DNA of 64,000 bases from a virus: positions 1 to 64,000 of the IMG/VR virus record IMGVR_UViG_3300028423_000904; one strand, written 5' to 3'. A program made the translations under genes and the position numbers. Below the pieces are notes generated by a model. That model was not told where the DNA came from. It worked only from the letters and a program-made list of their open reading frames with translations, and made no database searches. The first letter of the stretch is position 1; the number at the start of each line of letters is the position of its first letter. This document shows positions 1 through 64,000 of the stretch, one piece after another.

Positions 1-1599
1 AGCACGGCTTTCAGATATCTAACAAGTGATGTCAAAGAACAAATTACAATTGAAGCCAGAACAGTTGGTGAATTTGTAAAAGAATTTGAAAGAAAATACA
101 ACGAATCATTGTTAAACGAATGGGCAGTTAATGCGAATGCTGGTGTTTACATTGATGAATACTATTTTGAATTTGACGAAACAACTGAAGACTGGGCTAA
201 CTGGAAATTTGAAATTCTGGATCAAGAATTTGAAGCAAGTGGTGCCAACTTTGTAGGAATTCCAGGACAAAATCCCAAACTACAAGTGACAGTCAATAAC
301 GGAACAAACATCATGAGTTTGTTTAGCCAGGTATTACAGCTCACGGCTGAATATAAGAAAATTCTATTAACTCAAGACCGTTATACAAAAACAGGAAAAC
401 AACGAACTGCTAGAAATAAACCAGAAGAAACAACTTCAGAAACTCTAGATGCATTTCCAACATTCTTTAAAATGATTCCCAGTGTTGAATATGGAAATTT
501 TGATCTTATTTCTAACAAGTATCAGAAATTGATCAAATTCAAGTTAAAAGCTTACGTGGTTACCGATGAAGTGATTGATGCAAACGCTTACCAATCCACT
601 GTTACAAATGAAAAAGCACAGGATAGTCGTGTTACTAATCTGATTGCAAATAATTTTTTAAGAAAGAAATATGATTATTATTATACAGGAAGAAATACCG
701 AAGTTATCGAATTTGATATAAAATTTGATTATGCGTATTACTATGCTGTTCCTTATGGTGATGGTTATTTTGGAGATCCAGAAACACAGAATCCACAATA
801 CTACAAAGATTTGGATGAACAGATTAGCAGAACAAGAAGAAAGATTGCAGATGCTAGGAAAAATGTCCGTGATGCAAAAAGAACACTGGACAGAACAACG
901 TATTCTGCAGGACCCGCGGCGCCTATAGAAATACGAAACACATTACAACAATTCAATGACGCTTTTAGTAATTTTGAAGACGTGATAGCTCAATCGCAGC
1001 AAGATCTGGTTGAACTCTATGATTATGCTCCGGGATCTATTGATCATCCTTTGCGATTTGTTCAAGATGTTGTTCCTGACGATGACATGCTTACGAGTGA
1101 TAATAACCGATACAGTGGAAATTTGAAATTTGGTGCAGTAAAAATGAATCTGGAAAATACCGCTGACCTTGTCAAGATTGAATTGGTAATACGCGGTGAT
1201 CCTTACTGGCTAGGGGTGCCAAACAGTTATATTAATAGCACAAGTGATGTGGATGAACTTGCTGACTTTGAAGCAGGGTCAGTGAATTTTTTCTTGAATG
1301 TGAATTTTCCGACACAAAATGAAGACCAAGACGGTAGAAGAAAGCCATCACCAGATTACCAACTTAGTGGTCTGTATACTGTGCGCAATGTAATTAATCG
1401 ATTTGAAAATGGACAATTTGTTCAATATTTGAGTGCGGTGCGTGACCTTGTTACTAATACATCAACAGTATATGAAAAACTATCTAACAATACTACCGTA
1501 AGAGATGCCTTGCAGAGAAGGGCAAGTTTTTCTAGAGAAGCACAGGATGCAGCACAGCGTTTCGAGGATTCTCGTCCAAATAACACAGGAAACAACTAA
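1..1599 (+). CDS. Baseplate hub / tail structural protein, 5'-partial (frame open from base 1)
   Basis: Frame of ORF 109..1599 has no stop back to base 1; C-terminal IRGDPYWL and SGLYTVRNVINRFENGQFVQYL motifs resemble gp27/late-control-D-like hub proteins; lies directly before the gp5-like gene. Confidence 0.55.
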   Translation, partial: STAFRYLTSDVKEQITIEARTVGEFVKEFERKYNESLLNEWAVNANAGVYIDEYYFEFDETTEDWANWKFEILDQEFEASGANFVGIPGQNPKLQVTVNNGTNIMSLFSQVLQLTAEYKKILLTQDRYTKTGKQRTARNKPEETTSETLDAFPTFFKMIPSVEYGNFDLISNKYQKLIKFKLKAYVVTDEVIDANAYQSTVTNEKAQDSRVTNLIANNFLRKKYDYYYTGRNTEVIEFDIKFDYAYYYAVPYGDGYFGDPETQNPQYYKDLDEQISRTRRKIADARKNVRDAKRTLDRTTYSAGPAAPIEIRNTLQQFNDAFSNFEDVIAQSQQDLVELYDYAPGSIDHPLRFVQDVVPDDDMLTSDNNRYSGNLKFGAVKMNLENTADLVKIELVIRGDPYWLGVPNSYINSTSDVDELADFEAGSVNFFLNVNFPTQNEDQDGRRKPSPDYQLSGLYTVRNVINRFENGQFVQYLSAVRDLVTNTSTVYEKLSNNTTVRDALQRRASFSREAQDAAQRFEDSRPNNTGNN

Positions 1600-3350
1600 T
1601 GAGTATCAATAGAAGCAGTGATACGTATAGTCGTAAAGTCAGGCCACAATACAATCAAAATGTGATGAATAAGGGTCTTAAAATTCCTGCAGGAATTTAT
1701 CGTGGCATTGTGGTTGATAACAAAGATCCTAGTAAAGAAGGTCGAGTAAAAGTTCAAATAATGAAATTTTATGGAACCTTTAATACTTCTGAAGAAACTT
1801 CGACCAATGTTGATCCTGAAAAATACCTTGGTGCAATGTGGTGCCGCACCACACTTCCTTTTGGTGGTGTAACACCTCCTGCAGAAGGTCCAAATGGAGG
1901 AATCAGTCAGAATCCATATGGGTTTGTTGGGCAACCACCAGAACTCAACAATGAAGTGATCGTAGCATTTAGTGGTGATACGCACAGTGGTATTGTTTTG
2001 GGAGTTTTGCTTGATCCAAAAACTTACAGCAATAGCAACGGACCAAGAACTCGTCAAACTGCGTCAGGAAAAACCACACTAGGACAAGAACAATCCAAAA
2101 CAATGGAGTCACCTGATCAGCCGCCTGATGAACACCCACAAGCCGCTGCTATTCGAAAACAAGGGTTAGAGCGGGACCGTATACGTGGTCAAAACTTCAG
2201 TTCTCCTACACGAGATCCTAGTTCGCGAACAATGGGTTTGTCAAGCCCAGCAGGGCACGCTATTATACTTGATGACGGAGATCTTGAAGATAGCGACAAC
2301 TTGCTCATGCGTATGCGCACAGCAGGTGGTGCGCAAATACTCATGGACGACACGAACGGTCTTACATATATCAATAACCGTGAAGGAAATGTATGGATTG
2401 AGATGAATCGTCATGGGGATATTGACATTTATGCCGGTAGCACGATTAATATCCATACACCAGGTGATATGAATTATCATTGTGGGGGTAGTTTTAATCT
2501 CCAAGCAAATGCAGATATCAATATGAAAGCTCTGGGATCTATCAAGATGCAAGCTACAGCTGGTCCTTTTGATATTACTTCAGGATCAAATTTGAATCTG
2601 ACAGCAGATGGCAATGGAAATCTTTCAATTGCTGGTAATTATCGTGAAACCGCTGCACGTATCGACATGAATGGTCCTGCGGCTGAAGTTGCGGCCCAGC
2701 CTGCTCCCAGTCAGCTCGCAGGCAATACAGGCGTCACAGAGAGCGTGTCACGCAGGGTTCCAGAAGCAGAGCCTTGGGCTGGACATTTGGATGTGAGTGT
2801 GCTTGACGAAGGCTCTGCTAGTGGTGCAGTTGCTCAAGGTGAAAACAATAGCTATTATTATGGGGCTCCGGTTGATCTATCAAGCTATAATGACCAGACT
2901 GGCGAATTTGACCTCAATGATTTCCCTGCATCACAGAGTGACTCACAATTCCTTACATTTTCTAGTAATGTGGATACCCGTATTGATCCTAAACTGATAT
3001 CAATGGTTGAAGAAGTTGCCCGAAGATTTGGAAGGCCTCTTACTGTCACATCAGGTTTCCGTTCTCCTAGCTACAATGCAAAAGTAGGCGGCGCAAAGAA
3101 ATCACAACACCAACTTGGTCACGCAGTTGACATTTCAGGAAACGGCCTATCAAATCAGGACCGGCTAGACTTGATCGCAATTGCAAGTGCAGTAGGAATT
3201 CGCGGTATTGGTGTTTACAATAGTGGAAGTATGCATTTTGATAATCGAGATGGAGCAAGAGCAGGCTGGGGAAGTGATTATACACGTAACAGTGTTCCAA
3301 GTTATGCAGTGAACACCATGAACAAACACCGTAGCGGAGGATTTGCATAA
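1599..3350 (+). CDS. gp5/VgrG-like baseplate central spike with C-terminal Zn peptidase M15 domain
   Basis: N-terminal OB-fold motif YRGIVVDNKDPSKEGRVKV and PELNNEVIVAF; beta-helix-like repeats; C-terminal SGFRSPSYNAKVGGAKKSQHQLGHAVDI...MHFD M15 motif. Confidence 0.85.
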   Translation: MSINRSSDTYSRKVRPQYNQNVMNKGLKIPAGIYRGIVVDNKDPSKEGRVKVQIMKFYGTFNTSEETSTNVDPEKYLGAMWCRTTLPFGGVTPPAEGPNGGISQNPYGFVGQPPELNNEVIVAFSGDTHSGIVLGVLLDPKTYSNSNGPRTRQTASGKTTLGQEQSKTMESPDQPPDEHPQAAAIRKQGLERDRIRGQNFSSPTRDPSSRTMGLSSPAGHAIILDDGDLEDSDNLLMRMRTAGGAQILMDDTNGLTYINNREGNVWIEMNRHGDIDIYAGSTINIHTPGDMNYHCGGSFNLQANADINMKALGSIKMQATAGPFDITSGSNLNLTADGNGNLSIAGNYRETAARIDMNGPAAEVAAQPAPSQLAGNTGVTESVSRRVPEAEPWAGHLDVSVLDEGSASGAVAQGENNSYYYGAPVDLSSYNDQTGEFDLNDFPASQSDSQFLTFSSNVDTRIDPKLISMVEEVARRFGRPLTVTSGFRSPSYNAKVGGAKKSQHQLGHAVDISGNGLSNQDRLDLIAIASAVGIRGIGVYNSGSMHFDNRDGARAGWGSDYTRNSVPSYAVNTMNKHRSGGFA

Positions 3351-4060
3351 TGTTAAGATTTGTTGATCCAGATAAGAGAATTCAATGGGACACATTCACT
3401 GTTCAGGATGATTATGCAGCAAAATTTCGTATTAATGTTGGTGTTGCAACTGTCAGTGAAGATATGCTCAATTTAATGCTAGGGTTTAAAACCTGGAGCG
3501 GTGTAAGATATCTTAATGACGATGGCGAATATGAGATTGGTTATGGTATTGGTGATCCTGACGATGTCCAAGGATACACCGAATCACAAGCATATTCTGA
3601 ATGGATTGGCTGGGTTAAAAATCGTCAAAAAATACTAAGAGCACAATTGCCGATTGTTGGAATAACACAAACGGCGTTTGATGCGCTATTAGGTCTTTAT
3701 CTTGGAACAGGGACCTGGAGAACAGTGCAGTCAAATGAGGGCACATATGACTTGGCTGACGCTGTAAAAAATGCCAATTGGCTACTAGCCGCAGACATTA
3801 TTTCACGTTGTAATATTGAACCAGAACAGCGCCGCGCCGAGGCTCGTGTCATGCAACTTGCAGACTATACCAGTTTCAAAACTAGAAGACAGCAATCAGT
3901 TCAGGGCGTTCTTGATTTGAGGAAAAAATACGTGGTTGGAATTGCAAATGATTTTGACAAGAAACAAGCAGAATTTGTTTATTACAGGCAATTGGGCGTT
4001 TTCTTGCCTGGTATGTCACAGTTGAGACAGCGTAGAGTTATAAATCAAGCACTCACATAA
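3350..4060 (+). CDS. Lysozyme-like (GH24 fold) baseplate protein, probably catalytically degenerate
   Basis: YLNDDGEYEIGYG, TQTAFDALL and RRAEA motifs; the expected catalytic FEG appears as FKT. Confidence 0.6.
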   Translation: MLRFVDPDKRIQWDTFTVQDDYAAKFRINVGVATVSEDMLNLMLGFKTWSGVRYLNDDGEYEIGYGIGDPDDVQGYTESQAYSEWIGWVKNRQKILRAQLPIVGITQTAFDALLGLYLGTGTWRTVQSNEGTYDLADAVKNANWLLAADIISRCNIEPEQRRAEARVMQLADYTSFKTRRQQSVQGVLDLRKKYVVGIANDFDKKQAEFVYYRQLGVFLPGMSQLRQRRVINQALT

Positions 4061-4080
4061 ACTACGCAGATTTTCATGCC

Positions 4081-4087
4081 ATAAATA
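4081..4087 (+). promoter_or_regulatory. T4-type late promoter (same ATAAATA motif at 19000, 27134, 31937, 33287, 34677, 38448, 40079, 43154)
   Basis: ATAAATA recurs just upstream of gene starts; matches the T4 gp55 consensus TATAAATA minus its first base. Confidence 0.8.
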
Positions 4088-4092
4088 TAGAT

Positions 4093-4458
4093 ATGGCAAC
4101 ATTTATCGGCTTTTCAACATATGGCAAACGCACTGGCACCAGAGTTCTAGAAGATAAAGAACTTGCAAAACGTGATTTGCTGAATCATTTTTATACTCGC
4201 CGCGGCGAGCGTCTTGGTGAACCAGAATTTGGAAGTATTCTTCCTGAGCTAATTTTTGAACAATTTGAACAAGTCATTATTGATGCGGCTGATGATGATG
4301 TAAGAACAATTATCAACAGTGATCCGCGTTGGGATCTCGTTGATTACAGAATTAATATAGGTGAACAAAGTATTACTATAGAAGTTCAATTGCAATATAT
4401 TCCAGACTTGAGTGATGACACATTGAGGCTAGAATACAAGAACAACGAAGAGATTTAA
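4093..4458 (+). CDS. gp25: Baseplate wedge subunit gp25-like
   Basis: TRRGERLGEPEFGS...DPR motif, 121 aa, upstream of gp6-like gene. Confidence 0.9.
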   Translation: MATFIGFSTYGKRTGTRVLEDKELAKRDLLNHFYTRRGERLGEPEFGSILPELIFEQFEQVIIDAADDDVRTIINSDPRWDLVDYRINIGEQSITIEVQLQYIPDLSDDTLRLEYKNNEEI

Positions 4459-4461
4459 TTT

Positions 4462-7400
4462 ATGGCACAAAGCGTACGTCAAAGAAACCTGTTTGCAGCA
4501 GAAGATTATCGTTTAGTTTACGATAGTTTCAAACAGGCAAACTTTCAAGCTTACGATTATGATACAATTCGCGGAGCGTTGGTTGATTACATTCAACAAC
4601 AATATCCGGAAAATTTTAACGATTGGTTACAGAGTTCAGAATTTGTTGCGCTGATTGAGACACTTTCATTCTTAGCGCATTCCTTAGCATTTAGAATCGA
4701 TCAAGCAGGACGTGAAAATTTTCTAAGCACCGCCGAACGCCGTGCCAGCGTTTTAAGGATTGCTGACTTTCTTGGATATACACCAACAAGACATCAACCA
4801 GCTCGAGGACAACTGAAAATTGTGAGTATTCGAACAACTCAAGATGTTTATGATATCAATGGTAGCAGCCTTAAAAACACCACTGTGGATTTCGAAGATG
4901 ATTATCAGAATTTTCTTTTGGTCATGAACGAAATACTCAACCCAACTAATAAATTTGGCCGTCCAACAAATTCTACACGCATTGGTAGTATAAAAAATGA
5001 CATTTACTCGACCAATATTTCTGGAAACCGTGAAGTCACATATCCTTTCAATGCAGAAATTAATGGTAATCGTAATTCATTTGAAATCCACGGCGTGGAA
5101 ATCAATACAACAAAAAACATTTTACAAGAATCAGAACCAGACCCTGCAGGAAGTTTTGATCTTGTCTACAAAAATGATGGTCAGGGATTAGGCAGTAACA
5201 ACACAGGATTTTTCGTAGGATTCAAACAAGGAACATTAAAATTTAATGACATTAATGCTGATCAGGCTGTAAGTGACTTGCTTGTAGACCTGAATGAAAC
5301 AAATGTTAATAACAGTGATGTATGGGTTCAAGAAATTAATTCAGCAGGAGAGGTTCAAGATTCATGGACTAAAGTTGATTCTAGTTTTGGTGCAAATACC
5401 ATATTCAATAATATACGTCAGGACAATCGAAAACTCTATACAGTAAAAACCTTGGATAATGACAATATTAATATCCAATTTGGTGATGGTGTTTTTGCAG
5501 AGATACCTCGCGGATTAATCCGTATCTGGTACCGCACTGGTGTAAACCAAACATACGCACTCTCGCCTGATGATGTTGGCACAGTTTCATTTGGTTTTGA
5601 TTACGAAGCAGCAGACGGAAATTCTTATTCTGTCACATTTGGTTGTGAACTCCAAGAACCAGTAACAAACGCAGCATCACGTGAGTCAGTATCAAGTATC
5701 AAGAAAAATGCAGGACGTGTTTTTGCATCACAAGATAGAATGATTACAGCCGGTGATTATTCTGTATTTCCGCTTACAGTGAGTGAAAATATTCGAAAAA
5801 TTAAAGCTGTAAATCGCACATATTCTGGCCATTCAAGATTTATAAAACCACAAGACCCTACAGCAACATACCAGAGTGTCGATATGGTTTCAGATGATGG
5901 ATATATCTTTACTCAGGGTGTAACATACAGGACATCACTTGATTTGCCTTCAACACTTGGTAGTGACCAGATTTACGAGCGTTACCTTGCAGATATAATT
6001 GAAAATCCAGAAGTTATCAATTTGTTTTATGACAAGTATAGCGAAACAGAAGTAGATTTTTCTACATCAACTGGAAGCTATGAATGGCAGCAAATCACGT
6101 CTGGCTATAGGGGGTCGACTGGATATTTTACTTTGAACGGTGTTATTCAAAAATCAGGTCAAAATGCAACAAATGATTTAAACCTTGCACGTCCGGGGTC
6201 AATTATTGAGTTTATCGAAGCACCATATAATGAAGGAACATTGGGCGAACCTGGTGATTCATTAACAATAGTAAATCAAGGTAGTGAGTTTACTTCTGCA
6301 CCAACTGTTACTATTCGTGGAACAGGCACGGGAGCAGAAGCAGTCGCTACTGTTTCTGGCGGTCAGCTTGCCAGCGTAACACTTACCAATGGTGGATCAG
6401 GATATCAGAATCCAGTTATCGTTGAAATTTCAGGAGGTAGTGGTATCAATGCAGAAGTGGTTGCAACAGCTACCACGGCAAAGAAAAGTTGGGCTCGTGT
6501 TGTTGACATTGTTAATGAAGGACAAGGCATCACAGACTCAAATGGTAATCCAACTGGATTAACAAGTCGGGGACAAGGGGCGATTGTTTTAAACAAAGCA
6601 ATTCCAAATACTGCACGAGTTTCCAGAATCTTCCCAGCATACAAAAATGTATTTTCAGAAGAAGAAAAAGAGGAAATACTTGAAGAAATTTCAAACTTTA
6701 ATACGTTTGGATTGCGTTATGATGAAAATGATAACAGATGGAAAATCATCCGTGCTGGTGATTTGCCTGAACCAGATGAAAACAGTCCGGACAATTTTAG
6801 TTTTGCTAATGCTGGGGATCGAACAAGCAATAACCTTGACCATAGTTGGATCGTTCGAGTAGATTACAGTTCTGACGCATGGTCATTTGTTTCACGTCGT
6901 TCAAGGATTGTGTTTGGTTCTGATGAAAGGATACGTTTCTACAATCAAAACGGACGCCGTCGGTTTAATGTTGAAACAAACAAGCCAGAAAGAGATCGTA
7001 TTATTGTGAGCAAGATCAATACACGACCAAATGGAAGTGTTTATCCGATTAGTGAAGATTTGCCATTTTATGCTTACAAGTATTACACTGAGTCAGATGG
7101 TTATACTGACGATCGTAAAGTTATCGTGACATTGGCAGATGTTGATAATGACAATTATCCAGACAACCCACTGGCTTTCAAAACGCTTAGTGGTGCAAAC
7201 ACCATATACCTGGACACAACAACACAGGATGGTTTTGAATACACAGTTCGTTCAGATTCAGGAACCGCAGTAACAGGACGCGAGGACTTGACTTTTACTT
7301 GGAAACGCATTTCTGAATCAAATTATCGTATTGATCCTAGCCTGTCAAATATTATTGATGTTTATGTTCTTAACCAGAATTATGACACTAAATATCGTGA

Positions 7401-7887
7401 ATGGATTGCTGATGATCGTATTTCTGGTAACCAGCCTAGCCCGCCTACAGAGGTGGAATTGGAAAAACAATTTACTAGCTTGGATTCCAAGAAAGCTATT
7501 AGTGATTCAATTGTATATCGGGCAGCTGAATACAAAGTTCTATTTGGTGAGCTAGCCGATGTTGAACTGCAAGGTAGGTTTAAAGTTGTGAAAGTTTCAG
7601 GAACTACACTAACTGATAATGAAATAAAATCAAGAGTGTTGGATGCTATCAAAGAATTCTTTGATATTGAAAATTGGGATTTTGGAGAAACTTTCTACTT
7701 CACTGAACTTTCAGCATATATTCACCAACAACTTCCTGGCGTTATCAGCAGCGTTGTGATTGTTCCAACGCAGAGCAATAGTGTTTTTGGAGACCTATTC
7801 CAGGTTATTCCGGAAAGCAACGAGCTATTCTTGCCTGACGTAACACTTGTCGATATTGATATTGTCGACTCACTAAACACAATTTAA
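4462..7887 (+). CDS. gp6: Baseplate wedge subunit gp6-like
   Basis: YDYDTIR, RENFLSTAERRASVLRIADFLGY, IQFGDGVFAEIP, QDRMITAGDY motifs. Confidence 0.9.
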   Translation: MAQSVRQRNLFAAEDYRLVYDSFKQANFQAYDYDTIRGALVDYIQQQYPENFNDWLQSSEFVALIETLSFLAHSLAFRIDQAGRENFLSTAERRASVLRIADFLGYTPTRHQPARGQLKIVSIRTTQDVYDINGSSLKNTTVDFEDDYQNFLLVMNEILNPTNKFGRPTNSTRIGSIKNDIYSTNISGNREVTYPFNAEINGNRNSFEIHGVEINTTKNILQESEPDPAGSFDLVYKNDGQGLGSNNTGFFVGFKQGTLKFNDINADQAVSDLLVDLNETNVNNSDVWVQEINSAGEVQDSWTKVDSSFGANTIFNNIRQDNRKLYTVKTLDNDNINIQFGDGVFAEIPRGLIRIWYRTGVNQTYALSPDDVGTVSFGFDYEAADGNSYSVTFGCELQEPVTNAASRESVSSIKKNAGRVFASQDRMITAGDYSVFPLTVSENIRKIKAVNRTYSGHSRFIKPQDPTATYQSVDMVSDDGYIFTQGVTYRTSLDLPSTLGSDQIYERYLADIIENPEVINLFYDKYSETEVDFSTSTGSYEWQQITSGYRGSTGYFTLNGVIQKSGQNATNDLNLARPGSIIEFIEAPYNEGTLGEPGDSLTIVNQGSEFTSAPTVTIRGTGTGAEAVATVSGGQLASVTLTNGGSGYQNPVIVEISGGSGINAEVVATATTAKKSWARVVDIVNEGQGITDSNGNPTGLTSRGQGAIVLNKAIPNTARVSRIFPAYKNVFSEEEKEEILEEISNFNTFGLRYDENDNRWKIIRAGDLPEPDENSPDNFSFANAGDRTSNNLDHSWIVRVDYSSDAWSFVSRRSRIVFGSDERIRFYNQNGRRRFNVETNKPERDRIIVSKINTRPNGSVYPISEDLPFYAYKYYTESDGYTDDRKVIVTLADVDNDNYPDNPLAFKTLSGANTIYLDTTTQDGFEYTVRSDSGTAVTGREDLTFTWKRISESNYRIDPSLSNIIDVYVLNQNYDTKYREWIADDRISGNQPSPPTEVELEKQFTSLDSKKAISDSIVYRAAEYKVLFGELADVELQGRFKVVKVSGTTLTDNEIKSRVLDAIKEFFDIENWDFGETFYFTELSAYIHQQLPGVISSVVIVPTQSNSVFGDLFQVIPESNELFLPDVTLVDIDIVDSLNTI

Positions 7888-7896
7888 GGTATATAA

Positions 7897-10800
7897 ATGT
7901 CTACAAACTATAGTGCCAAACCAACTGATGTAAAGAATTTCACAACTAGTGCAGAAGTCAATCTGCCACAAGATTTTCAAGACTATAGTGAATTTCTACC
8001 TCACATTAATCGCACAGAATCACTTCAGAGATTCTTTGGCGCTACAGTCAACCAACTGTTAAGCAGTGGCTCAACTCAAACAATCGATGCGTTCTGGGGT
8101 AGATTAAGTGGTCGAGACTATAATCCAGACCGTGATATTTTCAATCCTGAAACTAGTGCTGATCGTTTGAATTACCAGTTTCAGCCAGGCACAGTGTCCA
8201 AACTAGCAGGTGAACCACAACAAACTGTTTCTTATGTAAACTGGCTCAAGCGTTTGGAAAGCTTAGGCGCTGATCTAGACAACCATGACCGCGTATTCAG
8301 TGAACCAGGGTATGTTCTTGATCTGCCAATCAATACTGATATGTTTGTCAATTACGACAATTATTACTGGCTTGAAGGTGACATTCCACTGATTGAGATT
8401 GAAGCTACTGTTACTGATCCGATTGACATCGACGATATTGTTGCGGTTTCAGAATATACTACACCGACTCTTGGTAACTATAAAACTGTTGAATTTGTTA
8501 CAGGACTAAGAGTAAAATTCATAGGTGATTACGTTTCAAGCACTAGTGGTGATTACAGTGCAGACGCAATTTATTTTGTGGAAAATGTCGGAGATCGTGA
8601 CGGTATCAAACTTGTTGAAATTCAGGATGCAGCAGGGAATGACAGGTTTCCACGATATACTCCATATTACATTCAGCCGCGTGAAGGATGGGATACTGTA
8701 GATTGGGATACAACTCCCTGGGATGGTTTTGCTGATTTTGAAGAATATAATATTTCAACAACAGAAACACGAGAAGATCTTGCGCTAAACAAATCTTATA
8801 TTGTAATGGAACGATGGGCTGAAGACAAAAACCCATGGGCAAGAACCAATCGCTGGTTTTCAATTCATGCATTAAGAGTTGCAACAGAATATAATGAACT
8901 TGATCTCGAGGCATATCTGAATAATAAAACTCGTGCAAAGAGACCAATTGTTGAATTCCAAGCAAACATGGAGCTCTATAATACATGCTCAACATTTGTT
9001 GAAACAATTGATTATGTCATTAGTATTGAACAGCTAACAGAAATGCTTTCTGGCCGCGCTAATTTCTTTATTGATAGTGAAAACGCAATTCAGAATGGAG
9101 ACACTATTCTTGTTGCAAAAGACGAACCAGGAGGTATTGAACTTGTAGAATTTAACGAAGACTTTAACGATGACTTTGATGCTGGCGAATCAAGCGATGG
9201 GCCTTTCGGCACCTCATTCAGCAAAGCATTTAATATCGGTATTCAAAACATTTTCTACGAAGATTCTTTTACTATAACTGGAGTTGGATCATCAATCAGT
9301 ATTACGCCTTATAATTCCTATAATAATGATGAATATATTATTGTTAAAAAAGGAACGGAAAAGGGTAAAATTTATTGCTATGATAATGGGACCTGGTCTG
9401 AAGCACAAACAAAAGAAACTCGTGGTTCACATCCTCTGTTCAATTTGTATGATCAGGAAAAAACAGCTCTAGAAAGTTTTGACAATACTGATTTCCAAGG
9501 CGACAAAGTTTTTGGTTATAAAACAAGTTCTGCAGGAATTTATGATCGTGAATTGGGAATGAGTCCTGAATATACGAACGATGGTGTATTCGGTAACTTC
9601 CGATTTGAATGGACACTGACAAATAACAGATATAATCAGGACATTACTATTAACACAGCAGAGGAAATACGTGGTTTCTATTTCTGGAGAGACCGTGTTC
9701 GTGATGAATATTTTAATGGCTGGTCAAATATAAGAGGATCTCAGCGCGTCCCTCTAATACAGACACAAGTCTCAGATGGTGATAATCAGATTGAATTTGA
9801 ATTAGGCACAACTGAAATTGATCATACAACTGAGTATACTGTGAGCTTGGTGGACGGTGCATATCGTTGGTATGATCATAGCTACATTGATCGCACACCA
9901 ATTGGTTATGCCAATCCAGAATTTGTTTGGAAATATGACACAGAATATACTATTAACGACTTGATCAGTGTTCCTGCTGATAAGTTAGAGTTTGTTGATC
10001 CTTATGGCAACACAGACGCGAATATTACTGTTGCCACAGTTAGTGATGTTCTTAAGAAAGTCGAAATTTCCTCGTCATATGATTATGGTGTTGTTTTGTA
10101 TCGTATGCAAAGCGATCCAACAGTTTATGGAGAAATTCATCTTACTAATGAAAATCATGAACGAGTTCGTGTTTATAAGAATGGACAAATTTTGTCAATT
10201 GACGATGATTACACCATTAGCGGAACCACTCTATCAGTAACAGCGGATTGTCAGGAAGACGATGTTGTTGAACTAATGTATGTTGCTGATACTGATCTAG
10301 AAAATGTTGTTTATGACGTTGCACCAGTTCATTTCTACAACAATGAAAACAATCCGTTTACTGAAGCAGGTTATGATGATCTTATTAATCACCTCTCTCG
10401 CCAGCTTTCCGCAATGCCAGGGTTTGAAGGTGATATTTTTGGACTAAACAATTACCATAAAACATTGCGTTTGAATACATACGATGGTCTTATTCGTCAG
10501 CAAATTCATCGCACCAAATTGTTGCATTATCTACTCGATCAGGAAAATATTAATCCTATCCGTGCTCTCAAAACCAATGCAAAAGATTATGCAAACTTTA
10601 AGAAATACTTTAGAAATAAAATTCACCAGCTGTGGAAAACAGAAAGCTGGAACAGTGTTCGTGAATTGGTTGATCGAGCAATTTCAGATATCAATATTGG
10701 TAAAAATAATGATTTCAAATATGCACATTCTGACATGCTTTATGCATCGCAGTATAAGACGTTAACTTATGAAATCACAGATGCAACAACTACATTTGCA

Positions 10801-13800
10801 CTTCCTGAAGTGATTAACAATTATGGCGACACACAGAATCATATTCAGGCATGGATTAGAGACTATGATTATGATCTTGAAAAATATATAGAACGTCCTC
10901 TTGTCAAGGGCATCGATTATACAATTTCTGGTCCCAATCTTGTGTTGTCAACTGATAATGACATTGTGACAAATTCAGGAAGCATCGTTGTTTCTTCTGG
11001 CGAAACCGTTGTTACTGATTCATACTATACAGGGTCAGAAACATACCCAACCACACTGACAATTCGTTGGTATGATTATAACAAGAACAGTCATGTTCCG
11101 TTCAGTGCAGTTAAGCTAGGGTTCTTCCGTCCTACACAAGTTGAAGTTGTGGACGGAGAACTTATTGGTCACGATGGTTCACGTTATGAACTCACAGGAA
11201 GTGACCTAGTTGATATGGAGAGCAGCAACTTTGATGTTATAGCTGCCGCGTTGTGGGATTTTGAACTTCGTATCTACAATAACCTTGTTGATAAGCATTT
11301 TGTTGGAAATGACATGGGACAGGACATGATGGACTTCTATCCGAACCCAGTCAGTGAATTTGCTTATACAGTTGATGATATCAATATTAGATTGGATGAT
11401 TGGTATAACCGCTGGGCAATTGAAAATGGAATTAGTGAAATTGATAATATTCCATACTCTGCTGGTGACGAGTTTACATGGAATTATTCTACTGTGGGTC
11501 CTGAGCTAGGAAGTTGGCGTTCACTATATGTGTATAATTTTGGAACAGACCGTCCAGACACACACCCATGGGAAATGCTAGGCCACCGCGTAAAGCCAAC
11601 TTGGTGGGATGATACCTACTCGTGGGATGCAGGATCAAAGCGTGACGCCCTCTTAGAAGCTCTGAAATACGGCATCACAGGCAACAAGACATCTGCATCA
11701 TATGTTGATATCAGGTATGCACGTTCAAATTATGATTGGGATAATGATGTTCTTGTAACTGATGATGGCACAGCAACACTAAATGGACCTGTCACAGCTA
11801 ATGTCGTATCTTCACCTGCGAGCGTCGACGCTGCAAAAGATTTTGTTTTTGGAGATTGGAGTGAAGTTGAAAACCAGTGGAGGAAAACAAGCGAATACTT
11901 GTTCGCACTTGCAGAGGTATACTTGCAACTCAAGCCATACCGTGTTCATGAACTTTTTTGGAGACTGGATCAGTGGAATGTTAACCAATCAGTCACACAA
12001 GAGCAGTGGGTTGATCCTGACAGTTGCCAGAGAACACATTATATTGAGATGCATAATCAGCTTATTGAGGATGGCGTTCTAGCAAAAATTAAGGTTCTGG
12101 ATGGCGGGTTCAATTATAGCAGCCTGACATTTGATTTTACTCCTGACAAACTTTGCTATCGCAATGCAGATGCCGAAGCTTACACGGATAGTGGAAACGT
12201 AACAGGTGTTGCAGTTCTTGATCCTGGGCGCGGGTTCGAGAAAGATCCTGATGTAGAATTGATTGGGTCGAGTGGTTCTTCAGGTGTTGAGTTGGAATAC
12301 ACGATTGATCAAGAATTTGTAATCACCCGTCTGGGATATATCAGTCTTCCATCAGAAGAATTCCGTGTAAATGAACGTTATACAAATGATTTAACAGCTA
12401 CTCTGTCCAATCTGGATATCTCATATATGTTGCACGTTGGTGGTTACACCGACAAGAGAATACTTGATGTTCAAATTGATGGTGATTCGGATTCTGGATT
12501 GATTAATATTCCGCAGAATAGTTATAATATCCTTATTGATCGTAATGCGCCAAATCAAACATTGTTCTACTCAGGTGTGAAAATCGAAAAAGTTGAAGGC
12601 GAAGGTTATCGTGTTGAAGGTTATAATCTTGACAGTAAGTATTTCAATTATCTTCGTCCGTCAACAGCAGGTAAACAAACTTCTGTTCAGATTGGTAATA
12701 CGATGGTTACCAAGTATCTCAAATGGCATAATGAAATTGCACGTATACCATATCGAACAACATTTATCAAGCGTCAAGAGCTATATCAATTCTTGTTGGG
12801 TCTGGCAGAATATTACGAAACACAGGGATTTGCTGTTAGATCACAATGGGAAGCTGAAGCACGTGATGCAATTGAATGGGCTCTCAGTAATGACACGGAT
12901 CCGTTCTATGTTAATGGCATTGGTAGCGAGCTTGTTTTCAAGCAAGGAAGCACAGGTGTTGTGCAAACAATCGACGTCAATTACGATGGTGTAAACAATG
13001 TTCTAGACCACAACTATAAAGGAATTCGTCGTAATGATCTCCTTGTATTGCGCGACGAAAACCAGACTGAAATATCACTGAGAAATGGTGATGATCGAAT
13101 TTATGGTCTTGGTGTTCGTGTGGTAGAATTTGAACATATTATTGTTATCGACAATGTTACAGTGTTTAATGATCCTATATACCAGCCAGAATTGGGCCTA
13201 GGACAAAATCGTGTCCGTCTAGTTGGTGAAAGAACCAGGAATTGGAACGGACGAGTTGAAGCACCAGGATATATTGTTCAGGATCGCGGATTGGTTCTTA
13301 ATATTGAAAGCAGTGTTCGTGAACTAGAAACCGACTGGGTAACATCAGAAAGCAAGGCACTAGAACGTCTAACACGACAGACCATTGGTTTCAATGTCGG
13401 GTATAGTAAACCCACATACATGACCAATACCTTTGTTGGTGATCTTTCAGCATATCGTTTTGAAAAGGGTGAACGCAAATACCGAGGAACAGAATCTGCT
13501 ATTGAAGCAATGACTAGAAGTAAAAATGTTTTTGGTGCAGAATTTGAGCATGAATTATATGAAGAGTGGATGGTTCGTCTTGGTGATTACGGTGATGTTA
13601 GTGAGCGCAACCCTCTAAAATTTGCTGTTGATCCAGACAAAATCAAAAACGATCCACAGCATTTCCGATTCAATGAAATCTTTAGAAGTGATCGTAGTGA
13701 TGACCTAATCATTGATATCAATAAAGGCGGCAATGATGCGATCAGTGGAGATTTTAATTCACCATTTAGCATTTACAATGTTCTTCGCCAAGACAACACA

Positions 13801-16800
13801 AGCATTCAGGATCTTGAAGAATATCAGGAATTCACTCGTGATGCTGGGTTGCCACTTGTTAGTGAAATTGATTACTTCCTAGGAAGTATCGACGACATCG
13901 GAGACATCTATGACCCGACGCAGCCTTATGCATTGATTCCAAATTGGAGTGAAACCACTGCATATGTTCAGGGTGATGAAGTTCGTCGTTACGGCAAGGT
14001 TTACAGGCTAAAAATTGAGTCAACCGGACTGACCAATGTTCGTGATGATATTGTAGTTCGAGGAACTCAGGTGTTCCCGCAAATTGCAAATGGTGAAACA
14101 TTTATTGCAAATAATGAAACTGTAACATTCAGCAAGACCGAACAAAATGTCACATTTGATAACATCGTTCTAGATGGAACCGTTACAAATCCAACCGTTC
14201 CTTCAGGTTCAACTCTTGTTCTTGATGGCATTAATGTTAACTTTATCAAAACAGAAACCACAACAAATTACAGTGATATTTTGATTGAAGGGAATGTTAT
14301 TAATCCTACCATTGAGAATGGAGCCAGCCGAACAGTTACTATCAATTATGCAAACAATGCAACCAATCCTCTTACAACTGTAACAGTTGATTTCGACGAG
14401 CTTGATACTGAACTCACAATGCAGCAGATCTGGATTAATGCACTTGATACCGCAGGTGTTGGAGACCCAGTGAGCTTCACGAATGATCGTATATCTGCAT
14501 TGGCTGCACTACAAACAGCATATATCGGAGCAAATAACGTATCGGCCTGGGAATCATTTATCAATGATTATTTTGATTCAACAGCCAATCCTGATCTTTA
14601 TATCAATCCAGAGTTTTTAGGATCGCAGGTTCAAGCTAACCCAGGCGCAGCATGGGAGACACAAGCTAGAAACCTAATTGACCTTGATCTTGCTCTAATT
14701 GAAGAGTTATCTGGTAATACCTCGACTGAAGATCAATCATCAATAGTTAGTGGAACGCTTAATGACTCTGCACAGTTCAACAGTGATCGTGATGAAGCCA
14801 ACAACCTGTTAGATTATAATAACACAGCAAATGACGACAACCAAAATCTCCAGTCATTCCGCACTTTTGTTGAAACCAATGGTGGGACAACCATTGCTAG
14901 TGGTGTTGAAGTCACAGTTATCAATCCAAAAGAATATGTAATTGATGATCTTTCAGCAATCGTTACAAAAATTAACAATGCGTTGACCGCAGCTAGTGCC
15001 CCATCAGATATCAGTGCAGAAGCAACCGGTAGTGACACATTACTATTGAAGCGTGAAAACAACGAAGAAGGATACCGCTTGGGTGTTGAAGTAGACACCG
15101 ATCTTGGTTTTGTTGGCGCTGATAAAGATGTCGAAACACAGGGTTCAACAGTTACTGGGCCAGTCGATCTAACACTTACTGAAGCAGCCGTTGCTATTAA
15201 TAATGCAAGTGTTTCTGGAGTATCAGCACAAGTTAACACAAATGTTCTTCGTCTTGTAAGTGTAAATCAAACCCTCACTGTTGGAAGTGGATCAGCGAAC
15301 GATGATCTTGGATTTACCATTGGAACATACAATGCATCTTCAAACACAACTACCATTCCAGTTGATCTGTCAGTTGGTGATGTTGTGTCACAAATAAATG
15401 CAGCAAACATTGAAAACTTAACAGCAAGCCAGGTTGAAGGTGTGTTGCTCATTACATACATTGGTGAAACATTGGAAATTGGTGCAGGCACTGCCAATGC
15501 AGAACTTGGACTTGCACAAGATACATATGAATCACTAACCAACGAAGTCCAAAATGTATTCAATTCAGATGATTGGACTGTAGTACAAGAGCCTGCACAT
15601 TTTAATATCTGGACAATTGACAATATTGGTTCAGATCCGTTTGGATCAGCAGTTACAACAAATCGTTACGATGTATACCAGACTGTTGATTTTGATATTG
15701 GAATTCTTGAGGTCTGTGCAGGAAACGAGAGTGGCGACAATGCACTTGTAAAAACCGACACACCGCATACATTAAATGTTGGTGATTATTTCCTAATTGT
15801 TAATTCAACTTGTGTTCCAAGTGCAGACGGTATCCATCAAGTAACAGGTTTGTTAAATGACCAAGGCTTCTACTATGACCAGTATATTGATGAAAAAGGG
15901 TTTACTGGCAAAGTTATACCGTTGCGCTCAGTTCGTTTTGCTAGCAATGTTGAAGCGGAGCAGGCTCTTGAAAATTCTGATTATATACAGAGCACAAAAG
16001 GTCTACGCAATGGAGATTATGTATATGTTGATGACATAATCCAAAATGGCACATCTCAAGGAAAAGGTGCGGTGTATACCGTAGACAGAACATTCAGTGG
16101 CAATGGATTAAAATTAGTTCGTGAAGAAGTTGGTAAAACCAAGAATAATGAAATTAAAAATGGTGTTCTATACAGTGGCGAAACTGGAGAAACTCTAATT
16201 AGATTCGAAGTGTTTGATCCACTCAAAGGAATTATTCCTGGAATTGCTGATCGTGAAATCGACTTGCGTAGCGATGTTGATTTTGCAAATTATAATAACA
16301 GCACTGATCCAGACACAGACCTCAAAGAAGAAAATGCTTGGGGTGATAAGCAGGTAGGCACTGTATGGTGGGATTTGAGCAATGCAATCTATCTCAACTA
16401 CGACCAGAGCACACCAGAATATCGTCAGGAACATTGGGGCCAGTTGTTCCCAACTGGTTCAATTGACATTTATGAATGGACCAAGAGTCCTGTCACACCA
16501 GATCAGTATACTGGTGCAGTGCAAGCTGGAACAACTATAGATGGTATCGAATTAACTGGAATTCCGTATGGAATTCGTGATCAATTTGGCGAAATCCAGT
16601 ATAACTGGTGTGAAGAAGTAGAACTCAACCCTAATACAAATCAGGTAGAAACCTATTATTATTTCTGGGTTGGTAACAAAACAACCACACCAACACTAGA
16701 TCGTGAATACTCAGTGTTGCAACTAGAAGATATTATCTTGAATCCAACTTCGCAGCAAGTTGATTGGCTAGCGGCAACTAGTGAGAACACGTTGCTGGCA

Positions 16801-18999
16801 AGCAGTCTACGTAATGCAATTGGATATGATGATCTTGTAATGCTTGTTAATTTTGATCGTAATAGCAGTGACTATCACCAAGAATTTATACTATTGGCCG
16901 AAAATGATCCAAGCACTCAAATTCCAGAATGGCTGCATATCAGTCTACGAGATAGTCTTGCAGGATTTACACAAGCTAAAGGAACATACGAATACGAACA
17001 GTGGGATTCATCAGAAACATACGTGCCAGATGAAATTGTGAAAGGTTCTAGTGGCAATTACTTCCGTTGCCATACTGAATCAACCAATAATGATCCAGAT
17101 CTGGACACTGACAATGATTATTGGACACAACTTGAGTTCAACGAACTTAATCCGGATGGTGACTTTAACGGTGTGAACACAGTTGCAGTTAACGAACCTC
17201 AGATGATACCTGACTTGTCGTTGCATCCAATTGTTCGTTATGGTCTAGAAACTCGTCCACACCAAGCCTGGTTCCAGGATGTATCTGAAGCTCGACGAGT
17301 CCTTGTAGACAAATTAAATGATCAACTCGCTGATATCAATTTGATTGATAGTGATATTCCGTGGAGAGAAGAATTTGAACGTTCATTCTCCATTGGAGAT
17401 CTTGAATATGATATACGTGATTACTGGAATTTTATTGATTGGTCAGCAAGTGATTATATTTTTGATACCAGCACTGGTGATTATTTCTTTGAAACAGTGT
17501 CTCAATTGGGAAATGTGACACCATCCGAAGGTGAGATTGCACATATTGAAACTAGTTCTAATCCAGATGGACGTAGCCGCAAGCAAGTATTCAAATATAC
17601 AAATGGCGAATGGGTTCTTGTTTTCAAAGAAAAAGCAACAATCAAGTTCAATACCCTGCTATGGGACAATGATGCAAACAATGCTGGGTGGGACGTTGCT
17701 GGATGGGACACCACGCCTTGGGACCTTACACCTGCAAGTGTTGTTGTTGAAATATTTGAAAGCTTCTACAATAAGATTTGGATCGAAGAAAGAAACATTC
17801 TTTATACCGATGTCTGGTTCCACCTTGCCAAGCATGTTATGCATGAACAAGAAGAAGTTGATTGGATTTTCAAAACCAGCTACTTCAAGATGATTGCTGA
17901 AGATGAACTTGAAAAGAGATACAACAAATATTTCTCAGACAATGTAGAAGACTTCTTTGACTTTATTAATACGGTAAAGCCATTCCGTAGTAAACTACGT
18001 GAAAGCATTGTAAGAAAAACTACGGATGAAGAAATCACAATGAACATGCAAGACACACTCGAAGTGAGGGTGCAGACAAACGAACTGCTAACTGAATCAG
18101 ACAATACCGATGAACAAGAAGGCAAACGTATTGTAGATCCATTTACACGTTCATTCCGCCTAACAGTTGGCAAAGACGGAAATAACTATTCAAGTCAAAT
18201 TGTCGACGATCATAAAGTGTTGCTAGGTTTGAGTATCGGTCCAGATGACACCGTAATTCCATACCTCAATGTAGGAGATACTACCCTACCAAACAACTCA
18301 GGTGCAATATGGATTAATGGAGAACGAATCGAATACACATCCAAGACCTTGATTACAAGTTCTGGTATTGGTTCAGGATTTAGCAGCGGATTTAGTTCAG
18401 GATTTGGTGGTGTTACATTGCTTACAGGCATAACACGTGGCACACAAGGAACTCTTGCTCGTGCACATAGTTATGGTGATATCATTGAAGATGAAACAGG
18501 ATTTGAGTTGGTTGAAAATAACACATTGAGTGATTATGGAAATGACATTCTTGCAGCATGGAATGAAAGTGGTGATCACTTGCTTAGTGATACGAACTCA
18601 AACGCAAACGCGGTTACTATCAGAGGAACGACCCTTGCAATAACTGGTATTACACAAGCTGATCCAGCAGTGGTTACTGTAGCAGATACAAGCTCGCTAT
18701 CAACCGGTATGACTGTGGGTATTAAAGATGTTGTGGGCATGACAGAAGTGAATGATCGTGCATTCACAATTACAGTAATTGATGGCACTACATTCAGCCT
18801 AGATGACGTAGACTCTTCTGGTTACACCGCTTATACATCAGGTGGCGTAGTTGATAATGGTGACTTGTTTGGAACCATTGAGCCTTATGGTAGCATCTTG
18901 TATACTCAGTGGCTCACATTGTCAGAAACAAACGAAGCAATTTCCGAATTCCAGGACGAATTGCAGGAATTAATCGAGACCTATTATACTACAATCTAA
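7897..18999 (+). CDS. Giant (3700 aa) virion structural protein, probable baseplate wedge (gp7-position) with CBM5/12-like and FCCH-like inserted domains
   Basis: Single uninterrupted ORF after gp6; GWD/PWD repeats; WSETTAYVQGDEV and WDSSETYVPDEIV CBM-like motifs; ITGITQADPAVVTV...GMTEVN...YTAYTSGG domain; NTVKPFRSKLRE near C-terminus. Confidence 0.75.
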   Translation: MSTNYSAKPTDVKNFTTSAEVNLPQDFQDYSEFLPHINRTESLQRFFGATVNQLLSSGSTQTIDAFWGRLSGRDYNPDRDIFNPETSADRLNYQFQPGTVSKLAGEPQQTVSYVNWLKRLESLGADLDNHDRVFSEPGYVLDLPINTDMFVNYDNYYWLEGDIPLIEIEATVTDPIDIDDIVAVSEYTTPTLGNYKTVEFVTGLRVKFIGDYVSSTSGDYSADAIYFVENVGDRDGIKLVEIQDAAGNDRFPRYTPYYIQPREGWDTVDWDTTPWDGFADFEEYNISTTETREDLALNKSYIVMERWAEDKNPWARTNRWFSIHALRVATEYNELDLEAYLNNKTRAKRPIVEFQANMELYNTCSTFVETIDYVISIEQLTEMLSGRANFFIDSENAIQNGDTILVAKDEPGGIELVEFNEDFNDDFDAGESSDGPFGTSFSKAFNIGIQNIFYEDSFTITGVGSSISITPYNSYNNDEYIIVKKGTEKGKIYCYDNGTWSEAQTKETRGSHPLFNLYDQEKTALESFDNTDFQGDKVFGYKTSSAGIYDRELGMSPEYTNDGVFGNFRFEWTLTNNRYNQDITINTAEEIRGFYFWRDRVRDEYFNGWSNIRGSQRVPLIQTQVSDGDNQIEFELGTTEIDHTTEYTVSLVDGAYRWYDHSYIDRTPIGYANPEFVWKYDTEYTINDLISVPADKLEFVDPYGNTDANITVATVSDVLKKVEISSSYDYGVVLYRMQSDPTVYGEIHLTNENHERVRVYKNGQILSIDDDYTISGTTLSVTADCQEDDVVELMYVADTDLENVVYDVAPVHFYNNENNPFTEAGYDDLINHLSRQLSAMPGFEGDIFGLNNYHKTLRLNTYDGLIRQQIHRTKLLHYLLDQENINPIRALKTNAKDYANFKKYFRNKIHQLWKTESWNSVRELVDRAISDINIGKNNDFKYAHSDMLYASQYKTLTYEITDATTTFALPEVINNYGDTQNHIQAWIRDYDYDLEKYIERPLVKGIDYTISGPNLVLSTDNDIVTNSGSIVVSSGETVVTDSYYTGSETYPTTLTIRWYDYNKNSHVPFSAVKLGFFRPTQVEVVDGELIGHDGSRYELTGSDLVDMESSNFDVIAAALWDFELRIYNNLVDKHFVGNDMGQDMMDFYPNPVSEFAYTVDDINIRLDDWYNRWAIENGISEIDNIPYSAGDEFTWNYSTVGPELGSWRSLYVYNFGTDRPDTHPWEMLGHRVKPTWWDDTYSWDAGSKRDALLEALKYGITGNKTSASYVDIRYARSNYDWDNDVLVTDDGTATLNGPVTANVVSSPASVDAAKDFVFGDWSEVENQWRKTSEYLFALAEVYLQLKPYRVHELFWRLDQWNVNQSVTQEQWVDPDSCQRTHYIEMHNQLIEDGVLAKIKVLDGGFNYSSLTFDFTPDKLCYRNADAEAYTDSGNVTGVAVLDPGRGFEKDPDVELIGSSGSSGVELEYTIDQEFVITRLGYISLPSEEFRVNERYTNDLTATLSNLDISYMLHVGGYTDKRILDVQIDGDSDSGLINIPQNSYNILIDRNAPNQTLFYSGVKIEKVEGEGYRVEGYNLDSKYFNYLRPSTAGKQTSVQIGNTMVTKYLKWHNEIARIPYRTTFIKRQELYQFLLGLAEYYETQGFAVRSQWEAEARDAIEWALSNDTDPFYVNGIGSELVFKQGSTGVVQTIDVNYDGVNNVLDHNYKGIRRNDLLVLRDENQTEISLRNGDDRIYGLGVRVVEFEHIIVIDNVTVFNDPIYQPELGLGQNRVRLVGERTRNWNGRVEAPGYIVQDRGLVLNIESSVRELETDWVTSESKALERLTRQTIGFNVGYSKPTYMTNTFVGDLSAYRFEKGERKYRGTESAIEAMTRSKNVFGAEFEHELYEEWMVRLGDYGDVSERNPLKFAVDPDKIKNDPQHFRFNEIFRSDRSDDLIIDINKGGNDAISGDFNSPFSIYNVLRQDNTSIQDLEEYQEFTRDAGLPLVSEIDYFLGSIDDIGDIYDPTQPYALIPNWSETTAYVQGDEVRRYGKVYRLKIESTGLTNVRDDIVVRGTQVFPQIANGETFIANNETVTFSKTEQNVTFDNIVLDGTVTNPTVPSGSTLVLDGINVNFIKTETTTNYSDILIEGNVINPTIENGASRTVTINYANNATNPLTTVTVDFDELDTELTMQQIWINALDTAGVGDPVSFTNDRISALAALQTAYIGANNVSAWESFINDYFDSTANPDLYINPEFLGSQVQANPGAAWETQARNLIDLDLALIEELSGNTSTEDQSSIVSGTLNDSAQFNSDRDEANNLLDYNNTANDDNQNLQSFRTFVETNGGTTIASGVEVTVINPKEYVIDDLSAIVTKINNALTAASAPSDISAEATGSDTLLLKRENNEEGYRLGVEVDTDLGFVGADKDVETQGSTVTGPVDLTLTEAAVAINNASVSGVSAQVNTNVLRLVSVNQTLTVGSGSANDDLGFTIGTYNASSNTTTIPVDLSVGDVVSQINAANIENLTASQVEGVLLITYIGETLEIGAGTANAELGLAQDTYESLTNEVQNVFNSDDWTVVQEPAHFNIWTIDNIGSDPFGSAVTTNRYDVYQTVDFDIGILEVCAGNESGDNALVKTDTPHTLNVGDYFLIVNSTCVPSADGIHQVTGLLNDQGFYYDQYIDEKGFTGKVIPLRSVRFASNVEAEQALENSDYIQSTKGLRNGDYVYVDDIIQNGTSQGKGAVYTVDRTFSGNGLKLVREEVGKTKNNEIKNGVLYSGETGETLIRFEVFDPLKGIIPGIADREIDLRSDVDFANYNNSTDPDTDLKEENAWGDKQVGTVWWDLSNAIYLNYDQSTPEYRQEHWGQLFPTGSIDIYEWTKSPVTPDQYTGAVQAGTTIDGIELTGIPYGIRDQFGEIQYNWCEEVELNPNTNQVETYYYFWVGNKTTTPTLDREYSVLQLEDIILNPTSQQVDWLAATSENTLLASSLRNAIGYDDLVMLVNFDRNSSDYHQEFILLAENDPSTQIPEWLHISLRDSLAGFTQAKGTYEYEQWDSSETYVPDEIVKGSSGNYFRCHTESTNNDPDLDTDNDYWTQLEFNELNPDGDFNGVNTVAVNEPQMIPDLSLHPIVRYGLETRPHQAWFQDVSEARRVLVDKLNDQLADINLIDSDIPWREEFERSFSIGDLEYDIRDYWNFIDWSASDYIFDTSTGDYFFETVSQLGNVTPSEGEIAHIETSSNPDGRSRKQVFKYTNGEWVLVFKEKATIKFNTLLWDNDANNAGWDVAGWDTTPWDLTPASVVVEIFESFYNKIWIEERNILYTDVWFHLAKHVMHEQEEVDWIFKTSYFKMIAEDELEKRYNKYFSDNVEDFFDFINTVKPFRSKLRESIVRKTTDEEITMNMQDTLEVRVQTNELLTESDNTDEQEGKRIVDPFTRSFRLTVGKDGNNYSSQIVDDHKVLLGLSIGPDDTVIPYLNVGDTTLPNNSGAIWINGERIEYTSKTLITSSGIGSGFSSGFSSGFGGVTLLTGITRGTQGTLARAHSYGDIIEDETGFELVENNTLSDYGNDILAAWNESGDHLLSDTNSNANAVTIRGTTLAITGITQADPAVVTVADTSSLSTGMTVGIKDVVGMTEVNDRAFTITVIDGTTFSLDDVDSSGYTAYTSGGVVDNGDLFGTIEPYGSILYTQWLTLSETNEAISEFQDELQELIETYYTTI

Positions 19000-19026
19000 A
19001 TAAATATCGTAAAGTCAGGAAAAAGC

Positions 19027-19554
19027 ATGGTAATAAACACAGTAAATCAGTTGGTTGAATTGTTAAACCAAGTTGACGTAGACGCAACTGTCTTGTCAAA
19101 CATCATTAATGACAGTCCACAAGAACAATCAAATGGCCCGCTGGCTGGTGTTGTTACAACAAGACTAGGTGCGAATGTCAAGAATATTCAAAAGGTTATT
19201 GAAGATGCCGAAGATACTATTGAAGCGGCAGCACTTGCTAGTATAAATGCACAAACTGGAACCTCGTATTCACTCACTCTTGACGACCGTAATGCAATAG
19301 TTACCATGGCAAATGCAAGCGCAAACACACTCACGATTGAACCAACATCAACCACTGCTTACCCTGCTGGTTTTACAGTTGAGGTTGTGCAATTGGATGA
19401 TGGTGTGACAACCATACAAGCAGGCCCGGGCGTAACATTAAATGGTGTTATAGCTGGTGGAGGCGACTTGACCGCGAAATATTCTGTTGTAAAGTTGCGT
19501 CATGTAGCAGCGGATATTTGGATTGTAGATGGAGCAATCGGGGCTATTGCTTGA
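19027..19554 (+). CDS. Fibre adaptor-like structural protein (C-terminal domain shared with 53981..54424 and 58488..58874)
   Basis: INAQTGTSYSLTLDD...TMANASANTLTI domain repeated in two other ORFs; late motif at 19000. Confidence 0.6.
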   Translation: MVINTVNQLVELLNQVDVDATVLSNIINDSPQEQSNGPLAGVVTTRLGANVKNIQKVIEDAEDTIEAAALASINAQTGTSYSLTLDDRNAIVTMANASANTLTIEPTSTTAYPAGFTVEVVQLDDGVTTIQAGPGVTLNGVIAGGGDLTAKYSVVKLRHVAADIWIVDGAIGAIA

Positions 19555-19972
19555 CCTGATCAACAATAGTCGTAATTTTACTCATAATACGCGGGTTTTG
19601 TAAAACCAATTTCGCGCCTGGGTGCAATGGGACTGGATAGCGGTCATAATTAACCCAGGCGTAACCTTCACTTTCCCCATTAATTTGAGGGACGAATTCA
19701 TCTGGTGTAGTGGCAAGGAATGTATCATATTCAAATGATTGATCATTGCTCACCATTTTATGTATAGGATAGAATTTTGTAATCTCTGGGAGGAAGCCTA
19801 GTTCTTCCTGAAGTTCTCGCTCTATAGTTTGAACAGGTAGTTCGTCAGCCTCACAGCCTCCACCCCAAAATCCCCAGTAATTTTTATTCTTACGGTCAGG
19901 TTTGCGCAGTTGCAATAACATACGTCCTGTCTTTTCGCTGAGTAAAATACAGCCACTTGCTTTGATTGTCAT
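19544..19972 (-). CDS. Nudix hydrolase
   Basis: Nudix box GGGCEADELPVQTIERELQEELG and C-terminal LHPG; start moved to MTIKASG, just after the gp15 stop. Confidence 0.9.
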   Translation of the reverse strand: MTIKASGCILLSEKTGRMLLQLRKPDRKNKNYWGFWGGGCEADELPVQTIERELQEELGFLPEITKFYPIHKMVSNDQSFEYDTFLATTPDEFVPQINGESEGYAWVNYDRYPVPLHPGAKLVLQNPRIMSKITTIVDQVKQ

Positions 19973-19982
19973 TTTTGATCCG

Positions 19983-21335
19983 TTAAATGTATAGTCGCCA
20001 CCAACCTTCTCTATAAGTGCCCTCATATGAACTCTGCCACACTTCTGTGGTCCATTCAAATTGGTCACTAGTATATAGGTTGGTTACATACTCAGTTGTT
20101 CCGCTAGCACTTGCGTCAAAGCTAACGACCCATGATGATCCATTGTATTCGATAATATCATATTGATTAGCAACGATTGGACCCCAACCACCAGCGACTG
20201 GAACGTCATCTAGAATTAAATATCTGTCGCCAATTGAAGCTGGTGGTAGTGTTCCATCTCCCGGATAATTGTTGTTTGGATTAACAATATTGTTTACGCT
20301 ATTTAATGTATTTGAAGGAAGAGTATCTTGATCGATTGTGACAATTAGCTTTTGTGGATTATTGGGATCAATATCAAGTGTTCCAATAACATCATTGTCT
20401 GGATCAGTTACATCGTTTCCTTGTCTTAAGCGAATCTGGCTAATACCCGGGCGCAGTTCTCCATAATATTCAAATACATCTTCATTCCATGTTAGCACAC
20501 TACCATCGCCGCCCTGTGCATCACCAGAACGTGTTAATAGCAATGCCGAACCATTTTCATATCTGATCCAGTAATCTTCTAGTGTGGTTACGACAAAACT
20601 GCTTTCTGGTCCAGTAATTGTATCCACAGTCCAAGTTTCGAAGTCTTCGAGATCCAATGTATGTATTTGTGTAAGTATTGTTTGGATAATATTCATGCGC
20701 TGCACACGAACGGGCGGATTAATGAAGATGGGCATCTGGAATGTTAGTGTAGCAACATCGATTACAGTGTCGGTTCCAGTTGGAAGTGTTCGACTTGACC
20801 AATTGGTTCCGGTCATTTCACAATATGTAAGGCTTGACCAATCCAGGACATTCTGATTTGTGTGCAAATTGATACCAGGATTAAAAAGAACAAGGATCTG
20901 TTCAAGCAACTGTAATTTTTGATCAGTATTACTTGTCCAAACATCTACATTCATTGTGAGCAGGTATGGAACAGGCTGGTAACGTGTTACATCATAGCTT
21001 TGTCCTGGTTCGTCCACGTATCCATGCTTGTTTTCATCAAACTCTTTTTCAATAACTTGTAATGTTTCTTCGAATTGCGGATAACGGCGTAAATCCGCAT
21101 TCATTTCTAGATCGTTTACATAACAACTGATAAATGGTACCGTGTTAAGAGTATTTTCGGAATTTTCTTTAAGAATATGTCCAACTTGACGGCTCATATC
21201 GCCGTATCTAGCAGGGACCTGTTCGTAAATAGGATTTCCTTGTTGGTCAAATCCTTTCTGAACTGTGAATGATCCAAAGATGCGAACGAATTGCAGTAGG
21301 TATCGTCTAACTTGTCCGTCGTAAAAAAAGTTCAT
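19983..21335 (-). CDS. gp15: Tail sheath stabilizer/terminator gp15-like with C-terminal extension
   Basis: FFYDGQVRRYLLQF, PVPYLLTMNVDVWTSNTDQKLQLLEQILVLFNP motifs; adjacent to gp14/gp13. Confidence 0.8.
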   Translation of the reverse strand: MNFFYDGQVRRYLLQFVRIFGSFTVQKGFDQQGNPIYEQVPARYGDMSRQVGHILKENSENTLNTVPFISCYVNDLEMNADLRRYPQFEETLQVIEKEFDENKHGYVDEPGQSYDVTRYQPVPYLLTMNVDVWTSNTDQKLQLLEQILVLFNPGINLHTNQNVLDWSSLTYCEMTGTNWSSRTLPTGTDTVIDVATLTFQMPIFINPPVRVQRMNIIQTILTQIHTLDLEDFETWTVDTITGPESSFVVTTLEDYWIRYENGSALLLTRSGDAQGGDGSVLTWNEDVFEYYGELRPGISQIRLRQGNDVTDPDNDVIGTLDIDPNNPQKLIVTIDQDTLPSNTLNSVNNIVNPNNNYPGDGTLPPASIGDRYLILDDVPVAGGWGPIVANQYDIIEYNGSSWVVSFDASASGTTEYVTNLYTSDQFEWTTEVWQSSYEGTYREGWWRLYI

Positions 21336-21343
21336 ACTATTAA

Positions 21344-22432
21344 TTATCCTCCGTAATCGTCGCTATATCCGTCTGTCCAGTCATCAACACTATTATCTGC
21401 ATCGAAATCAGGACGCGGCAAGATAGCATCCTTGATACTCTGGCGCTGATTGTATTCTTTTCCTTTTGCAACGCTTTCCTTTTCGTTATTAACAAATGTG
21501 CTTGCATTGAATGTGCGGTCACTCCAGGTGCGCTCATCAATATTATCATACAATCTTACCCACTTGGTGTCACGGTAAACAAACAATCTGTTTGGCTGGA
21601 AGTCTGTGCGTATGAAAAAATCGCCCTGGTTAGGTGAAGACGGAAAAGCATCTCCTGTTGTAATAGGCTCACCAGGATCCCATTCAGAACCATTTTGCTG
21701 CACGTAATTGTACAAGTGATCAGTCAAGTAATTAGCACCGCCAATTGGATCATTCTGCTCTGCGCTGTCAAGAACAGCATCGGTAATATCGAGTTCTTTT
21801 GAAAATGTGCTGAAGAGATTTTTCATACTGTCAGCATCACTTTCATTTCCAAGTATGTCGTCATATTCTTGACTATCAGTAATCGGTTCAAGCTTTACAC
21901 GCCAGATATGAGGCCACCATGTTGCACTGAAACCTTCTCCGCCACGATTTCCGTCACTCACAGCGTAAAATTTTGGTATTGGTGGAGTATCTGCATCTAA
22001 ACCATACTCATCGATAAGATGAGGCAATTCAATAACATCACCACTGATTAATTTGCGTCCCATTACTTCTACCATTTCATTGAGATGAAATGTCATATAC
22101 AGTGTGTCATTTGTCAAGAATAACCCAAACTGTGTAAGGTCAAAATCGTTGTCACTTACATTATATACGCCACGCAATTCATAAAGGTCTCGGTCGTATT
22201 TGCGATCACGATTTTCAAGAAATAATAAGTCCTGGATCGACGTCTCATTGATTCCCCCATCATTCTGATAGTCGGGCTGTGATGGATCATCATTATTTTG
22301 TCCATCCTCTGGCCCAACATATTTGTGGATTATCGCACCTGTTCCGCCAGCATGAAACTGTTCTCGTATAGTTCGGTCTAAGAAACGGTAATCGTTAGTC
22401 TTACCGGGCTTCCACATAGAAATTCTGGGCAT
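21344..22432 (-). CDS. gp14: Neck / head-closure protein gp14-like
   Basis: FDLTQFGLF, GDVIELPHL motifs; divergent from gp13-like gene. Confidence 0.7.
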   Translation of the reverse strand: MPRISMWKPGKTNDYRFLDRTIREQFHAGGTGAIIHKYVGPEDGQNNDDPSQPDYQNDGGINETSIQDLLFLENRDRKYDRDLYELRGVYNVSDNDFDLTQFGLFLTNDTLYMTFHLNEMVEVMGRKLISGDVIELPHLIDEYGLDADTPPIPKFYAVSDGNRGGEGFSATWWPHIWRVKLEPITDSQEYDDILGNESDADSMKNLFSTFSKELDITDAVLDSAEQNDPIGGANYLTDHLYNYVQQNGSEWDPGEPITTGDAFPSSPNQGDFFIRTDFQPNRLFVYRDTKWVRLYDNIDERTWSDRTFNASTFVNNEKESVAKGKEYNQRQSIKDAILPRPDFDADNSVDDWTDGYSDDYGG

Positions 22433-22448
22433 GATACATCCTTTCAGA

Positions 22449-22471
22449 TATTTATCGTGTTAGGATAAATA
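22449..22471. promoter_or_regulatory. Back-to-back divergent late promoters for gp14 and gp13
   Basis: TATTTAT at 22449-22455 and ATAAATA at 22465-22471. Confidence 0.8.
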
Positions 22472-22492
22472 CCAGGAGAGCAGGAGCATACG

Positions 22493-23227
22493 ATGACAAC
22501 TCGCACTAAAATCCAAAAAGAAATTGAATTGCGTTTGGGTGGACAAATGACAGATGTCGAGCTCGATCCTGAACATTACGAGCTTGCTATAGACAAAGCA
22601 CTGGAAAAATTTAGACAGAGAAGCGAAAATTCTGTTGAGGAAGATTTCCATTTTTTCGAAGTTCAAACTGATCAGAACACGTATGTATTTCCAGATAATA
22701 TTATAGATGTCAAAGATTTGTATGGTAGGGTTTCTGGAACAACATCTACAGGTGTTGATTTTGAACCATTTGAAGCAAACTATTGGAACACCTTTCTTGC
22801 CAAAAACGGTGGTTCAGGGAGTCTTGCAATGTATGATTTTCTTGCACAGTATCATGAAACACTAGGTCGTTTGTTTGGCTCTGAATATGTGTTTACGTGG
22901 CGCCGCCAAACACATGAACTTTATCTACATCGTCGTCCTAGGTATCCTCGTCCAATTTATGCACATGTTTATAAGTATAGAACTGAAGATGATTTGTTTT
23001 CAGATCATATGACCATGCCATGGATCAAAGACTATGCCCTAGCTCAAAGCAAATTCATGTTGGGTGAAGCTCGTAGTAAGTTCGCAACCTATGCTGGACC
23101 ACAAGGCGGAACCACATTGAATGGCGATCAACTTAAAGCAGATGCACTTAATGAGATTGAAAGACTTGAAGAAGACATTAAACTCTACAAAGAAGGTTCA
23201 GCAGGTCTAGGAATTATCATAGGGTAA
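22493..23227 (+). CDS. gp13: Neck protein gp13-like
   Basis: LRLGGQMTDVELD, WIKDYALA, GPQGGTTLNG motifs. Confidence 0.85.
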   Translation: MTTRTKIQKEIELRLGGQMTDVELDPEHYELAIDKALEKFRQRSENSVEEDFHFFEVQTDQNTYVFPDNIIDVKDLYGRVSGTTSTGVDFEPFEANYWNTFLAKNGGSGSLAMYDFLAQYHETLGRLFGSEYVFTWRRQTHELYLHRRPRYPRPIYAHVYKYRTEDDLFSDHMTMPWIKDYALAQSKFMLGEARSKFATYAGPQGGTTLNGDQLKADALNEIERLEEDIKLYKEGSAGLGIIIG

Positions 23228-23232
23228 TCTAA

Positions 23233-23985
23233 ATGAAAGTTTCTGATATACTTGAACACAAAACCCGCCAAGGAAAAGAAATTAAATTTAAGAAAACACT
23301 AGATTCTGAAGATGAAAATCGTGGTTTTGTAGTGCACCAGCTTGATGCATTTGTGGATGGAGTTCATGCTGGTTATTTGAAAATTTCGTATATACCAAGT
23401 GAGCTATTCAAAAAGTATAATCCAACTATTTTTAATTGGATGGCAAATTTTAGTGGAAAAACAACAATTGTTCCTTTCGGTAAGGAAGCAGAACATTATA
23501 CAAATTTTACCAGAGAAGAAAAAACAAGGCTATTGAAATATTGGAGTGGATCAATAAGTGATCTAAATCGTGATTTTTCAGAATACAGTGATGAAGAGCT
23601 CACTAAAATTATTCAAGAACTTGAATCTCGTATTCTTAAAGGCAAAGATCAAGATATCAAGAATATAAAGAAAGACTATAACAAGTTTATCGATCATCAT
23701 GTTGATAAACCAAAAGTAGATTTTATCAATGTAAGAGAAAAGGATAGTTTCAATCGAAATTATCATGACGACGCCCAAGCAGATTTTAGACGTCAGGGTA
23801 TTGCTCTAGCACTTTATCAAGAAGGTTCTAAGTGGATGGACAACATGGGATTGCGGTTATATGCAAGCTCATTGCAACAGCCCGAGGCAAAAGCAGCCTG
23901 GGACAAGATGGAACGTTTAGGGTGGGTTGATCATGATGGCAACAGGTTATATCTTAACCCTCAAAAACTTCCAGAAAACAGTTGA
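23233..23985 (+). CDS. GNAT-fold protein, candidate head-packaged internal protein
   Basis: FRRQGIALALYQ acetyl-CoA motif A and QPEAKAAWDKM; N-terminal MKVSDILE. Confidence 0.55.
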   Translation: MKVSDILEHKTRQGKEIKFKKTLDSEDENRGFVVHQLDAFVDGVHAGYLKISYIPSELFKKYNPTIFNWMANFSGKTTIVPFGKEAEHYTNFTREEKTRLLKYWSGSISDLNRDFSEYSDEELTKIIQELESRILKGKDQDIKNIKKDYNKFIDHHVDKPKVDFINVREKDSFNRNYHDDAQADFRRQGIALALYQEGSKWMDNMGLRLYASSLQQPEAKAAWDKMERLGWVDHDGNRLYLNPQKLPENS

Positions 23986-24010
23986 CATCTCCAAGACGTT
24001 TTACTATATT
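23982..24010 (+). promoter_or_regulatory. Early sigma70-type promoter
   Basis: TTGACA-N17-TATATT followed by TGTAAGCAA and GGAGA. Confidence 0.8.
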
Positions 24011-24036
24011 AATCATGTAAGCAACGGAGAGATCCA

Positions 24037-24486
24037 ATGACTGCTCAACATGACCTTTTTGAAAGCCAAATTACTGATTCCCGTGACGCCCTGCGCTTTG
24101 TTTATGCTGGCCGCGCACTGTTCACTATTGTCAGCCGCAAAACCGGTCAACGGTTTACTTTCAAAGTCAATGCTCCGCATGATGACAAAGAGAGCCCTAT
24201 GCGTTTTGTCAAAGTCCTGAATGGCACTGATAATACCAGTGACTATCTTTACCTTGGTTTTTTGACCCTCAATCGCATGGGTAAACTTGCTGCCGGCAAA
24301 AAAGGCCGCGGCACTGCTCCTAGCTACCGTGCCCTGTCATGGACGCTTCGTCAGCTGGCAAAAGGCAAGATGCCTGAGGATCTTGAATTTCTTCACAGTG
24401 GTCGCTGCGGCGCTTGTGGTCGGACATTGACGGTTCCTGAAAGCATTAAGTCTGGTCTTGGTCCAGTGTGTGCAGGAAAAAGCTAA
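24037..24486 (+). CDS. DUF6011-like zinc-ribbon protein (early)
   Basis: C-terminal RCGACGRTLTVPESIKSGLGPVC; early promoter and GGAGA RBS. Confidence 0.75.
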   Translation: MTAQHDLFESQITDSRDALRFVYAGRALFTIVSRKTGQRFTFKVNAPHDDKESPMRFVKVLNGTDNTSDYLYLGFLTLNRMGKLAAGKKGRGTAPSYRALSWTLRQLAKGKMPEDLEFLHSGRCGACGRTLTVPESIKSGLGPVCAGKS

Positions 24487-24524
24487 CATACTGAAATCAT
24501 TGTAAACAAACCAAGACATTTTGG

Positions 24525-24553
24525 TTGACTCTCGGTTGTTTATCGCTTATATT
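24525..24553 (+). promoter_or_regulatory. Early sigma70-type promoter
   Basis: TTGACT-N17-TATATT followed by TGTAAGCAA. Confidence 0.8.
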
Positions 24554-24583
24554 CATAATGTAAGCAACGAAGGAGACACTGAT

Positions 24584-24937
24584 ATGGACACCCAGAAGCA
24601 ACTTGACAAGGCCATCGACCAACTGGTTGAAGATATCAAAACTGATTATGCCAATTGGCACCTTGCCAATGGTCAGGAAATGAACAAGATTAAAGAAGAA
24701 ATGATTGAAAACTTCAATGAAAATATTCGTGTTCAGCTTGGCCGCAAATATATCAAAATCATCAGTGAAGGCGGTGTGTGGGGCTTTATTGTCGCTGCCG
24801 AAGACGACCGCAAATTCAAAGCTGGTGATATTCTGAAAGCTGCCGGATACAATGCTCCGGCCCGTAATGCTGCTCGTGGTAACGTTCTTGAGGGTGGTTA
24901 CACCATCAATTGGACTGGCCCGCTTTACCTGAAATGA
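24584..24937 (+). CDS. Conserved hypothetical early phage protein
   Basis: RKYIKI...GDILKAAGYNAPARNAARGN...WTGPLYL; start reassigned to ATG 24584 after AAGGAGA RBS and promoter. Confidence 0.75.
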   Translation: MDTQKQLDKAIDQLVEDIKTDYANWHLANGQEMNKIKEEMIENFNENIRVQLGRKYIKIISEGGVWGFIVAAEDDRKFKAGDILKAAGYNAPARNAARGNVLEGGYTINWTGPLYLK

Positions 24938-25158
24938 AACAAAACGATACTCCTGAAATAACAACAAAGCGCGAGGAATGTCTGAGGCTGGTGCGTGAAT
25001 TGGAAAAGTGGGATGTTTATCCTTTTCGTAAAGATCGCATCAGCCTCGACAAACAGATTAAATATACACGAAATATTCGTAGGCTTGATGAAATTCATGC
25101 ACGTCTTGAAATGCTACTTAGCAAGGCAGTAATGGAGAAATTATCCAAGGGTGTCTGA
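24934..25158 (+). CDS. Small helical protein, C-terminal-motif family member A
   Basis: ATGA overlap with upstream gene; ends LDEIHARLEMLLSKAVMEKL-SKGV. Confidence 0.7.
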   Translation: MKQNDTPEITTKREECLRLVRELEKWDVYPFRKDRISLDKQIKYTRNIRRLDEIHARLEMLLSKAVMEKLSKGV

Positions 25159-25159
25159 T

Positions 25160-25330
25160 ATGTCCAAATCAAAGAATCGCCGCCCTCAGCGCCCTAAAGA
25201 GCGCAATTTTTTTGCAAGGGCTGTTCGTGATCCTAACAGTCCCTTTCGGCCCAAGACTATCCCGGACAAACGAACTCGTCAAGAACAACGCAGACGAAAA
25301 CACAAAGGTCGTCTTGATGATGAAGAGTAG
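25160..25330 (+). CDS. 56-aa basic protein, ArfA-like (alternative ribosome rescue factor A) candidate; not in ORF track
   Basis: Hand translation MSKSKNRRPQRPKERNFFARAVRDPNSPFRPKTIPDKRTRQEQRRRKHKGRLDDEE; fills the gap between flanking genes. Confidence 0.55.
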   Translation: MSKSKNRRPQRPKERNFFARAVRDPNSPFRPKTIPDKRTRQEQRRRKHKGRLDDEE

Positions 25331-25339
25331 GTTAATGAA

Positions 25340-25597
25340 ATGAATACTGGTCAGGACCAAGCAGCAAAAGTAAGAAAATTGGTTGACGAAATTAGCCAAG
25401 AAGTCAATCATATTGACAACCGTAATCCGAATATCTATGCGAATTGCAAATTTAAAGGTGTTCTGTGTTTCCTCACAAGTGCACTATATGCAGAAGTTCA
25501 ACCAGGTAGCTTCTATGAAAGCTATACAATTGAAGCTCTAGAAAATTTTCTTGAAGAAATAAAGCAAGAAGAAATTATGGAAAAATTGAGATCATGA
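25340..25597 (+). CDS. Small helical protein, family member B
   Basis: Ends IEALENFLEEIKQEEIMEKL-RS. Confidence 0.7.
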   Translation: MNTGQDQAAKVRKLVDEISQEVNHIDNRNPNIYANCKFKGVLCFLTSALYAEVQPGSFYESYTIEALENFLEEIKQEEIMEKLRS

Positions 25598-25851
25598 CGC
25601 AAGACGAACAAAATGCAATTGATCTTGAGCGTGTAAGATCGAAACGAGCCAGGGCCCTTACCGCCCTGGATGAATATATGAAATGGGTGTACCCTTCTCC
25701 TATGAGACTGAGTGAAGGTGTGCAGTGTCTACATAGCGTTTATAAACGCAATATTACGCACGGAACAGAGGATGATGTTGATCGCTTGATTAAGTGGTAT
25801 GAAGAAAGTAACGAAATGTCACTTTTTCAAAAGATAACAGAAGATTTATAA
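25594..25851 (+). CDS. Small helical protein, family member C
   Basis: ATGA overlap; ends VDRLIKWYEESNEMSLFQKI-TEDL. Confidence 0.7.
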   Translation: MTQDEQNAIDLERVRSKRARALTALDEYMKWVYPSPMRLSEGVQCLHSVYKRNITHGTEDDVDRLIKWYEESNEMSLFQKITEDL

Positions 25852-26054
25852 TGAATTCACGCATAAGAGAACTGAGAACACAGGCGTGTGAAAAGGTCAA
25901 TGAGCTTAGAGAATGGGACGGCATTGATAATGTTGATGCTGCCCAAATGCTTTATAATATTGATCAGATCGATTCTTTAGAGACTCTTGAAAAACTTGTT
26001 CAGGACCTGACTGATAATTGTCAAAAAGCAATGTTTAAAAAAATATCCAAATGA
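25851..26054 (+). CDS. Small helical protein, family member D
   Basis: TAATG overlap; ends LEKLVQDLTDNCQKAMFKKI-SK. Confidence 0.7.
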   Translation: MNSRIRELRTQACEKVNELREWDGIDNVDAAQMLYNIDQIDSLETLEKLVQDLTDNCQKAMFKKISK

Positions 26055-26404
26055 TTGGAAAAATTGAACACAAGATACATTTGTTTTTGTATAGATATAT
26101 TCCCTTCTATCGTTATAATAGTGATAGAAGAAAAGCCTTCAAAGAAATTGAAAGGCTATGCAATGACTTGCAGGCATATTATTATCATAGAAGAAATGAC
26201 ACAAGATATTGTCACGGGATAGAACAAAAACTCGACACTGCAATTGAATGTTGGAGTAAGGTGAATGAAATACACGAAATTCGTCAACACTCTATACGTC
26301 TTTATTATGATACTAAAATCCTCGACGAATTAACAGGAATACAAAAAAGTCTAGAAGAAAGACTTGAAGAAGCCACAATGGAAAAAATGTTACAGAACCT
26401 CTAA
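26051..26404 (+). CDS. Small helical protein, family member E
   Basis: ATGA overlap; ends LTGIQKSLEERLEEATMEKM-LQNL. Confidence 0.7.
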   Translation: MIGKIEHKIHLFLYRYIPFYRYNSDRRKAFKEIERLCNDLQAYYYHRRNDTRYCHGIEQKLDTAIECWSKVNEIHEIRQHSIRLYYDTKILDELTGIQKSLEERLEEATMEKMLQNL

Positions 26405-26411
26405 TAATGCA

Positions 26412-26440
26412 TTGATTTCAAAGTATAATTATGCTATATA
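26412..26440 (+). promoter_or_regulatory. Possible sigma70-type promoter for the dNMP kinase
   Basis: TTGATT-N17-TATATA. Confidence 0.5.
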
Positions 26441-26462
26441 GTATAATGTATCTGGAGAAATC

Positions 26463-27089
26463 ATGAAAAGAAAAATTATCGGAATTTGTGGCTTTATTGG
26501 GTGTGGTAAAGGAACGGTTGGAGATATCCTCGAACAGGATTATGGGTTTACTAAGATTAGCTATGCTGATAAGCTCAAAGACACTGTCGCGACTATGTTC
26601 GATTGGGATCGTGATTCAATTGAAGGCAACACTGCTGAAAGTCGTGAATGGAGAGAAACACCTGATGAATTCTGGTCTAAAGAACTGGGATATGATTTTA
26701 CTCCACGTATGGCTATGCAGCGCATAGGCACTGATTGTATGCGTCAGGGCTTGGATCATCACGTTTGGGTTTTGTTTGTTAAAAAGAAACTTTTAGATAA
26801 TCCTGAAACAAATTTTGTGATACCAGATGTGAGATTTTTCAATGAAAGAGATCTCATACGCAATCTTAACGGACAAATATGGCGTGTAAAAAGAGGCCCA
26901 GACCCTGAATGGGTCAATAAAGCGATCTCTGATAATCGTTATGATACAGAATGGATGAAAGACCATCCAGAAATTCACGAAAGTGAATGGAGGTGGCTGG
27001 ATTATCCTACTGAATTTGACTTTAATATTACGAATGATGGCGGCATGAAAGAATTATACAAGCATGTCGAAAGAGCAATAAGAGATTAA
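26463..27089 (+). CDS. Deoxynucleoside monophosphate kinase (T4 gp1-like)
   Basis: IIGICGFIGCGKGT P-loop, YADKLKD, TPRMAMQRIGTD, DVRFFNE, HESE motifs. Confidence 0.92.
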   Translation: MKRKIIGICGFIGCGKGTVGDILEQDYGFTKISYADKLKDTVATMFDWDRDSIEGNTAESREWRETPDEFWSKELGYDFTPRMAMQRIGTDCMRQGLDHHVWVLFVKKKLLDNPETNFVIPDVRFFNERDLIRNLNGQIWRVKRGPDPEWVNKAISDNRYDTEWMKDHPEIHESEWRWLDYPTEFDFNITNDGGMKELYKHVERAIRD

Positions 27090-27092
27090 ATA

Positions 27093-27114
27093 CGTGGTTA
27101 TCCTCTTAACCACG
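27093..27114. other. Inverted repeat between dNMP kinase and the sheath late promoter
   Basis: CGTGGTTA-TCCTCT-TAACCACG. Confidence 0.5.
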
Positions 27115-27178
27115 CTAGATAAGTAGCCTCCAAATAAATACTGTTAGAGCAGAATTTGGCTTTAACAGGAGATAATAC

Positions 27179-29638
27179 ATGGCTACTCTAGTATCACCAG
27201 GCGTTGACGTAACAGTTGTTGACGAAAGCGCATATGCTAGCCCAGGGGCTGGCACCATCCCACTCATTGTTGTTGCTACTGCGCAAGACAAGACTGATCC
27301 AACAGGAACAGAAACTGATGGCATTGCAAAATATACCAAATCAGCAAATGCTAACCTTGTCGTGCCGGTTACATCACAGCGTGAGCTAACACAATTTTTC
27401 GGAGACCCGACATTTGCATCAACTGAAGGTGCAGAAACAAGTGAATATGGTCTTCTCGCAGCATACAGCTATCTTGGACAGGGTTCACAGGCATATATTG
27501 TCCGTGCAGCAATTGACCTAAGCGAGCTTACAGCTACAGACACAATGCCAACTGGTCCAGCAAATGGTAACCAGATTTGGTTGGACACAGATGCTAGTTC
27601 ATTTGGTCTACACGTTTATGACTCATCGTCAGCAAGCTGGGTCTTGCAAGAAGTCACAGTTGAGGTTTCACTTTCAGCTTCAGCTGGTGAAATTTCAGAC
27701 CCAAGCAGTTATGCACCAACCGCATCAGCAGGAACCGCAGGAGACTTCCTGGTTGCTGTTCTAAGCGACGGAACCACTGGTTTTGTTCTTGGATATTTTT
27801 ATGATGATGGTGCTGCATGGCAGCCAGTAGAAGTTGGTGGTGAAGCAGCTCTAGCCGCAACCACTGTTACATATGATGCACATTACAACAGCCCTGCAAC
27901 ACCTGCAGGAGACGACATTTGGGTTAAAACAACTAGCCCAGGTAATGGTTTGAACTTGGTTGTTTACCAGTCAAATTCAAGCGGTGTGTTTGGATTGTTG
28001 GAAGTTGAAGGTGTTTCAAATGATGGCGGCACAACATATGTTGCGCAGGACGGAAGCAGCACAACTGACATCGTCAGCAGCATGGACGATAATAACATTG
28101 CTATCAATTTCACAGCAGCAAATGGCGGTGGAGAAATCCTACGCATTGAATCGAGCACTGCAACTTCACTAGATGAGGCAGTGTATGCTCAGGATGATGA
28201 ACCAACAGGCACAGCAACCGCTGGGACATATTGGTTTGACGATACAGCTACTGATCTTGATATTCTTATCAATACTGGATCAGACTGGGAACGTATTGAT
28301 GAAGCAAATATCACATTTTCAACAAGCGAGCCACTAACACCAAGTGATGATGATATCTGGATTGATACAGGAGCACCTGAATCAGAATATCCAAAACTTT
28401 ACCGTTATGACAGTGGTGCAAGCGCATGGTTGCTTTATGACAATACTGACCAGAGTACAGACCGTGGTGTCATCTTTGACGACTTTACTGTTGCAGATCG
28501 TAGCTCACTATCAAGTGGTGCAGTTACAGGTGCTAACTTGTTTGATAGTGCACCAGAAGCAGCACTATATCCAACAAACATGTTGGCAGTGAACATGGCA
28601 CACTCAAGCAACACCCTGCGTGTATGGACTGAAAGCATTTCAGTAAACAGTGGTGGCTCAACAGTTGATGGATGGGTTAATGCTGTGGCAAACAATGCAA
28701 ACGGTAGTGGTGTATTTGGTCGCCCTGCACAGCACAAGTTGGTTGCAACATCAATGCAGGCGGCGGTTTCAGGAAACGAAGACCTTCGCGATCCAAACCG
28801 TAACTTTACCCTGTTGTGTGCACCAAACTTCCCAGAGCTCACTGATGAGCTTGTAACACTCAACAGTGACCGTGGTGAAACAGCGTTTATCATTATTGAT
28901 GCACCAATGCGCCTAACACCAACAGAGGCAGTTTCATGGATCCAAGGCACTGGTGCAAGTGAAAATGGCGATGAAGGTCTTGTAACCAAGAATACCTACA
29001 GTGCTGTTTACTACCCTTCAGGACGTTCAACAACACCAGCTGGCGACACTGTTACCGTTCCAGCAAGTCATATGGTTCTTTACACATATGCTTATAACGA
29101 CAACATTAGTTATCCATGGTTTGCACCAGCAGGCCTAACACGTGGCGTTGTTCAAAACGGAAGCGCAGTAGGCTATATCACAACTGAAGAAGAGTTCAAA
29201 GCAATCAGCTTGAATCAGGGTCAAAGAGATTCAATGTATCTTAACAAACTTAACCCAATCACTCAGTTCCCACTTGAAGGTGTCGTGGTTTACGGTCAGA
29301 AGACCCTGCACCCAACATCAAGTGCACTTGACCGAGTAAATGTTGCTCGTCTTGTTGCTTACTTGCGTGAACGTTTTGACGAAATTGCTCGTCCGTTGCT
29401 TTTTGAACAGAATGACAAACTCACTCGTGATCGTGCAGTTCAGTTGTTCAATTCATTCCTCGCAGACCTACTTACCAAGCGAGCACTAACAGACTTTGCA
29501 GTGGTTTGTGATGAAAGCAACAACACACCAATTCGAATCGATAGAAATGAACTTTATATTGACGTTGCTATTGCTCCAACAAAAGCAGTTGAGTTCATTT
29601 ACATTCCGATCCGTATTGTTAACACTGGTGCCCTCTAA
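27179..29638 (+). CDS. gp18: Tail sheath protein
   Basis: LVSPGVDVTVVDES N-terminus; WFAPAGLTRG, GQKT, DRVNVARL, VVCDESNNTP, PTKAVEFIYIP. Confidence 0.95.
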   Translation: MATLVSPGVDVTVVDESAYASPGAGTIPLIVVATAQDKTDPTGTETDGIAKYTKSANANLVVPVTSQRELTQFFGDPTFASTEGAETSEYGLLAAYSYLGQGSQAYIVRAAIDLSELTATDTMPTGPANGNQIWLDTDASSFGLHVYDSSSASWVLQEVTVEVSLSASAGEISDPSSYAPTASAGTAGDFLVAVLSDGTTGFVLGYFYDDGAAWQPVEVGGEAALAATTVTYDAHYNSPATPAGDDIWVKTTSPGNGLNLVVYQSNSSGVFGLLEVEGVSNDGGTTYVAQDGSSTTDIVSSMDDNNIAINFTAANGGGEILRIESSTATSLDEAVYAQDDEPTGTATAGTYWFDDTATDLDILINTGSDWERIDEANITFSTSEPLTPSDDDIWIDTGAPESEYPKLYRYDSGASAWLLYDNTDQSTDRGVIFDDFTVADRSSLSSGAVTGANLFDSAPEAALYPTNMLAVNMAHSSNTLRVWTESISVNSGGSTVDGWVNAVANNANGSGVFGRPAQHKLVATSMQAAVSGNEDLRDPNRNFTLLCAPNFPELTDELVTLNSDRGETAFIIIDAPMRLTPTEAVSWIQGTGASENGDEGLVTKNTYSAVYYPSGRSTTPAGDTVTVPASHMVLYTYAYNDNISYPWFAPAGLTRGVVQNGSAVGYITTEEEFKAISLNQGQRDSMYLNKLNPITQFPLEGVVVYGQKTLHPTSSALDRVNVARLVAYLRERFDEIARPLLFEQNDKLTRDRAVQLFNSFLADLLTKRALTDFAVVCDESNNTPIRIDRNELYIDVAIAPTKAVEFIYIPIRIVNTGAL

Positions 29639-29664
29639 GGCTAGTCAGAAAATTTAACTAAGTA

Positions 29665-29692
29665 AGGGGGCAGGACATAATGTTCTGCCCCT
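29665..29692 (+). terminator. Hairpin after the tail sheath gene (weak terminator or stabilising stem)
   Basis: GGGGCAGGACA-TAA-TGTTCTGCCCC, no U-tract. Confidence 0.55.
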
Positions 29693-29711
29693 CTCACTCA
29701 AAGGATAAAAA

Positions 29712-30164
29712 ATGAACATGAGATTCTGGAAGTTCTGGACTGTTTTCGTTCTGGTGATTTTTTCACTAGTTACAGGACAGATTTATTTTGGTTTGTTTGA
29801 CCATATACTCGCGTATGACCAAACATATATTACATTCGTTAATATCGGTATATTGATACTTGCTCATTTAATGATGTTACGATTGCATTGGAAGAAAAAA
29901 TACGCAGAACAACATCATAGAATGTTGCATTACCTAGCAGACACTGTGATTGTTTTGGGTCTTATCGGAACCCTGATTGGATTTATTATCATTCTTTGGT
30001 CTGTATTTGGACCAGGTGTTGTAATTGATCCGACAAATGTATCGTTAATGACAGACATGATTTCTCAAGTTGCACAGGGTATGGGTGCAGCATTGATTAC
30101 GTCGCTTTCAGGTCTTATTAGTTCAGCTATTATTAGCCTTCAATTGGTATTTTTAGAAGAATGA
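29712..30164 (+). CDS. MotA/TolQ/ExbB proton-channel family membrane protein
   Basis: About 4 hydrophobic helices; LGLIGTLIGF and GMGAALITSLSGL family motifs. Confidence 0.8.
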   Translation: MNMRFWKFWTVFVLVIFSLVTGQIYFGLFDHILAYDQTYITFVNIGILILAHLMMLRLHWKKKYAEQHHRMLHYLADTVIVLGLIGTLIGFIIILWSVFGPGVVIDPTNVSLMTDMISQVAQGMGAALITSLSGLISSAIISLQLVFLEE

Positions 30165-30757
30165 GAAATGTAGCATCACTATTTGCGTTCATTGATATGC
30201 TCTTTAATTTCTTATTGGGGTTCACCTCATTGTTGATTCTCTCTTTTTTGATAATCAACCCGCCTGGCGACGTAGGAAAGATTGATCCCCCAGTAAAATT
30301 AATGGCCACAATTGAATGGGACGATGAAAGTTTGGCTGATATAGATATATGGGTCAGAGGTTATGATGAAGAATGGGTTGGCTTTACAAATAAGGACGGT
30401 TCTTATGTTTCACTTGAACGTGATGACCGTGGACAACGCACTGACATTATAACTGTCAATGGTGAAGACCAAATAATCATGCGAAATTTTGAAATTATGA
30501 ATTTTACTGAATTACCAGCAGGAGAGTATTTTTTCAATATACATCACTACAGTAATGGTGGTGATCTAGAGAGCCCAGATGTTGAAGTGAAAGTAACAGT
30601 TACCAATATGGATCCACACGAGCTTATATTCCAAGACACAACGGTGTTGTCATTAAAAGAAGAAAAAACAGTTCTCTCATTTGTTGTTGATCATGAAGGT
30701 AAAATATCCGATATCCGGACCGATGTTAGACTGCCACATAAAGAAATTGGAAATTAA
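30161..30757 (+). CDS. ExbD/TolR/MotB-like single-pass membrane protein with a periplasmic beta domain
   Basis: AFIDMLFNFLLGF TM helix with the conserved Asp; ATGA overlap with the ExbB-like gene; IEWDDESLADIDIWV domain. Confidence 0.65.
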   Translation: MRNVASLFAFIDMLFNFLLGFTSLLILSFLIINPPGDVGKIDPPVKLMATIEWDDESLADIDIWVRGYDEEWVGFTNKDGSYVSLERDDRGQRTDIITVNGEDQIIMRNFEIMNFTELPAGEYFFNIHHYSNGGDLESPDVEVKVTVTNMDPHELIFQDTTVLSLKEEKTVLSFVVDHEGKISDIRTDVRLPHKEIGN

Positions 30758-30759
30758 TT

Positions 30760-31203
30760 ATGAATTTAATACTTTCTCTGGTCGTTTTATTTGCAATTAC
30801 GATAGCATTTTTGACATACCGTTCAGATTCTCATTGGTCATTGAAATCTGTTGTCCTTCCAATTTTTTTGATTATAGCGTTATTAGGATATGAACATTAT
30901 GTAGATCATTTAGGAAAGCCACTCCTTGAAAAGCCAAAGGGAGATTATGAATATCATCACCATGTTGTAACATCTGAGTCAAATATTATTGCTTGGGTAA
31001 GAAATCGCGACGGTGAGCATCGTTTATATAAATTTCCTTACAATCGAGAAGATGCCAAAAAACTCGAGAAAGCCAAGCAAGAGACAAAACGAACGGGCAA
31101 GCCCGTTCGTTTGAAATTCAAAATGGGTGAAATAAGTCGAGTGAAAGACTCTGAAGAATGGGATATGCTTCCAAACAACCCAGTCAAACAGCCTGAAAAT
31201 TAA
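30760..31203 (+). CDS. Two-TM membrane protein, third gene of the membrane cassette
   Basis: Two N-terminal hydrophobic segments then a soluble domain; starts 2 nt after the preceding stop. Confidence 0.65.
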   Translation: MNLILSLVVLFAITIAFLTYRSDSHWSLKSVVLPIFLIIALLGYEHYVDHLGKPLLEKPKGDYEYHHHVVTSESNIIAWVRNRDGEHRLYKFPYNREDAKKLEKAKQETKRTGKPVRLKFKMGEISRVKDSEEWDMLPNNPVKQPEN

Positions 31204-31379
31204 GCAGCAGAGTTCTGCACATCGGCCATCATAACCGGCGCCAGCCAGGGCGCAACCGTAATAAGTGCACATACCAGAACAGTGCTAGCCACCATACTGG
31301 GAACCAAAAGAGTCTCGCCGTTATTGATAATCATCAAGCCAGCCGGCGAGATATTGACTTCAGTATCTTTGATCTTCAT
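31200..31379 (-). CDS. Small hydrophobic early protein
   Basis: Own TTGACA-N17-TATATT promoter and GGAGA RBS; hydrophobic C-terminal half. Confidence 0.55.
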   Translation of the reverse strand: MKIKDTEVNISPAGLMIINNGETLLVPSMVASTVLVCALITVAPWLAPVMMADVQNSAA

Positions 31380-31408
31380 GTTCATCTCCATGCTTGTGTT
31401 GTATTTAC

Positions 31409-31437
31409 AATATAAGGTAAGCTGTCTTGGTTGTCAA
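31409..31437 (-). promoter_or_regulatory. Early sigma70-type promoter
   Basis: TTGACA-N17-TATATT on the minus strand. Confidence 0.75.
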
Positions 31438-31450
31438 GCTAAATAATAGC

Positions 31451-31918
31451 ATGAGATGGTATCATTTAAATGAAGAATATGCAATCGATAATGTGGATGG
31501 TTGGGGCGCAGTCCCTAATAACCAGGAAGTAGATTATCTGGGATTGCGTGTTAAGATGACACCGCGAAATTTTATTAAATTGGCTGCACCACTAGGACAA
31601 GACCCTAGTGAAGAAATGATATCATACATTAAACAGAACAAACCAATTGGCGCTCCGTTTTTAATAGTTTCAATACCAGCCGAATGGGAAGATGGCGACT
31701 TTAGCGAGCCTGCTCGTATATTAGGGCATGAGGGACGGAATCGAATGACAACAATACAAGCGTTGCATGGTGATCATCCTCTTGAAGTTCATCTTTTCTT
31801 TACAGACGGTATGCGAGCACGTCATCTTACACCAGAAATGATAGAGAATATGAATTCTGGTATGGTTAAAGAAAAGTCTCGTCGAGTCATACCAGGCCCG
31901 CTGTTTAAGGCTGTATAA
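31451..31918 (+). CDS. ParB/Srx-like domain protein, candidate internal head protein
   Basis: PIGAPFL...ILGHEGRNR motif; N-terminus MRWYHLNE; CTAAATA motif 12 nt upstream. Confidence 0.5.
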   Translation: MRWYHLNEEYAIDNVDGWGAVPNNQEVDYLGLRVKMTPRNFIKLAAPLGQDPSEEMISYIKQNKPIGAPFLIVSIPAEWEDGDFSEPARILGHEGRNRMTTIQALHGDHPLEVHLFFTDGMRARHLTPEMIENMNSGMVKEKSRRVIPGPLFKAV

Positions 31919-31977
31919 TTTTTTTTGTCAAGATCGATAAATACTCATAACAGAGCGCATTATGAGGAGATAGACGA

Positions 31978-32580
31978 ATGGCAGTTCTTGATAAACTAAG
32001 TGTTCCAGTAAATGGAGAAACACAGGGCACACTGATGCCAAAGCTTCAGTATCGCTTCCGCGTCAACTTCATTAACATGGGACAAGGCGACACAAAAGTT
32101 GCAACCAATAACGTTGTCAGCGTCACACGTCCAAACGTTACACACGATGAAGTCCTAGTGGATACATACAATTCACGTATCTATCTAGCTGGTAAACATG
32201 CATGGGAGCCAGTTACTATTGAACTACGTGACGATATTACATCAGCAACCAGTGCATTGCTAGACCAGCAAGTTGCACGTCAAATCGACATGGCAAACCA
32301 GAGTTCACCACAAGCTGGTGTAAGCTATAAATTCCAGGTAGACATTGAAAACTTGAATGGTGCTAACCCAGATCCAGTCGTTCTTGATACTTGGAGACTG
32401 TATGGTTGCTATGTATCAAACCTAACATATAACGAGACAAACTACGGTTCAGGTGGTGAATACCAGACCATCTCAGTCCAACTTCGTTACGACAATGCTG
32501 CTCACGTTGTCGGTAGTGTTGATAACCTCAGCAACCCAACATTCTCAGCAAATCCAAACGAACAAGACGCAGCTAACTAA
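31978..32580 (+). CDS. gp19: Tail tube protein
   Basis: PKLQYRFRV, YLAGKHAWEPVTIELRDD, WRLYGC, LRYDNA; late motif and strong RBS. Confidence 0.85.
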   Translation: MAVLDKLSVPVNGETQGTLMPKLQYRFRVNFINMGQGDTKVATNNVVSVTRPNVTHDEVLVDTYNSRIYLAGKHAWEPVTIELRDDITSATSALLDQQVARQIDMANQSSPQAGVSYKFQVDIENLNGANPDPVVLDTWRLYGCYVSNLTYNETNYGSGGEYQTISVQLRYDNAAHVVGSVDNLSNPTFSANPNEQDAAN

Positions 32581-32591
32581 TAGCACAAATT

Positions 32592-32639
32592 AACCGGCTA
32601 GGATGATCTCAGATGAGCTGCCAATCCTAGCCGGTTTTT
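32592..32639 (+). terminator. Long hairpin/terminator after the tail tube gene
   Basis: AACCGGCTAGGAT...ATCCTAGCCGGTT followed by TTT. Confidence 0.7.
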
Positions 32640-32652
32640 CTAAGAGGTAAAA

Positions 32653-33282
32653 ATGGGTATTGTAAACTTTGCACAAAATACATTTAGAAGTGATAGTGAC
32701 CAAATTCTTGTACCAAGACAGAGGTTCAATTTCACGTTGGTTTTGGATATATTTGATCGCAACCCCGAAGTTTTTACCCGCGTTTCAAACGTAAGTGCAG
32801 CATCATATAATATCGATTCACAGTTAATGAATCAATACAACAAAAAACGAGTAGTACAAACTCGTCTGAATTATGAACCAATTCAGGTAGCATTTTACGA
32901 TACATTTGATAGCCAGTGGCATACAATCATGACTGAATATATGTCACATTACTACAATAACGGGGCTGGCGTCAACGTCAGAGAAAATCTTGAAGGATCC
33001 TCCACTGTTGATCCAAATTTTGAAACTGATCACGGATTCACCCCAAATGCCGATCGTTATTTCTTTCCTCAGATTCGTATTATCCAGAATGGACATCGCA
33101 ATAGCTATCGTGAAACTATATTAAAAAATCCACACATTACAAACATGCAAGGCGATACATTAGATTATTCAGACAGCCAGCCTGTAATGTATACAGTTTC
33201 ATTTCAACCAGAAAGTATTCAGACAAAAGAACATGCAGGGCAATTTGACTTACCATCATACCTTACAAGATCTGATTTCTGA
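32653..33282 (+). CDS. Tail tube-like protein (gp54/tube initiator-like)
   Basis: NQYNKKRVVQTRLNYEPIQVAFYD, LKNPHIT...DTLDYS tube-fold motifs. Confidence 0.65.
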   Translation: MGIVNFAQNTFRSDSDQILVPRQRFNFTLVLDIFDRNPEVFTRVSNVSAASYNIDSQLMNQYNKKRVVQTRLNYEPIQVAFYDTFDSQWHTIMTEYMSHYYNNGAGVNVRENLEGSSTVDPNFETDHGFTPNADRYFFPQIRIIQNGHRNSYRETILKNPHITNMQGDTLDYSDSQPVMYTVSFQPESIQTKEHAGQFDLPSYLTRSDF

Positions 33283-33298
33283 CTGAATAAATAAAATT

Positions 33299-33775
33299 AT
33301 GTCGAGTTATCAGCAAGGAAATTATCAACCCAAGAATACTGAAAAATATCTTGGGAAGCATGTGCCCAAATATCGTTCAGGTTGGGAATTGCAATTTATG
33401 CGTATGTGCGACAATCATCCAAATGTTTTGGGATGGGCTAGCGAAAGCCATCGAATTCCATATATCAATCCTGTTACAGGAAAGCGCTCAACATATGTTC
33501 CGGATTTTTTTGTGATTTACGTTGATAAAGAAGGCAAGCGACATGCAGAAATGGTAGAAGTCAAACCCAGTAGTCATGTGGTTGGAAATGCAAAAGGTCA
33601 ATATGACAAGGCTATGGCAGTTGTTAATGAAGCAAAATGGAAATATGCGAGACAGTGGTGCCAGCAGCAGGGAATTGGATTTCGTATTATAACTGAAAAC
33701 GAAATATTTAACAAGCCACAAAAACCAAAAGCACGCCGTGGCCCAAGAAAAGTGGCTAAGAGGAAAAAAAGATGA
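33299..33775 (+). CDS. gp4: Head completion nuclease gp4-like (TnsA-like fold)
   Basis: YRSGWE, WASESHRIPY, YVPDF, EVKP, NEAKW, ITENEIF. Confidence 0.9.
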   Translation: MSSYQQGNYQPKNTEKYLGKHVPKYRSGWELQFMRMCDNHPNVLGWASESHRIPYINPVTGKRSTYVPDFFVIYVDKEGKRHAEMVEVKPSSHVVGNAKGQYDKAMAVVNEAKWKYARQWCQQQGIGFRIITENEIFNKPQKPKARRGPRKVAKRKKR

Positions 33776-34149
33776 AAATACTAACATTTCTCTCGATGAT
33801 AACATTAGCAATGTTAGCAAGTAAACCAATCTTAGGGGCTGAGCGTGAAAGCTACTATTCAGGTTTGATTTGCGAACAAGAATATAATGGTTACGAACAA
33901 TCATTGCCTAGCGGCCTTCGCCCAGACTGTCAGACTCCATTCGTAATCATGGAATTTGATTGGGCTACACGATCAAAATCTTATCAGTGTATTGGGCAGT
34001 CATTAATTTATGCACAAGAATCCGGTCTGATTCCTGTTTGTATTTTACTCGCTAGAGATGATCAAGAACTTGAATTTGGTAACAGTTTGGATTTTTCAGA
34101 GTTTGGTATCATATTACACGTGATAGATACCAGACCATATGACCCATAA
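33772..34149 (+). CDS. Signal-peptide protein with PD-(D/E)XK-like motifs
   Basis: N-terminal MKILTFLSMITLAMLA; RPDC...MEFDWA...IGQSLIYA. Confidence 0.45.
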   Translation: MKILTFLSMITLAMLASKPILGAERESYYSGLICEQEYNGYEQSLPSGLRPDCQTPFVIMEFDWATRSKSYQCIGQSLIYAQESGLIPVCILLARDDQELEFGNSLDFSEFGIILHVIDTRPYDP

Positions 34150-34158
34150 GGAAATATC

Positions 34159-34680
34159 ATGACCAAGAAATTGGAAGAAGTTTTTAATTTACCCCCTATG
34201 GATCTTCCTAAAGATAAGGATGATACATCTGAATATTCTGAAGAAGAAATCCATGAAATCATGGAACGTGCAGATAAAATCGACGCTGCACTTCCACAAG
34301 TATCTGGTTTGGATAACATGGATGCAGATTATGATACATATGCAGATAAGGCCATATCAGCGTTTGATGATCTTGTAGATTTAAGTAAAAATGTTGAAGA
34401 TCGTCATGCTGCTGATATTGCCCAAGCAGCGAGTAGCATGTTAGGAAACGCTCTTACAGCAAAAACCAATAAAGCACAGAAGAAATTGGATATGGTAAAG
34501 CTTCAATTGCAAAAAGAAAAAATAGACCATGAAAAAGAAAAGCTTGCTTTCCAGAAAGAGCGTTATCTTAAAGATTATACCAGCGAAGATACTACTGAGA
34601 CAGAAGGAAGAGTAATTGCAACACGCAATGACATGCTAAATGAAATTCTCGAAGGTATGAAAAAAGACAATGACTCATAA
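34159..34680 (+). CDS. Probable terminase small subunit
   Basis: MTKKLEEVFNL N-terminus, helical body, C-terminal VIATRNDML; between gp4 and TerL. Confidence 0.55.
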   Translation: MTKKLEEVFNLPPMDLPKDKDDTSEYSEEEIHEIMERADKIDAALPQVSGLDNMDADYDTYADKAISAFDDLVDLSKNVEDRHAADIAQAASSMLGNALTAKTNKAQKKLDMVKLQLQKEKIDHEKEKLAFQKERYLKDYTSEDTTETEGRVIATRNDMLNEILEGMKKDNDS

Positions 34681-34703
34681 ATACAGTATAATGGGAGACT
34701 CCT

Positions 34704-35213
34704 ATGGTTAAAGATTTAGGGCAATATTTGGCAGAAAACGAAGCGATTCACGAGTTTCGTGTAAAGGTCGCTACTGAACCAACTGATGAGCAGCTCGACG
34801 CGATGGAGTTGCACCTGAGAAAATATGACGGGTTTGATATTACCACACCCAAAAAAACAATTATTCAACGTAATCCACGAGATTTCCGTAGCATTGACGC
34901 CGCAGAAGTCTATATGATAGATTTCAAAACACGTCAACCAGCAAGTCCACATCTTCTACTTGCTGAACTATCGCAAAAAATGGGCATACATGAACGTTTT
35001 CTAATCGTTCGTAACAAATTAGAGCCTCTGCATGTTGAAGACGAATCAGAGGAAATGCCCGAAGAAGATTACCAGACACGCCTTACAGATGAAGATTATA
35101 GCGAAGTTGAAAATACGAAAGCTGAAGACTTTTATGGTGAAGACTTTAAAGAATCATTTCTTAAATCAATTGCAAAAGAGCGTGCAGATCATCTAAAAAA
35201 GGTAGAGGACTAA
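34704..35213 (+). CDS. Conserved late protein, probable prohead/core component
   Basis: Late motif 34677; MVKDLGQYLAE N-terminus resembles T4 capsid-targeting sequences. Confidence 0.5.
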   Translation: MVKDLGQYLAENEAIHEFRVKVATEPTDEQLDAMELHLRKYDGFDITTPKKTIIQRNPRDFRSIDAAEVYMIDFKTRQPASPHLLLAELSQKMGIHERFLIVRNKLEPLHVEDESEEMPEEDYQTRLTDEDYSEVENTKAEDFYGEDFKESFLKSIAKERADHLKKVED

Positions 35214-35932
35214 TGGATCAGAAAGAAATTGAAAGACTACGACGTCTTGCAGGGAACGAAATTGCTCCGGAGCAACCAGAAGATCGTTCACGCAAGAACA
35301 TGTATGAAATTCGTCAGACTCTTAACGAAGCTGCAAAGCCAGACTATGCTGACATTGATGGCGATGGCGACAAAAAAGAAACAATGAAGAAAGCTGCCAA
35401 GGACAAAGAAGAAGCTAAAGAATCAGTTGAGGAAGAGCTCGAAGAAGAAGTGGACGAGCTAGAAGAACTTCGTCAGCTTTCCGGTTTTCCAGTAAATGAA
35501 AAATCCGAGTCAAAATCACAGCAAAGAGCAGCAGGCATGGCACTATCCGCAAAACGTGGAGAAATGAAAGTATCAGAATTAAAAGGTGCTGCAAAAGAAA
35601 TGTATGATGGTATGAGTGAAAAAGAACTGGAAGATTTTGCAGAAACCAAGCATAAAGGACTTCCTGACAAAGTTGAAGAAACAGCCGACCCATACCAAAA
35701 CACAGGACATATCAAAGACGACGCAGAAATGATGCGCGAATGGTCTAATTCAGTTTACAAGCAATATGATGACCGTGGGCATTATCAGGAACAGCCAGAA
35801 GGCGAAATAGTTGATCTCAGTCTACGTCGTTATTTGAATGCTGAACCACAAAAGGTTCAACTTGAAGAAGATATTGAAGAAGATGATATGCTTCGTGAAT
35901 ATAAAGAATTTAAAGGAAAGAAAAATGACTGA
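35213..35932 (+). CDS. Acidic probable prohead-core protein containing a DUF3008-like domain
   Basis: ERLRRLAG/EELRQLSG motifs, KPDYADIDGDGD, and SKSQQRAAGMALSAKRG...ELEDFAETKHKGLPDKV. Confidence 0.6.
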   Translation: MDQKEIERLRRLAGNEIAPEQPEDRSRKNMYEIRQTLNEAAKPDYADIDGDGDKKETMKKAAKDKEEAKESVEEELEEEVDELEELRQLSGFPVNEKSESKSQQRAAGMALSAKRGEMKVSELKGAAKEMYDGMSEKELEDFAETKHKGLPDKVEETADPYQNTGHIKDDAEMMREWSNSVYKQYDDRGHYQEQPEGEIVDLSLRRYLNAEPQKVQLEEDIEEDDMLREYKEFKGKKND

Positions 35933-36446
35933 TCTAAACCGTCTTCGTCATCTTGCAGGAATTTTGAATGAGAGCATAAATCCCGTACAAAAAGTTGACG
36001 GAAACTGGACTGATGGGACATACACGCATGGTGATCCGGTAGTTATTAATGGTCAGGGAATGAACCTTGAATGGGATCCTGAATCAGAATCATGGTGGGC
36101 AATCGGTGATGACGGTGACGAGATTGAATTTGATCCGGGTATGGAAGATCGTCATGATCCTCAATATAACCCATACGTGAAAAAAGAAGGTCTTGAAGAA
36201 GAATCCATAGAAGAAGATATGGAGCTCGAAGAAGAGACTGTTCGTAATCTAATGGCAAACGTTCAAGATATGGCCGAGCGTATTGAAAGCATTGCCAAAA
36301 AGAATGGTCGACTACATCAAGCTATAATAGATCTTGGCGGCGACGCAACACCACTTAAAGACCTAATACAAGCTGCTGATGATCTTTATCGTGCTAGTGA
36401 AGAAGTTGAATATAATGCTCTAGCTCATCGCACACCGCGTGAATAG
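35925..36446 (+). CDS. Acidic probable prohead-core protein
   Basis: Start reassigned to MTDLNRLRHLAGILNE after AAGGA RBS; shares the RLRxLAG motif with the upstream gene. Confidence 0.55.
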   Translation: MTDLNRLRHLAGILNESINPVQKVDGNWTDGTYTHGDPVVINGQGMNLEWDPESESWWAIGDDGDEIEFDPGMEDRHDPQYNPYVKKEGLEEESIEEDMELEEETVRNLMANVQDMAERIESIAKKNGRLHQAIIDLGGDATPLKDLIQAADDLYRASEEVEYNALAHRTPRE

Positions 36447-36455
36447 GAGTAATCA

Positions 36456-38015
36456 ATGAATACGGTCAATACAGACCTGATCAAGAAACCATACCAATCA
36501 GAAAAACTGACGAAAGAAGAATTAAGATCGCTTGCTCTTTCGTCATTTGATCCTCTGTATTTTATCCGTAATTTTTGTTATATTCAGCATCCTACAAAAG
36601 GACGTATGTCTTTTGACCTTTTTGATTATCAGGAAGGCTTGATAAATTCATACAATGATTACCGTTATTCTATCAGTCTTCTCTCACGCCAGACTGGTAA
36701 ATCAACATGTGCAGCCGCTTATCTACTGTGGTTTGCAATGTTTAAACCAGACAGCACAATCCTAATCGCAGCACACAAACGAGACGGCGCAAACGAAATC
36801 ATGACACGTTTGCGTTATATGTATGAGAGCTGCCCAGATCATGTCCGCGCAGGTGTAACAGCATATAATAAAGGTAGTGTTGAGTTTGATAACGGTAGTA
36901 AAATTATTGCACAAGCTACCACTGAAAATACCGGACGTGGTTTGTCACTTTCGCTAGTTTATTTGGACGAATTTGCATTCGTGCCGCCGCGCGTCGCACA
37001 GGAATTCTGGACCAGTATTTCACCTACATTGTCCACTGGTGGTAAATGTATTATTACATCTACACCCAACCAGGATGATGACCAATTTGCACAAATTTGG
37101 AAACAAGCTAACAAGCGTATTGACGAATACGGAAATGAAACAGACGTTGGTATCAACGGATTTCGACCATACTTGGTCACGTGGGAAGGACACCCGGACC
37201 GAGACCAGGAATGGGCAGATAACGAACGTGCCAAAATTGGCGAAGAAAGATTTCGACGTGAACACGAATGTGAATTTATTGCATTTGACGAAACACTGAT
37301 TAACAGCATGTTCCTTAGTGGCATGGATCTTGGAATGGAACCCATGCGCCGTAGTGGACAAGTGAGATGGTATGATCGTATCCAGGACGGACAAACCTAT
37401 ATTGTTGCTCTTGATCCAAGTCTAGGCACAGGTGGTGATCCATCTGCAATACAGGTTTATGCAATTCCAGGTATGCGCCAGATCGGCGAATGGCAACACA
37501 ACAAAACACCTGTTCAAGGTCAAATCAAGATCATGAAGGGTATATTAGAAGAACTAGAAGAACATGCTCCAAACAGTGAAATTTATTATAGTGTTGAAAA
37601 TAATACACTGGGTGAAGCTGCGATTGTTTCAATTGACGAAATGGGGGAAGAAAATATACCTGGTATATTCTTAAGCGAGCCCCGCCGCAAAGGCAATGTC
37701 AGAAGGTATCGCAGGGGGTTCAATACTACAAACTCAACTAAACTGTCTGCATGTGCAAAACTCAAACGTTGGATTGAAGAAGGCACAATGAAGATACGTA
37801 GTAAAAATCTCACACGTGAATTAAAAACATTTGTTGCTCGTGGTAATAGTTATGCAGCTAAAGATGGAGAAACCGACGATCTGGTAATGTCAAGTTTGCT
37901 CGCAGTTCGTATGGCAATGCAAGTTGCAAAATATGATGAAGAAACATTCAGTGATCTTAAAGATAGTTTTGATGATACAGAACTTCGTCGTCCAATGCCA
38001 GTAGGTTTCATATGA
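36456..38015 (+). CDS. terL: Terminase large subunit
   Basis: RQTGKST Walker A, YLDEFAF Walker B, TSTPN, DPSLGTGGD and TDDLVMS nuclease motifs. Confidence 0.97.
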   Translation: MNTVNTDLIKKPYQSEKLTKEELRSLALSSFDPLYFIRNFCYIQHPTKGRMSFDLFDYQEGLINSYNDYRYSISLLSRQTGKSTCAAAYLLWFAMFKPDSTILIAAHKRDGANEIMTRLRYMYESCPDHVRAGVTAYNKGSVEFDNGSKIIAQATTENTGRGLSLSLVYLDEFAFVPPRVAQEFWTSISPTLSTGGKCIITSTPNQDDDQFAQIWKQANKRIDEYGNETDVGINGFRPYLVTWEGHPDRDQEWADNERAKIGEERFRREHECEFIAFDETLINSMFLSGMDLGMEPMRRSGQVRWYDRIQDGQTYIVALDPSLGTGGDPSAIQVYAIPGMRQIGEWQHNKTPVQGQIKIMKGILEELEEHAPNSEIYYSVENNTLGEAAIVSIDEMGEENIPGIFLSEPRRKGNVRRYRRGFNTTNSTKLSACAKLKRWIEEGTMKIRSKNLTRELKTFVARGNSYAAKDGETDDLVMSSLLAVRMAMQVAKYDEETFSDLKDSFDDTELRRPMPVGFI

Positions 38016-38458
38016 GATACCGTCAGCTGATAGAAAGTCAGTCATTGGAAAAGCATACAATGTCTGGTGACGACATGGTACGATATATTATTAACCATGA
38101 AGATAAAAACTCAAATGTATTTGATCGTCTTAGATACCTTAATCCAAATGAAATGCAGAGAGAAATACATTTTTTCCATGCAGACCAAGGAAAGATTATA
38201 TCGAGTTTGGCCTTGCAATCCAATCCATATGATGATACTGAACTCTGGTTAAAACATGTTGTTGTTGATGAAGAATATCGCAACCGTGGTTTAGCGTCAG
38301 AACTTTATCAAATGGCTGTAGATTATGCTCGTAATCAGTCCAAGGCAATTAAACGCAGTAGTGCAACAGATATGGGACAAAAATACTTGTCACATGTTGT
38401 TGACCGTATTAAACGAAAAAACACAGATGTAGAAATACGCGATCAGGATAAATATTAA
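38012..38458 (+). CDS. GNAT acetyltransferase, candidate internal head protein
   Basis: VVVDEEYRNRGLASELYQ motif A; N-terminus MRYRQLIE; ATGA overlap with terL. Confidence 0.75.
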   Translation: MRYRQLIESQSLEKHTMSGDDMVRYIINHEDKNSNVFDRLRYLNPNEMQREIHFFHADQGKIISSLALQSNPYDDTELWLKHVVVDEEYRNRGLASELYQMAVDYARNQSKAIKRSSATDMGQKYLSHVVDRIKRKNTDVEIRDQDKY

Positions 38459-38459
38459 C

Positions 38460-40019
38460 ATGACAAGCTCAATTGAACATATTTCACAACAGGTTTTCAA
38501 AATCTTAAAGGGTTTTGGACATGATATCGTTTTGTTTGATGAAGACGGACAAAAAACAGTAGATCCTGATGAAGCACGTAGATTTTATATTAAAAATCTC
38601 AAAGCAATGATTAATTTTGATGCTGATACAACCAACAATGACCTTACTATCAATCTTTCTAAAGGAACAGAGATTGACAACATCAAAAGTATGCTCAATT
38701 CTCTGCGTAAACTGTCAAGCCGTTATATTTTGAATTACACAGTCAAGACATTCGGAAAAACAATCGGACCAAAGGATTTTTCATTCATGGCGAAGAAAAA
38801 AGTAGACGAAAACAAAACAGTTAAAGAGTCAAGAAAGCTTAGACAACTTCCTGATATACCACAAGACGGAGACCAACTTCTTCTCAAAGGACAAGAAGCT
38901 TTTGATAAGATGTCTATGCTAAAAAGAAAAGGCTGGAAAGTAACCAATCAGGGCACGGCACCTGATGGAACAAAATACATGGTATTTCATTACAGCATGA
39001 AAAATCCTCCATCAAAATATGAAGCAGCTGAAAGCACAGTCAACGAAGGCTTTAGCGGCTGGCACGGGTCAGCTAAAAAGAGTATCAACGAGCTTGGTGA
39101 TGCAAGATTGGTTGTCAAGCATCGTCGCACCGTTGATGAAGAAAAGCGCGGCGCAAGAACACGTCAAATTGAAAGTATTTTTATCGAAAATTCAGAAGGT
39201 GAACGCTTCAAGTTTCCAAGCAAAAACATCACCGCAGCCAAGGCAATGGTTCGTCATGTTAAAGAAGGCGGAACACCATTTGATGAATTTGGGCAATATA
39301 TTTACGAAACCATGGAAGAGCTCAATCAGTTGAAGACATTCCAGCGTAAGAATCGCCGCAATGATTTCTTTGAAGATGCACAGATTGGAGAGGAAATTGG
39401 CGGACGTATCAATGAACTACGGTCCAATCTCAAGCAAATTTCAGGAGTTAAAGGATACGCATATCATTTTGAAAACTTTACCCGTGAAAATGCTGATGTA
39501 GATAAAGAAAAGCTTGACGAACTCAAGGATAGTGTTACTATCCAATACTTCGATGAGAGCATCTCAGACAGCCTTCCATATGTAGCAAAGGTGATTGAAA
39601 ACATGCGTGGACGTCAAGCGAAAGAAAATCACATTGTTGAACTTGCGCAGTATGTCATGAACAATAAAGATGACATTACAATGAGCCGTGAGATCGATAA
39701 TGACGATCCAGAAAATCCATCAACACGGAATTTCAAAGATCCTGCAACCGCAGTCTCAGCTTGGGTTAACTACCTTGCACCTATGGTAAAGGACGATAAA
39801 TTGTCCAATCTTATGATGCAAGCATCAGATTCGGTTTTTGAAGTTAGCACCAAACATATTAATATGGCAGCAGCCGCAATCAATGTTATTCGTAAGAATG
39901 CGAAGATTGATGAAGGTGCAGAAGAGATCAACGAACAAAAGCCATTATACGATGAAGAGATTTCATCCATTAATGAAACATTCAGCAAGTATGATATAAA
40001 GCATATCTTCCGCGGATAA
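38460..40019 (+). CDS. Late protein of unknown function
   Basis: 519-aa ORF, late motif 12 nt upstream, followed by a terminator; ENSEGERFKFP...AKAMVRHV motif. Confidence 0.7.
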   Translation: MTSSIEHISQQVFKILKGFGHDIVLFDEDGQKTVDPDEARRFYIKNLKAMINFDADTTNNDLTINLSKGTEIDNIKSMLNSLRKLSSRYILNYTVKTFGKTIGPKDFSFMAKKKVDENKTVKESRKLRQLPDIPQDGDQLLLKGQEAFDKMSMLKRKGWKVTNQGTAPDGTKYMVFHYSMKNPPSKYEAAESTVNEGFSGWHGSAKKSINELGDARLVVKHRRTVDEEKRGARTRQIESIFIENSEGERFKFPSKNITAAKAMVRHVKEGGTPFDEFGQYIYETMEELNQLKTFQRKNRRNDFFEDAQIGEEIGGRINELRSNLKQISGVKGYAYHFENFTRENADVDKEKLDELKDSVTIQYFDESISDSLPYVAKVIENMRGRQAKENHIVELAQYVMNNKDDITMSREIDNDDPENPSTRNFKDPATAVSAWVNYLAPMVKDDKLSNLMMQASDSVFEVSTKHINMAAAAINVIRKNAKIDEGAEEINEQKPLYDEEISSINETFSKYDIKHIFRG

Positions 40020-40048
40020 CAAGACGTATCGGATATAAAATTTATTAG

Positions 40049-40077
40049 AAGGGCGTTGAGTTTTCAGCGCCCTTTTT
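40049..40077 (+). terminator. Rho-independent terminator
   Basis: AAGGGCGTTGA-GTTT-TCAGCGCCC-TTTTT. Confidence 0.8.
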
Positions 40078-40112
40078 GATAAATAAAAATGAACAAGAAA
40101 TTCAATAAGTTG

Positions 40113-40141
40113 TTGACTTAGATGGGTTTATTGTTTATATT
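40113..40141 (+). promoter_or_regulatory. Sigma70-type promoter for gp32
   Basis: TTGACT-N17-TATATT; a late motif ATAAATA also lies at 40079. Confidence 0.75.
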
Positions 40142-40226
40142 CAAGATGTTACACCAAAAGAATTGGTAACATGCTTGTCTCAGGCACAAACACAGGCTAA
40201 TATAGGCTAATATAGGAGAAAACATT

Positions 40227-41231
40227 ATGGCTACACTAGCAGAAATCCGTGAGAAACTTCTCGCTCAAGAAAAGAAGAAGACACAAGGTGGCGGCGGTTT
40301 TGATAACGCCATTTACCCACACTGGAACACCCCCGAAAACGAAACAACAGTTGTGCGTTTCCTGCCAGATGGAGACGACAGCAACGATTTCTTCTGGCGC
40401 GAGCGTCAGATGATCAATCTGGAATTTAGCGGCATCAAAGGGCAGGACGAAGGCAAGCCTGTTACAGTTAAGGTTCCTTGCATTGAAATGTGGGAAGGAC
40501 AAAAGTGTCCAATCCACGAGGAAATCCGTCCATGGTTTAAAGACCCAAGCATGGAAGACATGGCCCGCAAATATTGGAAAAAGCGTTCATATCTTTTCCA
40601 AGGATTGGTTGTTAACAGCGCATTCACTGAGGAAGAGACTCCTGAGAATCCAATCCGTCGTTTTGTAATCAGCAAGCAGATTTACAACATTATTCAGAGT
40701 GCACTTATGGATCCAGATTTTGGTGACGTGTTGCCAACTGATTACGACGAAGGTGTAGACTTCCGCATTACCAAGACCAAGAAAGGTCAGTATGCAGATT
40801 ACACAACCAGTAACTGGGCACGTAAAGAACGCAGTCTTGATCAAGAAGAAAGAGACGCGATCGCAGAACATGGTCTGTTCAACCTATCTGACTTCCTGCC
40901 CAAGAAACCAACTCCAGAAGAGCTGGATATCATTTTCCAAATGTTTGAAGCCAGCGTAGATGGTGAGCTTTACGATCCTGAACGTTTCGCAGACTATTAC
41001 CGTCCATATGGTATGGACAAGCCAGATTCTGGTGCAAGTGATCGTTCAGCACACAAGAATGAAACACCAAAAGCAGAGCCTGCTAAAACTGAGAGCAGTG
41101 CAACATCTGAAGATAGTGAAGAAGATACTTCTGCCAAGCAGCCAGTGGAAACCCCAGAAGAATCATCTGGTGGTGGCACGGATGCAAAAGACATTCTTGC
41201 CAAGATCCGCGCTCGTAAAGAAGCCGGATAA
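40227..41231 (+). CDS. gp32: Single-stranded DNA-binding protein gp32
   Basis: VRFLPD, CIEM...CP, YWKKRSY, DYDEGVDFRI, YADYTTS, acidic C-terminal tail. Confidence 0.92.
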   Translation: MATLAEIREKLLAQEKKKTQGGGGFDNAIYPHWNTPENETTVVRFLPDGDDSNDFFWRERQMINLEFSGIKGQDEGKPVTVKVPCIEMWEGQKCPIHEEIRPWFKDPSMEDMARKYWKKRSYLFQGLVVNSAFTEEETPENPIRRFVISKQIYNIIQSALMDPDFGDVLPTDYDEGVDFRITKTKKGQYADYTTSNWARKERSLDQEERDAIAEHGLFNLSDFLPKKPTPEELDIIFQMFEASVDGELYDPERFADYYRPYGMDKPDSGASDRSAHKNETPKAEPAKTESSATSEDSEEDTSAKQPVETPEESSGGGTDAKDILAKIRARKEAG

Positions 41232-41250
41232 TTTTTCACACTCAACTCAA

Positions 41251-41278
41251 GCCAGGCCCTTGGGGCCTGGCTCTTTTT
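41251..41278 (+). terminator. Rho-independent terminator after gp32
   Basis: GCCAGGCCC-TTG-GGGCCTGGC-TCTTTTT. Confidence 0.8.
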
Positions 41279-41298
41279 GCCCTTATTAAGGAGTTCTC

Positions 41299-42408
41299 AT
41301 GGCGAATAAACCCTTTGATGTTTCAAAATTTAGAAAATCAATCACGAAAAGTGTTACTGGACTCAGTGTGGGATTTCGTGACCCAGATACCTGGATCTCA
41401 ACAGGTAATTATACTCTCAATAAATTAATCAGTGATGATTTCCATAAAGGTGTTCCTCTTGGTAAAGTAACGATGTTCGCAGGCGAAAGCGGCGCCGGCA
41501 AAAGTTTTATTGCGGCTGGTAATCTAGTTCGTAATGCACAGGACCAGGGTATCTTTGTGGTATTGATTGACACTGAAAACGCACTAGACGAAGCTTGGTT
41601 GCAAGCACTCAATGTGGATACCAGCGAGGACAAAATACTCAAACTCAACATGGCAATGATTGACGATGTTGCCAAAGTTATCAATGACTTTGTCAAGGAC
41701 TATCGCAGCGAGTATGGCGCTCTTGATGAAGATGACCGCCCTAAAGTCCTGTTTGTTGTTGATAGCTTGGGCATGTTGCTGACACCTACTGATGTTGATC
41801 AGTTCAGCAAAGGTGATATGAAAGGCGACATGGGCCGCAAAGCACGACAACTCAAATCACTTGTAACCAATTGTGTAAACATGTTTGGTGATCTTAATAT
41901 CGGAATGGTGTGCACTAACCACACATATGCTAGCCAGGACATGTTTGATCCGGATCCAAAAATTTCAGGTGGTTCCGGAATGGTATATGCAGCTAGTATT
42001 GTTGTCGCCATGAAAAAGATGAAGCTTAAAGAAGATGCCGAAGGCAACAAATCTGGTGATGTTCATGGTATCCGTGCCGGCTGTAAAGTAGTCAAGTCAC
42101 GATACAGTAAACCATTTGAGAGTGTTCAGATCAAGATTCCTTGGGATACAGGCATGGATCCATACAGTGGATTGGTTGAATTTCTTGAAGCACAAAAGCT
42201 TCTTGTTAAAACAGGAAACAAGTTGGAGTATACGAGTCCGGAAACTGGTGAAGTGATCAAACAATTCCGCAAGGAATGGCAATCAAATAAAGATGGTTGC
42301 TTGGATCAAATCATGCAGGAATTCGGACATCATGATGTAATGTCTAAATTACATGAAGGTGTTGGAGAGCTAAATAGCTCAGAAGACGACGAATCTTCAG
42401 AAATTTAA
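41299..42408 (+). CDS. uvsX: RecA-like recombinase UvsX
   Basis: GESGAGKS Walker A, IDTENA, VVDSLG, NHTY, SGG motifs. Confidence 0.95.
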   Translation: MANKPFDVSKFRKSITKSVTGLSVGFRDPDTWISTGNYTLNKLISDDFHKGVPLGKVTMFAGESGAGKSFIAAGNLVRNAQDQGIFVVLIDTENALDEAWLQALNVDTSEDKILKLNMAMIDDVAKVINDFVKDYRSEYGALDEDDRPKVLFVVDSLGMLLTPTDVDQFSKGDMKGDMGRKARQLKSLVTNCVNMFGDLNIGMVCTNHTYASQDMFDPDPKISGGSGMVYAASIVVAMKKMKLKEDAEGNKSGDVHGIRAGCKVVKSRYSKPFESVQIKIPWDTGMDPYSGLVEFLEAQKLLVKTGNKLEYTSPETGEVIKQFRKEWQSNKDGCLDQIMQEFGHHDVMSKLHEGVGELNSSEDDESSEI

Positions 42409-42418
42409 GAGGATAATC

Positions 42419-42673
42419 ATGAAGTTACATGCAACTGAAGCAGTTGCGCTGGTTGAACTTTGGGCAGGGATTAAAAATTATGTTCCTGCCAAAGATCAGC
42501 GCAACTGTGCGGATCAATTCATCAATAATATTGACGAAGCAGGACTAGTTGATATAGGCATGGTAAGCCAGGATTTGTATGGCGTTTGTGAGACATTTGA
42601 TAAAGCATTACGCTCATACTGTCAGGAAAATGGCCTGGATGATGACATGGATTTAGAAGACTGGGATGAATAA
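42419..42673 (+). CDS. Small acidic hypothetical protein
   Basis: GAGGA RBS; fills the uvsX-uvsY gap. Confidence 0.75.
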   Translation: MKLHATEAVALVELWAGIKNYVPAKDQRNCADQFINNIDEAGLVDIGMVSQDLYGVCETFDKALRSYCQENGLDDDMDLEDWDE

Positions 42674-43135
42674 ATGGCCGGTTGGTATAACAAGGTTAAA
42701 GACAACCTTGGCAATGTAGTAAATGCAATAGATTATTACGAAGCAGAATTCGAGGAAGCCCGTAAAGAAACCAGTCTACATGGTAACCTTGAACGAAATA
42801 GCAGAGATCTTCCTGGGCTGGTCTCGTATCGATTTGGCCAGCTACAGGAAATCGAAGCTATTCTAGAATATCTCAACATTGAATTACGCAAGATACATCG
42901 CGCAAAATATCGCAAATACCTTGAGCATTATAATAGAGCGTTGAGCAGTCGAGATGCTGATAAGTTTGCTGAAGGCGATCAGGAATATATTGACATGGAG
43001 CATATTGTCAACGAGTTTGCCCTTGTGCGAAATAAATTTTTGTCTCTTATGAAAGGATTGGATGCAAAACAATTTCAAATCAATAATATCACGAAGTTGC
43101 GAACGGCTGGTCTTGAAAACATCCACTTAGACTAA
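42674..43135 (+). CDS. uvsY: Recombination mediator UvsY
   Basis: Helical 153-aa protein ending KQFQINNITKLRTAG; follows uvsX. Confidence 0.85.
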   Translation: MAGWYNKVKDNLGNVVNAIDYYEAEFEEARKETSLHGNLERNSRDLPGLVSYRFGQLQEIEAILEYLNIELRKIHRAKYRKYLEHYNRALSSRDADKFAEGDQEYIDMEHIVNEFALVRNKFLSLMKGLDAKQFQINNITKLRTAGLENIHLD

Positions 43136-43165
43136 GAACTACAGGTATGGAGCATAAATAGATGT

Positions 43166-43303
43166 ATGCTCCATTTCATTTACAAAACTTCATCACCATC
43201 AGGAAAATACTACATCGGCCGTCATTCAACTACTGACCTGAATGACGGCTATTTAGGATCTGGAAAATGGATACGCCAGATGGAAGATATTTCACTAGAT
43301 TAA
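43166..43303 (+). pseudogene. Truncated Seg-like GIY-YIG homing endonuclease (45 aa); not in ORF track
   Basis: Hand translation MLHFIYKTSSPSGKYYIGRHSTTDLNDGYLGSGKWIRQMEDISLD; FIY...YIG and DGYLGSG are present but the protein stops before the rest of the catalytic domain. Confidence 0.8.
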
Positions 43304-43314
43304 CAAAAAAGTGG

Positions 43315-43343
43315 TTGACTTACCAAGGCACTTTGCTTATATT
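43315..43343 (+). promoter_or_regulatory. Early sigma70-type promoter
   Basis: TTGACT-N17-TATATT followed by TGTAAGCAA. Confidence 0.8.
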
Positions 43344-43369
43344 GATACTGTAAGCAAAGGAGATACGAA

Positions 43370-43543
43370 ATGCAAGTTAAGGTTTTCATCCGCAAAGACA
43401 ACTGGACGCCCAGCAAGCCCTGGACTGCCGATCTTGAACTGGACGGTAACATGTTCCGGAGTTGGATTTCCAATCACAAGACCAAGAAGGCATTGCTTCA
43501 AGAAGTCACCGCTGTTGCTCCCAAAGCTGAGGTTATTGGTTAA
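43370..43543 (+). CDS. 57-aa early hypothetical protein; not in ORF track
   Basis: MQVKVFIRKDNWTPSKPWTADLELDGNMFRSWISNHKTKKALLQEVTAVAPKAEVIG; promoter 43315, AAGGAGA RBS, TAATG overlap with the next gene. Confidence 0.75.
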   Translation: MQVKVFIRKDNWTPSKPWTADLELDGNMFRSWISNHKTKKALLQEVTAVAPKAEVIG

Positions 43544-43794
43544 TGACTGCTATCATCGATTCCAACCGCTTCACCTACTCCAAAGAAACCCAGACGTTTG
43601 TCGTTGATCTGAGCGATGTTCAAGCCGAAGCCAATGAATATGGATTGGCTGTGTTTTGCATCCGCAGCACCCGCACTGGCGACATTCGACTGTTCAATTT
43701 CGAAGGTGTTGACTACGACCATGAAGGAGATGTTGCTGGTTATCGTTTTGTTAACGCCAGCCAAGGTCTCCGCGCCCTCCTCATCAACGACTAA
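43543..43794 (+). CDS. Early hypothetical protein
   Basis: Translationally coupled to the upstream gene; SxRTG...EGDVAGYRF...LLIND. Confidence 0.75.
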   Translation: MTAIIDSNRFTYSKETQTFVVDLSDVQAEANEYGLAVFCIRSTRTGDIRLFNFEGVDYDHEGDVAGYRFVNASQGLRALLIND

Positions 43795-43809
43795 TCAGGA
43801 GTCAAGATA

Positions 43810-44010
43810 ATGACGAAAGAAATCAAATATCACCAAGAACGTATTTCTGAAATCAAAGACCGCATTGCTGATAACCGGCGTGAGCTCGAAGAACTTAAAA
43901 ATTCCGATGCTCCTGGATATCTGATTCCTATGAAAGAGTTGGAAATAAAGGATAACACCAAAATCCTTCGCAAGCACGAGCGCCAGCTTAAAAAACTTCA
44001 AAACCAGTAA
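43810..44010 (+). CDS. Small coiled-coil early protein
   Basis: AGGAG RBS; heptad pattern. Confidence 0.65.
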   Translation: MTKEIKYHQERISEIKDRIADNRRELEELKNSDAPGYLIPMKELEIKDNTKILRKHERQLKKLQNQ

Positions 44011-44018
44011 TTTTTTGC

Positions 44019-44047
44019 TTGACGCGGCAAAGCGTCTTGCATATAGT
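44019..44047 (+). promoter_or_regulatory. Early sigma70-type promoter
   Basis: TTGACG-N17-TATAGT. Confidence 0.75.
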
Positions 44048-44077
44048 GAACACACAAGACACAACAGAGGTTAGAAA

Positions 44078-44368
44078 ATGTCACTCACTGCCAAAGAAGT
44101 TCGTGAAATCCGCAGCATCCTTGAACGTTGCGATATGGAAGATCTGCGCCTTGTTCATCGGCTGATGAAAACCCGCCAGGATTCCATTGGTCGCATGAGC
44201 ATTGCTACTCTCCGCCGTGGCGCAAAAGTCAAATTCAAGCCCCGCAAGCGCGGCGGCTATGTTACCGGCGTTGTCGAAAAAGTCAACCAGAAAACTGTTA
44301 CCATTGGAAAGTGCTCGGATGGTAAAATTTGGCGTGTTCCGGGCACCATGCTCGAGGAGGATCAATAA
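44078..44368 (+). CDS. Small protein with SH3-like C-terminal barrel
   Basis: LRRGAKVKF...GVVEKVNQKTVTI...WRVPGTML; own early promoter. Confidence 0.7.
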   Translation: MSLTAKEVREIRSILERCDMEDLRLVHRLMKTRQDSIGRMSIATLRRGAKVKFKPRKRGGYVTGVVEKVNQKTVTIGKCSDGKIWRVPGTMLEEDQ

Positions 44369-45135
44369 TGTTTTATCGTCCTACTGCTGAAACTTATCCG
44401 ATCATGGATGCAATGGCTGTTGCTGTTTCTGTGGATCGAGTCCAAGGCTTTGTCAAAAGCGGTCTTGGTTATTACGACAATGAACGTGATGTCAAAGTTG
44501 ACGACAACCGGACCATGGCTCTACGGACTCTCCGTGTCATGCATGGAAAAATGAATCGTCATGATTCGGATGGCAACGAACATTATGTTGTTGAGCCTAC
44601 TGATGAGGATCGAGCCAAAGCAAAGGAAATCATGGAATATTTTGACCAGATCTTGCTCATGGATAAAATGGGCGACAATTTGGTCAAGCAAGGCAAGAAT
44701 GGGGTCGTCAACAGCTACAATCTTGAACTTAGCCGCGTGTTTGACAAAGAAGATGTCGACGTGGGTAAAGAGCTTGCGATGATTGTGAGCCTTCCCAATA
44801 GTCGCCGCATTGCGACCAAGCGTGATGAGATGGATGCATTTTATGCAGAGCATCGTAATCGTGGCTATATCAGTGATGTCAAACAGCGTATCAAGGTTAC
44901 AGCCAATGTCGTAGATGTAAAATATATTCCGCGCCATTCCATTCACCTGGCAACCATTGTCACGCCGGAAGGCAAAGTCGGTAAATTCTTTATGAATGAC
45001 AAGATGAGCGACCTTGCCAAGTCGATTACTGGAACGGACGTCACGTTCGTTGGCACTGTTAAAAAGCAGGAAGTCAATGAACACACTGGTTGCCAGGAAA
45101 CGGTGTTCAATCGAGTGAAATTCCAAGACTCGTGA
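44368..45135 (+). CDS. Hypothetical protein with C-terminal OB-fold-like domain
   Basis: Start reassigned to ATG 44368 (TAATG overlap, GAGGAGG RBS); GTVKKQE...ETVFNRVK. Confidence 0.65.
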   Translation: MFYRPTAETYPIMDAMAVAVSVDRVQGFVKSGLGYYDNERDVKVDDNRTMALRTLRVMHGKMNRHDSDGNEHYVVEPTDEDRAKAKEIMEYFDQILLMDKMGDNLVKQGKNGVVNSYNLELSRVFDKEDVDVGKELAMIVSLPNSRRIATKRDEMDAFYAEHRNRGYISDVKQRIKVTANVVDVKYIPRHSIHLATIVTPEGKVGKFFMNDKMSDLAKSITGTDVTFVGTVKKQEVNEHTGCQETVFNRVKFQDS

Positions 45136-45157
45136 ACAAATGAAAATGTCGTTGGTA

Positions 45158-45190
45158 TTAGCCCTGGGTAGTTCCCGGGGCTAACCTTTT
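45158..45190 (+). terminator. Rho-independent terminator
   Basis: TTAGCCCTGGG-TAGTT-CCCGGGGCTAA-CCTTTT. Confidence 0.75.
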
Positions 45191-45232
45191 GAAATCGCTA
45201 GAAACAAAAATCCAAATTCGTCCTATGCTTTG

Positions 45233-45261
45233 TTGACTATGGTCTCTTTTGAAGCTATAGT
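45233..45261 (+). promoter_or_regulatory. Early sigma70-type promoter for the AAA ATPase
   Basis: TTGACT-N17-TATAGT followed by GGTAGGCAA. Confidence 0.75.
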
Positions 45262-45288
45262 GATAGGGTAGGCAAAGACGAGGACACA

Positions 45289-46320
45289 ATGACTGAAATT
45301 ATCGTTCGCAAAGGCACATACGCCCGGGAGCAAATCGAGAACAAGCGGTTCAAGATGCTTCTCAGCCCGCGCATGGGTAAGAAAGGCATGTATGTGACTG
45401 TTGATGGCAGCCCGCTAGGGTTTGATGGTCGCAAGATTCGTATCATGCTTGATCGTGAAGACGATGTTGTTCGCGCCGAAGGCGAAACAGAACCGCAAGT
45501 GGAAGAGACTCAGCCCGAGCCCGATGAATCAGACGATGAGATCATGGAACGGATGCGTCAGAAATTCCAGATTGTGGATGGTATGACGTTGGCCGCAATC
45601 CAGGGCAATGTTCGCAGCATGATTATTACTGGTCCTCCGGGTGTTGGCAAGAGCTTTGGTGTTGAAAACACCATTGAGAGCCTTGATGTTATGGTCAAGA
45701 TGGAGTTGCTTGATCCCAACACTGTGAATCTAGATGCACAGATGAACATGGAGAAGGTTGCTAGCGCCAGTCCGCTTGGTCTTTACCAGCTTTTGTATGA
45801 ATATCGCAAGCCGGGCTCGCTCCTGGTGCTGGACGACAGCGACAGCATCCTTTACGATGAAGCTTGTCTCAACATGCTTAAGGCTGTTACTGACTCGGGC
45901 AAGCATCGTCGACTAACCTGGCGCACCGAGAGCCGCGTTCTTGATGATAACGATATTCCGACGCAGTTTGAATTTGAAGGTGCTGTGATCTTTATCACCA
46001 ACCTTGATTTTGAAAACAGTCGTGGTAAGATCGGTGACCACCTCAGGGCAATCGTTTCGCGGTGCCACTACATTGATGTTGGCATTCACGACGTTCGGGA
46101 AAAATTCCTGCGTTGCAAGCAGATTATTCGTGATGGTATGCTTGACAAGTATGAATTTGAACCGTTTCAGGAGGCAGAAATCCTGAACTATATTGATAAA
46201 AACAAGCATAGGCTTCGTGAAATTAGCCTGCGTATGGTAACCAAGATTGCTGATCTGGTTCGTATGGATCCGGACGGTTGGCAGAATTACGCAGATAATA
46301 CTTGCCTTAAAGGCAAGTGA
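45289..46320 (+). CDS. AAA-family ATPase
   Basis: GPPGVGKS Walker A, LVLDDSD Walker B, FITN, SRC arginine finger. Confidence 0.85.
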   Translation: MTEIIVRKGTYAREQIENKRFKMLLSPRMGKKGMYVTVDGSPLGFDGRKIRIMLDREDDVVRAEGETEPQVEETQPEPDESDDEIMERMRQKFQIVDGMTLAAIQGNVRSMIITGPPGVGKSFGVENTIESLDVMVKMELLDPNTVNLDAQMNMEKVASASPLGLYQLLYEYRKPGSLLVLDDSDSILYDEACLNMLKAVTDSGKHRRLTWRTESRVLDDNDIPTQFEFEGAVIFITNLDFENSRGKIGDHLRAIVSRCHYIDVGIHDVREKFLRCKQIIRDGMLDKYEFEPFQEAEILNYIDKNKHRLREISLRMVTKIADLVRMDPDGWQNYADNTCLKGK

Positions 46321-46329
46321 TACACTCCT

Positions 46330-46372
46330 AGCCGCAGGTCAGTCTCGGGTTTGAAACCCGAGCTCTGCGGCT
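46330..46372. terminator. Hairpin at the junction of convergent early and late units
   Basis: AGCCGCAG..CTCGGGTT-TGA-AACCCGAG..CTGCGGCT. Confidence 0.6.
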
Positions 46373-47319
46373 TTAGCTTCTGAAATGGTCCAAGCTGAAC
46401 CTGTATCAGGATTGGTTGTAAATATTTCTTTAAATGGTTTTCGTACCATTTCAACGGTTTGATCAGAACCAAATCCGTCTGTGGTTCCAGAACGAACTAC
46501 GTGTCTTAGGTTCTTGCCCGCGTCGGCACCTTTAAAAGCTCTTACACTGCTACATACTGCTAACACGTCATACCCTGTATCAAAGTCTGTTGTAAGCGTG
46601 GGTTGGGTATATGTTTGTCGTTGTCCTGTGGTGTCTGACTCTACAAAGGTAGAATCGCTTACATCCACACTGTCAAATTGAGTATAGTCTCCACCTGCCC
46701 ACTCTGTATATGTTCCATCAGCCGCAGGCCATGTTTGGATGTATTGCATATCTAGGGTAGGCTCATCAGCAATGATGACGGCAGATTGGATACAGTATCC
46801 ACCGCCACCCCACGAGCCTACACGGAATTGTGTGGTTCCAGTGCGGGTGCCACTGGCCGAAGTATCACCACGGAAGTTATTTCCATACGGAGATCCATTC
46901 TTATACAGGTCTATTGCGCCATAGGTCGGATCAATCTTGAATCTAAAATCCCACCTTGCACGGCTTGTAAAGTTGCCGCCCCATGAACCCAGCAACTCAC
47001 GCCATGTAGATCCATCATACCAGTCAAAATCGATATTGGACCAGCTATTATAATTTTTGACCATACGAAAAATTGCATCTCCATTATCATCATATATAAC
47101 GATAATTGTTCCGCTAGCGTCGTCCTCTTGCATTCTCATGTAAAAGCTTACCCACACTTCTGATGTATTTGTCCAGGTCAAATACGCTAATGGTGATCTG
47201 TTACGAGTAATGAGTCCACGACGCACATATGGTGCTATACTGGTTGTGGTGTCGCCAGTTTGGTTGGGATCACCTTCATAAAACTCTGTTACACTTGTGC
47301 CGTATTGCAATATAGCCAT
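46339..47319 (-). CDS. Beta-sandwich (ConA/LamG-like) virion protein, paralog 1 of 4
   Basis: MAILQ...AELGFQ termini shared with the neighbouring genes. Confidence 0.7.
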   Translation of the reverse strand: MAILQYGTSVTEFYEGDPNQTGDTTTSIAPYVRRGLITRNRSPLAYLTWTNTSEVWVSFYMRMQEDDASGTIIVIYDDNGDAIFRMVKNYNSWSNIDFDWYDGSTWRELLGSWGGNFTSRARWDFRFKIDPTYGAIDLYKNGSPYGNNFRGDTSASGTRTGTTQFRVGSWGGGGYCIQSAVIIADEPTLDMQYIQTWPAADGTYTEWAGGDYTQFDSVDVSDSTFVESDTTGQRQTYTQPTLTTDFDTGYDVLAVCSSVRAFKGADAGKNLRHVVRSGTTDGFGSDQTVEMVRKPFKEIFTTNPDTGSAWTISEAKAAELGFQTRD

Positions 47320-47328
47320 GGTATTTCC

Positions 47329-48312
47329 TTATAGTCTAACCTGGAAACCCAATTCAGCATTTTTTGCATCAGCAAGTGTCCAAGCAACACCTGTGGCTGG
47401 GTCTGTTTCGAATATTTCTTTGAGTGGTTTTTTGACTAATGATACTGTTTGGTCTGAACCAAATCCGTCTGAGGTTCCTGAACGAACCATATGCCTGATA
47501 TTATTTCCAGAATCAGCGCCTTTGAATGTTCTAGTCGTCTGACATAGAGCAGAAACGTCATAACCAAAATCAAAATCAGTGGTGACAGTTGGCAAGGTAT
47601 ATGTGTATCTGTCTCCGTTATTTTGTCCTTCAATTAAATCAATATCATCTATACCCACTTCGTCAATTGCGGTGTAATCGCCACCTGCCCATTCAGTATA
47701 TGTTCCATCTGTTGCTGGCCAGGTTTGAAGGTAGTGCATATTTAATGTAGGCTCATCAGCAATGATAACGGCTGAAATAACATAATATCCTTCACCACCC
47801 CATGATCCGATTCGGAAGGAATTCAATCCAGATCGCGCCCCACCATTTGTGGTGTCTCCTGGACGATGGTCGACTTCAAGCCTGCCGTCTTTGTAGATAT
47901 CAAATGCACCATCAACTGCATCAATTTTGCATCTAAAATCCCAGCGCGTTCTAGTTTCATAACTACTATCACCCCAGCTGCTTTTGACATCAGTCCAAGA
48001 TGAACCATCATAATATTCAAAGTCAATATTACCAGTTGAATTCCAATTTTTTTGTAATCTGAAAAAAGGTGTGTCGTCATTAGCATAAACAACAACAAAG
48101 TCGCCATTGTTATCATCCAACCTACCACGTAAATAGAAGCTTACCCAAACTTCTGACGTGCTGGTCCAGTTTAGATAAGCAAGGGGCGAATTACTATATA
48201 TAACCGTACCACGTCTAACATATGGAGCATCACTTGTTGTAGTATCATTTGAAGAGTTGGGAATACCGTCATAAAATTCTGATACACTTGTGCCAAATTG
48301 TAAAATAGCCAT
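47329..48312 (-). CDS. Beta-sandwich virion protein, paralog 2 of 4
   Basis: Collinear similarity to the 46339 and 48322 ORFs. Confidence 0.7.
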   Translation of the reverse strand: MAILQFGTSVSEFYDGIPNSSNDTTTSDAPYVRRGTVIYSNSPLAYLNWTSTSEVWVSFYLRGRLDDNNGDFVVVYANDDTPFFRLQKNWNSTGNIDFEYYDGSSWTDVKSSWGDSSYETRTRWDFRCKIDAVDGAFDIYKDGRLEVDHRPGDTTNGGARSGLNSFRIGSWGGEGYYVISAVIIADEPTLNMHYLQTWPATDGTYTEWAGGDYTAIDEVGIDDIDLIEGQNNGDRYTYTLPTVTTDFDFGYDVSALCQTTRTFKGADSGNNIRHMVRSGTSDGFGSDQTVSLVKKPLKEIFETDPATGVAWTLADAKNAELGFQVRL

Positions 48313-48321
48313 TTTATTTCC

Positions 48322-49311
48322 TTAAATTCTGATTTGAAACCCGAGCTCTGCGGCCTTGGCTTCTGATATTGTCCAAGGAGAACCAGTAGCAGGATTTACT
48401 GTGAATATTTGTTTGTATGGTTTCTTAATTAGAGATAGTTCTTCTTTTTGACTGAAATCATCCGTAGTTCCAGAACGTACCATGTGACGAAAATTTTTAC
48501 CATCAACGTTCTTTTTATCTGCTCTTACCGTTTGACATACTGCAACGACTTTGTGTCCGATATCGAAATTGTTTGTAAGTGTGGGCAAAGTGTATGTATA
48601 TCTGGTATCAGTGTCTTCTGATTTAAGAGAATCGGTATCATCAATACCAGTTTCGTCAATGGCTGTGAAATCTCCATTACCCCATTCAGTGTATGTTCCG
48701 TCAGCCGCAGGCCACGTTTGTAGGTATTGCATATTAAGCGTTGGTTCGTCTGCAACAATAAGAGCAGAAATCGTGTACCATCCTTCAGCACCTGCAAAGC
48801 TTCCGATCCGGAATGAATTAAGTCCAGTCCTTGCTCCGCCATTTGTTGTATCACCTGGTAAATATTCTGCATCAAGAAAACCGTTTTTGTAGATACTCAC
48901 TCCGCCATCAACCGCATCTACTTTGAAACGCATATCCCATCTCACAGTGGTATACCAGTTTGTATGACCCCAACTGCTTTTAAAATCTGTATAGCTGTTG
49001 CCATCATTATATTCAAAGTCAATATTGGTCACTGAGTTATTAACTTTTTCCATACGAAAGAATACACTATCGTCATCACCATAAACAACTACAATACTTC
49101 CGTAATTGTCATCAAGATAACCTCTCATGTAAAATGTAATCCATACTTCGGGTGTTGACTCCCAGTTAATGTATGCGAGTGGTGTGCTTCTATACATTAG
49201 TGTTGATTTTCGAGTATACGGAGCCTTGCCATTGTCATGATCAATTGCACCGCCTGTATCGTCACCCTCAAAAAATTCTGTAATACTGTTAGCATATTGA
49301 AGAATGGCCAT
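48322..49311 (-). CDS. Beta-sandwich virion protein, paralog 3 of 4
   Basis: Collinear similarity; GTAAATA late-like motif upstream. Confidence 0.7.
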   Translation of the reverse strand: MAILQYANSITEFFEGDDTGGAIDHDNGKAPYTRKSTLMYRSTPLAYINWESTPEVWITFYMRGYLDDNYGSIVVVYGDDDSVFFRMEKVNNSVTNIDFEYNDGNSYTDFKSSWGHTNWYTTVRWDMRFKVDAVDGGVSIYKNGFLDAEYLPGDTTNGGARTGLNSFRIGSFAGAEGWYTISALIVADEPTLNMQYLQTWPAADGTYTEWGNGDFTAIDETGIDDTDSLKSEDTDTRYTYTLPTLTNNFDIGHKVVAVCQTVRADKKNVDGKNFRHMVRSGTTDDFSQKEELSLIKKPYKQIFTVNPATGSPWTISEAKAAELGFQIRI

Positions 49312-49332
49312 GTCTTTATCCTTTACATGTAT

Positions 49333-51063
49333 TTACAAGGTTCCACTGTAAAGATCTGAAATTTCAGATCCGGTAAGTGGCCTTGCCCAGAGACGATATT
49401 GGTCAATCCAACCACTAAGTGGTTTGCTTGAAGTTCCCTGGTATGACCTTGGATGGTTACCAATGGTAATGTCACCACCAGCGGGGCGATTGTCTATGTC
49501 GGTTGATCCAACTTCAACATTATCCAGATAAATTTTGGTTATACCAGTATTTCCGCGTGTCACAACGACGTGATGCCATGTGTCTGCGGTAATGGTCCCA
49601 GTGCTAGAAACAGTTGTCCCGCCCTCTGAAACAAGCTCTAGGGTGTTGTCGCTGCGTATCTGCAAAACACGACCATTGTTAGAACCATTCTGGCTTGACC
49701 AGACGATCTGCTCCTGTCCTAAGCTTCCTGATGGTATTTTAACCCAAGTTGATGTAGCAAAAGTTTCACTTTCAACGAGAACATCAGACGATCCAGTCAA
49801 TTCTATATCACCCCCAGCAAAGAACATAGATCCATTATCGTTTACGCCTCGCTCGAACAGTGGATATTCCTCTCTTACATTTTCAGCACCTCCTACCCAT
49901 ACTGGACCAAATTTTGTGCCATTTGTTGCTGACCCTGAGTCATCTGTCACAGTGTCACCATATACAAGGAAATAATCAGTGAACACTGTGTCACGAGGAA
50001 CCGTTGTTTCATAATATGCAATCCATGCATCACCACCAAGGGCAGGTCCATCAAATACAGCATCACCATAGATACCGTTTAGGTCGTGTGGCCCTGACAC
50101 GGTCCCTGTTCCAGGATACAAATCAATAAAAGCATATGGTGTTGCGCCTGTGGCGACTAGTATGTTTTCTTCATTACTTCCAGTAAACCCACCCAAAACA
50201 TTTCGTCCTGTCCATTCATATCTGTCGCCATTTTTGGTAATCCATATTGGAATATCCACTGTGCTATCTGATGAAAAATCATAATCAAGACTTGGTGATG
50301 CTACAATGGCAACATCATTTGTTAAGTCAGAAACATCACTCGATGTAAGTTCTGTTCCAGTCCAAATTTTTAGATCCGTAATAATTTGCGAACCATAAGC
50401 AACACGATCGTTTGTGCCGTCACCACTTCCTTTGAGTGTTGCTCCAATCTCAAATTGTGCAGCTAGACCAGTATCAGGGTGTTGAGCACTGGAGAAGCTA
50501 TCAGTGCCCAAGAGAACGTCGTTGAAGTAGAATGAAACATTGTTGGAAGCATCTGCTGTTATAGTGTATCTACCACCATCGCCATGAGCTTGGTCAGCAT
50601 TTGCACCTGAAGGTGTTAGTTGTGATTCGGCTTGCCCTTCAGCCCCCACATACATTACCGGTTTTCCTGTTGTGCGGTCTACATCAAAACGCAAAACATC
50701 CCAATTTGAGGTTGCAGATGTATTTGCAAATGCACCCAAAATAACAGAGTTTTTGCTTGGGTCTTCTCCAGGGTAGATCACAGTTGAAATACTCCAGGCA
50801 GTATCTTTTGGCAATAGTGTCGAAAGACTGACAGGCACTTGCATATAATCATCAGTGCCATCATAATACAGTCCAGTGCTGAACAAGGTAGGTTTCACTT
50901 GTGAAGCGGAACCTGCTCTATTTGCTGTTAATAAATTGTCAGCACTGTTGGTTACTGAATCACCATCCGCCGAATCCAGTGACAAGATAAAAACTTCTTC
51001 ACTTCCAAAGCTTCTGTCACTGCCTGATATCAGACCGCCATCTTGTATCATTCCTGGTAGCAT
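49333..51063 (-). CDS. LamG-domain fibre/receptor-binding protein
   Basis: YDGTDDY, WHHVVVTR...KIYLDNVEV, GWIDQYRLWARPLTGSEISDLY. Confidence 0.75.
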   Translation of the reverse strand: MLPGMIQDGGLISGSDRSFGSEEVFILSLDSADGDSVTNSADNLLTANRAGSASQVKPTLFSTGLYYDGTDDYMQVPVSLSTLLPKDTAWSISTVIYPGEDPSKNSVILGAFANTSATSNWDVLRFDVDRTTGKPVMYVGAEGQAESQLTPSGANADQAHGDGGRYTITADASNNVSFYFNDVLLGTDSFSSAQHPDTGLAAQFEIGATLKGSGDGTNDRVAYGSQIITDLKIWTGTELTSSDVSDLTNDVAIVASPSLDYDFSSDSTVDIPIWITKNGDRYEWTGRNVLGGFTGSNEENILVATGATPYAFIDLYPGTGTVSGPHDLNGIYGDAVFDGPALGGDAWIAYYETTVPRDTVFTDYFLVYGDTVTDDSGSATNGTKFGPVWVGGAENVREEYPLFERGVNDNGSMFFAGGDIELTGSSDVLVESETFATSTWVKIPSGSLGQEQIVWSSQNGSNNGRVLQIRSDNTLELVSEGGTTVSSTGTITADTWHHVVVTRGNTGITKIYLDNVEVGSTDIDNRPAGGDITIGNHPRSYQGTSSKPLSGWIDQYRLWARPLTGSEISDLYSGTL

Positions 51064-51075
51064 ACGGTATTCCTT

Positions 51076-52905
51076 TTATGAACGTGGATGCGGAGTTCTT
51101 GGTGGATCAAACGCCGCCGTATAAACTGGTTCGCCTGAAGTAAGACGAACATCTGAAATATATCCATCATACGGCGCAGGGCTTATTCCGCGGCCAATCC
51201 AAATTTGTTCACTGTCACCACCAAAGTTAAATCCACTACTTGTAGTTTGAGCATCTACCTCTCCGTCAAAATAGAGTCGAATAGTTCCAGATTCTCTTAC
51301 AAGAGCAACGTGGTGCCATGTTTCGTCTGTTACTGCACTGTCAAATGTAATGTTTGGGCCGCCGTTGGTTTGCAGTCTGATTCGTCTTCCATTACCCTGG
51401 TCGATAAGCAATCTCCAAGTATTATTGTTAAAGAAGTTACTGTCATAATCACCTACAATTTGTGCAACACCTGATGTTGGTGCTGAGCTATCACGCCACA
51501 CCCAAGCTTCAATACACAGATCTCCATTTCCCAGATATTGAGCAGGAAGTGCACCTCCAGGAGTATAAACCCGTGAATCACTTCCTGCTGTGAAATTACC
51601 GCTCTGTGCATCAGATAGAAGGAATGGATCATCATTTGTATATGAGAACAACTGTGATGACATGCTGATACTGTTGTTACTATAATCAACGATATCACCA
51701 TCCATCGGAACCAAGAGCACAACATTACTAAATGTTGGCTGTGGTGGCTCTTCAGCACCTGGCTCAATTCCGGTAATCGCATTGATAAAGATACGATCAG
51801 AAGTAAGTGCCTTATAGAAAAGTAGATCTTCAGCATTTGCAGTGGTTGAAAGAACAGGAGGGTTTCCTGCTGCAAACTCATATCCATATCCGTATGTAAT
51901 AGTTCTGCTGCCTGTTCCGTCCTGAACAACACGTATATGTCCTGATTGACCTGGTTTTGCGTTTGATGGAGTTTCAAGTATACGATCGCCATCTAGTGTA
52001 ATTGTAAAGTTTATTCCTGAACTCAAATCAAACGGAATTAACCCGCTGACATCGCTGAGTGTTTTTTCTTCAACTGAAGTCCATAGTTGATCAGTGCTAA
52101 TCAATCTATCCGGGGTGTTGTCAAGATATTCGGCTTCTGTCGCTTCTGGCAAGTATGCAATACCAACCGTTCCGGAGGTGATGTCGTCACCTGAAACCGT
52201 TACACTGCCAGGAACATGTGTAATTGTAGCAACGCCGCCTACATCTGTTACTGTGATTTCTGCACCCACAAAATTAAGTGTGGAAGCTTCGGTAACAACG
52301 CCTGAGCCTTCTTCTTGAACATTTACACCTGATGTGAGATTGAGTATCGTATTGTTATTTGCGTCGATTGTCTTATTGGTAAGTGTTTGTGTATCAGTCG
52401 TGCCAACAATATTGCCTGTAACACCATGAACACCAGATGTGGGGTTATCAACTTCTGATCCGTGTGCAAGGTTGCTAATTGAATTGTTGTCAGCATCAAT
52501 TGTCTTGTTGGTAAGCGTTTGTGAATCTGACGTTCCAACTACATCGCCAGTTGGCACACTTTTACCACTGTCAATAATTGTTGAAGCGCCCCATTCAACG
52601 AAATTGCCTGAAGCACCAGAAGGAGTTTCGGTTTCGCCACCTACTTCGATCCACGTAGCAGCACCCGAAGCGTTGCCTGTGCAATAGTAAAGTTCATTCC
52701 CGTTCGTATCTAACCAAAAATCACCAATGTTATATGAGTCATCAGTTGCTAAAGGCGCCCTTGCAACAGTAGCGATAAATGAAACGCTGTCTGCAACGTT
52801 ATCTAGTTGTGTTCTTAAATCACCCGCATCAATTTCTCCCACACCGTTTGTGGGAAATAATGCATCAGTCTGATTTCTAAAACTATCTGGATTTAATTTG
52901 GCCAT
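51076..52905 (-). CDS. Tail/neck fibre protein: N-terminal anchor, QTLTNKT repeats, connector domain, C-terminal LamG
   Basis: QTLTNKTID x2; DLSSGINFTITL...QDGTGSRTITY; WHHVALVR, GYISDVRLT. Confidence 0.75.
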   Translation of the reverse strand: MAKLNPDSFRNQTDALFPTNGVGEIDAGDLRTQLDNVADSVSFIATVARAPLATDDSYNIGDFWLDTNGNELYYCTGNASGAATWIEVGGETETPSGASGNFVEWGASTIIDSGKSVPTGDVVGTSDSQTLTNKTIDADNNSISNLAHGSEVDNPTSGVHGVTGNIVGTTDTQTLTNKTIDANNNTILNLTSGVNVQEEGSGVVTEASTLNFVGAEITVTDVGGVATITHVPGSVTVSGDDITSGTVGIAYLPEATEAEYLDNTPDRLISTDQLWTSVEEKTLSDVSGLIPFDLSSGINFTITLDGDRILETPSNAKPGQSGHIRVVQDGTGSRTITYGYGYEFAAGNPPVLSTTANAEDLLFYKALTSDRIFINAITGIEPGAEEPPQPTFSNVVLLVPMDGDIVDYSNNSISMSSQLFSYTNDDPFLLSDAQSGNFTAGSDSRVYTPGGALPAQYLGNGDLCIEAWVWRDSSAPTSGVAQIVGDYDSNFFNNNTWRLLIDQGNGRRIRLQTNGGPNITFDSAVTDETWHHVALVRESGTIRLYFDGEVDAQTTSSGFNFGGDSEQIWIGRGISPAPYDGYISDVRLTSGEPVYTAAFDPPRTPHPRS

Positions 52906-52947
52906 GCGTTGATCCTCTCCGTGTAATATTTATCGGATCAAGCAAAA

Positions 52948-53946
52948 TTAAGTTTCACCCTTGATGCCAAATTCAGCGGCTTTCGCATCAGCGACTGTCC
53001 ATCCAAGTCCTGTACCAGGATCAGTTGTAAAAATTTCCTGGAAACCTTGTTTGGTTGTAGATATCGCTTGTTGAGCTCCTTCACCGTCGGTGGCATTTGA
53101 ACGTGTAATTAGTCGTATATTTCCGAGAGGAGAGTCAACTGAACCATTAAAGGCACGGGCCGTTACGCCCGTTCCAACAACCACATAACCACTATCAAAA
53201 TCTGTTGTTAGTGTTCCTGCGGTGAATGTAGAGCGATGCCCATTCGTTTGTGTAGAGATCGTATCAGAATCATCAAAACCGAGCTCATCAATACTTGTAT
53301 AATCGCCAGTCCAGTCGTTATATGTTCCATTGGCAGCTGGTTTGGTCTGAATGTAACGCATGTTCTGCGTAGGGCGTCCATCGGTCACCATGATTCCTGA
53401 ATAACGCCCACGCCCACCATTTGGATCCAATCGTGGGTTAAGAGCACCAATACCAAGAGATCCTACTCCTGTTCTGCCACTGGTTCCAATAGTATCCCCA
53501 CTGTAAGATGCATGTAATGATCCATTGTCATATACTTCGATGGCACCAGTTGTTCCGTTTATAAGAATACGAATATCAATTCGTAAACGAGTATTCATTG
53601 GTCTCCAAGTGCTAGAAAATGTGTTCCATGCAGCACCGTCGTAATAATCACAACGAATGTTTGAATCTGGGTCATATTTGTAGATACGGAAAAGAGCACC
53701 ACCACTATTGTCATAAACACTTATGATTGATCCATCAGTCCAGTAAACTTCAGGCATTCTAAAATCAAAAGCGATCCACGCTTCAGTTACCGGTGTCCAG
53801 CTTAAAATGCCTGTGGGGCTGTCTTTATTGGTTGCAATGCCTTCCTGACAGTATGGCGCAATATCTGTGGATGATGTGGTGGTCCCCGCATTTGCTGTGC
53901 CATCATAGATGTCATAAAATGTAGTTGCATAAGCGATTAGTGACAT
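52948..53946 (-). CDS. Beta-sandwich virion protein, divergent paralog 4 of 4
   Basis: PAANGTY, LTTDFDSGY, DPGTGLGWTVADAKAAEFG match the three 46-49 kb ORFs. Confidence 0.7.
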   Translation of the reverse strand: MSLIAYATTFYDIYDGTANAGTTTSSTDIAPYCQEGIATNKDSPTGILSWTPVTEAWIAFDFRMPEVYWTDGSIISVYDNSGGALFRIYKYDPDSNIRCDYYDGAAWNTFSSTWRPMNTRLRIDIRILINGTTGAIEVYDNGSLHASYSGDTIGTSGRTGVGSLGIGALNPRLDPNGGRGRYSGIMVTDGRPTQNMRYIQTKPAANGTYNDWTGDYTSIDELGFDDSDTISTQTNGHRSTFTAGTLTTDFDSGYVVVGTGVTARAFNGSVDSPLGNIRLITRSNATDGEGAQQAISTTKQGFQEIFTTDPGTGLGWTVADAKAAEFGIKGET

Positions 53947-53980
53947 AACGGTTCCTTGAATTTTGTCATGTATTTATTGC

Positions 53981-54424
53981 TTAACCGACATCAGTATGTT
54001 TACCAACCATGTTCCATTTATCAGCGGAAATCTTGATAATACTAACTAAAGAATTTTGACCAAATAATGCCGCGGATCCAGCTGACACATTGTTAAGTGT
54101 TACACCTGTATCAGCTGAAACAGTTGTTAGTCCTGCACCGTCTTGGATTATGGTAACCACTGTGCCAATTGGAAAAGCAACACTTGCATTCGCTGGAATA
54201 GTGATTGTGTTTGCACTGGCATTATTCATAACAACAATATTGTTTAGATCAGAAAGCGCCAGCGTATAAGTGGCCCCAGTCTGTGTATTCACTGAATAGA
54301 CATGAATATCTGCAATTTCTTGCAGAGTTGTCTGGCGACTGTTCCCGCCCTGAACAATATGCACACTCTCTGTACCATCTAATGTGCCAGCATTTGTAAG
54401 ATCAGTGATTCCTTTATTGGTCAT
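53981..54424 (-). CDS. Fibre adaptor protein (KITEL-type anchor plus QTGTTYTL domain)
   Basis: N-terminus matches the 60971 ORF; C-terminus matches the 19027 and 58488 ORFs. Confidence 0.65.
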   Translation of the reverse strand: MTNKGITDLTNAGTLDGTESVHIVQGGNSRQTTLQEIADIHVYSVNTQTGATYTLALSDLNNIVVMNNASANTITIPANASVAFPIGTVVTIIQDGAGLTTVSADTGVTLNNVSAGSAALFGQNSLVSIIKISADKWNMVGKHTDVG

Positions 54425-54459
54425 TGGATATCCTTGTTATGTAGTATTTATTCTAAATC

Positions 54460-57400
54460 CTAGTCAGGAAGTTTTCTTGAAATATAGTTATAAACCCACT
54501 CTCTTTCAGAAGTTCTTAATACACGATCAATAAAGATTAAGTTATAAATTCGTCCGCCTGGTGACATTCCAAAACTTTTTGATGGTCTATCAAAAAATGT
54601 CATTGCTCCTGTTGCATTACTTGCAGATGGTGTAAATGTTGAATCACCTGAATATATGTTAAATTGATTTGAATTTAAATGATATTCAGGATTGAAACCT
54701 TCTTGGTAGTATCCTTGTATAACATAATTTGATGTTGTGTCTGAAATTGTGTCAGACGTATACACATTAAATGTAGGATTTCCACTTGATCCTGAACTAA
54801 CAAACCACCTCCAGGCATTATTTGAAGTTCCTGATCTATCTTCAATACCAAAACTTGATCCAATCTCTGCTGTTGCCCAATCACCAGTAGAAAATATAGT
54901 ACTAAGATTATTAGGATTTGTTGACCCGCTAGGACGTATTGCTGCTGCAAATTCACTACCTGTTCCGTCATGGAGGAAATTAAATGAACTGTTATCTCCT
55001 GTGATATTACTCATATCAGCCCCTCCCCCTGTTTCAAGCCAGTATTTTCCATCACTTATTTTTAAAAGAGGTTTATCAGTTCCAGCCGGCCCACTTTGCA
55101 TGTGGATCCCAGGAATCTCTTCAAGAGAAACATTATCCCATTCTACCCAAGCACCATTAGTAGACATATTGCCATTAGATAAAATAAAATTTCCTGTTGT
55201 TGTAGGAGTTATAATGTATATATATGTCCCGATGCTTAGTGTTCCGCTAGTATCAGTGCCTCCAAATAAAAATCTAAAATTTGTTCCTGTGCTAGCTGCC
55301 ACGATATCGAATTTAATAAGATATGGAACACCTATAGTTGGTGTAAAGTTGTCTAATATGGCATAACCGGCTGTTGCGTCTCCATTAGTAATTCGTAAAC
55401 GACCATTTTCTTGTGATAAGTTTGATGCGGCATCACCAGGAATCCAACCTGATGTATCTGTGTCAAATGTTCCATTTGTTATTAACTCACCACTCCAATC
55501 ATGTTGTTGTCCCTTATCAAGAATAATATGAACAGGATCATCATTTGCAGAAACTTGTGTTCTTGCACCCTGCGATCCTGTGAACATCGTGCTTGTATCA
55601 CTCGGGTCATACCATCTCATAACATCATTTGTGCTTAAAAGATTGTAAATTGTAATTGAAGTCCCTAGATTATAAAGATCTTTTACATCTGCAGGTGATA
55701 GTGCGTATTCATAGACACGAAAGTCGTCAATCCATCCTTGGAATTTTCGATCAAAAGTGGACTCGGGGGTATTGTCACCAATGGTTAAATCTGCTCCTGA
55801 TGGACGATCATCCATAAGAGTGTTTGAATCAATTTCCTGACCGTCAAGATAAAGTCGACCAGTTCCTCCGCGTTCTCTGACAAATACACAATGATACCAT
55901 TTGCTTCCTCCTATTGGGTAGTCAGTTGTATCAAGTAGCAATTGACTTGATCCATTAGCAACACCCTGTAAAGTGTTATCACTCTCAATACGTAATCCTC
56001 TGCCTGTTCCAACGCCGCTTTGTGTTGACCAAAGAAACTGTCTTCTATTTAACCCAGCAGGGTCTAACCAAAACCATAATGATACAGAGACATCACCACT
56101 TTCAAGTAATCCGGTGGTATTACTAATTTGAATATGACTTTCTGCTGTGTCTGATGCTCCGTTGAAATGCAATGCTCCTTGGCTATCTATACTCGTTGGA
56201 ATTGGGCTGTCTGGAATGATATCTGAAGCCATCCATAATGCTCCAGAAATTGTGCCATTTCTATTATTGCCAGAAACATCAGTAACAGTTGAACCAGTGT
56301 TATCGTCAAAATTCATTTCAAGGGCTGGTGTATATGGAACACCAGATCCTGATGAAAGGTCTGCTACTTCCTGGGCAGTGAATTCTGTTCCGTTGTAGAT
56401 TGCAAGGTGAGTGATAATTTGGCTTCCGTAGCTAACACCATCCGTACTGCCTCCGCCACCTCCATATGCAGTGGCACCAATTTCAAATTGATCTAATAGT
56501 CGTGTAGTTGGGTGATTAGCACTATCAAATGACCCAGTGCCTAATAATTCATTGCCATAATAGAAATTAATATTGTTCAATGCGTCGCAAGTAATAGTAT
56601 AACGTCCAGGATCTCCTCCCCAGTGTACGGTATTCCCTGATCCATCAATTGGAACAATCAATTCCTGTGCCTGTCCTTCACGAGCAATTAAGAATCTTGG
56701 CGCTCCTGAAGACGGATCGAAGTCAAAGCGAATAGCATCCCATAGAGCACCGGTTTGATTATATTGAGCGCCAAGTATAGTTCGATTACTAGCATCTACT
56801 GTATGACGAGGATAATATTCAAAAGTAACACTCCACGCAGTGTCTACAGGTATCAGTGTTGTTCCAAGATTAACTGGCACCCTTACATAATCATCTACCC
56901 CATCAAACCAAATACCATTTGTAAATGTTTCGGGAAATTCAATTTTTGACACATAACCGACACGTTCTGGTTGATATTCGTTATCAGATTCATTGATAAC
57001 CAATACATTATCTATATTTTGCATGTTCATGTAAATGGTGTAATCATTTATACCTATAGAACTTGCTTCAACAATGCCGCCGTCTGAAATATCACCAGCC
57101 CATTGTCTAATTACACGCATGGTTCCGTTAAAATCACCATTTGCTTGGCCACTTGTAGAACCTAGAGGAAATTCGCTGTTTGAAATTGACGGAAGTCCAG
57201 ATGATATAGCTGTTTCTGTAGATCCGTTGATTGAAGTATTGAGTTCGCTAGTTGTATTTCTCCATGCAACATTAAAGTCAGTAAAATAACCAGACTGTGG
57301 TCTAGCTGCGGGTGTATGTGTATAAACAGTTCCGCCTGCAACCAATTGTGTCTCCCAGGGAAGATCACCACCAAAATGTGTGCCTGTGTTTTCAGACCAA

Positions 57401-58488
57401 CGTATGAGGTATCTGTTATTATTATCTACCCCGTTATTCCAGCCAGTCAGGTAGTTTGTTGTGTCTCCACCTATGCCTGAAACATTGAGTTTACCATTAA
57501 ACGCAAAGCTGTATGCACTTGCTGAATATGTCATATCAGAAGCATTGATATAAAATGTTTCTGCCTCCAATGTGTTATATGTGGTTGATGGATTATCAAT
57601 ATAACTTGAGGGCGGGCGACTATGAGGTTCAATTTGAAAGAATCCACAATGTATTCCGGTACCAGCTGTTCCTGTATATGCAACTTCGCCATTTGTATTC
57701 GTTGTGGGTGTTCCTGAATCCACAAACATAAGACCAAATTTTTCACTGACAGTGGTAGAATCTTGATTCATCACAGCCCAAATTCGATACAGACCATTAC
57801 CAAAATCTTCTATTCCCGAACCACCCAAGGATATCCCTGTGGCATTTTCTTGTGTTACAACGCCTTCTTGGAGATCGTATGTAACTAACGCATAGTTGTT
57901 CCCACCTGCGTAAAGCCACCAAGCAACATATCTTTGATCAATATCTTTTACGAAACATGATAATGAATACCAACCAATAGGCCAGTTGTTGTCTCGTATT
58001 ACAACTCCCTTTTCTTCGTTGGTTGTATCAGTAATCGTCATGCGTGTCATACTGGCGTTACTGTCAGGACCAGTTGCGTCGTTTGCAGTTAGCGTGACGC
58101 TATCACCACGATAGATAGCCCACAATCCATCAGCAACACCAGCCACGGGATCATTTGAATATGGAACCTGGTTATTTGAATTTAATTCAAATAGCAAGCC
58201 TTCGTTGACCCATTCAGATCCGTTGTAAATGTAATGTGGGTATCTTGCTTCATTGGCAATTGCCGTTTGCATAATACCGTTTGCATCGAAATATGTGGCT
58301 GTGCTGTTTCTTGTAAAAACACACATGCTGGAAAAATCAGTATCTACGCCGTTTTCACGAAAATAATCGTTTTCAAAATCACAGACAGTGTCTGGTTCAA
58401 TACTATTTGCGGTGTAATCAACAACTACACCTCCATTTGTATTGCGTAGCGATACAGAATTGAGAATTCCAATTGCGGTTCCAAGCAT
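54460..58488 (-). CDS. Large multi-LamG fibre / head-spike-like adhesin
   Basis: FTRNSTATYFDANG...GLLFE head-spike-fibre-like motif; several LamG domains; ITNGTFDTDTSGW CBM-like domain. Confidence 0.75.
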   Translation of the reverse strand: MLGTAIGILNSVSLRNTNGGVVVDYTANSIEPDTVCDFENDYFRENGVDTDFSSMCVFTRNSTATYFDANGIMQTAIANEARYPHYIYNGSEWVNEGLLFELNSNNQVPYSNDPVAGVADGLWAIYRGDSVTLTANDATGPDSNASMTRMTITDTTNEEKGVVIRDNNWPIGWYSLSCFVKDIDQRYVAWWLYAGGNNYALVTYDLQEGVVTQENATGISLGGSGIEDFGNGLYRIWAVMNQDSTTVSEKFGLMFVDSGTPTTNTNGEVAYTGTAGTGIHCGFFQIEPHSRPPSSYIDNPSTTYNTLEAETFYINASDMTYSASAYSFAFNGKLNVSGIGGDTTNYLTGWNNGVDNNNRYLIRWSENTGTHFGGDLPWETQLVAGGTVYTHTPAARPQSGYFTDFNVAWRNTTSELNTSINGSTETAISSGLPSISNSEFPLGSTSGQANGDFNGTMRVIRQWAGDISDGGIVEASSIGINDYTIYMNMQNIDNVLVINESDNEYQPERVGYVSKIEFPETFTNGIWFDGVDDYVRVPVNLGTTLIPVDTAWSVTFEYYPRHTVDASNRTILGAQYNQTGALWDAIRFDFDPSSGAPRFLIAREGQAQELIVPIDGSGNTVHWGGDPGRYTITCDALNNINFYYGNELLGTGSFDSANHPTTRLLDQFEIGATAYGGGGGSTDGVSYGSQIITHLAIYNGTEFTAQEVADLSSGSGVPYTPALEMNFDDNTGSTVTDVSGNNRNGTISGALWMASDIIPDSPIPTSIDSQGALHFNGASDTAESHIQISNTTGLLESGDVSVSLWFWLDPAGLNRRQFLWSTQSGVGTGRGLRIESDNTLQGVANGSSQLLLDTTDYPIGGSKWYHCVFVRERGGTGRLYLDGQEIDSNTLMDDRPSGADLTIGDNTPESTFDRKFQGWIDDFRVYEYALSPADVKDLYNLGTSITIYNLLSTNDVMRWYDPSDTSTMFTGSQGARTQVSANDDPVHIILDKGQQHDWSGELITNGTFDTDTSGWIPGDAASNLSQENGRLRITNGDATAGYAILDNFTPTIGVPYLIKFDIVAASTGTNFRFLFGGTDTSGTLSIGTYIYIITPTTTGNFILSNGNMSTNGAWVEWDNVSLEEIPGIHMQSGPAGTDKPLLKISDGKYWLETGGGADMSNITGDNSSFNFLHDGTGSEFAAAIRPSGSTNPNNLSTIFSTGDWATAEIGSSFGIEDRSGTSNNAWRWFVSSGSSGNPTFNVYTSDTISDTTSNYVIQGYYQEGFNPEYHLNSNQFNIYSGDSTFTPSASNATGAMTFFDRPSKSFGMSPGGRIYNLIFIDRVLRTSEREWVYNYISRKLPD

Positions 58489-58874
58489 TAAGCGATTGCT
58501 CCGATTTCACCAGAAATAATCCATGAGTCAGTTCCGGTTTTGATCAAGCTTGCTGCTTTATATTGTCCAGAAATATCTCCACCTCCGGCACTGACACCGT
58601 TTACAGTAACACCAGTATCTCCTGTAACAGAAGTTGTGCCGGCACCGATTTGATATATCACAACTACACTTCCAACATCAAATGCCACTGCGCTATTTGC
58701 TGGTATTGTAACAGTATTTGCACTTGCATTGTTCATCGTTACAACCTGACCGCGATCAGAAAGTGCCAGTGTATAAGTGGTTCCGGTTTGAGCATTCAAA
58801 CTAGCTGTTTCAATAACACTTTCGTCGATTTCAGCACTGTTGAGAAATGTATTTTCTGTTGACGATACTGGCAT
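58488..58874 (-). CDS. Fibre adaptor protein (QTGTTYTL domain)
   Basis: LNAQTGTTYTLALSD...MNNASANTVTIPANS; TAATG-coupled to the 1342-aa adhesin. Confidence 0.65.
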   Translation of the reverse strand: MPVSSTENTFLNSAEIDESVIETASLNAQTGTTYTLALSDRGQVVTMNNASANTVTIPANSAVAFDVGSVVVIYQIGAGTTSVTGDTGVTVNGVSAGGGDISGQYKAASLIKTGTDSWIISGEIGAIA

Positions 58875-58883
58875 TGTAATTCC

Positions 58884-59234
58884 TTATTTGAGGAGGTCGT
58901 CGAGAGTGATCTTGACAAGCTCTTCTGGTGTTTTTGCATTGTCGATTGCAGCATGTTTAGTAGCATCACGCAATTTTTGTTTCTTTTCAACAATTGGCTT
59001 GGTATCCTGTCCTTGCTCCATTGCTTTGAAGTAATCAACATCTAGCTGCTTTAATTCAGGCTCACGTGCCTGACGTATTTCATTTCTCTTGATTTCTTTT
59101 GCTTTATCCATATCGACTTCAATCAAATCATCATTAAATTTCCAAGCATTACGAAACGCTCGACCCGATGTTGGAAGTTTCATTGATGAAACTTGACGTG
59201 TCTCTCCATGGATATTAATATAAGTTTCACTCAT
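58884..59234 (-). CDS. Putative tail fibre assembly chaperone
   Basis: FRNAW...DMDKAKEI...IRQAREPELKQLDVDYFKAME...KQKLRDAT. Confidence 0.6.
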   Translation of the reverse strand: MSETYINIHGETRQVSSMKLPTSGRAFRNAWKFNDDLIEVDMDKAKEIKRNEIRQAREPELKQLDVDYFKAMEQGQDTKPIVEKKQKLRDATKHAAIDNAKTPEELVKITLDDLLK

Positions 59235-59836
59235 TGTAATTCTCCTTGATCAACCTGCTGATCTTGTTTGATTTTCCAAGCATTGCGGTAGGTCCTGTCA
59301 GTAGGGATTGCATGCCTAGGAACAATTTTTAAAATTTCTCTATTGCCTTTATAGTCTTTCCACACTCGATCAGGAATATCTTTCATGATTAGATATTCTA
59401 TTGCCTCTTCTTCAGTCATGGCCCGCATAGGAGGTGTGTTGTGAAGTAAATGGCCTCGTGTATGGTGTTTAAAATTAGAATGTGCTTCGTCTTCTTTGAG
59501 TGCCCAGTAGACTTCTACGGGTGGCAGGATACCACCATGTGTAGCCATACCGAGCCAAGTGGGTGACGGGACAGTAACCTTGGCAGGCGCATCCAGATCG
59601 TCCGGATCTTCCCAGATGATCGCATATTGAGACTGAGGAAGATTTTTGCGAAAATTTTTAAAAACAGCTTCACGCTCGTAAAGACGAAAGAATGTGAAGT
59701 CTATGTCATAAACTGTTATTCTAGACCAATCACCGTCTACATCATCCTTGTCAAAACCCGCAGACATACGTAGTCTTTGATCAAAGCTGTATTTCTGCCA
59801 AGGAAGTATGTTGTTATCTTTTCTATAATTTGTCAT
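59231..59836 (-). CDS. Fibre-associated hypothetical protein
   Basis: MTEEEAIEYLIMKDIP...RTYRNAW; coupled to flanking genes. Confidence 0.6.
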   Translation of the reverse strand: MTNYRKDNNILPWQKYSFDQRLRMSAGFDKDDVDGDWSRITVYDIDFTFFRLYEREAVFKNFRKNLPQSQYAIIWEDPDDLDAPAKVTVPSPTWLGMATHGGILPPVEVYWALKEDEAHSNFKHHTRGHLLHNTPPMRAMTEEEAIEYLIMKDIPDRVWKDYKGNREILKIVPRHAIPTDRTYRNAWKIKQDQQVDQGELQ

Positions 59837-60201
59837 GCGAGGACTCCTGCTCGAAAGCTATTTGCTCTATCATCGTCGTTGTTAGTCCCAGACATGTTTG
59901 AAATGCGCCAATCAATATCACCAGTAGTATACGGAGTTTGAGAATCATCGTTGAACATATTTCCACCATTACCGGATACAAGCCCGCAAGTTTCAGGCTC
60001 AGTTTCTAAGAAATTGTTAGTGTGGCTTTCAGTAAAAAGACCTGTGCCGTTGTCAGTTATACTAGTATTATTATATGAATGAATAATTGTTTGTGTGGCG
60101 AGATTAGCATGAAGAGAAGATTTCATTGTTCCATGAATGACAGCAGACGCAGGGACGCTATCGGTGCCATCACTATAATTTTCCACATTTAATGTGCTCA
60201 T
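59833..60201 (-). CDS. Small fibre-tip protein, paralog 3
   Basis: MSTLNV..., SYNNTSITDNGTG, C-terminal GVLA. Confidence 0.6.
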   Translation of the reverse strand: MSTLNVENYSDGTDSVPASAVIHGTMKSSLHANLATQTIIHSYNNTSITDNGTGLFTESHTNNFLETEPETCGLVSGNGGNMFNDDSQTPYTTGDIDWRISNMSGTNNDDDRANSFRAGVLA

Positions 60202-60569
60202 GCGAGTGTGCCCTTATTTGCGAAGTGCGCATAATCAAGATCAATTGCAGCCCCGCCGTTATCATCATTTGCTGCCAACCTGAAGCCGCTTGAGGTGGGA
60301 GCCGTGCCAACACCGTTTGATATTAACGGGTCTGCTCCCACCACGCCTCCACCAAGTAAGATTGCATAGTTTGCATTGGCCATGCTGTTTGTGAACGAAA
60401 AATCATACCTTCCTGTTCCGCCATCAGTCACAGAACTGACGTTGTAGCTATCTCTCAGGCTAATTGTCCCCGTTCCGTTAAGGTTAGCCCAAGCCTTCGC
60501 AATCCCCTCGATCCCGAAGCTGGTGCCACCTGCGCTTGGCGTGAAGTTGTCAACTGCTAATGTGCTCAT
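60198..60569 (-). CDS. Small fibre-tip protein, paralog 2
   Basis: Start reassigned to MSTLAVDN (ATGA overlap); AKAWANLNG...SYNVSSVTDGGTG...GTLA. Confidence 0.65.
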   Translation of the reverse strand: MSTLAVDNFTPSAGGTSFGIEGIAKAWANLNGTGTISLRDSYNVSSVTDGGTGRYDFSFTNSMANANYAILLGGGVVGADPLISNGVGTAPTSSGFRLAANDDNGGAAIDLDYAHFANKGTLA

Positions 60570-60961
60570 GCTAGGTCTCCCCACATAGTTGCCCACATTT
60601 CTTGAGCGTCAAAGTCTGCTCCATTGTCTGTGGCTTGTGTAATCATAGAAATTTCTGAAGTAAGCTTATTTGTCATTGGACCAGAGCTAGTGTCAGATAA
60701 GGGATGGTGGTTAGCTGATATTCCATCACTAAACGGGGCAGTGCTATTCACCGCATAAGTGACCGCGTTAAAATTATTCGTGAAAGACGGAGTAATCTTA
60801 CCTGCGGCATCGTCAGTAAAACTAGAGATATTTAAATCTACGTCAATTGCCACATTAACTTGGTCTATAGTATACCAAGCCTTAGACGCACTCTGCCCCG
60901 TAAGCGTAACAGGCCCCGTGCCCGCTGTATTGCTGATTGTTGTTGCTCTTATTTCACTCAT
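60566..60961 (-). CDS. Small fibre-tip protein, paralog 1
   Basis: MSEIRATTIS...SKAW...LNISSFTDDAAG...GDLA. Confidence 0.65.
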   Translation of the reverse strand: MSEIRATTISNTAGTGPVTLTGQSASKAWYTIDQVNVAIDVDLNISSFTDDAAGKITPSFTNNFNAVTYAVNSTAPFSDGISANHHPLSDTSSGPMTNKLTSEISMITQATDNGADFDAQEMWATMWGDLA

Positions 60962-60970
60962 TTCATCTCT

Positions 60971-62743
60971 TTAAATGATGCGTAGATTACCACCAGATTG
61001 CACTGTAAGTGTTACACCAGTTGCGACTGTTAATGGTCCTGTGCAACTTGCGTTTTCTGTGCTGCCTATGGTTGTATCAGTATTTAGTGTTTGTTCATTA
61101 ACACGGAAAATGTCACCTGCGCCGTTTGTCACGTCACCAGTGGTGCCATTTTCACCTTTGAAAAGTCCTGCTCCACTGCTTACATTACCAAATGCAGTGT
61201 CAATACCTTTAAGATGTGCTGCAAGGTCATCCACATCACTGGCTTCTGAGATACTTGAATCTGGCGTGTAGTTTGCAGGATCCCACGTAATTGGAATCTG
61301 GTCACCATCTATAGAATCTACATTGATTAAGCCGGTTACATTGTAACGATATACTGTGATGTCTACTGCATCAAATGTACCTGATTCCACGAAAAATTGA
61401 ACTGCATCATAAACAGTGGCCGAATCAATTATACCATTAAGAACCCGTGAACGATCACTACCAGTTGCACTTGAAGATTCAAATTTTGTATAATTGGTTT
61501 CTTTTGCACCAACAAATTTCAAATGTCCGTAATGACTGCTCGTTGCGGCAGCACTACCAAAATAAAGTTGTGTGTCTGTATTTGCATATGTATTGTCAGC
61601 GACGTTCATTAATTTGTATACAGAACCAGTTTCCAGTGTCGCACCTCCGTCTGCAGATACTCTTGCAAGAACGTTTTCACTGGCTGTTGATGAAAGACTG
61701 TTGACTACGATTTCACAAACATCATAACCGCTTATATCAATATTTAATTGTGTGTCACCTGTTTCAAGATCAGCAGGTGCATAGGTATCGACTTGGATGC
61801 CGTTTGTAGTGTATACATTTACGGAACGATATTTGTAAACGGTGATATCAACTACATCAAAACTACCAGTGGGGAGGTAAAATTGTAGCGTGTCATATAC
61901 ATCAGAAGTTTCAACTGAACCGTCACGTAACACGCTGGTAGAAGTCGCAGTTCCTGTAGAAGTTTTATATACTGTTACGTCTGATTTCCCGTGTCCTGTG
62001 AGTGTAATTATGCCACTAAGGCTATTAAAGGTATCAACCGAACCAAAAAATACACTGTCTCCATCATTTTGACTTGATGCTGAATCGGTAATAAATTGGT
62101 TACGGTAAACATTACCGCTCTCAACAGTGCTTCCTCCGTCTGTTGAAAGCCTCCATCTTGGTCTTTCAGACGTATCTGAAGAAATATCTGATACTGCAAT
62201 TACTACTGAATCCGAATCAGACAAATCAATATTTAAATTACCACTGACATCAACATCTGACAACGTATATGTTTCAACTGTCATATAGGGTTGTGTTGCA
62301 GGCCCTGAACTACCACCACCTGCTGTTAATAGCGCAGTATCAATACCTTTGAGATGAGCAGCGAGGTCGTCAATATCACTGGCTTCTGCAATGCTTGAAT
62401 CTGGCGTGTAATTTGCAGGATCCCAGGTAATTGGAATAATATCACCGTCCAGCGTATCTTCACTAACTGTGGCATTGCCAATTGCAGTGTCAATACCTTT
62501 AAGATGTGCTGCAAGGTCATCTACATCACTGGCTTCTGCGATACTTGAATCTGGTGTGTAATTTGCAGGATCCCAACTGATTGTAAGAACATCACCGTCA
62601 AGCGTTGTGACGTCAACAGAGCTCAGGTCGGCAATATCTTGAGTTGTGGTTTTTCTACTATTTCCAGTTTGCACAATATAAACATTTTCTGTTCCTGAAA
62701 GTGCACTGGCATCAGTAAGTTCGGTAATTTTCTTATCAGCCAT
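60971..62743 (-). CDS. Repeat-containing fibre protein
   Basis: MADKKITEL anchor; three WDPANYTPDSSIAEASDVDDLAAHLKGID repeats; two ~165-aa domains; C-terminal GPLTVATGVTLTV module. Confidence 0.75.
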   Translation of the reverse strand: MADKKITELTDASALSGTENVYIVQTGNSRKTTTQDIADLSSVDVTTLDGDVLTISWDPANYTPDSSIAEASDVDDLAAHLKGIDTAIGNATVSEDTLDGDIIPITWDPANYTPDSSIAEASDIDDLAAHLKGIDTALLTAGGGSSGPATQPYMTVETYTLSDVDVSGNLNIDLSDSDSVVIAVSDISSDTSERPRWRLSTDGGSTVESGNVYRNQFITDSASSQNDGDSVFFGSVDTFNSLSGIITLTGHGKSDVTVYKTSTGTATSTSVLRDGSVETSDVYDTLQFYLPTGSFDVVDITVYKYRSVNVYTTNGIQVDTYAPADLETGDTQLNIDISGYDVCEIVVNSLSSTASENVLARVSADGGATLETGSVYKLMNVADNTYANTDTQLYFGSAAATSSHYGHLKFVGAKETNYTKFESSSATGSDRSRVLNGIIDSATVYDAVQFFVESGTFDAVDITVYRYNVTGLINVDSIDGDQIPITWDPANYTPDSSISEASDVDDLAAHLKGIDTAFGNVSSGAGLFKGENGTTGDVTNGAGDIFRVNEQTLNTDTTIGSTENASCTGPLTVATGVTLTVQSGGNLRII

Positions 62744-63369
62744 GTTGTGAATTCCTATTTCTAATATTTATATGTGTAATCTGGAAATATTACTTCAACC
62801 CGTATATCACCATTGTTCCGCCTGTTGCGGCATTTCCATTTTCTGAGTATGCTCTGAGATGACTTACTGCGCTGGTTGTTGCTGATAGATAGCCATATTG
62901 ACTTGATCCGCCTGTTGATGTTCCATAGTTTCCCTGATAGAAAACATTCAAACCACCCTGATTCAAATTGAAAATATCAGTGATACCAAATGTTGTGGTT
63001 GTATTTGATGTGGTTATAGGTATACCATCTAGCGCCGTGTTGCTTGAAAATCCATCGTTCCATCTGTGGCTTTCATATGTAGATGTTGAATAAAATGTGG
63101 AGCCATTATCATCTGACAGACGCAATCTCACACCACTAGAGGTTCCAAAGGTCGAATCAATTACTATAACTTTTGCTGAAATGTATCCTGTGAGATCCAC
63201 ATCAATTTCATTTCCTGTGTCAAGGGTTTGTACGGAAAGATCATAACTGCCGATCAATTCAAGTGATGAAGAAAGAGCACTATCAATGCCCTTGAGGTGC
63301 GCGGCAAGATCATCCGCATCATCCGCTTCAGATATGCTTGAGTCTGGTGTATAATTTGTAGGGTTCCAG
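61193..63369. repeat. Four ~93-nt direct repeats (61193-61285, ~62334-62425, 62483-62575, ~63280-63369) encoding the AAHLKGID module
   Basis: Copies at 61193 and 62483 differ at 4 of 93 nt by manual comparison. Confidence 0.85.
62765..62772 (-). promoter_or_regulatory. Late promoter, exact TATAAATA (related minus-strand motifs at 54445, 53971, 52927, 49330)
   Basis: Each sits just upstream of a fibre gene. Confidence 0.8.
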
Positions 63370-64000
63370 GATACAGGAATTTTATCGCCATCGACTCCAT
63401 CAATGTTGATGTTGCCACTTACATTATAACGATACACCGTTATGTCGACGCCATCAAAAGCACCAGTGTCAGCATATATATTTAGAGTATCATATACGTC
63501 AGTAGTCGGGACTACCCCTTCGCGTATATAAACCGAACCTCCTGAATCTTCAGATGCTGCGCATCGATAATAAGTGTGGTTTGGAGAATTGTGTCCGGTA
63601 ATTTTGATATGTCCGATATAGCTGTTTGAAACATCTTGGTTTCCAAAAAAATCGTTTGCTACATTATTAAAATAGATTTCCCCAGTTGCATTGAGTGCCC
63701 ATCTTTTGTGGTTCGTTGAATTAAAAGTTGATCCGCCATCGGTTGAAAATCTAAATTCTGCTTTGTCGGCAAGTGTATTTGATATTTGACTAACAACAAC
63801 TTCAGCAACATCATAACCTCCTAGATCTATGTTTAATTCCGTATTGGAGTTTACAAGATCTGACAAGCCATATGTTGTAACTTGCATCCCATCTGTAGTA
63901 TAAACCACTGAAGAACTGTATTTGTAAACTGTGATATCAACAGCGTCAAAATTTGCAGTTCCGGGCTGAACTTGTAGCGTATTATAAACAGTATTGTTAT
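62790..64000 (-). CDS. Repeat-containing fibre protein, paralog of the 60971 ORF, 5'-partial
   Basis: Frame stays open to the window end (NNTVYNTLQVQPGTANFDAVDITVYKYSSS upstream of the called start); same repeat and domain types. Confidence 0.75.
   Translation of the reverse strand, partial: NNTVYNTLQVQPGTANFDAVDITVYKYSSSVVYTTDGMQVTTYGLSDLVNSNTELNIDLGGYDVAEVVVSQISNTLADKAEFRFSTDGGSTFNSTNHKRWALNATGEIYFNNVANDFFGNQDVSNSYIGHIKITGHNSPNHTYYRCAASEDSGGSVYIREGVVPTTDVYDTLNIYADTGAFDGVDITVYRYNVSGNINIDGVDGDKIPVSWNPTNYTPDSSISEADDADDLAAHLKGIDSALSSSLELIGSYDLSVQTLDTGNEIDVDLTGYISAKVIVIDSTFGTSSGVRLRLSDDNGSTFYSTSTYESHRWNDGFSSNTALDGIPITTSNTTTTFGITDIFNLNQGGLNVFYQGNYGTSTGGSSQYGYLSATTSAVSHLRAYSENGNAATGGTMVIYGLK

Follow-up and report, generated by a model that had tools for sequence, protein, structure and literature searches.

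A viral DNA stretch of 64,000 nucleotides (the window), the first 64 kb of a linear 91.5-kb viral contig that is ~25% complete (CheckV), carries five small genes, A to E, whose products all end in the same tail, a hydrophobic residue followed by [M/F]-x-K-[L/I/M]. Four of these products, A, C, D and E, are, as judged from profile comparisons, diverged tandem full-length paralogs of one previously undescribed family (hereafter the main family). The helix that they share is primarily a hallmark of their common fold rather than a module added to unrelated bodies, and this fold is predicted to be a three-helix bundle in which the motif closes helix 3. The remaining protein, B, is assigned by its sequence to a separate conserved family, which has only its last 8–12 residues in common with the main family. 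The best explanation overall, which we hold to be reasonably probable, is that the main-family paralogs are three-helix bundles, made from an early operon, that would contact a common partner through a conserved surface at one pole.

The source of the window is probably an uncultured jumbo myovirus, since the tail sheath of its contig (819 aa) is ~46% identical to that of the Pseudomonas jumbo phage PA5oct, and relatives of the small genes are located on contigs of 320–347 kb. The five ORFs and their C-termini lie where the preliminary description had placed them, between positions 24934 and 26404 (Table 1). That most of the small genes are translationally coupled, as proposed there, is confirmed by the overlaps at their junctions, which read ATGA between the DUF7717-like gene and A, between B and C and between D and E, and TAATG between C and D. 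The A gene and that of the basic peptide meet in TGAtATG, and a gap of 9 nt separates the basic peptide from B. A literature search on the names DUF6011, DUF7717 and DUF7230 returned no paper.

Table 1 Features of the small-gene island and its borders (positions in the window)
Feature	Coordinates	Strand	Remarks
Sigma-70-like promoter heading the island	23982..24010	+	TTGACA-17-TATATT, 11/12 consensus match
DUF6011 protein, first island gene	24037..24486	+	C-terminal DUF6011 Cys motif; PF19474 E 1.9e-14, phrog_20259 E 7e-38; syntenic in related contigs
DUF7717-like protein	24521..24937	+	PF24835 E 1.6e-4 (below curated cut-off); phrog_5014 and phrog_818 at ~E 1e-5; stop overlaps the A start
A	24934..25158	+	Assigned to the A subtype of the main family; helix 1 ends ...ELEKW, tail VMEKL plus 4 aa
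Very basic peptide, DUF7230-like, 56 aa	25160..25330	+	PF23876 E 7e-4, below cut-off; outside the main family
B	25340..25597	+	Assigned to a separate small-protein family; common to the main family is the terminal [A/E]-[V/I]-M-x-K-L-x-S tail only
C	25594..25851	+	Assigned to the C subtype of the main family, the most widespread subtype; orthologs in 9/9 related islands
D	25851..26054	+	Assigned to the main family; short, without the N-terminal extension of helix 1
E	26051..26404	+	Assigned to the main family; divergent and longer, with N-terminal extension and insert; orthologs at L031 2982-3299 and L052 5246-5623
Second sigma-70-like promoter, closing the island and heading the dNMP kinase gene	26412..26440	+	TTGATT-17-TGcTATATA
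dNMP kinase, conserved right-hand island border	26463..27089	+	PF21448 E 1.2e-13, phrog_139 E 8e-43

The genomic context of these genes was read from nine related viral contigs (designated by L and a number), all of which carry the island. Its order is a ~250-aa structural gene, a promoter, the DUF6011 protein, (X), the DUF7717-like protein, (A), the basic DUF7230-like peptide, B, (Zn), C, (D, E or post), a promoter, the dNMP kinase and the tail sheath. The types in brackets (A, D, E, X, post and Zn) are present in some genomes and missing from others. The basic peptide, B and C are neighbours in all nine islands and adjacent in most: B stands directly between the other two in six, with a gene of the Zn-ribbon type interposed in three, and the basic peptide precedes the B-type gene in eight of the nine, the Zn-ribbon gene lying between them in L001. 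Orthologs of the basic peptide were located in L001, L030, L031, L045, L046, L050, L051 and L052. In more distant relatives, from which the island is absent altogether, the kinase gene follows the ~250-aa structural gene directly, or one unrelated gene later. The region is an accessory operon of small genes, an insertion that separates conserved structural genes from the dNMP kinase gene, and it is carried by a clade of uncultured, probably jumbo, myoviruses. Both in the 91.5-kb contig and in a relative of 168 kb, the tail-bearing ORFs and the family members were found in the island only.

The promoter that heads the island recurs as TTGACA-N17-TATA[T/G]T in L001, L030, L046/L049 and L050, in the same position ahead of the DUF6011 gene, and it is conserved in five of the seven distinct relatives examined; the elements upstream of the kinase gene (cTTGAttt ... 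tgcTATA) are kept in most of the eight relatives examined. Judged by the promoter consensus, this conservation suggests that the island is transcribed early by the host polymerase, which fits the earlier description of these genes as an early operon.

An exhaustive profile search of 1.84 billion representatives (E ≤ 1e-3) gave 52 matches. With one exception these are proteins of 67–117 aa that align along their whole length; a 590-aa protein, of which only a short stretch aligned, was left out. The family consists of ~50 clusters at 50% identity, all metagenomic, with a typical size of about 70–90 aa. As a non-circular test, the profile was rebuilt from 47 metagenomic relatives, with no window protein included, and run against the 590 ORFs of at least 40 aa of the whole 91.5-kb contig. 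The first four ranks were taken by C (E 2.4e-20), A (2.2e-18), D (3.9e-9) and E (7.9e-4), and the match to B (E 2.3, rank 10) is not significant. Full-length alignments with hhalign gave 93% for the C group against the A/X group and 81% for the C group against D; the main family against the E group gave 97%, but that family profile contains E itself. These full-length links, together with the independent profile, indicate that A, C, D and E are tandem paralogs of a single family. Their middle parts, which had been described as different, do differ in raw identity, but the four proteins are homologous from end to end.

The consensus of the main family comprises helix 1 (KR..A..LL.EF..W), a variable loop, helix 2 (GL.RDI) and helix 3 (L..LI..L...N..A[L/M]M.KL[S][E][N/G][L]). 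The N-terminal R..A...h.E...W motif, which had been noticed in three of the five proteins, belongs to this signature. Conservation is highest in the column of the Trp that ends helix 1 (48 of 51 sequences), and only the column of the start Met comes near; the Lys of the tail, in M-x-K-L, is found in 51 of 51 sequences. After the Trp, the order of conservation is the tail Lys and Met, followed by Arg18, Ile55 and Ala21. Both Trp and Lys are carried by A, C and D, while E has the Lys, but Tyr or Ala for the Trp, and B has the Lys only. The subtypes that recur across genomes are C-like, A-like, X-like (located between the DUF6011 and DUF7717 genes), E-like and the short 'post' type.

The preliminary description did not recognise the family, and indeed there is no match to it in Pfam, PHROGs, NCBIfam, PADLOC or PDB sequences: scans of the first four libraries gave no family for A, B and C, and sub-threshold matches only for D and E (E ~0.03–0.1). 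A DNA search of the region against 50,697 records of isolated phages, in near and distant mode, returned no relative, and in tblastn searches of isolated phages C gave only noise at E ≥ 4 and the basic peptide nothing. A scan of GTDB genomes with the C-type alignment also returned no relative, and hence no clue to the host. With the alignment of the five sequences, a word-indexed search among 5.8 billion proteins retrieved the window's own proteins only, and the ESM Atlas gave generic helical models only, with no usable feature match. Net charges are modest (+5 to −5, family median −1), and on this ground a reading of these proteins as DNA mimics was rejected.

The fold was examined with C, for which AlphaFold2 gave a model of high confidence (pLDDT 92.4, pTM 0.77) with helices at residues 3–32, 41–56 and 59–84. 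The 20-aa motif of the preliminary description corresponds to the second half of helix 3 in this model, where it is integral to the bundle (pLDDT 82–97) and continuous with the rest of the fold, with no flexible linker. Several minimal three-helix proteins align to residues 12/13–77/78 of the model and no further, helix 3 is longer than helix 2, and its hydrophobic phase shifts past the conserved Asn. On these grounds we infer that helix 3 extends beyond the compact core by its last two turns (M, x, K, L and the final L), close to the Trp and the variable loop. The tail is one of the most strongly conserved parts of the family sequence, and the conservation includes the polar S-E-N after K-L, for which a role in the core alone would give no reason.

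Fold searches with the C model returned generic helical bundles only. Foldseek gave nothing at E ≤ 1e-3 against the PDB and BFVD, and a sequence profile search of the PDB found designed bundles only. The top match of the VIA wide search is likewise a designed bundle, with a Z of 8.0 that is within the noise for helical proteins (under Z 13). The best structural matches, the de novo designed three-helix bundles 7rmy, 7jzm and 7yh8 (Z 8.0, 6.3 and 6.0, rmsd 2.2–2.8), are generic and indicate merely a plain three-helix bundle. Among the top weak matches are the Epsilon/PezA antitoxins (PDB 1gvn and 2p5t), which are also three-helix bundles of ~85–95 aa, but differ in sequence (8–19% identity) and match the model only in the noise range for helical bundles (Foldseek E ~1–2, probability 0.2–0.5, TM 0.36–0.51; VIA Z 5.7). 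No zeta-like toxin or kinase was matched among the neighbouring genes scanned against Pfam and PHROGs.

The family of B has seven syntenic orthologs and 14 database matches (E 1e-12 to 1e-29), and ends almost invariably in AVMxKLES, which is its most constant part. Against the main family, hhalign gave 8.9%, confined to the last 26 columns, with no similarity beyond the tail. With a main-family profile restricted to the tail, the window's B ranks fifth to tenth of the 590 ORFs (E 2.7–5.7, by tail length), and the B orthologs score E 0.002–0.4 in sets of a few hundred ORFs, matches that are weak individually and consistent across genomes. The AlphaFold2 model of B (pLDDT 73) has helices at 3–28, 30–51 and 58–84, nearly the layout of C, and this similarity makes a very remote homology between the two families possible. 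The last two codons of B-type genes are the only ones that seem to be under an additional constraint, from the ribosome-binding site and the ATGA of the following gene. A small Cys-rich protein that resembles a Zn ribbon is encoded in three relatives, in L001 ahead of B and otherwise between B and C, and a fourth relative has an unrelated gene between B and C. All four of these products end in the same tail.

As to whether the tail exceeds chance, a regular expression derived from the five tails matches these five alone among the 590 ORFs, and a looser expression gives 8 matches, where 2.2 would be expected from ORFs with their last 30 aa shuffled. The looser matches elsewhere in the contig, at 43810, 34704 and 76749, do not score with the main-family profile, and the ORFs at 43810 and 34704, which were the two scanned for families, gave no family match. 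Applied to 2,401 independent ORFs from 44 loci, the expression derived from the five gave 13 matches, six of them within the syntenic islands that three relatives carry. When each of the five proteins was left out of the profile in turn, the results were no more than suggestive, with A, B and E ranking first (E 0.015–0.06) and C and D ranking poorly. The motif had been described as lying always 2–4 aa from the stop; in the wider family the distance is usually 1–5 aa, but it reaches 11.

These data bear on the reading of the motif as a by-product, either of chance amphipathic C-terminal helices or of a nucleotide signal (ribosome-binding site, coupling element or promoter) in the 3' ends, which is largely refuted and to which we give hardly any credence. 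Pairwise phmmer comparisons among the five proteins are indeed weak (E 0.25–2 in the set of 590 ORFs), and in B-type genes the last codons coincide in part with a ribosome-binding site resembling GGAG/GAGA and with the ATGA of the gene that follows. However, the independent profile, with E values down to 2e-20, and the restriction of the regular expression to the five distinguish a real motif from random amphipathic C-termini, and the motif is absent from the ~585 other ORFs of this contig and from ~890 of the 168-kb contig. The E and A-type genes, moreover, keep the tail with no overlapping downstream start. We also analysed the codons of 32 tails from nine genomes, anchored on the Lys. The second positions hardly vary (T in hydrophobic codons, A in Lys), while the third positions are free, with 19 AAA and 13 AAG for Lys and all four bases in the Leu codon. 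This indicates that selection on the tail acts on the peptide, and an RNA- or DNA-level origin of the motif was rejected accordingly.

The preliminary description had proposed a set of modular adaptors, in which unrelated target-recognition bodies would each be fused to a portable C-terminal docking helix for a single hub, such as a protease, a chaperone, RNA polymerase or a phage ATPase. In the form of variable bodies with a common docking helix this is not supported, because four of the five window proteins are full-length homologs and the motif is helix 3 of their predicted bundle. The motif helix co-varies with a helix-1 signature that is equally or better conserved, there is no flexible linker in the model, in some members as many as 11 aa follow the motif, and no hub candidate emerged. 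In favour of the proposal, the motif is real, and B and the Zn-ribbon type, which have no other detectable similarity to the main family, carry the same tail within one operon; the predicted position of the tail beyond the compact bundle core and the conserved polar residues after K-L would also suit such adaptors, which on balance we consider unlikely. It seems just as doubtful that the 8–12-residue tail (hydrophobic-M-x-K-L-S/E-x) is by itself a portable docking peptide, which at least three unrelated early families of one operon would have gained or retained and which would deliver them all to one putative hub in the infected cell. The ATPase at 45289, which had been named as a possible hub, belongs to phrog_1250 (unknown function) and weakly resembles clamp loaders (E 8e-4). 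A clamp-binding reading of the tail was rejected, since this ATPase is only weakly clamp-loader-like and, to our knowledge, the motif resembles no clamp-binding consensus. Lower again in probability we place a reading of the proteins as mutual binding partners, in which the end of the shared helix would be a homotypic assembly element and the coupled genes would provide a hetero-oligomeric helical complex in fixed proportions. The tight translational coupling through ATGA and TAATG overlaps and the constant neighbourhood of the basic peptide, B and C would be expected of such a complex, and the conserved Asn and Lys fall, by helical periodicity, on a core-facing stripe of helix 3, like the register-setting positions of coiled coils; the variation of the A, D, E, X, post and Zn types between genomes, however, is unlike an obligate complex.

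In the explanation that we favour, of a conserved surface at one pole of the bundle, the operon would be transcribed early, from a promoter of the host type. This surface, rather than pure core, would be formed by the last two turns of helix 3 (M, K, L, then L) together with the Trp at the same pole, and through it the A to E types may contact one common partner, which could be a host protein, a phage protein or each other. The loop between helices 1 and 2, and helix 2 itself, would have been diversified by duplication, and the likely role would be a putative host takeover or counter-defence exerted through binding, not catalysis. A functional surface is favoured because two neighbouring families that otherwise have no detectable similarity to the main family retain the tail, because polar residues are conserved after K-L, and because the tail is probably outside the compact core and is confined to one coupled operon. 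Against this, Trp31, Arg18, Ala21 and Ile55 are as conserved as the tail, so that plain conservation of the fold also fits, and the match between the tails of B and the main family is short and individually weak. Should B, the Zn-ribbon type and the main family belong to a single superfamily whose members have diverged past recognition, the argument built on unrelated bodies would fall.

T4-like and jumbo phages have plastic regions with tandem paralog families of small early or ORFan genes, which do not form a curated family. The island described here is similar in having short, coupled and duplicated genes between conserved core genes, with host-type promoters and variable content, but its main family differs in having no match in Pfam, PHROGs, NCBIfam, PADLOC, PDB sequences or isolated phages. 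The capsid-targeting sequence of the T4 internal proteins is N-terminal, is found on late proteins and is cleaved after L/I-x-E. Like the tail, it is a short terminal peptide on several otherwise different small proteins of one phage. The tail, in contrast, is C-terminal, helical and part of an apparently early operon, and a Glu stands at x in three of the five tails, as compared by reading of the sequences; as a T4-type protease site (L/I-x-E) it was rejected, since only these three of five would fit. In SspB-type adaptors, a C-terminal tail that tethers ClpX follows a flexible linker. The proposed adaptors share with them the concept of a body docked to its hub by a short C-terminal peptide of hydrophobic and basic character, but in the C model the tail continues helix 3 of the fold.

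The main family, with ~50 clusters, and its 14-member sister family are new to the libraries, and combine a confident predicted fold with sharp signature residues. They are set in a conserved early-type operon of a clade of uncultured phages, probably of 320–350 kb. The finding is a well-defined lead, not the discovery of a mechanism. If the tail did prove to be a portable docking peptide, it would be the equivalent, at the C-terminus of early gene products, of the T4 capsid-targeting peptide or of a protease-adaptor tether. Small early phage proteins are a main source of host-takeover and counter-defence factors, and tandem duplication in which one pole of the bundle stays constant and the rest varies makes this family a reasonable candidate for such a role.

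The small-gene island, which is of early type, lies amid late structural genes and is flanked by two sigma-70-like promoters, both of which are kept in position and sequence across related viral contigs. A head-tail adaptor-like gene and a gene for a 250-aa protein are located just 5' of the island, which indicates that it interrupts a late structural block.

Features of the window and of loci from other viral contigs
Feature	Sequence	Coordinates	Remark
Long open reading frame	window	7897-18999 (+)	~3,700 aa
Head-tail adaptor-like gene	window	22493-23227	phrog_211, E 2e-33
250-aa protein	window	23233-23985	weak GNAT match
Sigma-70-like promoter	window	23982-24010
Sigma-70-like promoter	window	26412-26440
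Very basic peptide	window	25160-25330	~53-56 aa in all four
Very basic peptide	L031	2326-2487
Very basic peptide	L046	3053-3214
Very basic peptide	L050	4608-4772
Two neighbouring tiny ORFs	L030	1111-1435	62 and 47 aa
Cys-rich protein	L029 (123-kb contig)	5700-5966	88 aa

Within the island, the B-type gene, which encodes a member of a separate small-protein family, is preceded by the gene of a very basic peptide (...RDP..PFRPKTIP...RKRKHKG...) in eight of the nine islands. The match of this peptide to Pfam DUF7230 (E = 7e-4) is below the cut-off, and it gave no match to an ArfA family at E ≤ 1.

The tiny ORFs of L030 lie between the DUF6011 and DUF7717 genes, and both carry the pattern W..G.W..NY....FD.WL, a shared sequence that suggests another tandem duplication within the same island. 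In L029, the gene of the Cys-rich protein, which ends in ...LYDVLEKMNE, is immediately 5' of a distant DUF7717 homolog. This protein may be a remote relative bearing the C-terminal tail of the three-helix small-protein family, to whose profile its match is not significant (E = 3.9).

The window also contains one very long open reading frame. CheckV estimates that the 91.5-kb contig is 25% complete and a 168-kb relative 46% complete, and homologs were found on database contigs of 320-347 kb; taken together, these values indicate that the whole phage genome is probably ~330-360 kb.

Follow-up and report, generated by a model that had tools for sequence, protein, structure and literature searches.

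Ion-driven motors of the 5:2 type have, to our knowledge, only a handful of known outputs, namely flagella, the Ton and Tol systems, gliding and Zorya. All characterised members of the MotA/TolQ/ExbB family contain a cytoplasmic domain, which is missing from the channel subunit described here. The closest published idea to the present locus, and a precedent for it, comes from TolQ-like genes that are paired with 'transpore helix'-vWA proteins (Mol Biol Evol 2025, PMC12204202); TerD is not mentioned in that study and a trio of the present kind is not covered there. Literature searches retrieved no description of a MotA/ExbB protein with a TerD-like partner, of phage SbmA cassettes or of the trio itself. 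The three viral genes analysed below, designated A, B and C, are probably the phage-resident version of an undescribed and widespread inner-membrane cassette of the MotA/ExbB superfamily, which would be ion-driven in an Asp-dependent manner and deliver its output in the periplasm.

The trio is located in a viral record of 91.5 kb, the first 64 kb of which make up the window, that is, the whole stretch of DNA that was analysed. CheckV placed the completeness of the record at ~25%, which implies a jumbo phage. The tail sheath gene is similar to those of Rak2/121Q-like and Atu_ph07-like phages, and both of the tandem tube-like genes that follow the trio are also present in related contigs. The original prediction had described three coupled membrane genes between sheath and tube, and the open reading frames were recovered exactly as predicted. 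The stop codon of A and the start codon of B overlap in ATGA, the start codon of C lies 2 nt past the stop codon of B, and the hydrophobic segments of all three products predict integral membrane proteins. A, B and C form one translationally coupled unit. They are real genes and not chance reading frames because they are jointly conserved in many viral and bacterial loci. A 63-aa reading frame encoding one hydrophobic helix is present on the opposite strand, preceded by a sigma-70-like match of 11/12; tblastn found no counterpart in related loci, and this reading frame may therefore be spurious or unique to the phage. Further downstream, directly 3' of a TnsA-like/'head closure' gene, a 125-aa protein with a signal-peptide-like N-terminus is encoded, which shares ~65% identity with its equivalents in two related contigs.

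Table 1. Coordinates of the trio, its flanking genes and candidate expression signals in the window, and of the insertions found in two related jumbo contigs.
Feature	Position	Strand	Remarks
ATAAATAC sites	27134-27141, 31937-31944, 34677-34684, 22465	+	
ATAAATAC sites	53970, 54444	-	
Tail sheath gene	27179-29638		5' of A
Hairpin	29661-29698	+	After the sheath stop; GC-rich; dG -23.1 kcal/mol, z -3.8
AAGGA ribosome-binding site	29701-29705	+	6 nt before the ATG of A; AAGGA/GAGGA in relatives too
Gene A	29712-30164	+	150 aa; minimal channel subunit of the MotA/TolQ/ExbB family (by sequence)
Gene B	30161-30757	+	198 aa; one membrane helix with Asp12, Pro-rich linker, TerD-like beta-sandwich (model)
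Gene C	30760-31203	+	147 aa; two membrane helices, small barrel, flexible tail (model)
63-aa reading frame	31200-31391	-	One hydrophobic helix
Sigma-70-like match	31437-31409	-	Precedes the 63-aa reading frame
Two tandem tube-like genes	31978-32580, 32653-33282		phrog_4542, E 2e-47 and 8e-14
Gene for 125-aa protein	33772-34149		Signal-peptide-like N-terminus
Homing endonuclease insertions	L011:6340-7989, L015:6371-8008		Related jumbo contigs; phrog_3339, E 1e-110

Judged by its sequence, A is a member of the MotA/TolQ/ExbB family, as had been read from its motifs. It scores 26.8 bits on Pfam MotA_ExbB (PF01618), above the cut-off of 22.9, and 23.8 bits in a six-frame search; a bacterial orthologue reaches 37.5 bits on the same model. 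The protein contains four hydrophobic segments (residues 8–30, 38–58, 71–107 and 123–148). Its cytoplasmic loop spans only ~12–18 residues, the sizeable cytoplasmic domain of the family is absent, and the C-terminus extends 2–4 residues beyond the last helix. The bacterial orthologues are ~254 residues long and have a longer loop than the phage protein. The two C-terminal helices bear the G-x-G-T and A-L-x-T/S-x-x-G motifs of the family in the form of GLiGTLiGF and AALiTSLsG; neither these motifs nor T87, T130 and S131 in the same helices vary among 22 homologues. In the solved ZorA (8vvn, E 0.05), the nearest sequence of known structure, the motifs correspond by alignment to the channel helices. 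Use of hhalign against individual TolQ, ExbB and MotA sequences of E. coli gave low probabilities and is good for residue correspondence only; it pairs T87 with TolQ T145 and S131 with TolQ T178. A reaches the cut-off of no named NCBIfam subfamily among TolQ, ExbB, MotA, PomA and ZorA, the best rows being PomA (15.2 bits, cut-off 341) and ZorA2 (13.1 bits, cut-off 700), and the PADLOC ZorA models score at most 18.6 bits, below their cut-offs. PHROGs holds no family for A, and tblastn of A against cultured phages gave no match.

The structural model of B (pLDDT 79.5) contains a helix (residues 2–32), a Pro-rich linker and a beta-sandwich (residues ~44–190). The helix is the only hydrophobic one, is oriented with its N-terminus inside and holds Asp12 within the FIDMLF motif, and the gene directly follows that of the channel subunit. 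This single helix with its hallmark Asp had been noted at the outset, as had the lack of an OmpA-like motif, and both features hold up. Conservation was assessed in an alignment of 152 sequences, comprising 149 of the best 150 cluster representatives, the B of the window and two close relatives. Asp12 is found in all 146 sequences that cover the N-terminus, and the objection foreseen in the original prediction, an Asp not conserved among homologues, thus falls away. All 152 sequences have W53, D60, D62, L85 and D88. D60, D62, D88, D89, D95 and E111 make up an invariant acidic cluster, accompanied by the equally invariant N109; such a cluster fits metal binding, and the acid-rich sandwich may bind Ca2+.

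In the model, the domain of B beyond the linker, predicted to be periplasmic, has a TerD-like beta-sandwich fold. It superimposes on the TerD structure 2qz7_B with a Z score of 10.7 (134 aligned residues, rmsd 3.5) and on a second TerD structure, 2kxt, with a Z score of 9.5; the next-best chain scores 5.9. Foldseek concurs on TerD (E 5e-4). Sequence searches yielded no TerD match in Pfam, no match to ExbD (PF02472), OmpA or any other Pfam family at E<=1, and no OmpA match in NCBIfam. A PDB sequence search with the B profile returned chance rows only (BinB toxin, E 0.3), and rows at chance level were likewise all that PHROGs gave. When aligned by hhalign with single E. coli sequences, B gave E 0.53 against TolR and E 0.33 against ExbD, both at low probabilities; the sole local alignment with ExbD, which is not significant, pairs Asp12 with ExbD Asp25. 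The cassette had been called ExbB/ExbD (MotA/MotB)-like. That description stands for the family of A and for the Asp-bearing helix of B, but B is not a member of the ExbD/MotB family because its periplasmic domain is TerD-like. The B family comprises 1982 representatives of 50%-identity clusters at E<=1e-3 and is covered by neither a Pfam nor an NCBIfam model.

C was modelled with higher confidence (pLDDT 88.5) as two helices (residues 2–20 and 26–50), a small OB-like barrel (residues 61–127) with the order b1-b2-b3-alpha-b4-b5, and a tail; the two membrane helices and the soluble part agree with the original prediction. The helices lack a conserved His and the barrel starts straight after the second of them. 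The tail is flexible, ~20 residues long, and has a conserved end motif of the LP..N..K type, a similar ending being retained in many phage versions of C. In bacterial C proteins (loci L023-L102; for example L024:3619-4131), a variable linker leads to a C-terminal LPDPxLPEK that hardly varies; this ending looks like a docking peptide for a partner. Some bacterial genomes contain two tandem C genes. Neither Pfam nor NCBIfam gave a match to C, PHROGs has no family for it, and Foldseek returned nothing at E<=0.001. Since the structural neighbours listed by VIA are mostly helical hairpins and the barrel reaches a Z score of only 6.1, to OB-fold toxin B subunits, no structural relative is claimed. 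A protein atlas contains a viral cluster of 297-aa proteins, all of whose members have a T4-type lysozyme domain, and the N-terminal part of the cluster model resembles the C model (TM 0.64 over 123 residues). A search for longer, fused relatives of C found none, which is weak evidence. The proposal that C is the equivalent of TonB or TolA was not upheld, as C shows none of the features that define those proteins. Neither B nor C has sequence similarity to ExbD/TolR, MotB, TonB or TolA.

The sheath-A-B-C-tube order is found in 12 related viral jumbo contigs, in which amino acid identity is 53–67% for A, 46–56% for B, 32–41% for C and 71–79% for the sheath. Two of the 12 contain a homing endonuclease (HNH/DUF7487, 545–549 aa) between the sheath gene and A, showing that this junction tolerates insertions. 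A scan of viral contigs with the B profile identified at least 202 stretches. Among the 80 viral loci kept, B was recognised in 78, C in 75 and A in 70, always in the order A-B-C. Matches among cultured phages, made by B, are limited to 29 Rhizobium/Sinorhizobium records. HMMs find B and C in all three cultured-phage loci examined (16-3, P10VF and RHph_N3_19); the A profile matches in P10VF and RHph_N3_19, and p038 is a candidate A in 16-3 by a weak Pfam match (E 0.14). At least 108 bacterial species genomes match as well. The A-B-C order is present there on chromosomal contigs (80 bacterial loci) of Gamma- and Alphaproteobacteria, including a Pelagibacteraceae MAG, of Myxococcota and of a Spirochaetales MAG, with B of ~203 aa and C of ~171 aa. 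Similar cassettes, which had been expected in other aquatic phages, thus do occur there and reach further still, to sites away from tail genes, to phages of Rhizobium and to the chromosomes of bacteria.

Relationships within B were estimated by a quick maximum-likelihood tree, rooted at the midpoint only. In this tree, 51 of the 52 bacterial rows fall to the same side of a branch supported at 99%, and the jumbo-phage lineage appears as a single clade (90% support) surrounded by other viral rows. One row from a Mesorhizobium MAG (L091) pairs with temperate phage 16-3 (L001) at 99% support and not with the other bacteria; this copy is probably a prophage. Within the limits of such a tree, the phage cassette appears to be an old viral lineage and not a recent capture from a host.

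The neighbourhoods of the trio diverge across loci: tail genes and genes for cell-wall enzymes, ClpP-type proteases or an importer are all found. The importer gene is SbmA/BacA-like (PF05992, E 1e-120 to 1e-138) and is present in 44 of the 80 viral loci, mostly directly after C, with a ClpP-like gene usually next in line; upstream, loci of this type contain ribonucleotide reductase, PhoH, DUF3310 and primase-helicase genes. The short phage version scores 381 bits on NCBIfam PRK12369 ('putative transporter'; cut-off 385). In marine phage contigs (L110-L165; for example L113:3205-4176 and L132:8608-9273), this short importer gene sits between the trio and the ClpP-like gene, and a second, degenerate ClpP-like gene is found 5' of A. 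The 91.5 kb record and five jumbo fragments related to it, each 24–46% complete, yielded no SbmA gene. In one viral locus (L171), the trio is inserted between a sheath-stabiliser gene and a small terminase gene; in most other phages it sits among genes of nucleotide metabolism, and it also occurs in the siphovirus 16-3. The recurrent bacterial neighbours encode a lipoprotein, a YkuD L,D-transpeptidase (just upstream in 13 loci), DUF302, a vWA-FHA protein and housekeeping functions (tilS, accA-like, dnaE-like, cytochrome c). There are no obvious defence islands and no recurrent SbmA neighbour in the bacterial loci. In some Gammaproteobacteria (L023:7115-8653), a protein with vWA and FHA domains follows C, which recalls the vWA partners of TolQ-like motors (PMC12204202).

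The hairpin that follows the sheath gene is succeeded by TCTCACTC and lacks a U-tract, in line with the original prediction; it is likely a leaky terminator or an mRNA-stabilising element. Five relatives (L004, L005, L006, L010 and L012) have hairpins of -20 to -28 kcal/mol at the same post-sheath position with different sequences, which fits late, attenuated read-through. Sigma-70-like matches in the region are at background (11 observed, 13.9 expected), and there is no enrichment of TATAAATA, which we take to be the T4 late-promoter core. Another motif, ATAAATAC, precedes the start codons of the sheath and tube genes by 41–45 nt and the reading frame at 34704 by 20 nt; no copy precedes A. 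Its six occurrences, with 3.1 expected, are not significant by count alone; it may be the late-promoter core of the source phage, a variant of that of T4. The earlier statements that no promoter is evident and that read-through from the sheath gene is plausible both agree with these data, since relatives also have a GC-rich hairpin at this position and A lacks a candidate late motif 5' of its start.

The reading of the trio as a member of an ion-driven inner-membrane cassette family builds on what the analysis shows: the family of A, the invariant Asp and channel residues, the TerD-like fold, a trio that stays together across loci, and a cassette lineage that is, within the limits of the tree, old in phages. 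By analogy with the solved 5:2 motors, A would form an ion-conducting ring into which two copies of B insert their Asp12 helices. Flow of protons or Na+ past the Asp and the ring of Thr/Ser residues would then move ring and axle relative to each other. As A is almost devoid of a cytoplasmic loop, the work would have to be delivered in the periplasm, through the acid-rich TerD-like sandwich of B together with C. C would probably be a peripheral third subunit that faces the periplasm and contacts an envelope partner through its barrel and tail motif. B and C may in this way work like ExbD/MotB and TonB/TolA without belonging to those families. The trio has no recognisable promoter of its own and is probably expressed late, at a reduced level, by read-through of the post-sheath hairpin; such expression would have it act on the envelope of the infected cell and not as a part of the tail. 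We infer the topology of C, the timing of expression and the target of the trio on the same footing as the 5:2 stoichiometry and the ion flow.

Control of the envelope or cell wall and coupling to uptake are the leading candidates for the role of the motor, although each taken singly is unlikely to be right. In the former, the motor would hold, move or gate a periplasmic partner at the peptidoglycan, and so time lysis or keep the envelope intact late in infection. This is an improbable but serious alternative, favoured by the resemblance of C to the N-terminal part of the 297-aa lysozyme proteins, by the YkuD genes upstream of bacterial trios and by the late or structural position in the source phage and in L171. 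The lysozyme link is, however, a resemblance between models without an alignment, the search for longer relatives of C found none, no T4-type lysozyme was detected in the source record or in five other records that carry the trio, no lysis gene adjoins the trio in the source phage, and none was seen next to it in the loci examined. Uptake, which we consider less probable again, would have the trio act as a Ton-like energiser of solute or peptide import, followed by passage of the inner membrane through a phage- or host-encoded SbmA/BacA. Uptake of microcin J25 in E. coli requires both TonB-ExbBD and SbmA, and the SbmA/BacA-like gene behind so many viral C genes makes a circumstantial case for uptake from other phages. 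The gene was not found in the incomplete source record or its related fragments, nor does it recur beside bacterial trios; C does not resemble TonB in its features, the trio is not linked to a gene for an outer-membrane receptor, and SbmA is itself proton-driven and would need no motor.

The trio might, as a further alternative, exclude superinfecting phages or interfere with Zorya, Ton or Tol; to do so, it would block the entry of DNA or poison complexes of the host. All its parts are located in the membrane, A has weak matches to ZorA models, and ter operons containing TerD confer phage inhibition. Yet the ZorA scores are far below their cut-offs, an effector domain is absent, the TerD-like domain of B is periplasmic in prediction whereas Ter proteins are cytoplasmic, and the bacterial copies lie among housekeeping genes and not in obvious defence islands. 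We regard this explanation as very unlikely; superinfection exclusion, uptake, lysis timing and anti-Zorya/Ton activity, as originally proposed, are guesses, of which uptake alone has gained a circumstantial case. That the trio is a component of tail assembly or of the virion might be suggested by its position between sheath and tube, which is kept in the 12 related contigs. This reading was rejected because all three products are integral membrane proteins and because the trio occupies non-tail sites elsewhere, namely in the majority of other phages, in siphovirus 16-3 and on the chromosomes of bacteria. Homing endonucleases can also separate the sheath gene from A, and we assign the tail reading almost no probability.

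The reading as an ion-driven cassette with a periplasmic output can be extended, speculatively, to a new functional class. The trio would then be a minimal A5B2 rotary engine with no cytoplasmic face, whose TerD-like arms, together with C, turn the membrane potential of the infected cell into periplasmic work, gating import with SbmA or timing lysis at the wall; bacteria would use the ancestral form for an unrecognised envelope task. This extension is more likely wrong than right. The trio itself would extend the known motors by a branch in which the partner domain, TerD-like in fold, and the third subunit are both new and the ring subunit is smaller than any seen before. Its carriers include many ocean phages as well as Rhizobium phages that can be grown in culture. 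Its compactness suits studies of the minimum that a motor core requires, and it may reveal an unrecognised use of host membrane energy by phages. As B and C match no Pfam or NCBIfam model, thousands of such genes are now annotated as hypothetical.

Among characterised systems, the proton-driven 5:2 motors ExbB-ExbD-TonB and TolQ-TolR-TolA are likewise encoded by three coupled genes for inner-membrane proteins, arranged as in the trio. A MotA/TolQ/ExbB family member whose channel helices bear Thr/Ser comes first. It is followed by a protein whose N-in helix carries an Asp of the essential type close to the cytoplasmic end, and the last protein is membrane-anchored with a part facing the periplasm. 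They differ from the trio in each subunit: A is a four-helix protein of 150 residues without a cytoplasmic domain, the domain of B is a TerD-like sandwich in place of the ExbD/TolR fold, and C replaces the SHLS helix, long spacer and C-terminal domain of TonB/TolA with a pair of helices, a barrel of OB-like type and a short tail. MotAB and PomAB resemble the trio in having a four-helix A whose ion pathway runs through the last two helices, and a partner Asp on a single helix; PomA is also the best NCBIfam row for A, at ~15 bits. In contrast to these stators, A lacks the cytoplasmic torque-generating loop, B lacks both the plug helix and the OmpA-like peptidoglycan-binding domain, and a flagellar context is absent.

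Zorya contributes in ZorA the solved sequence nearest to A, with the same channel motifs. ZorA, however, has a long cytoplasmic tail, ZorB has a peptidoglycan-binding domain, and ZorC/D or ZorE serve as effectors, all of which the trio lacks; PADLOC returned nothing for B, C or the next reading frame. TerD, TerE and TerZ have the same beta-sandwich fold as is modelled for B, whose domain carries conserved Asp-rich motifs; no sequence-level match between them was found. The Ter proteins are soluble and cytoplasmic, whereas the domain of B hangs on a membrane helix and, by prediction, lies in the periplasm. The TolQ-like pairs share with the trio the joining of a TolQ-like ring gene to a partner in which an Asp helix is fused to a periplasmic domain other than that of ExbD (PMC12204202). 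The trio departs from them in that the domain of B is TerD-like and not vWA, that a third gene with two transmembrane helices is always present, and that the cassette is common in phages.
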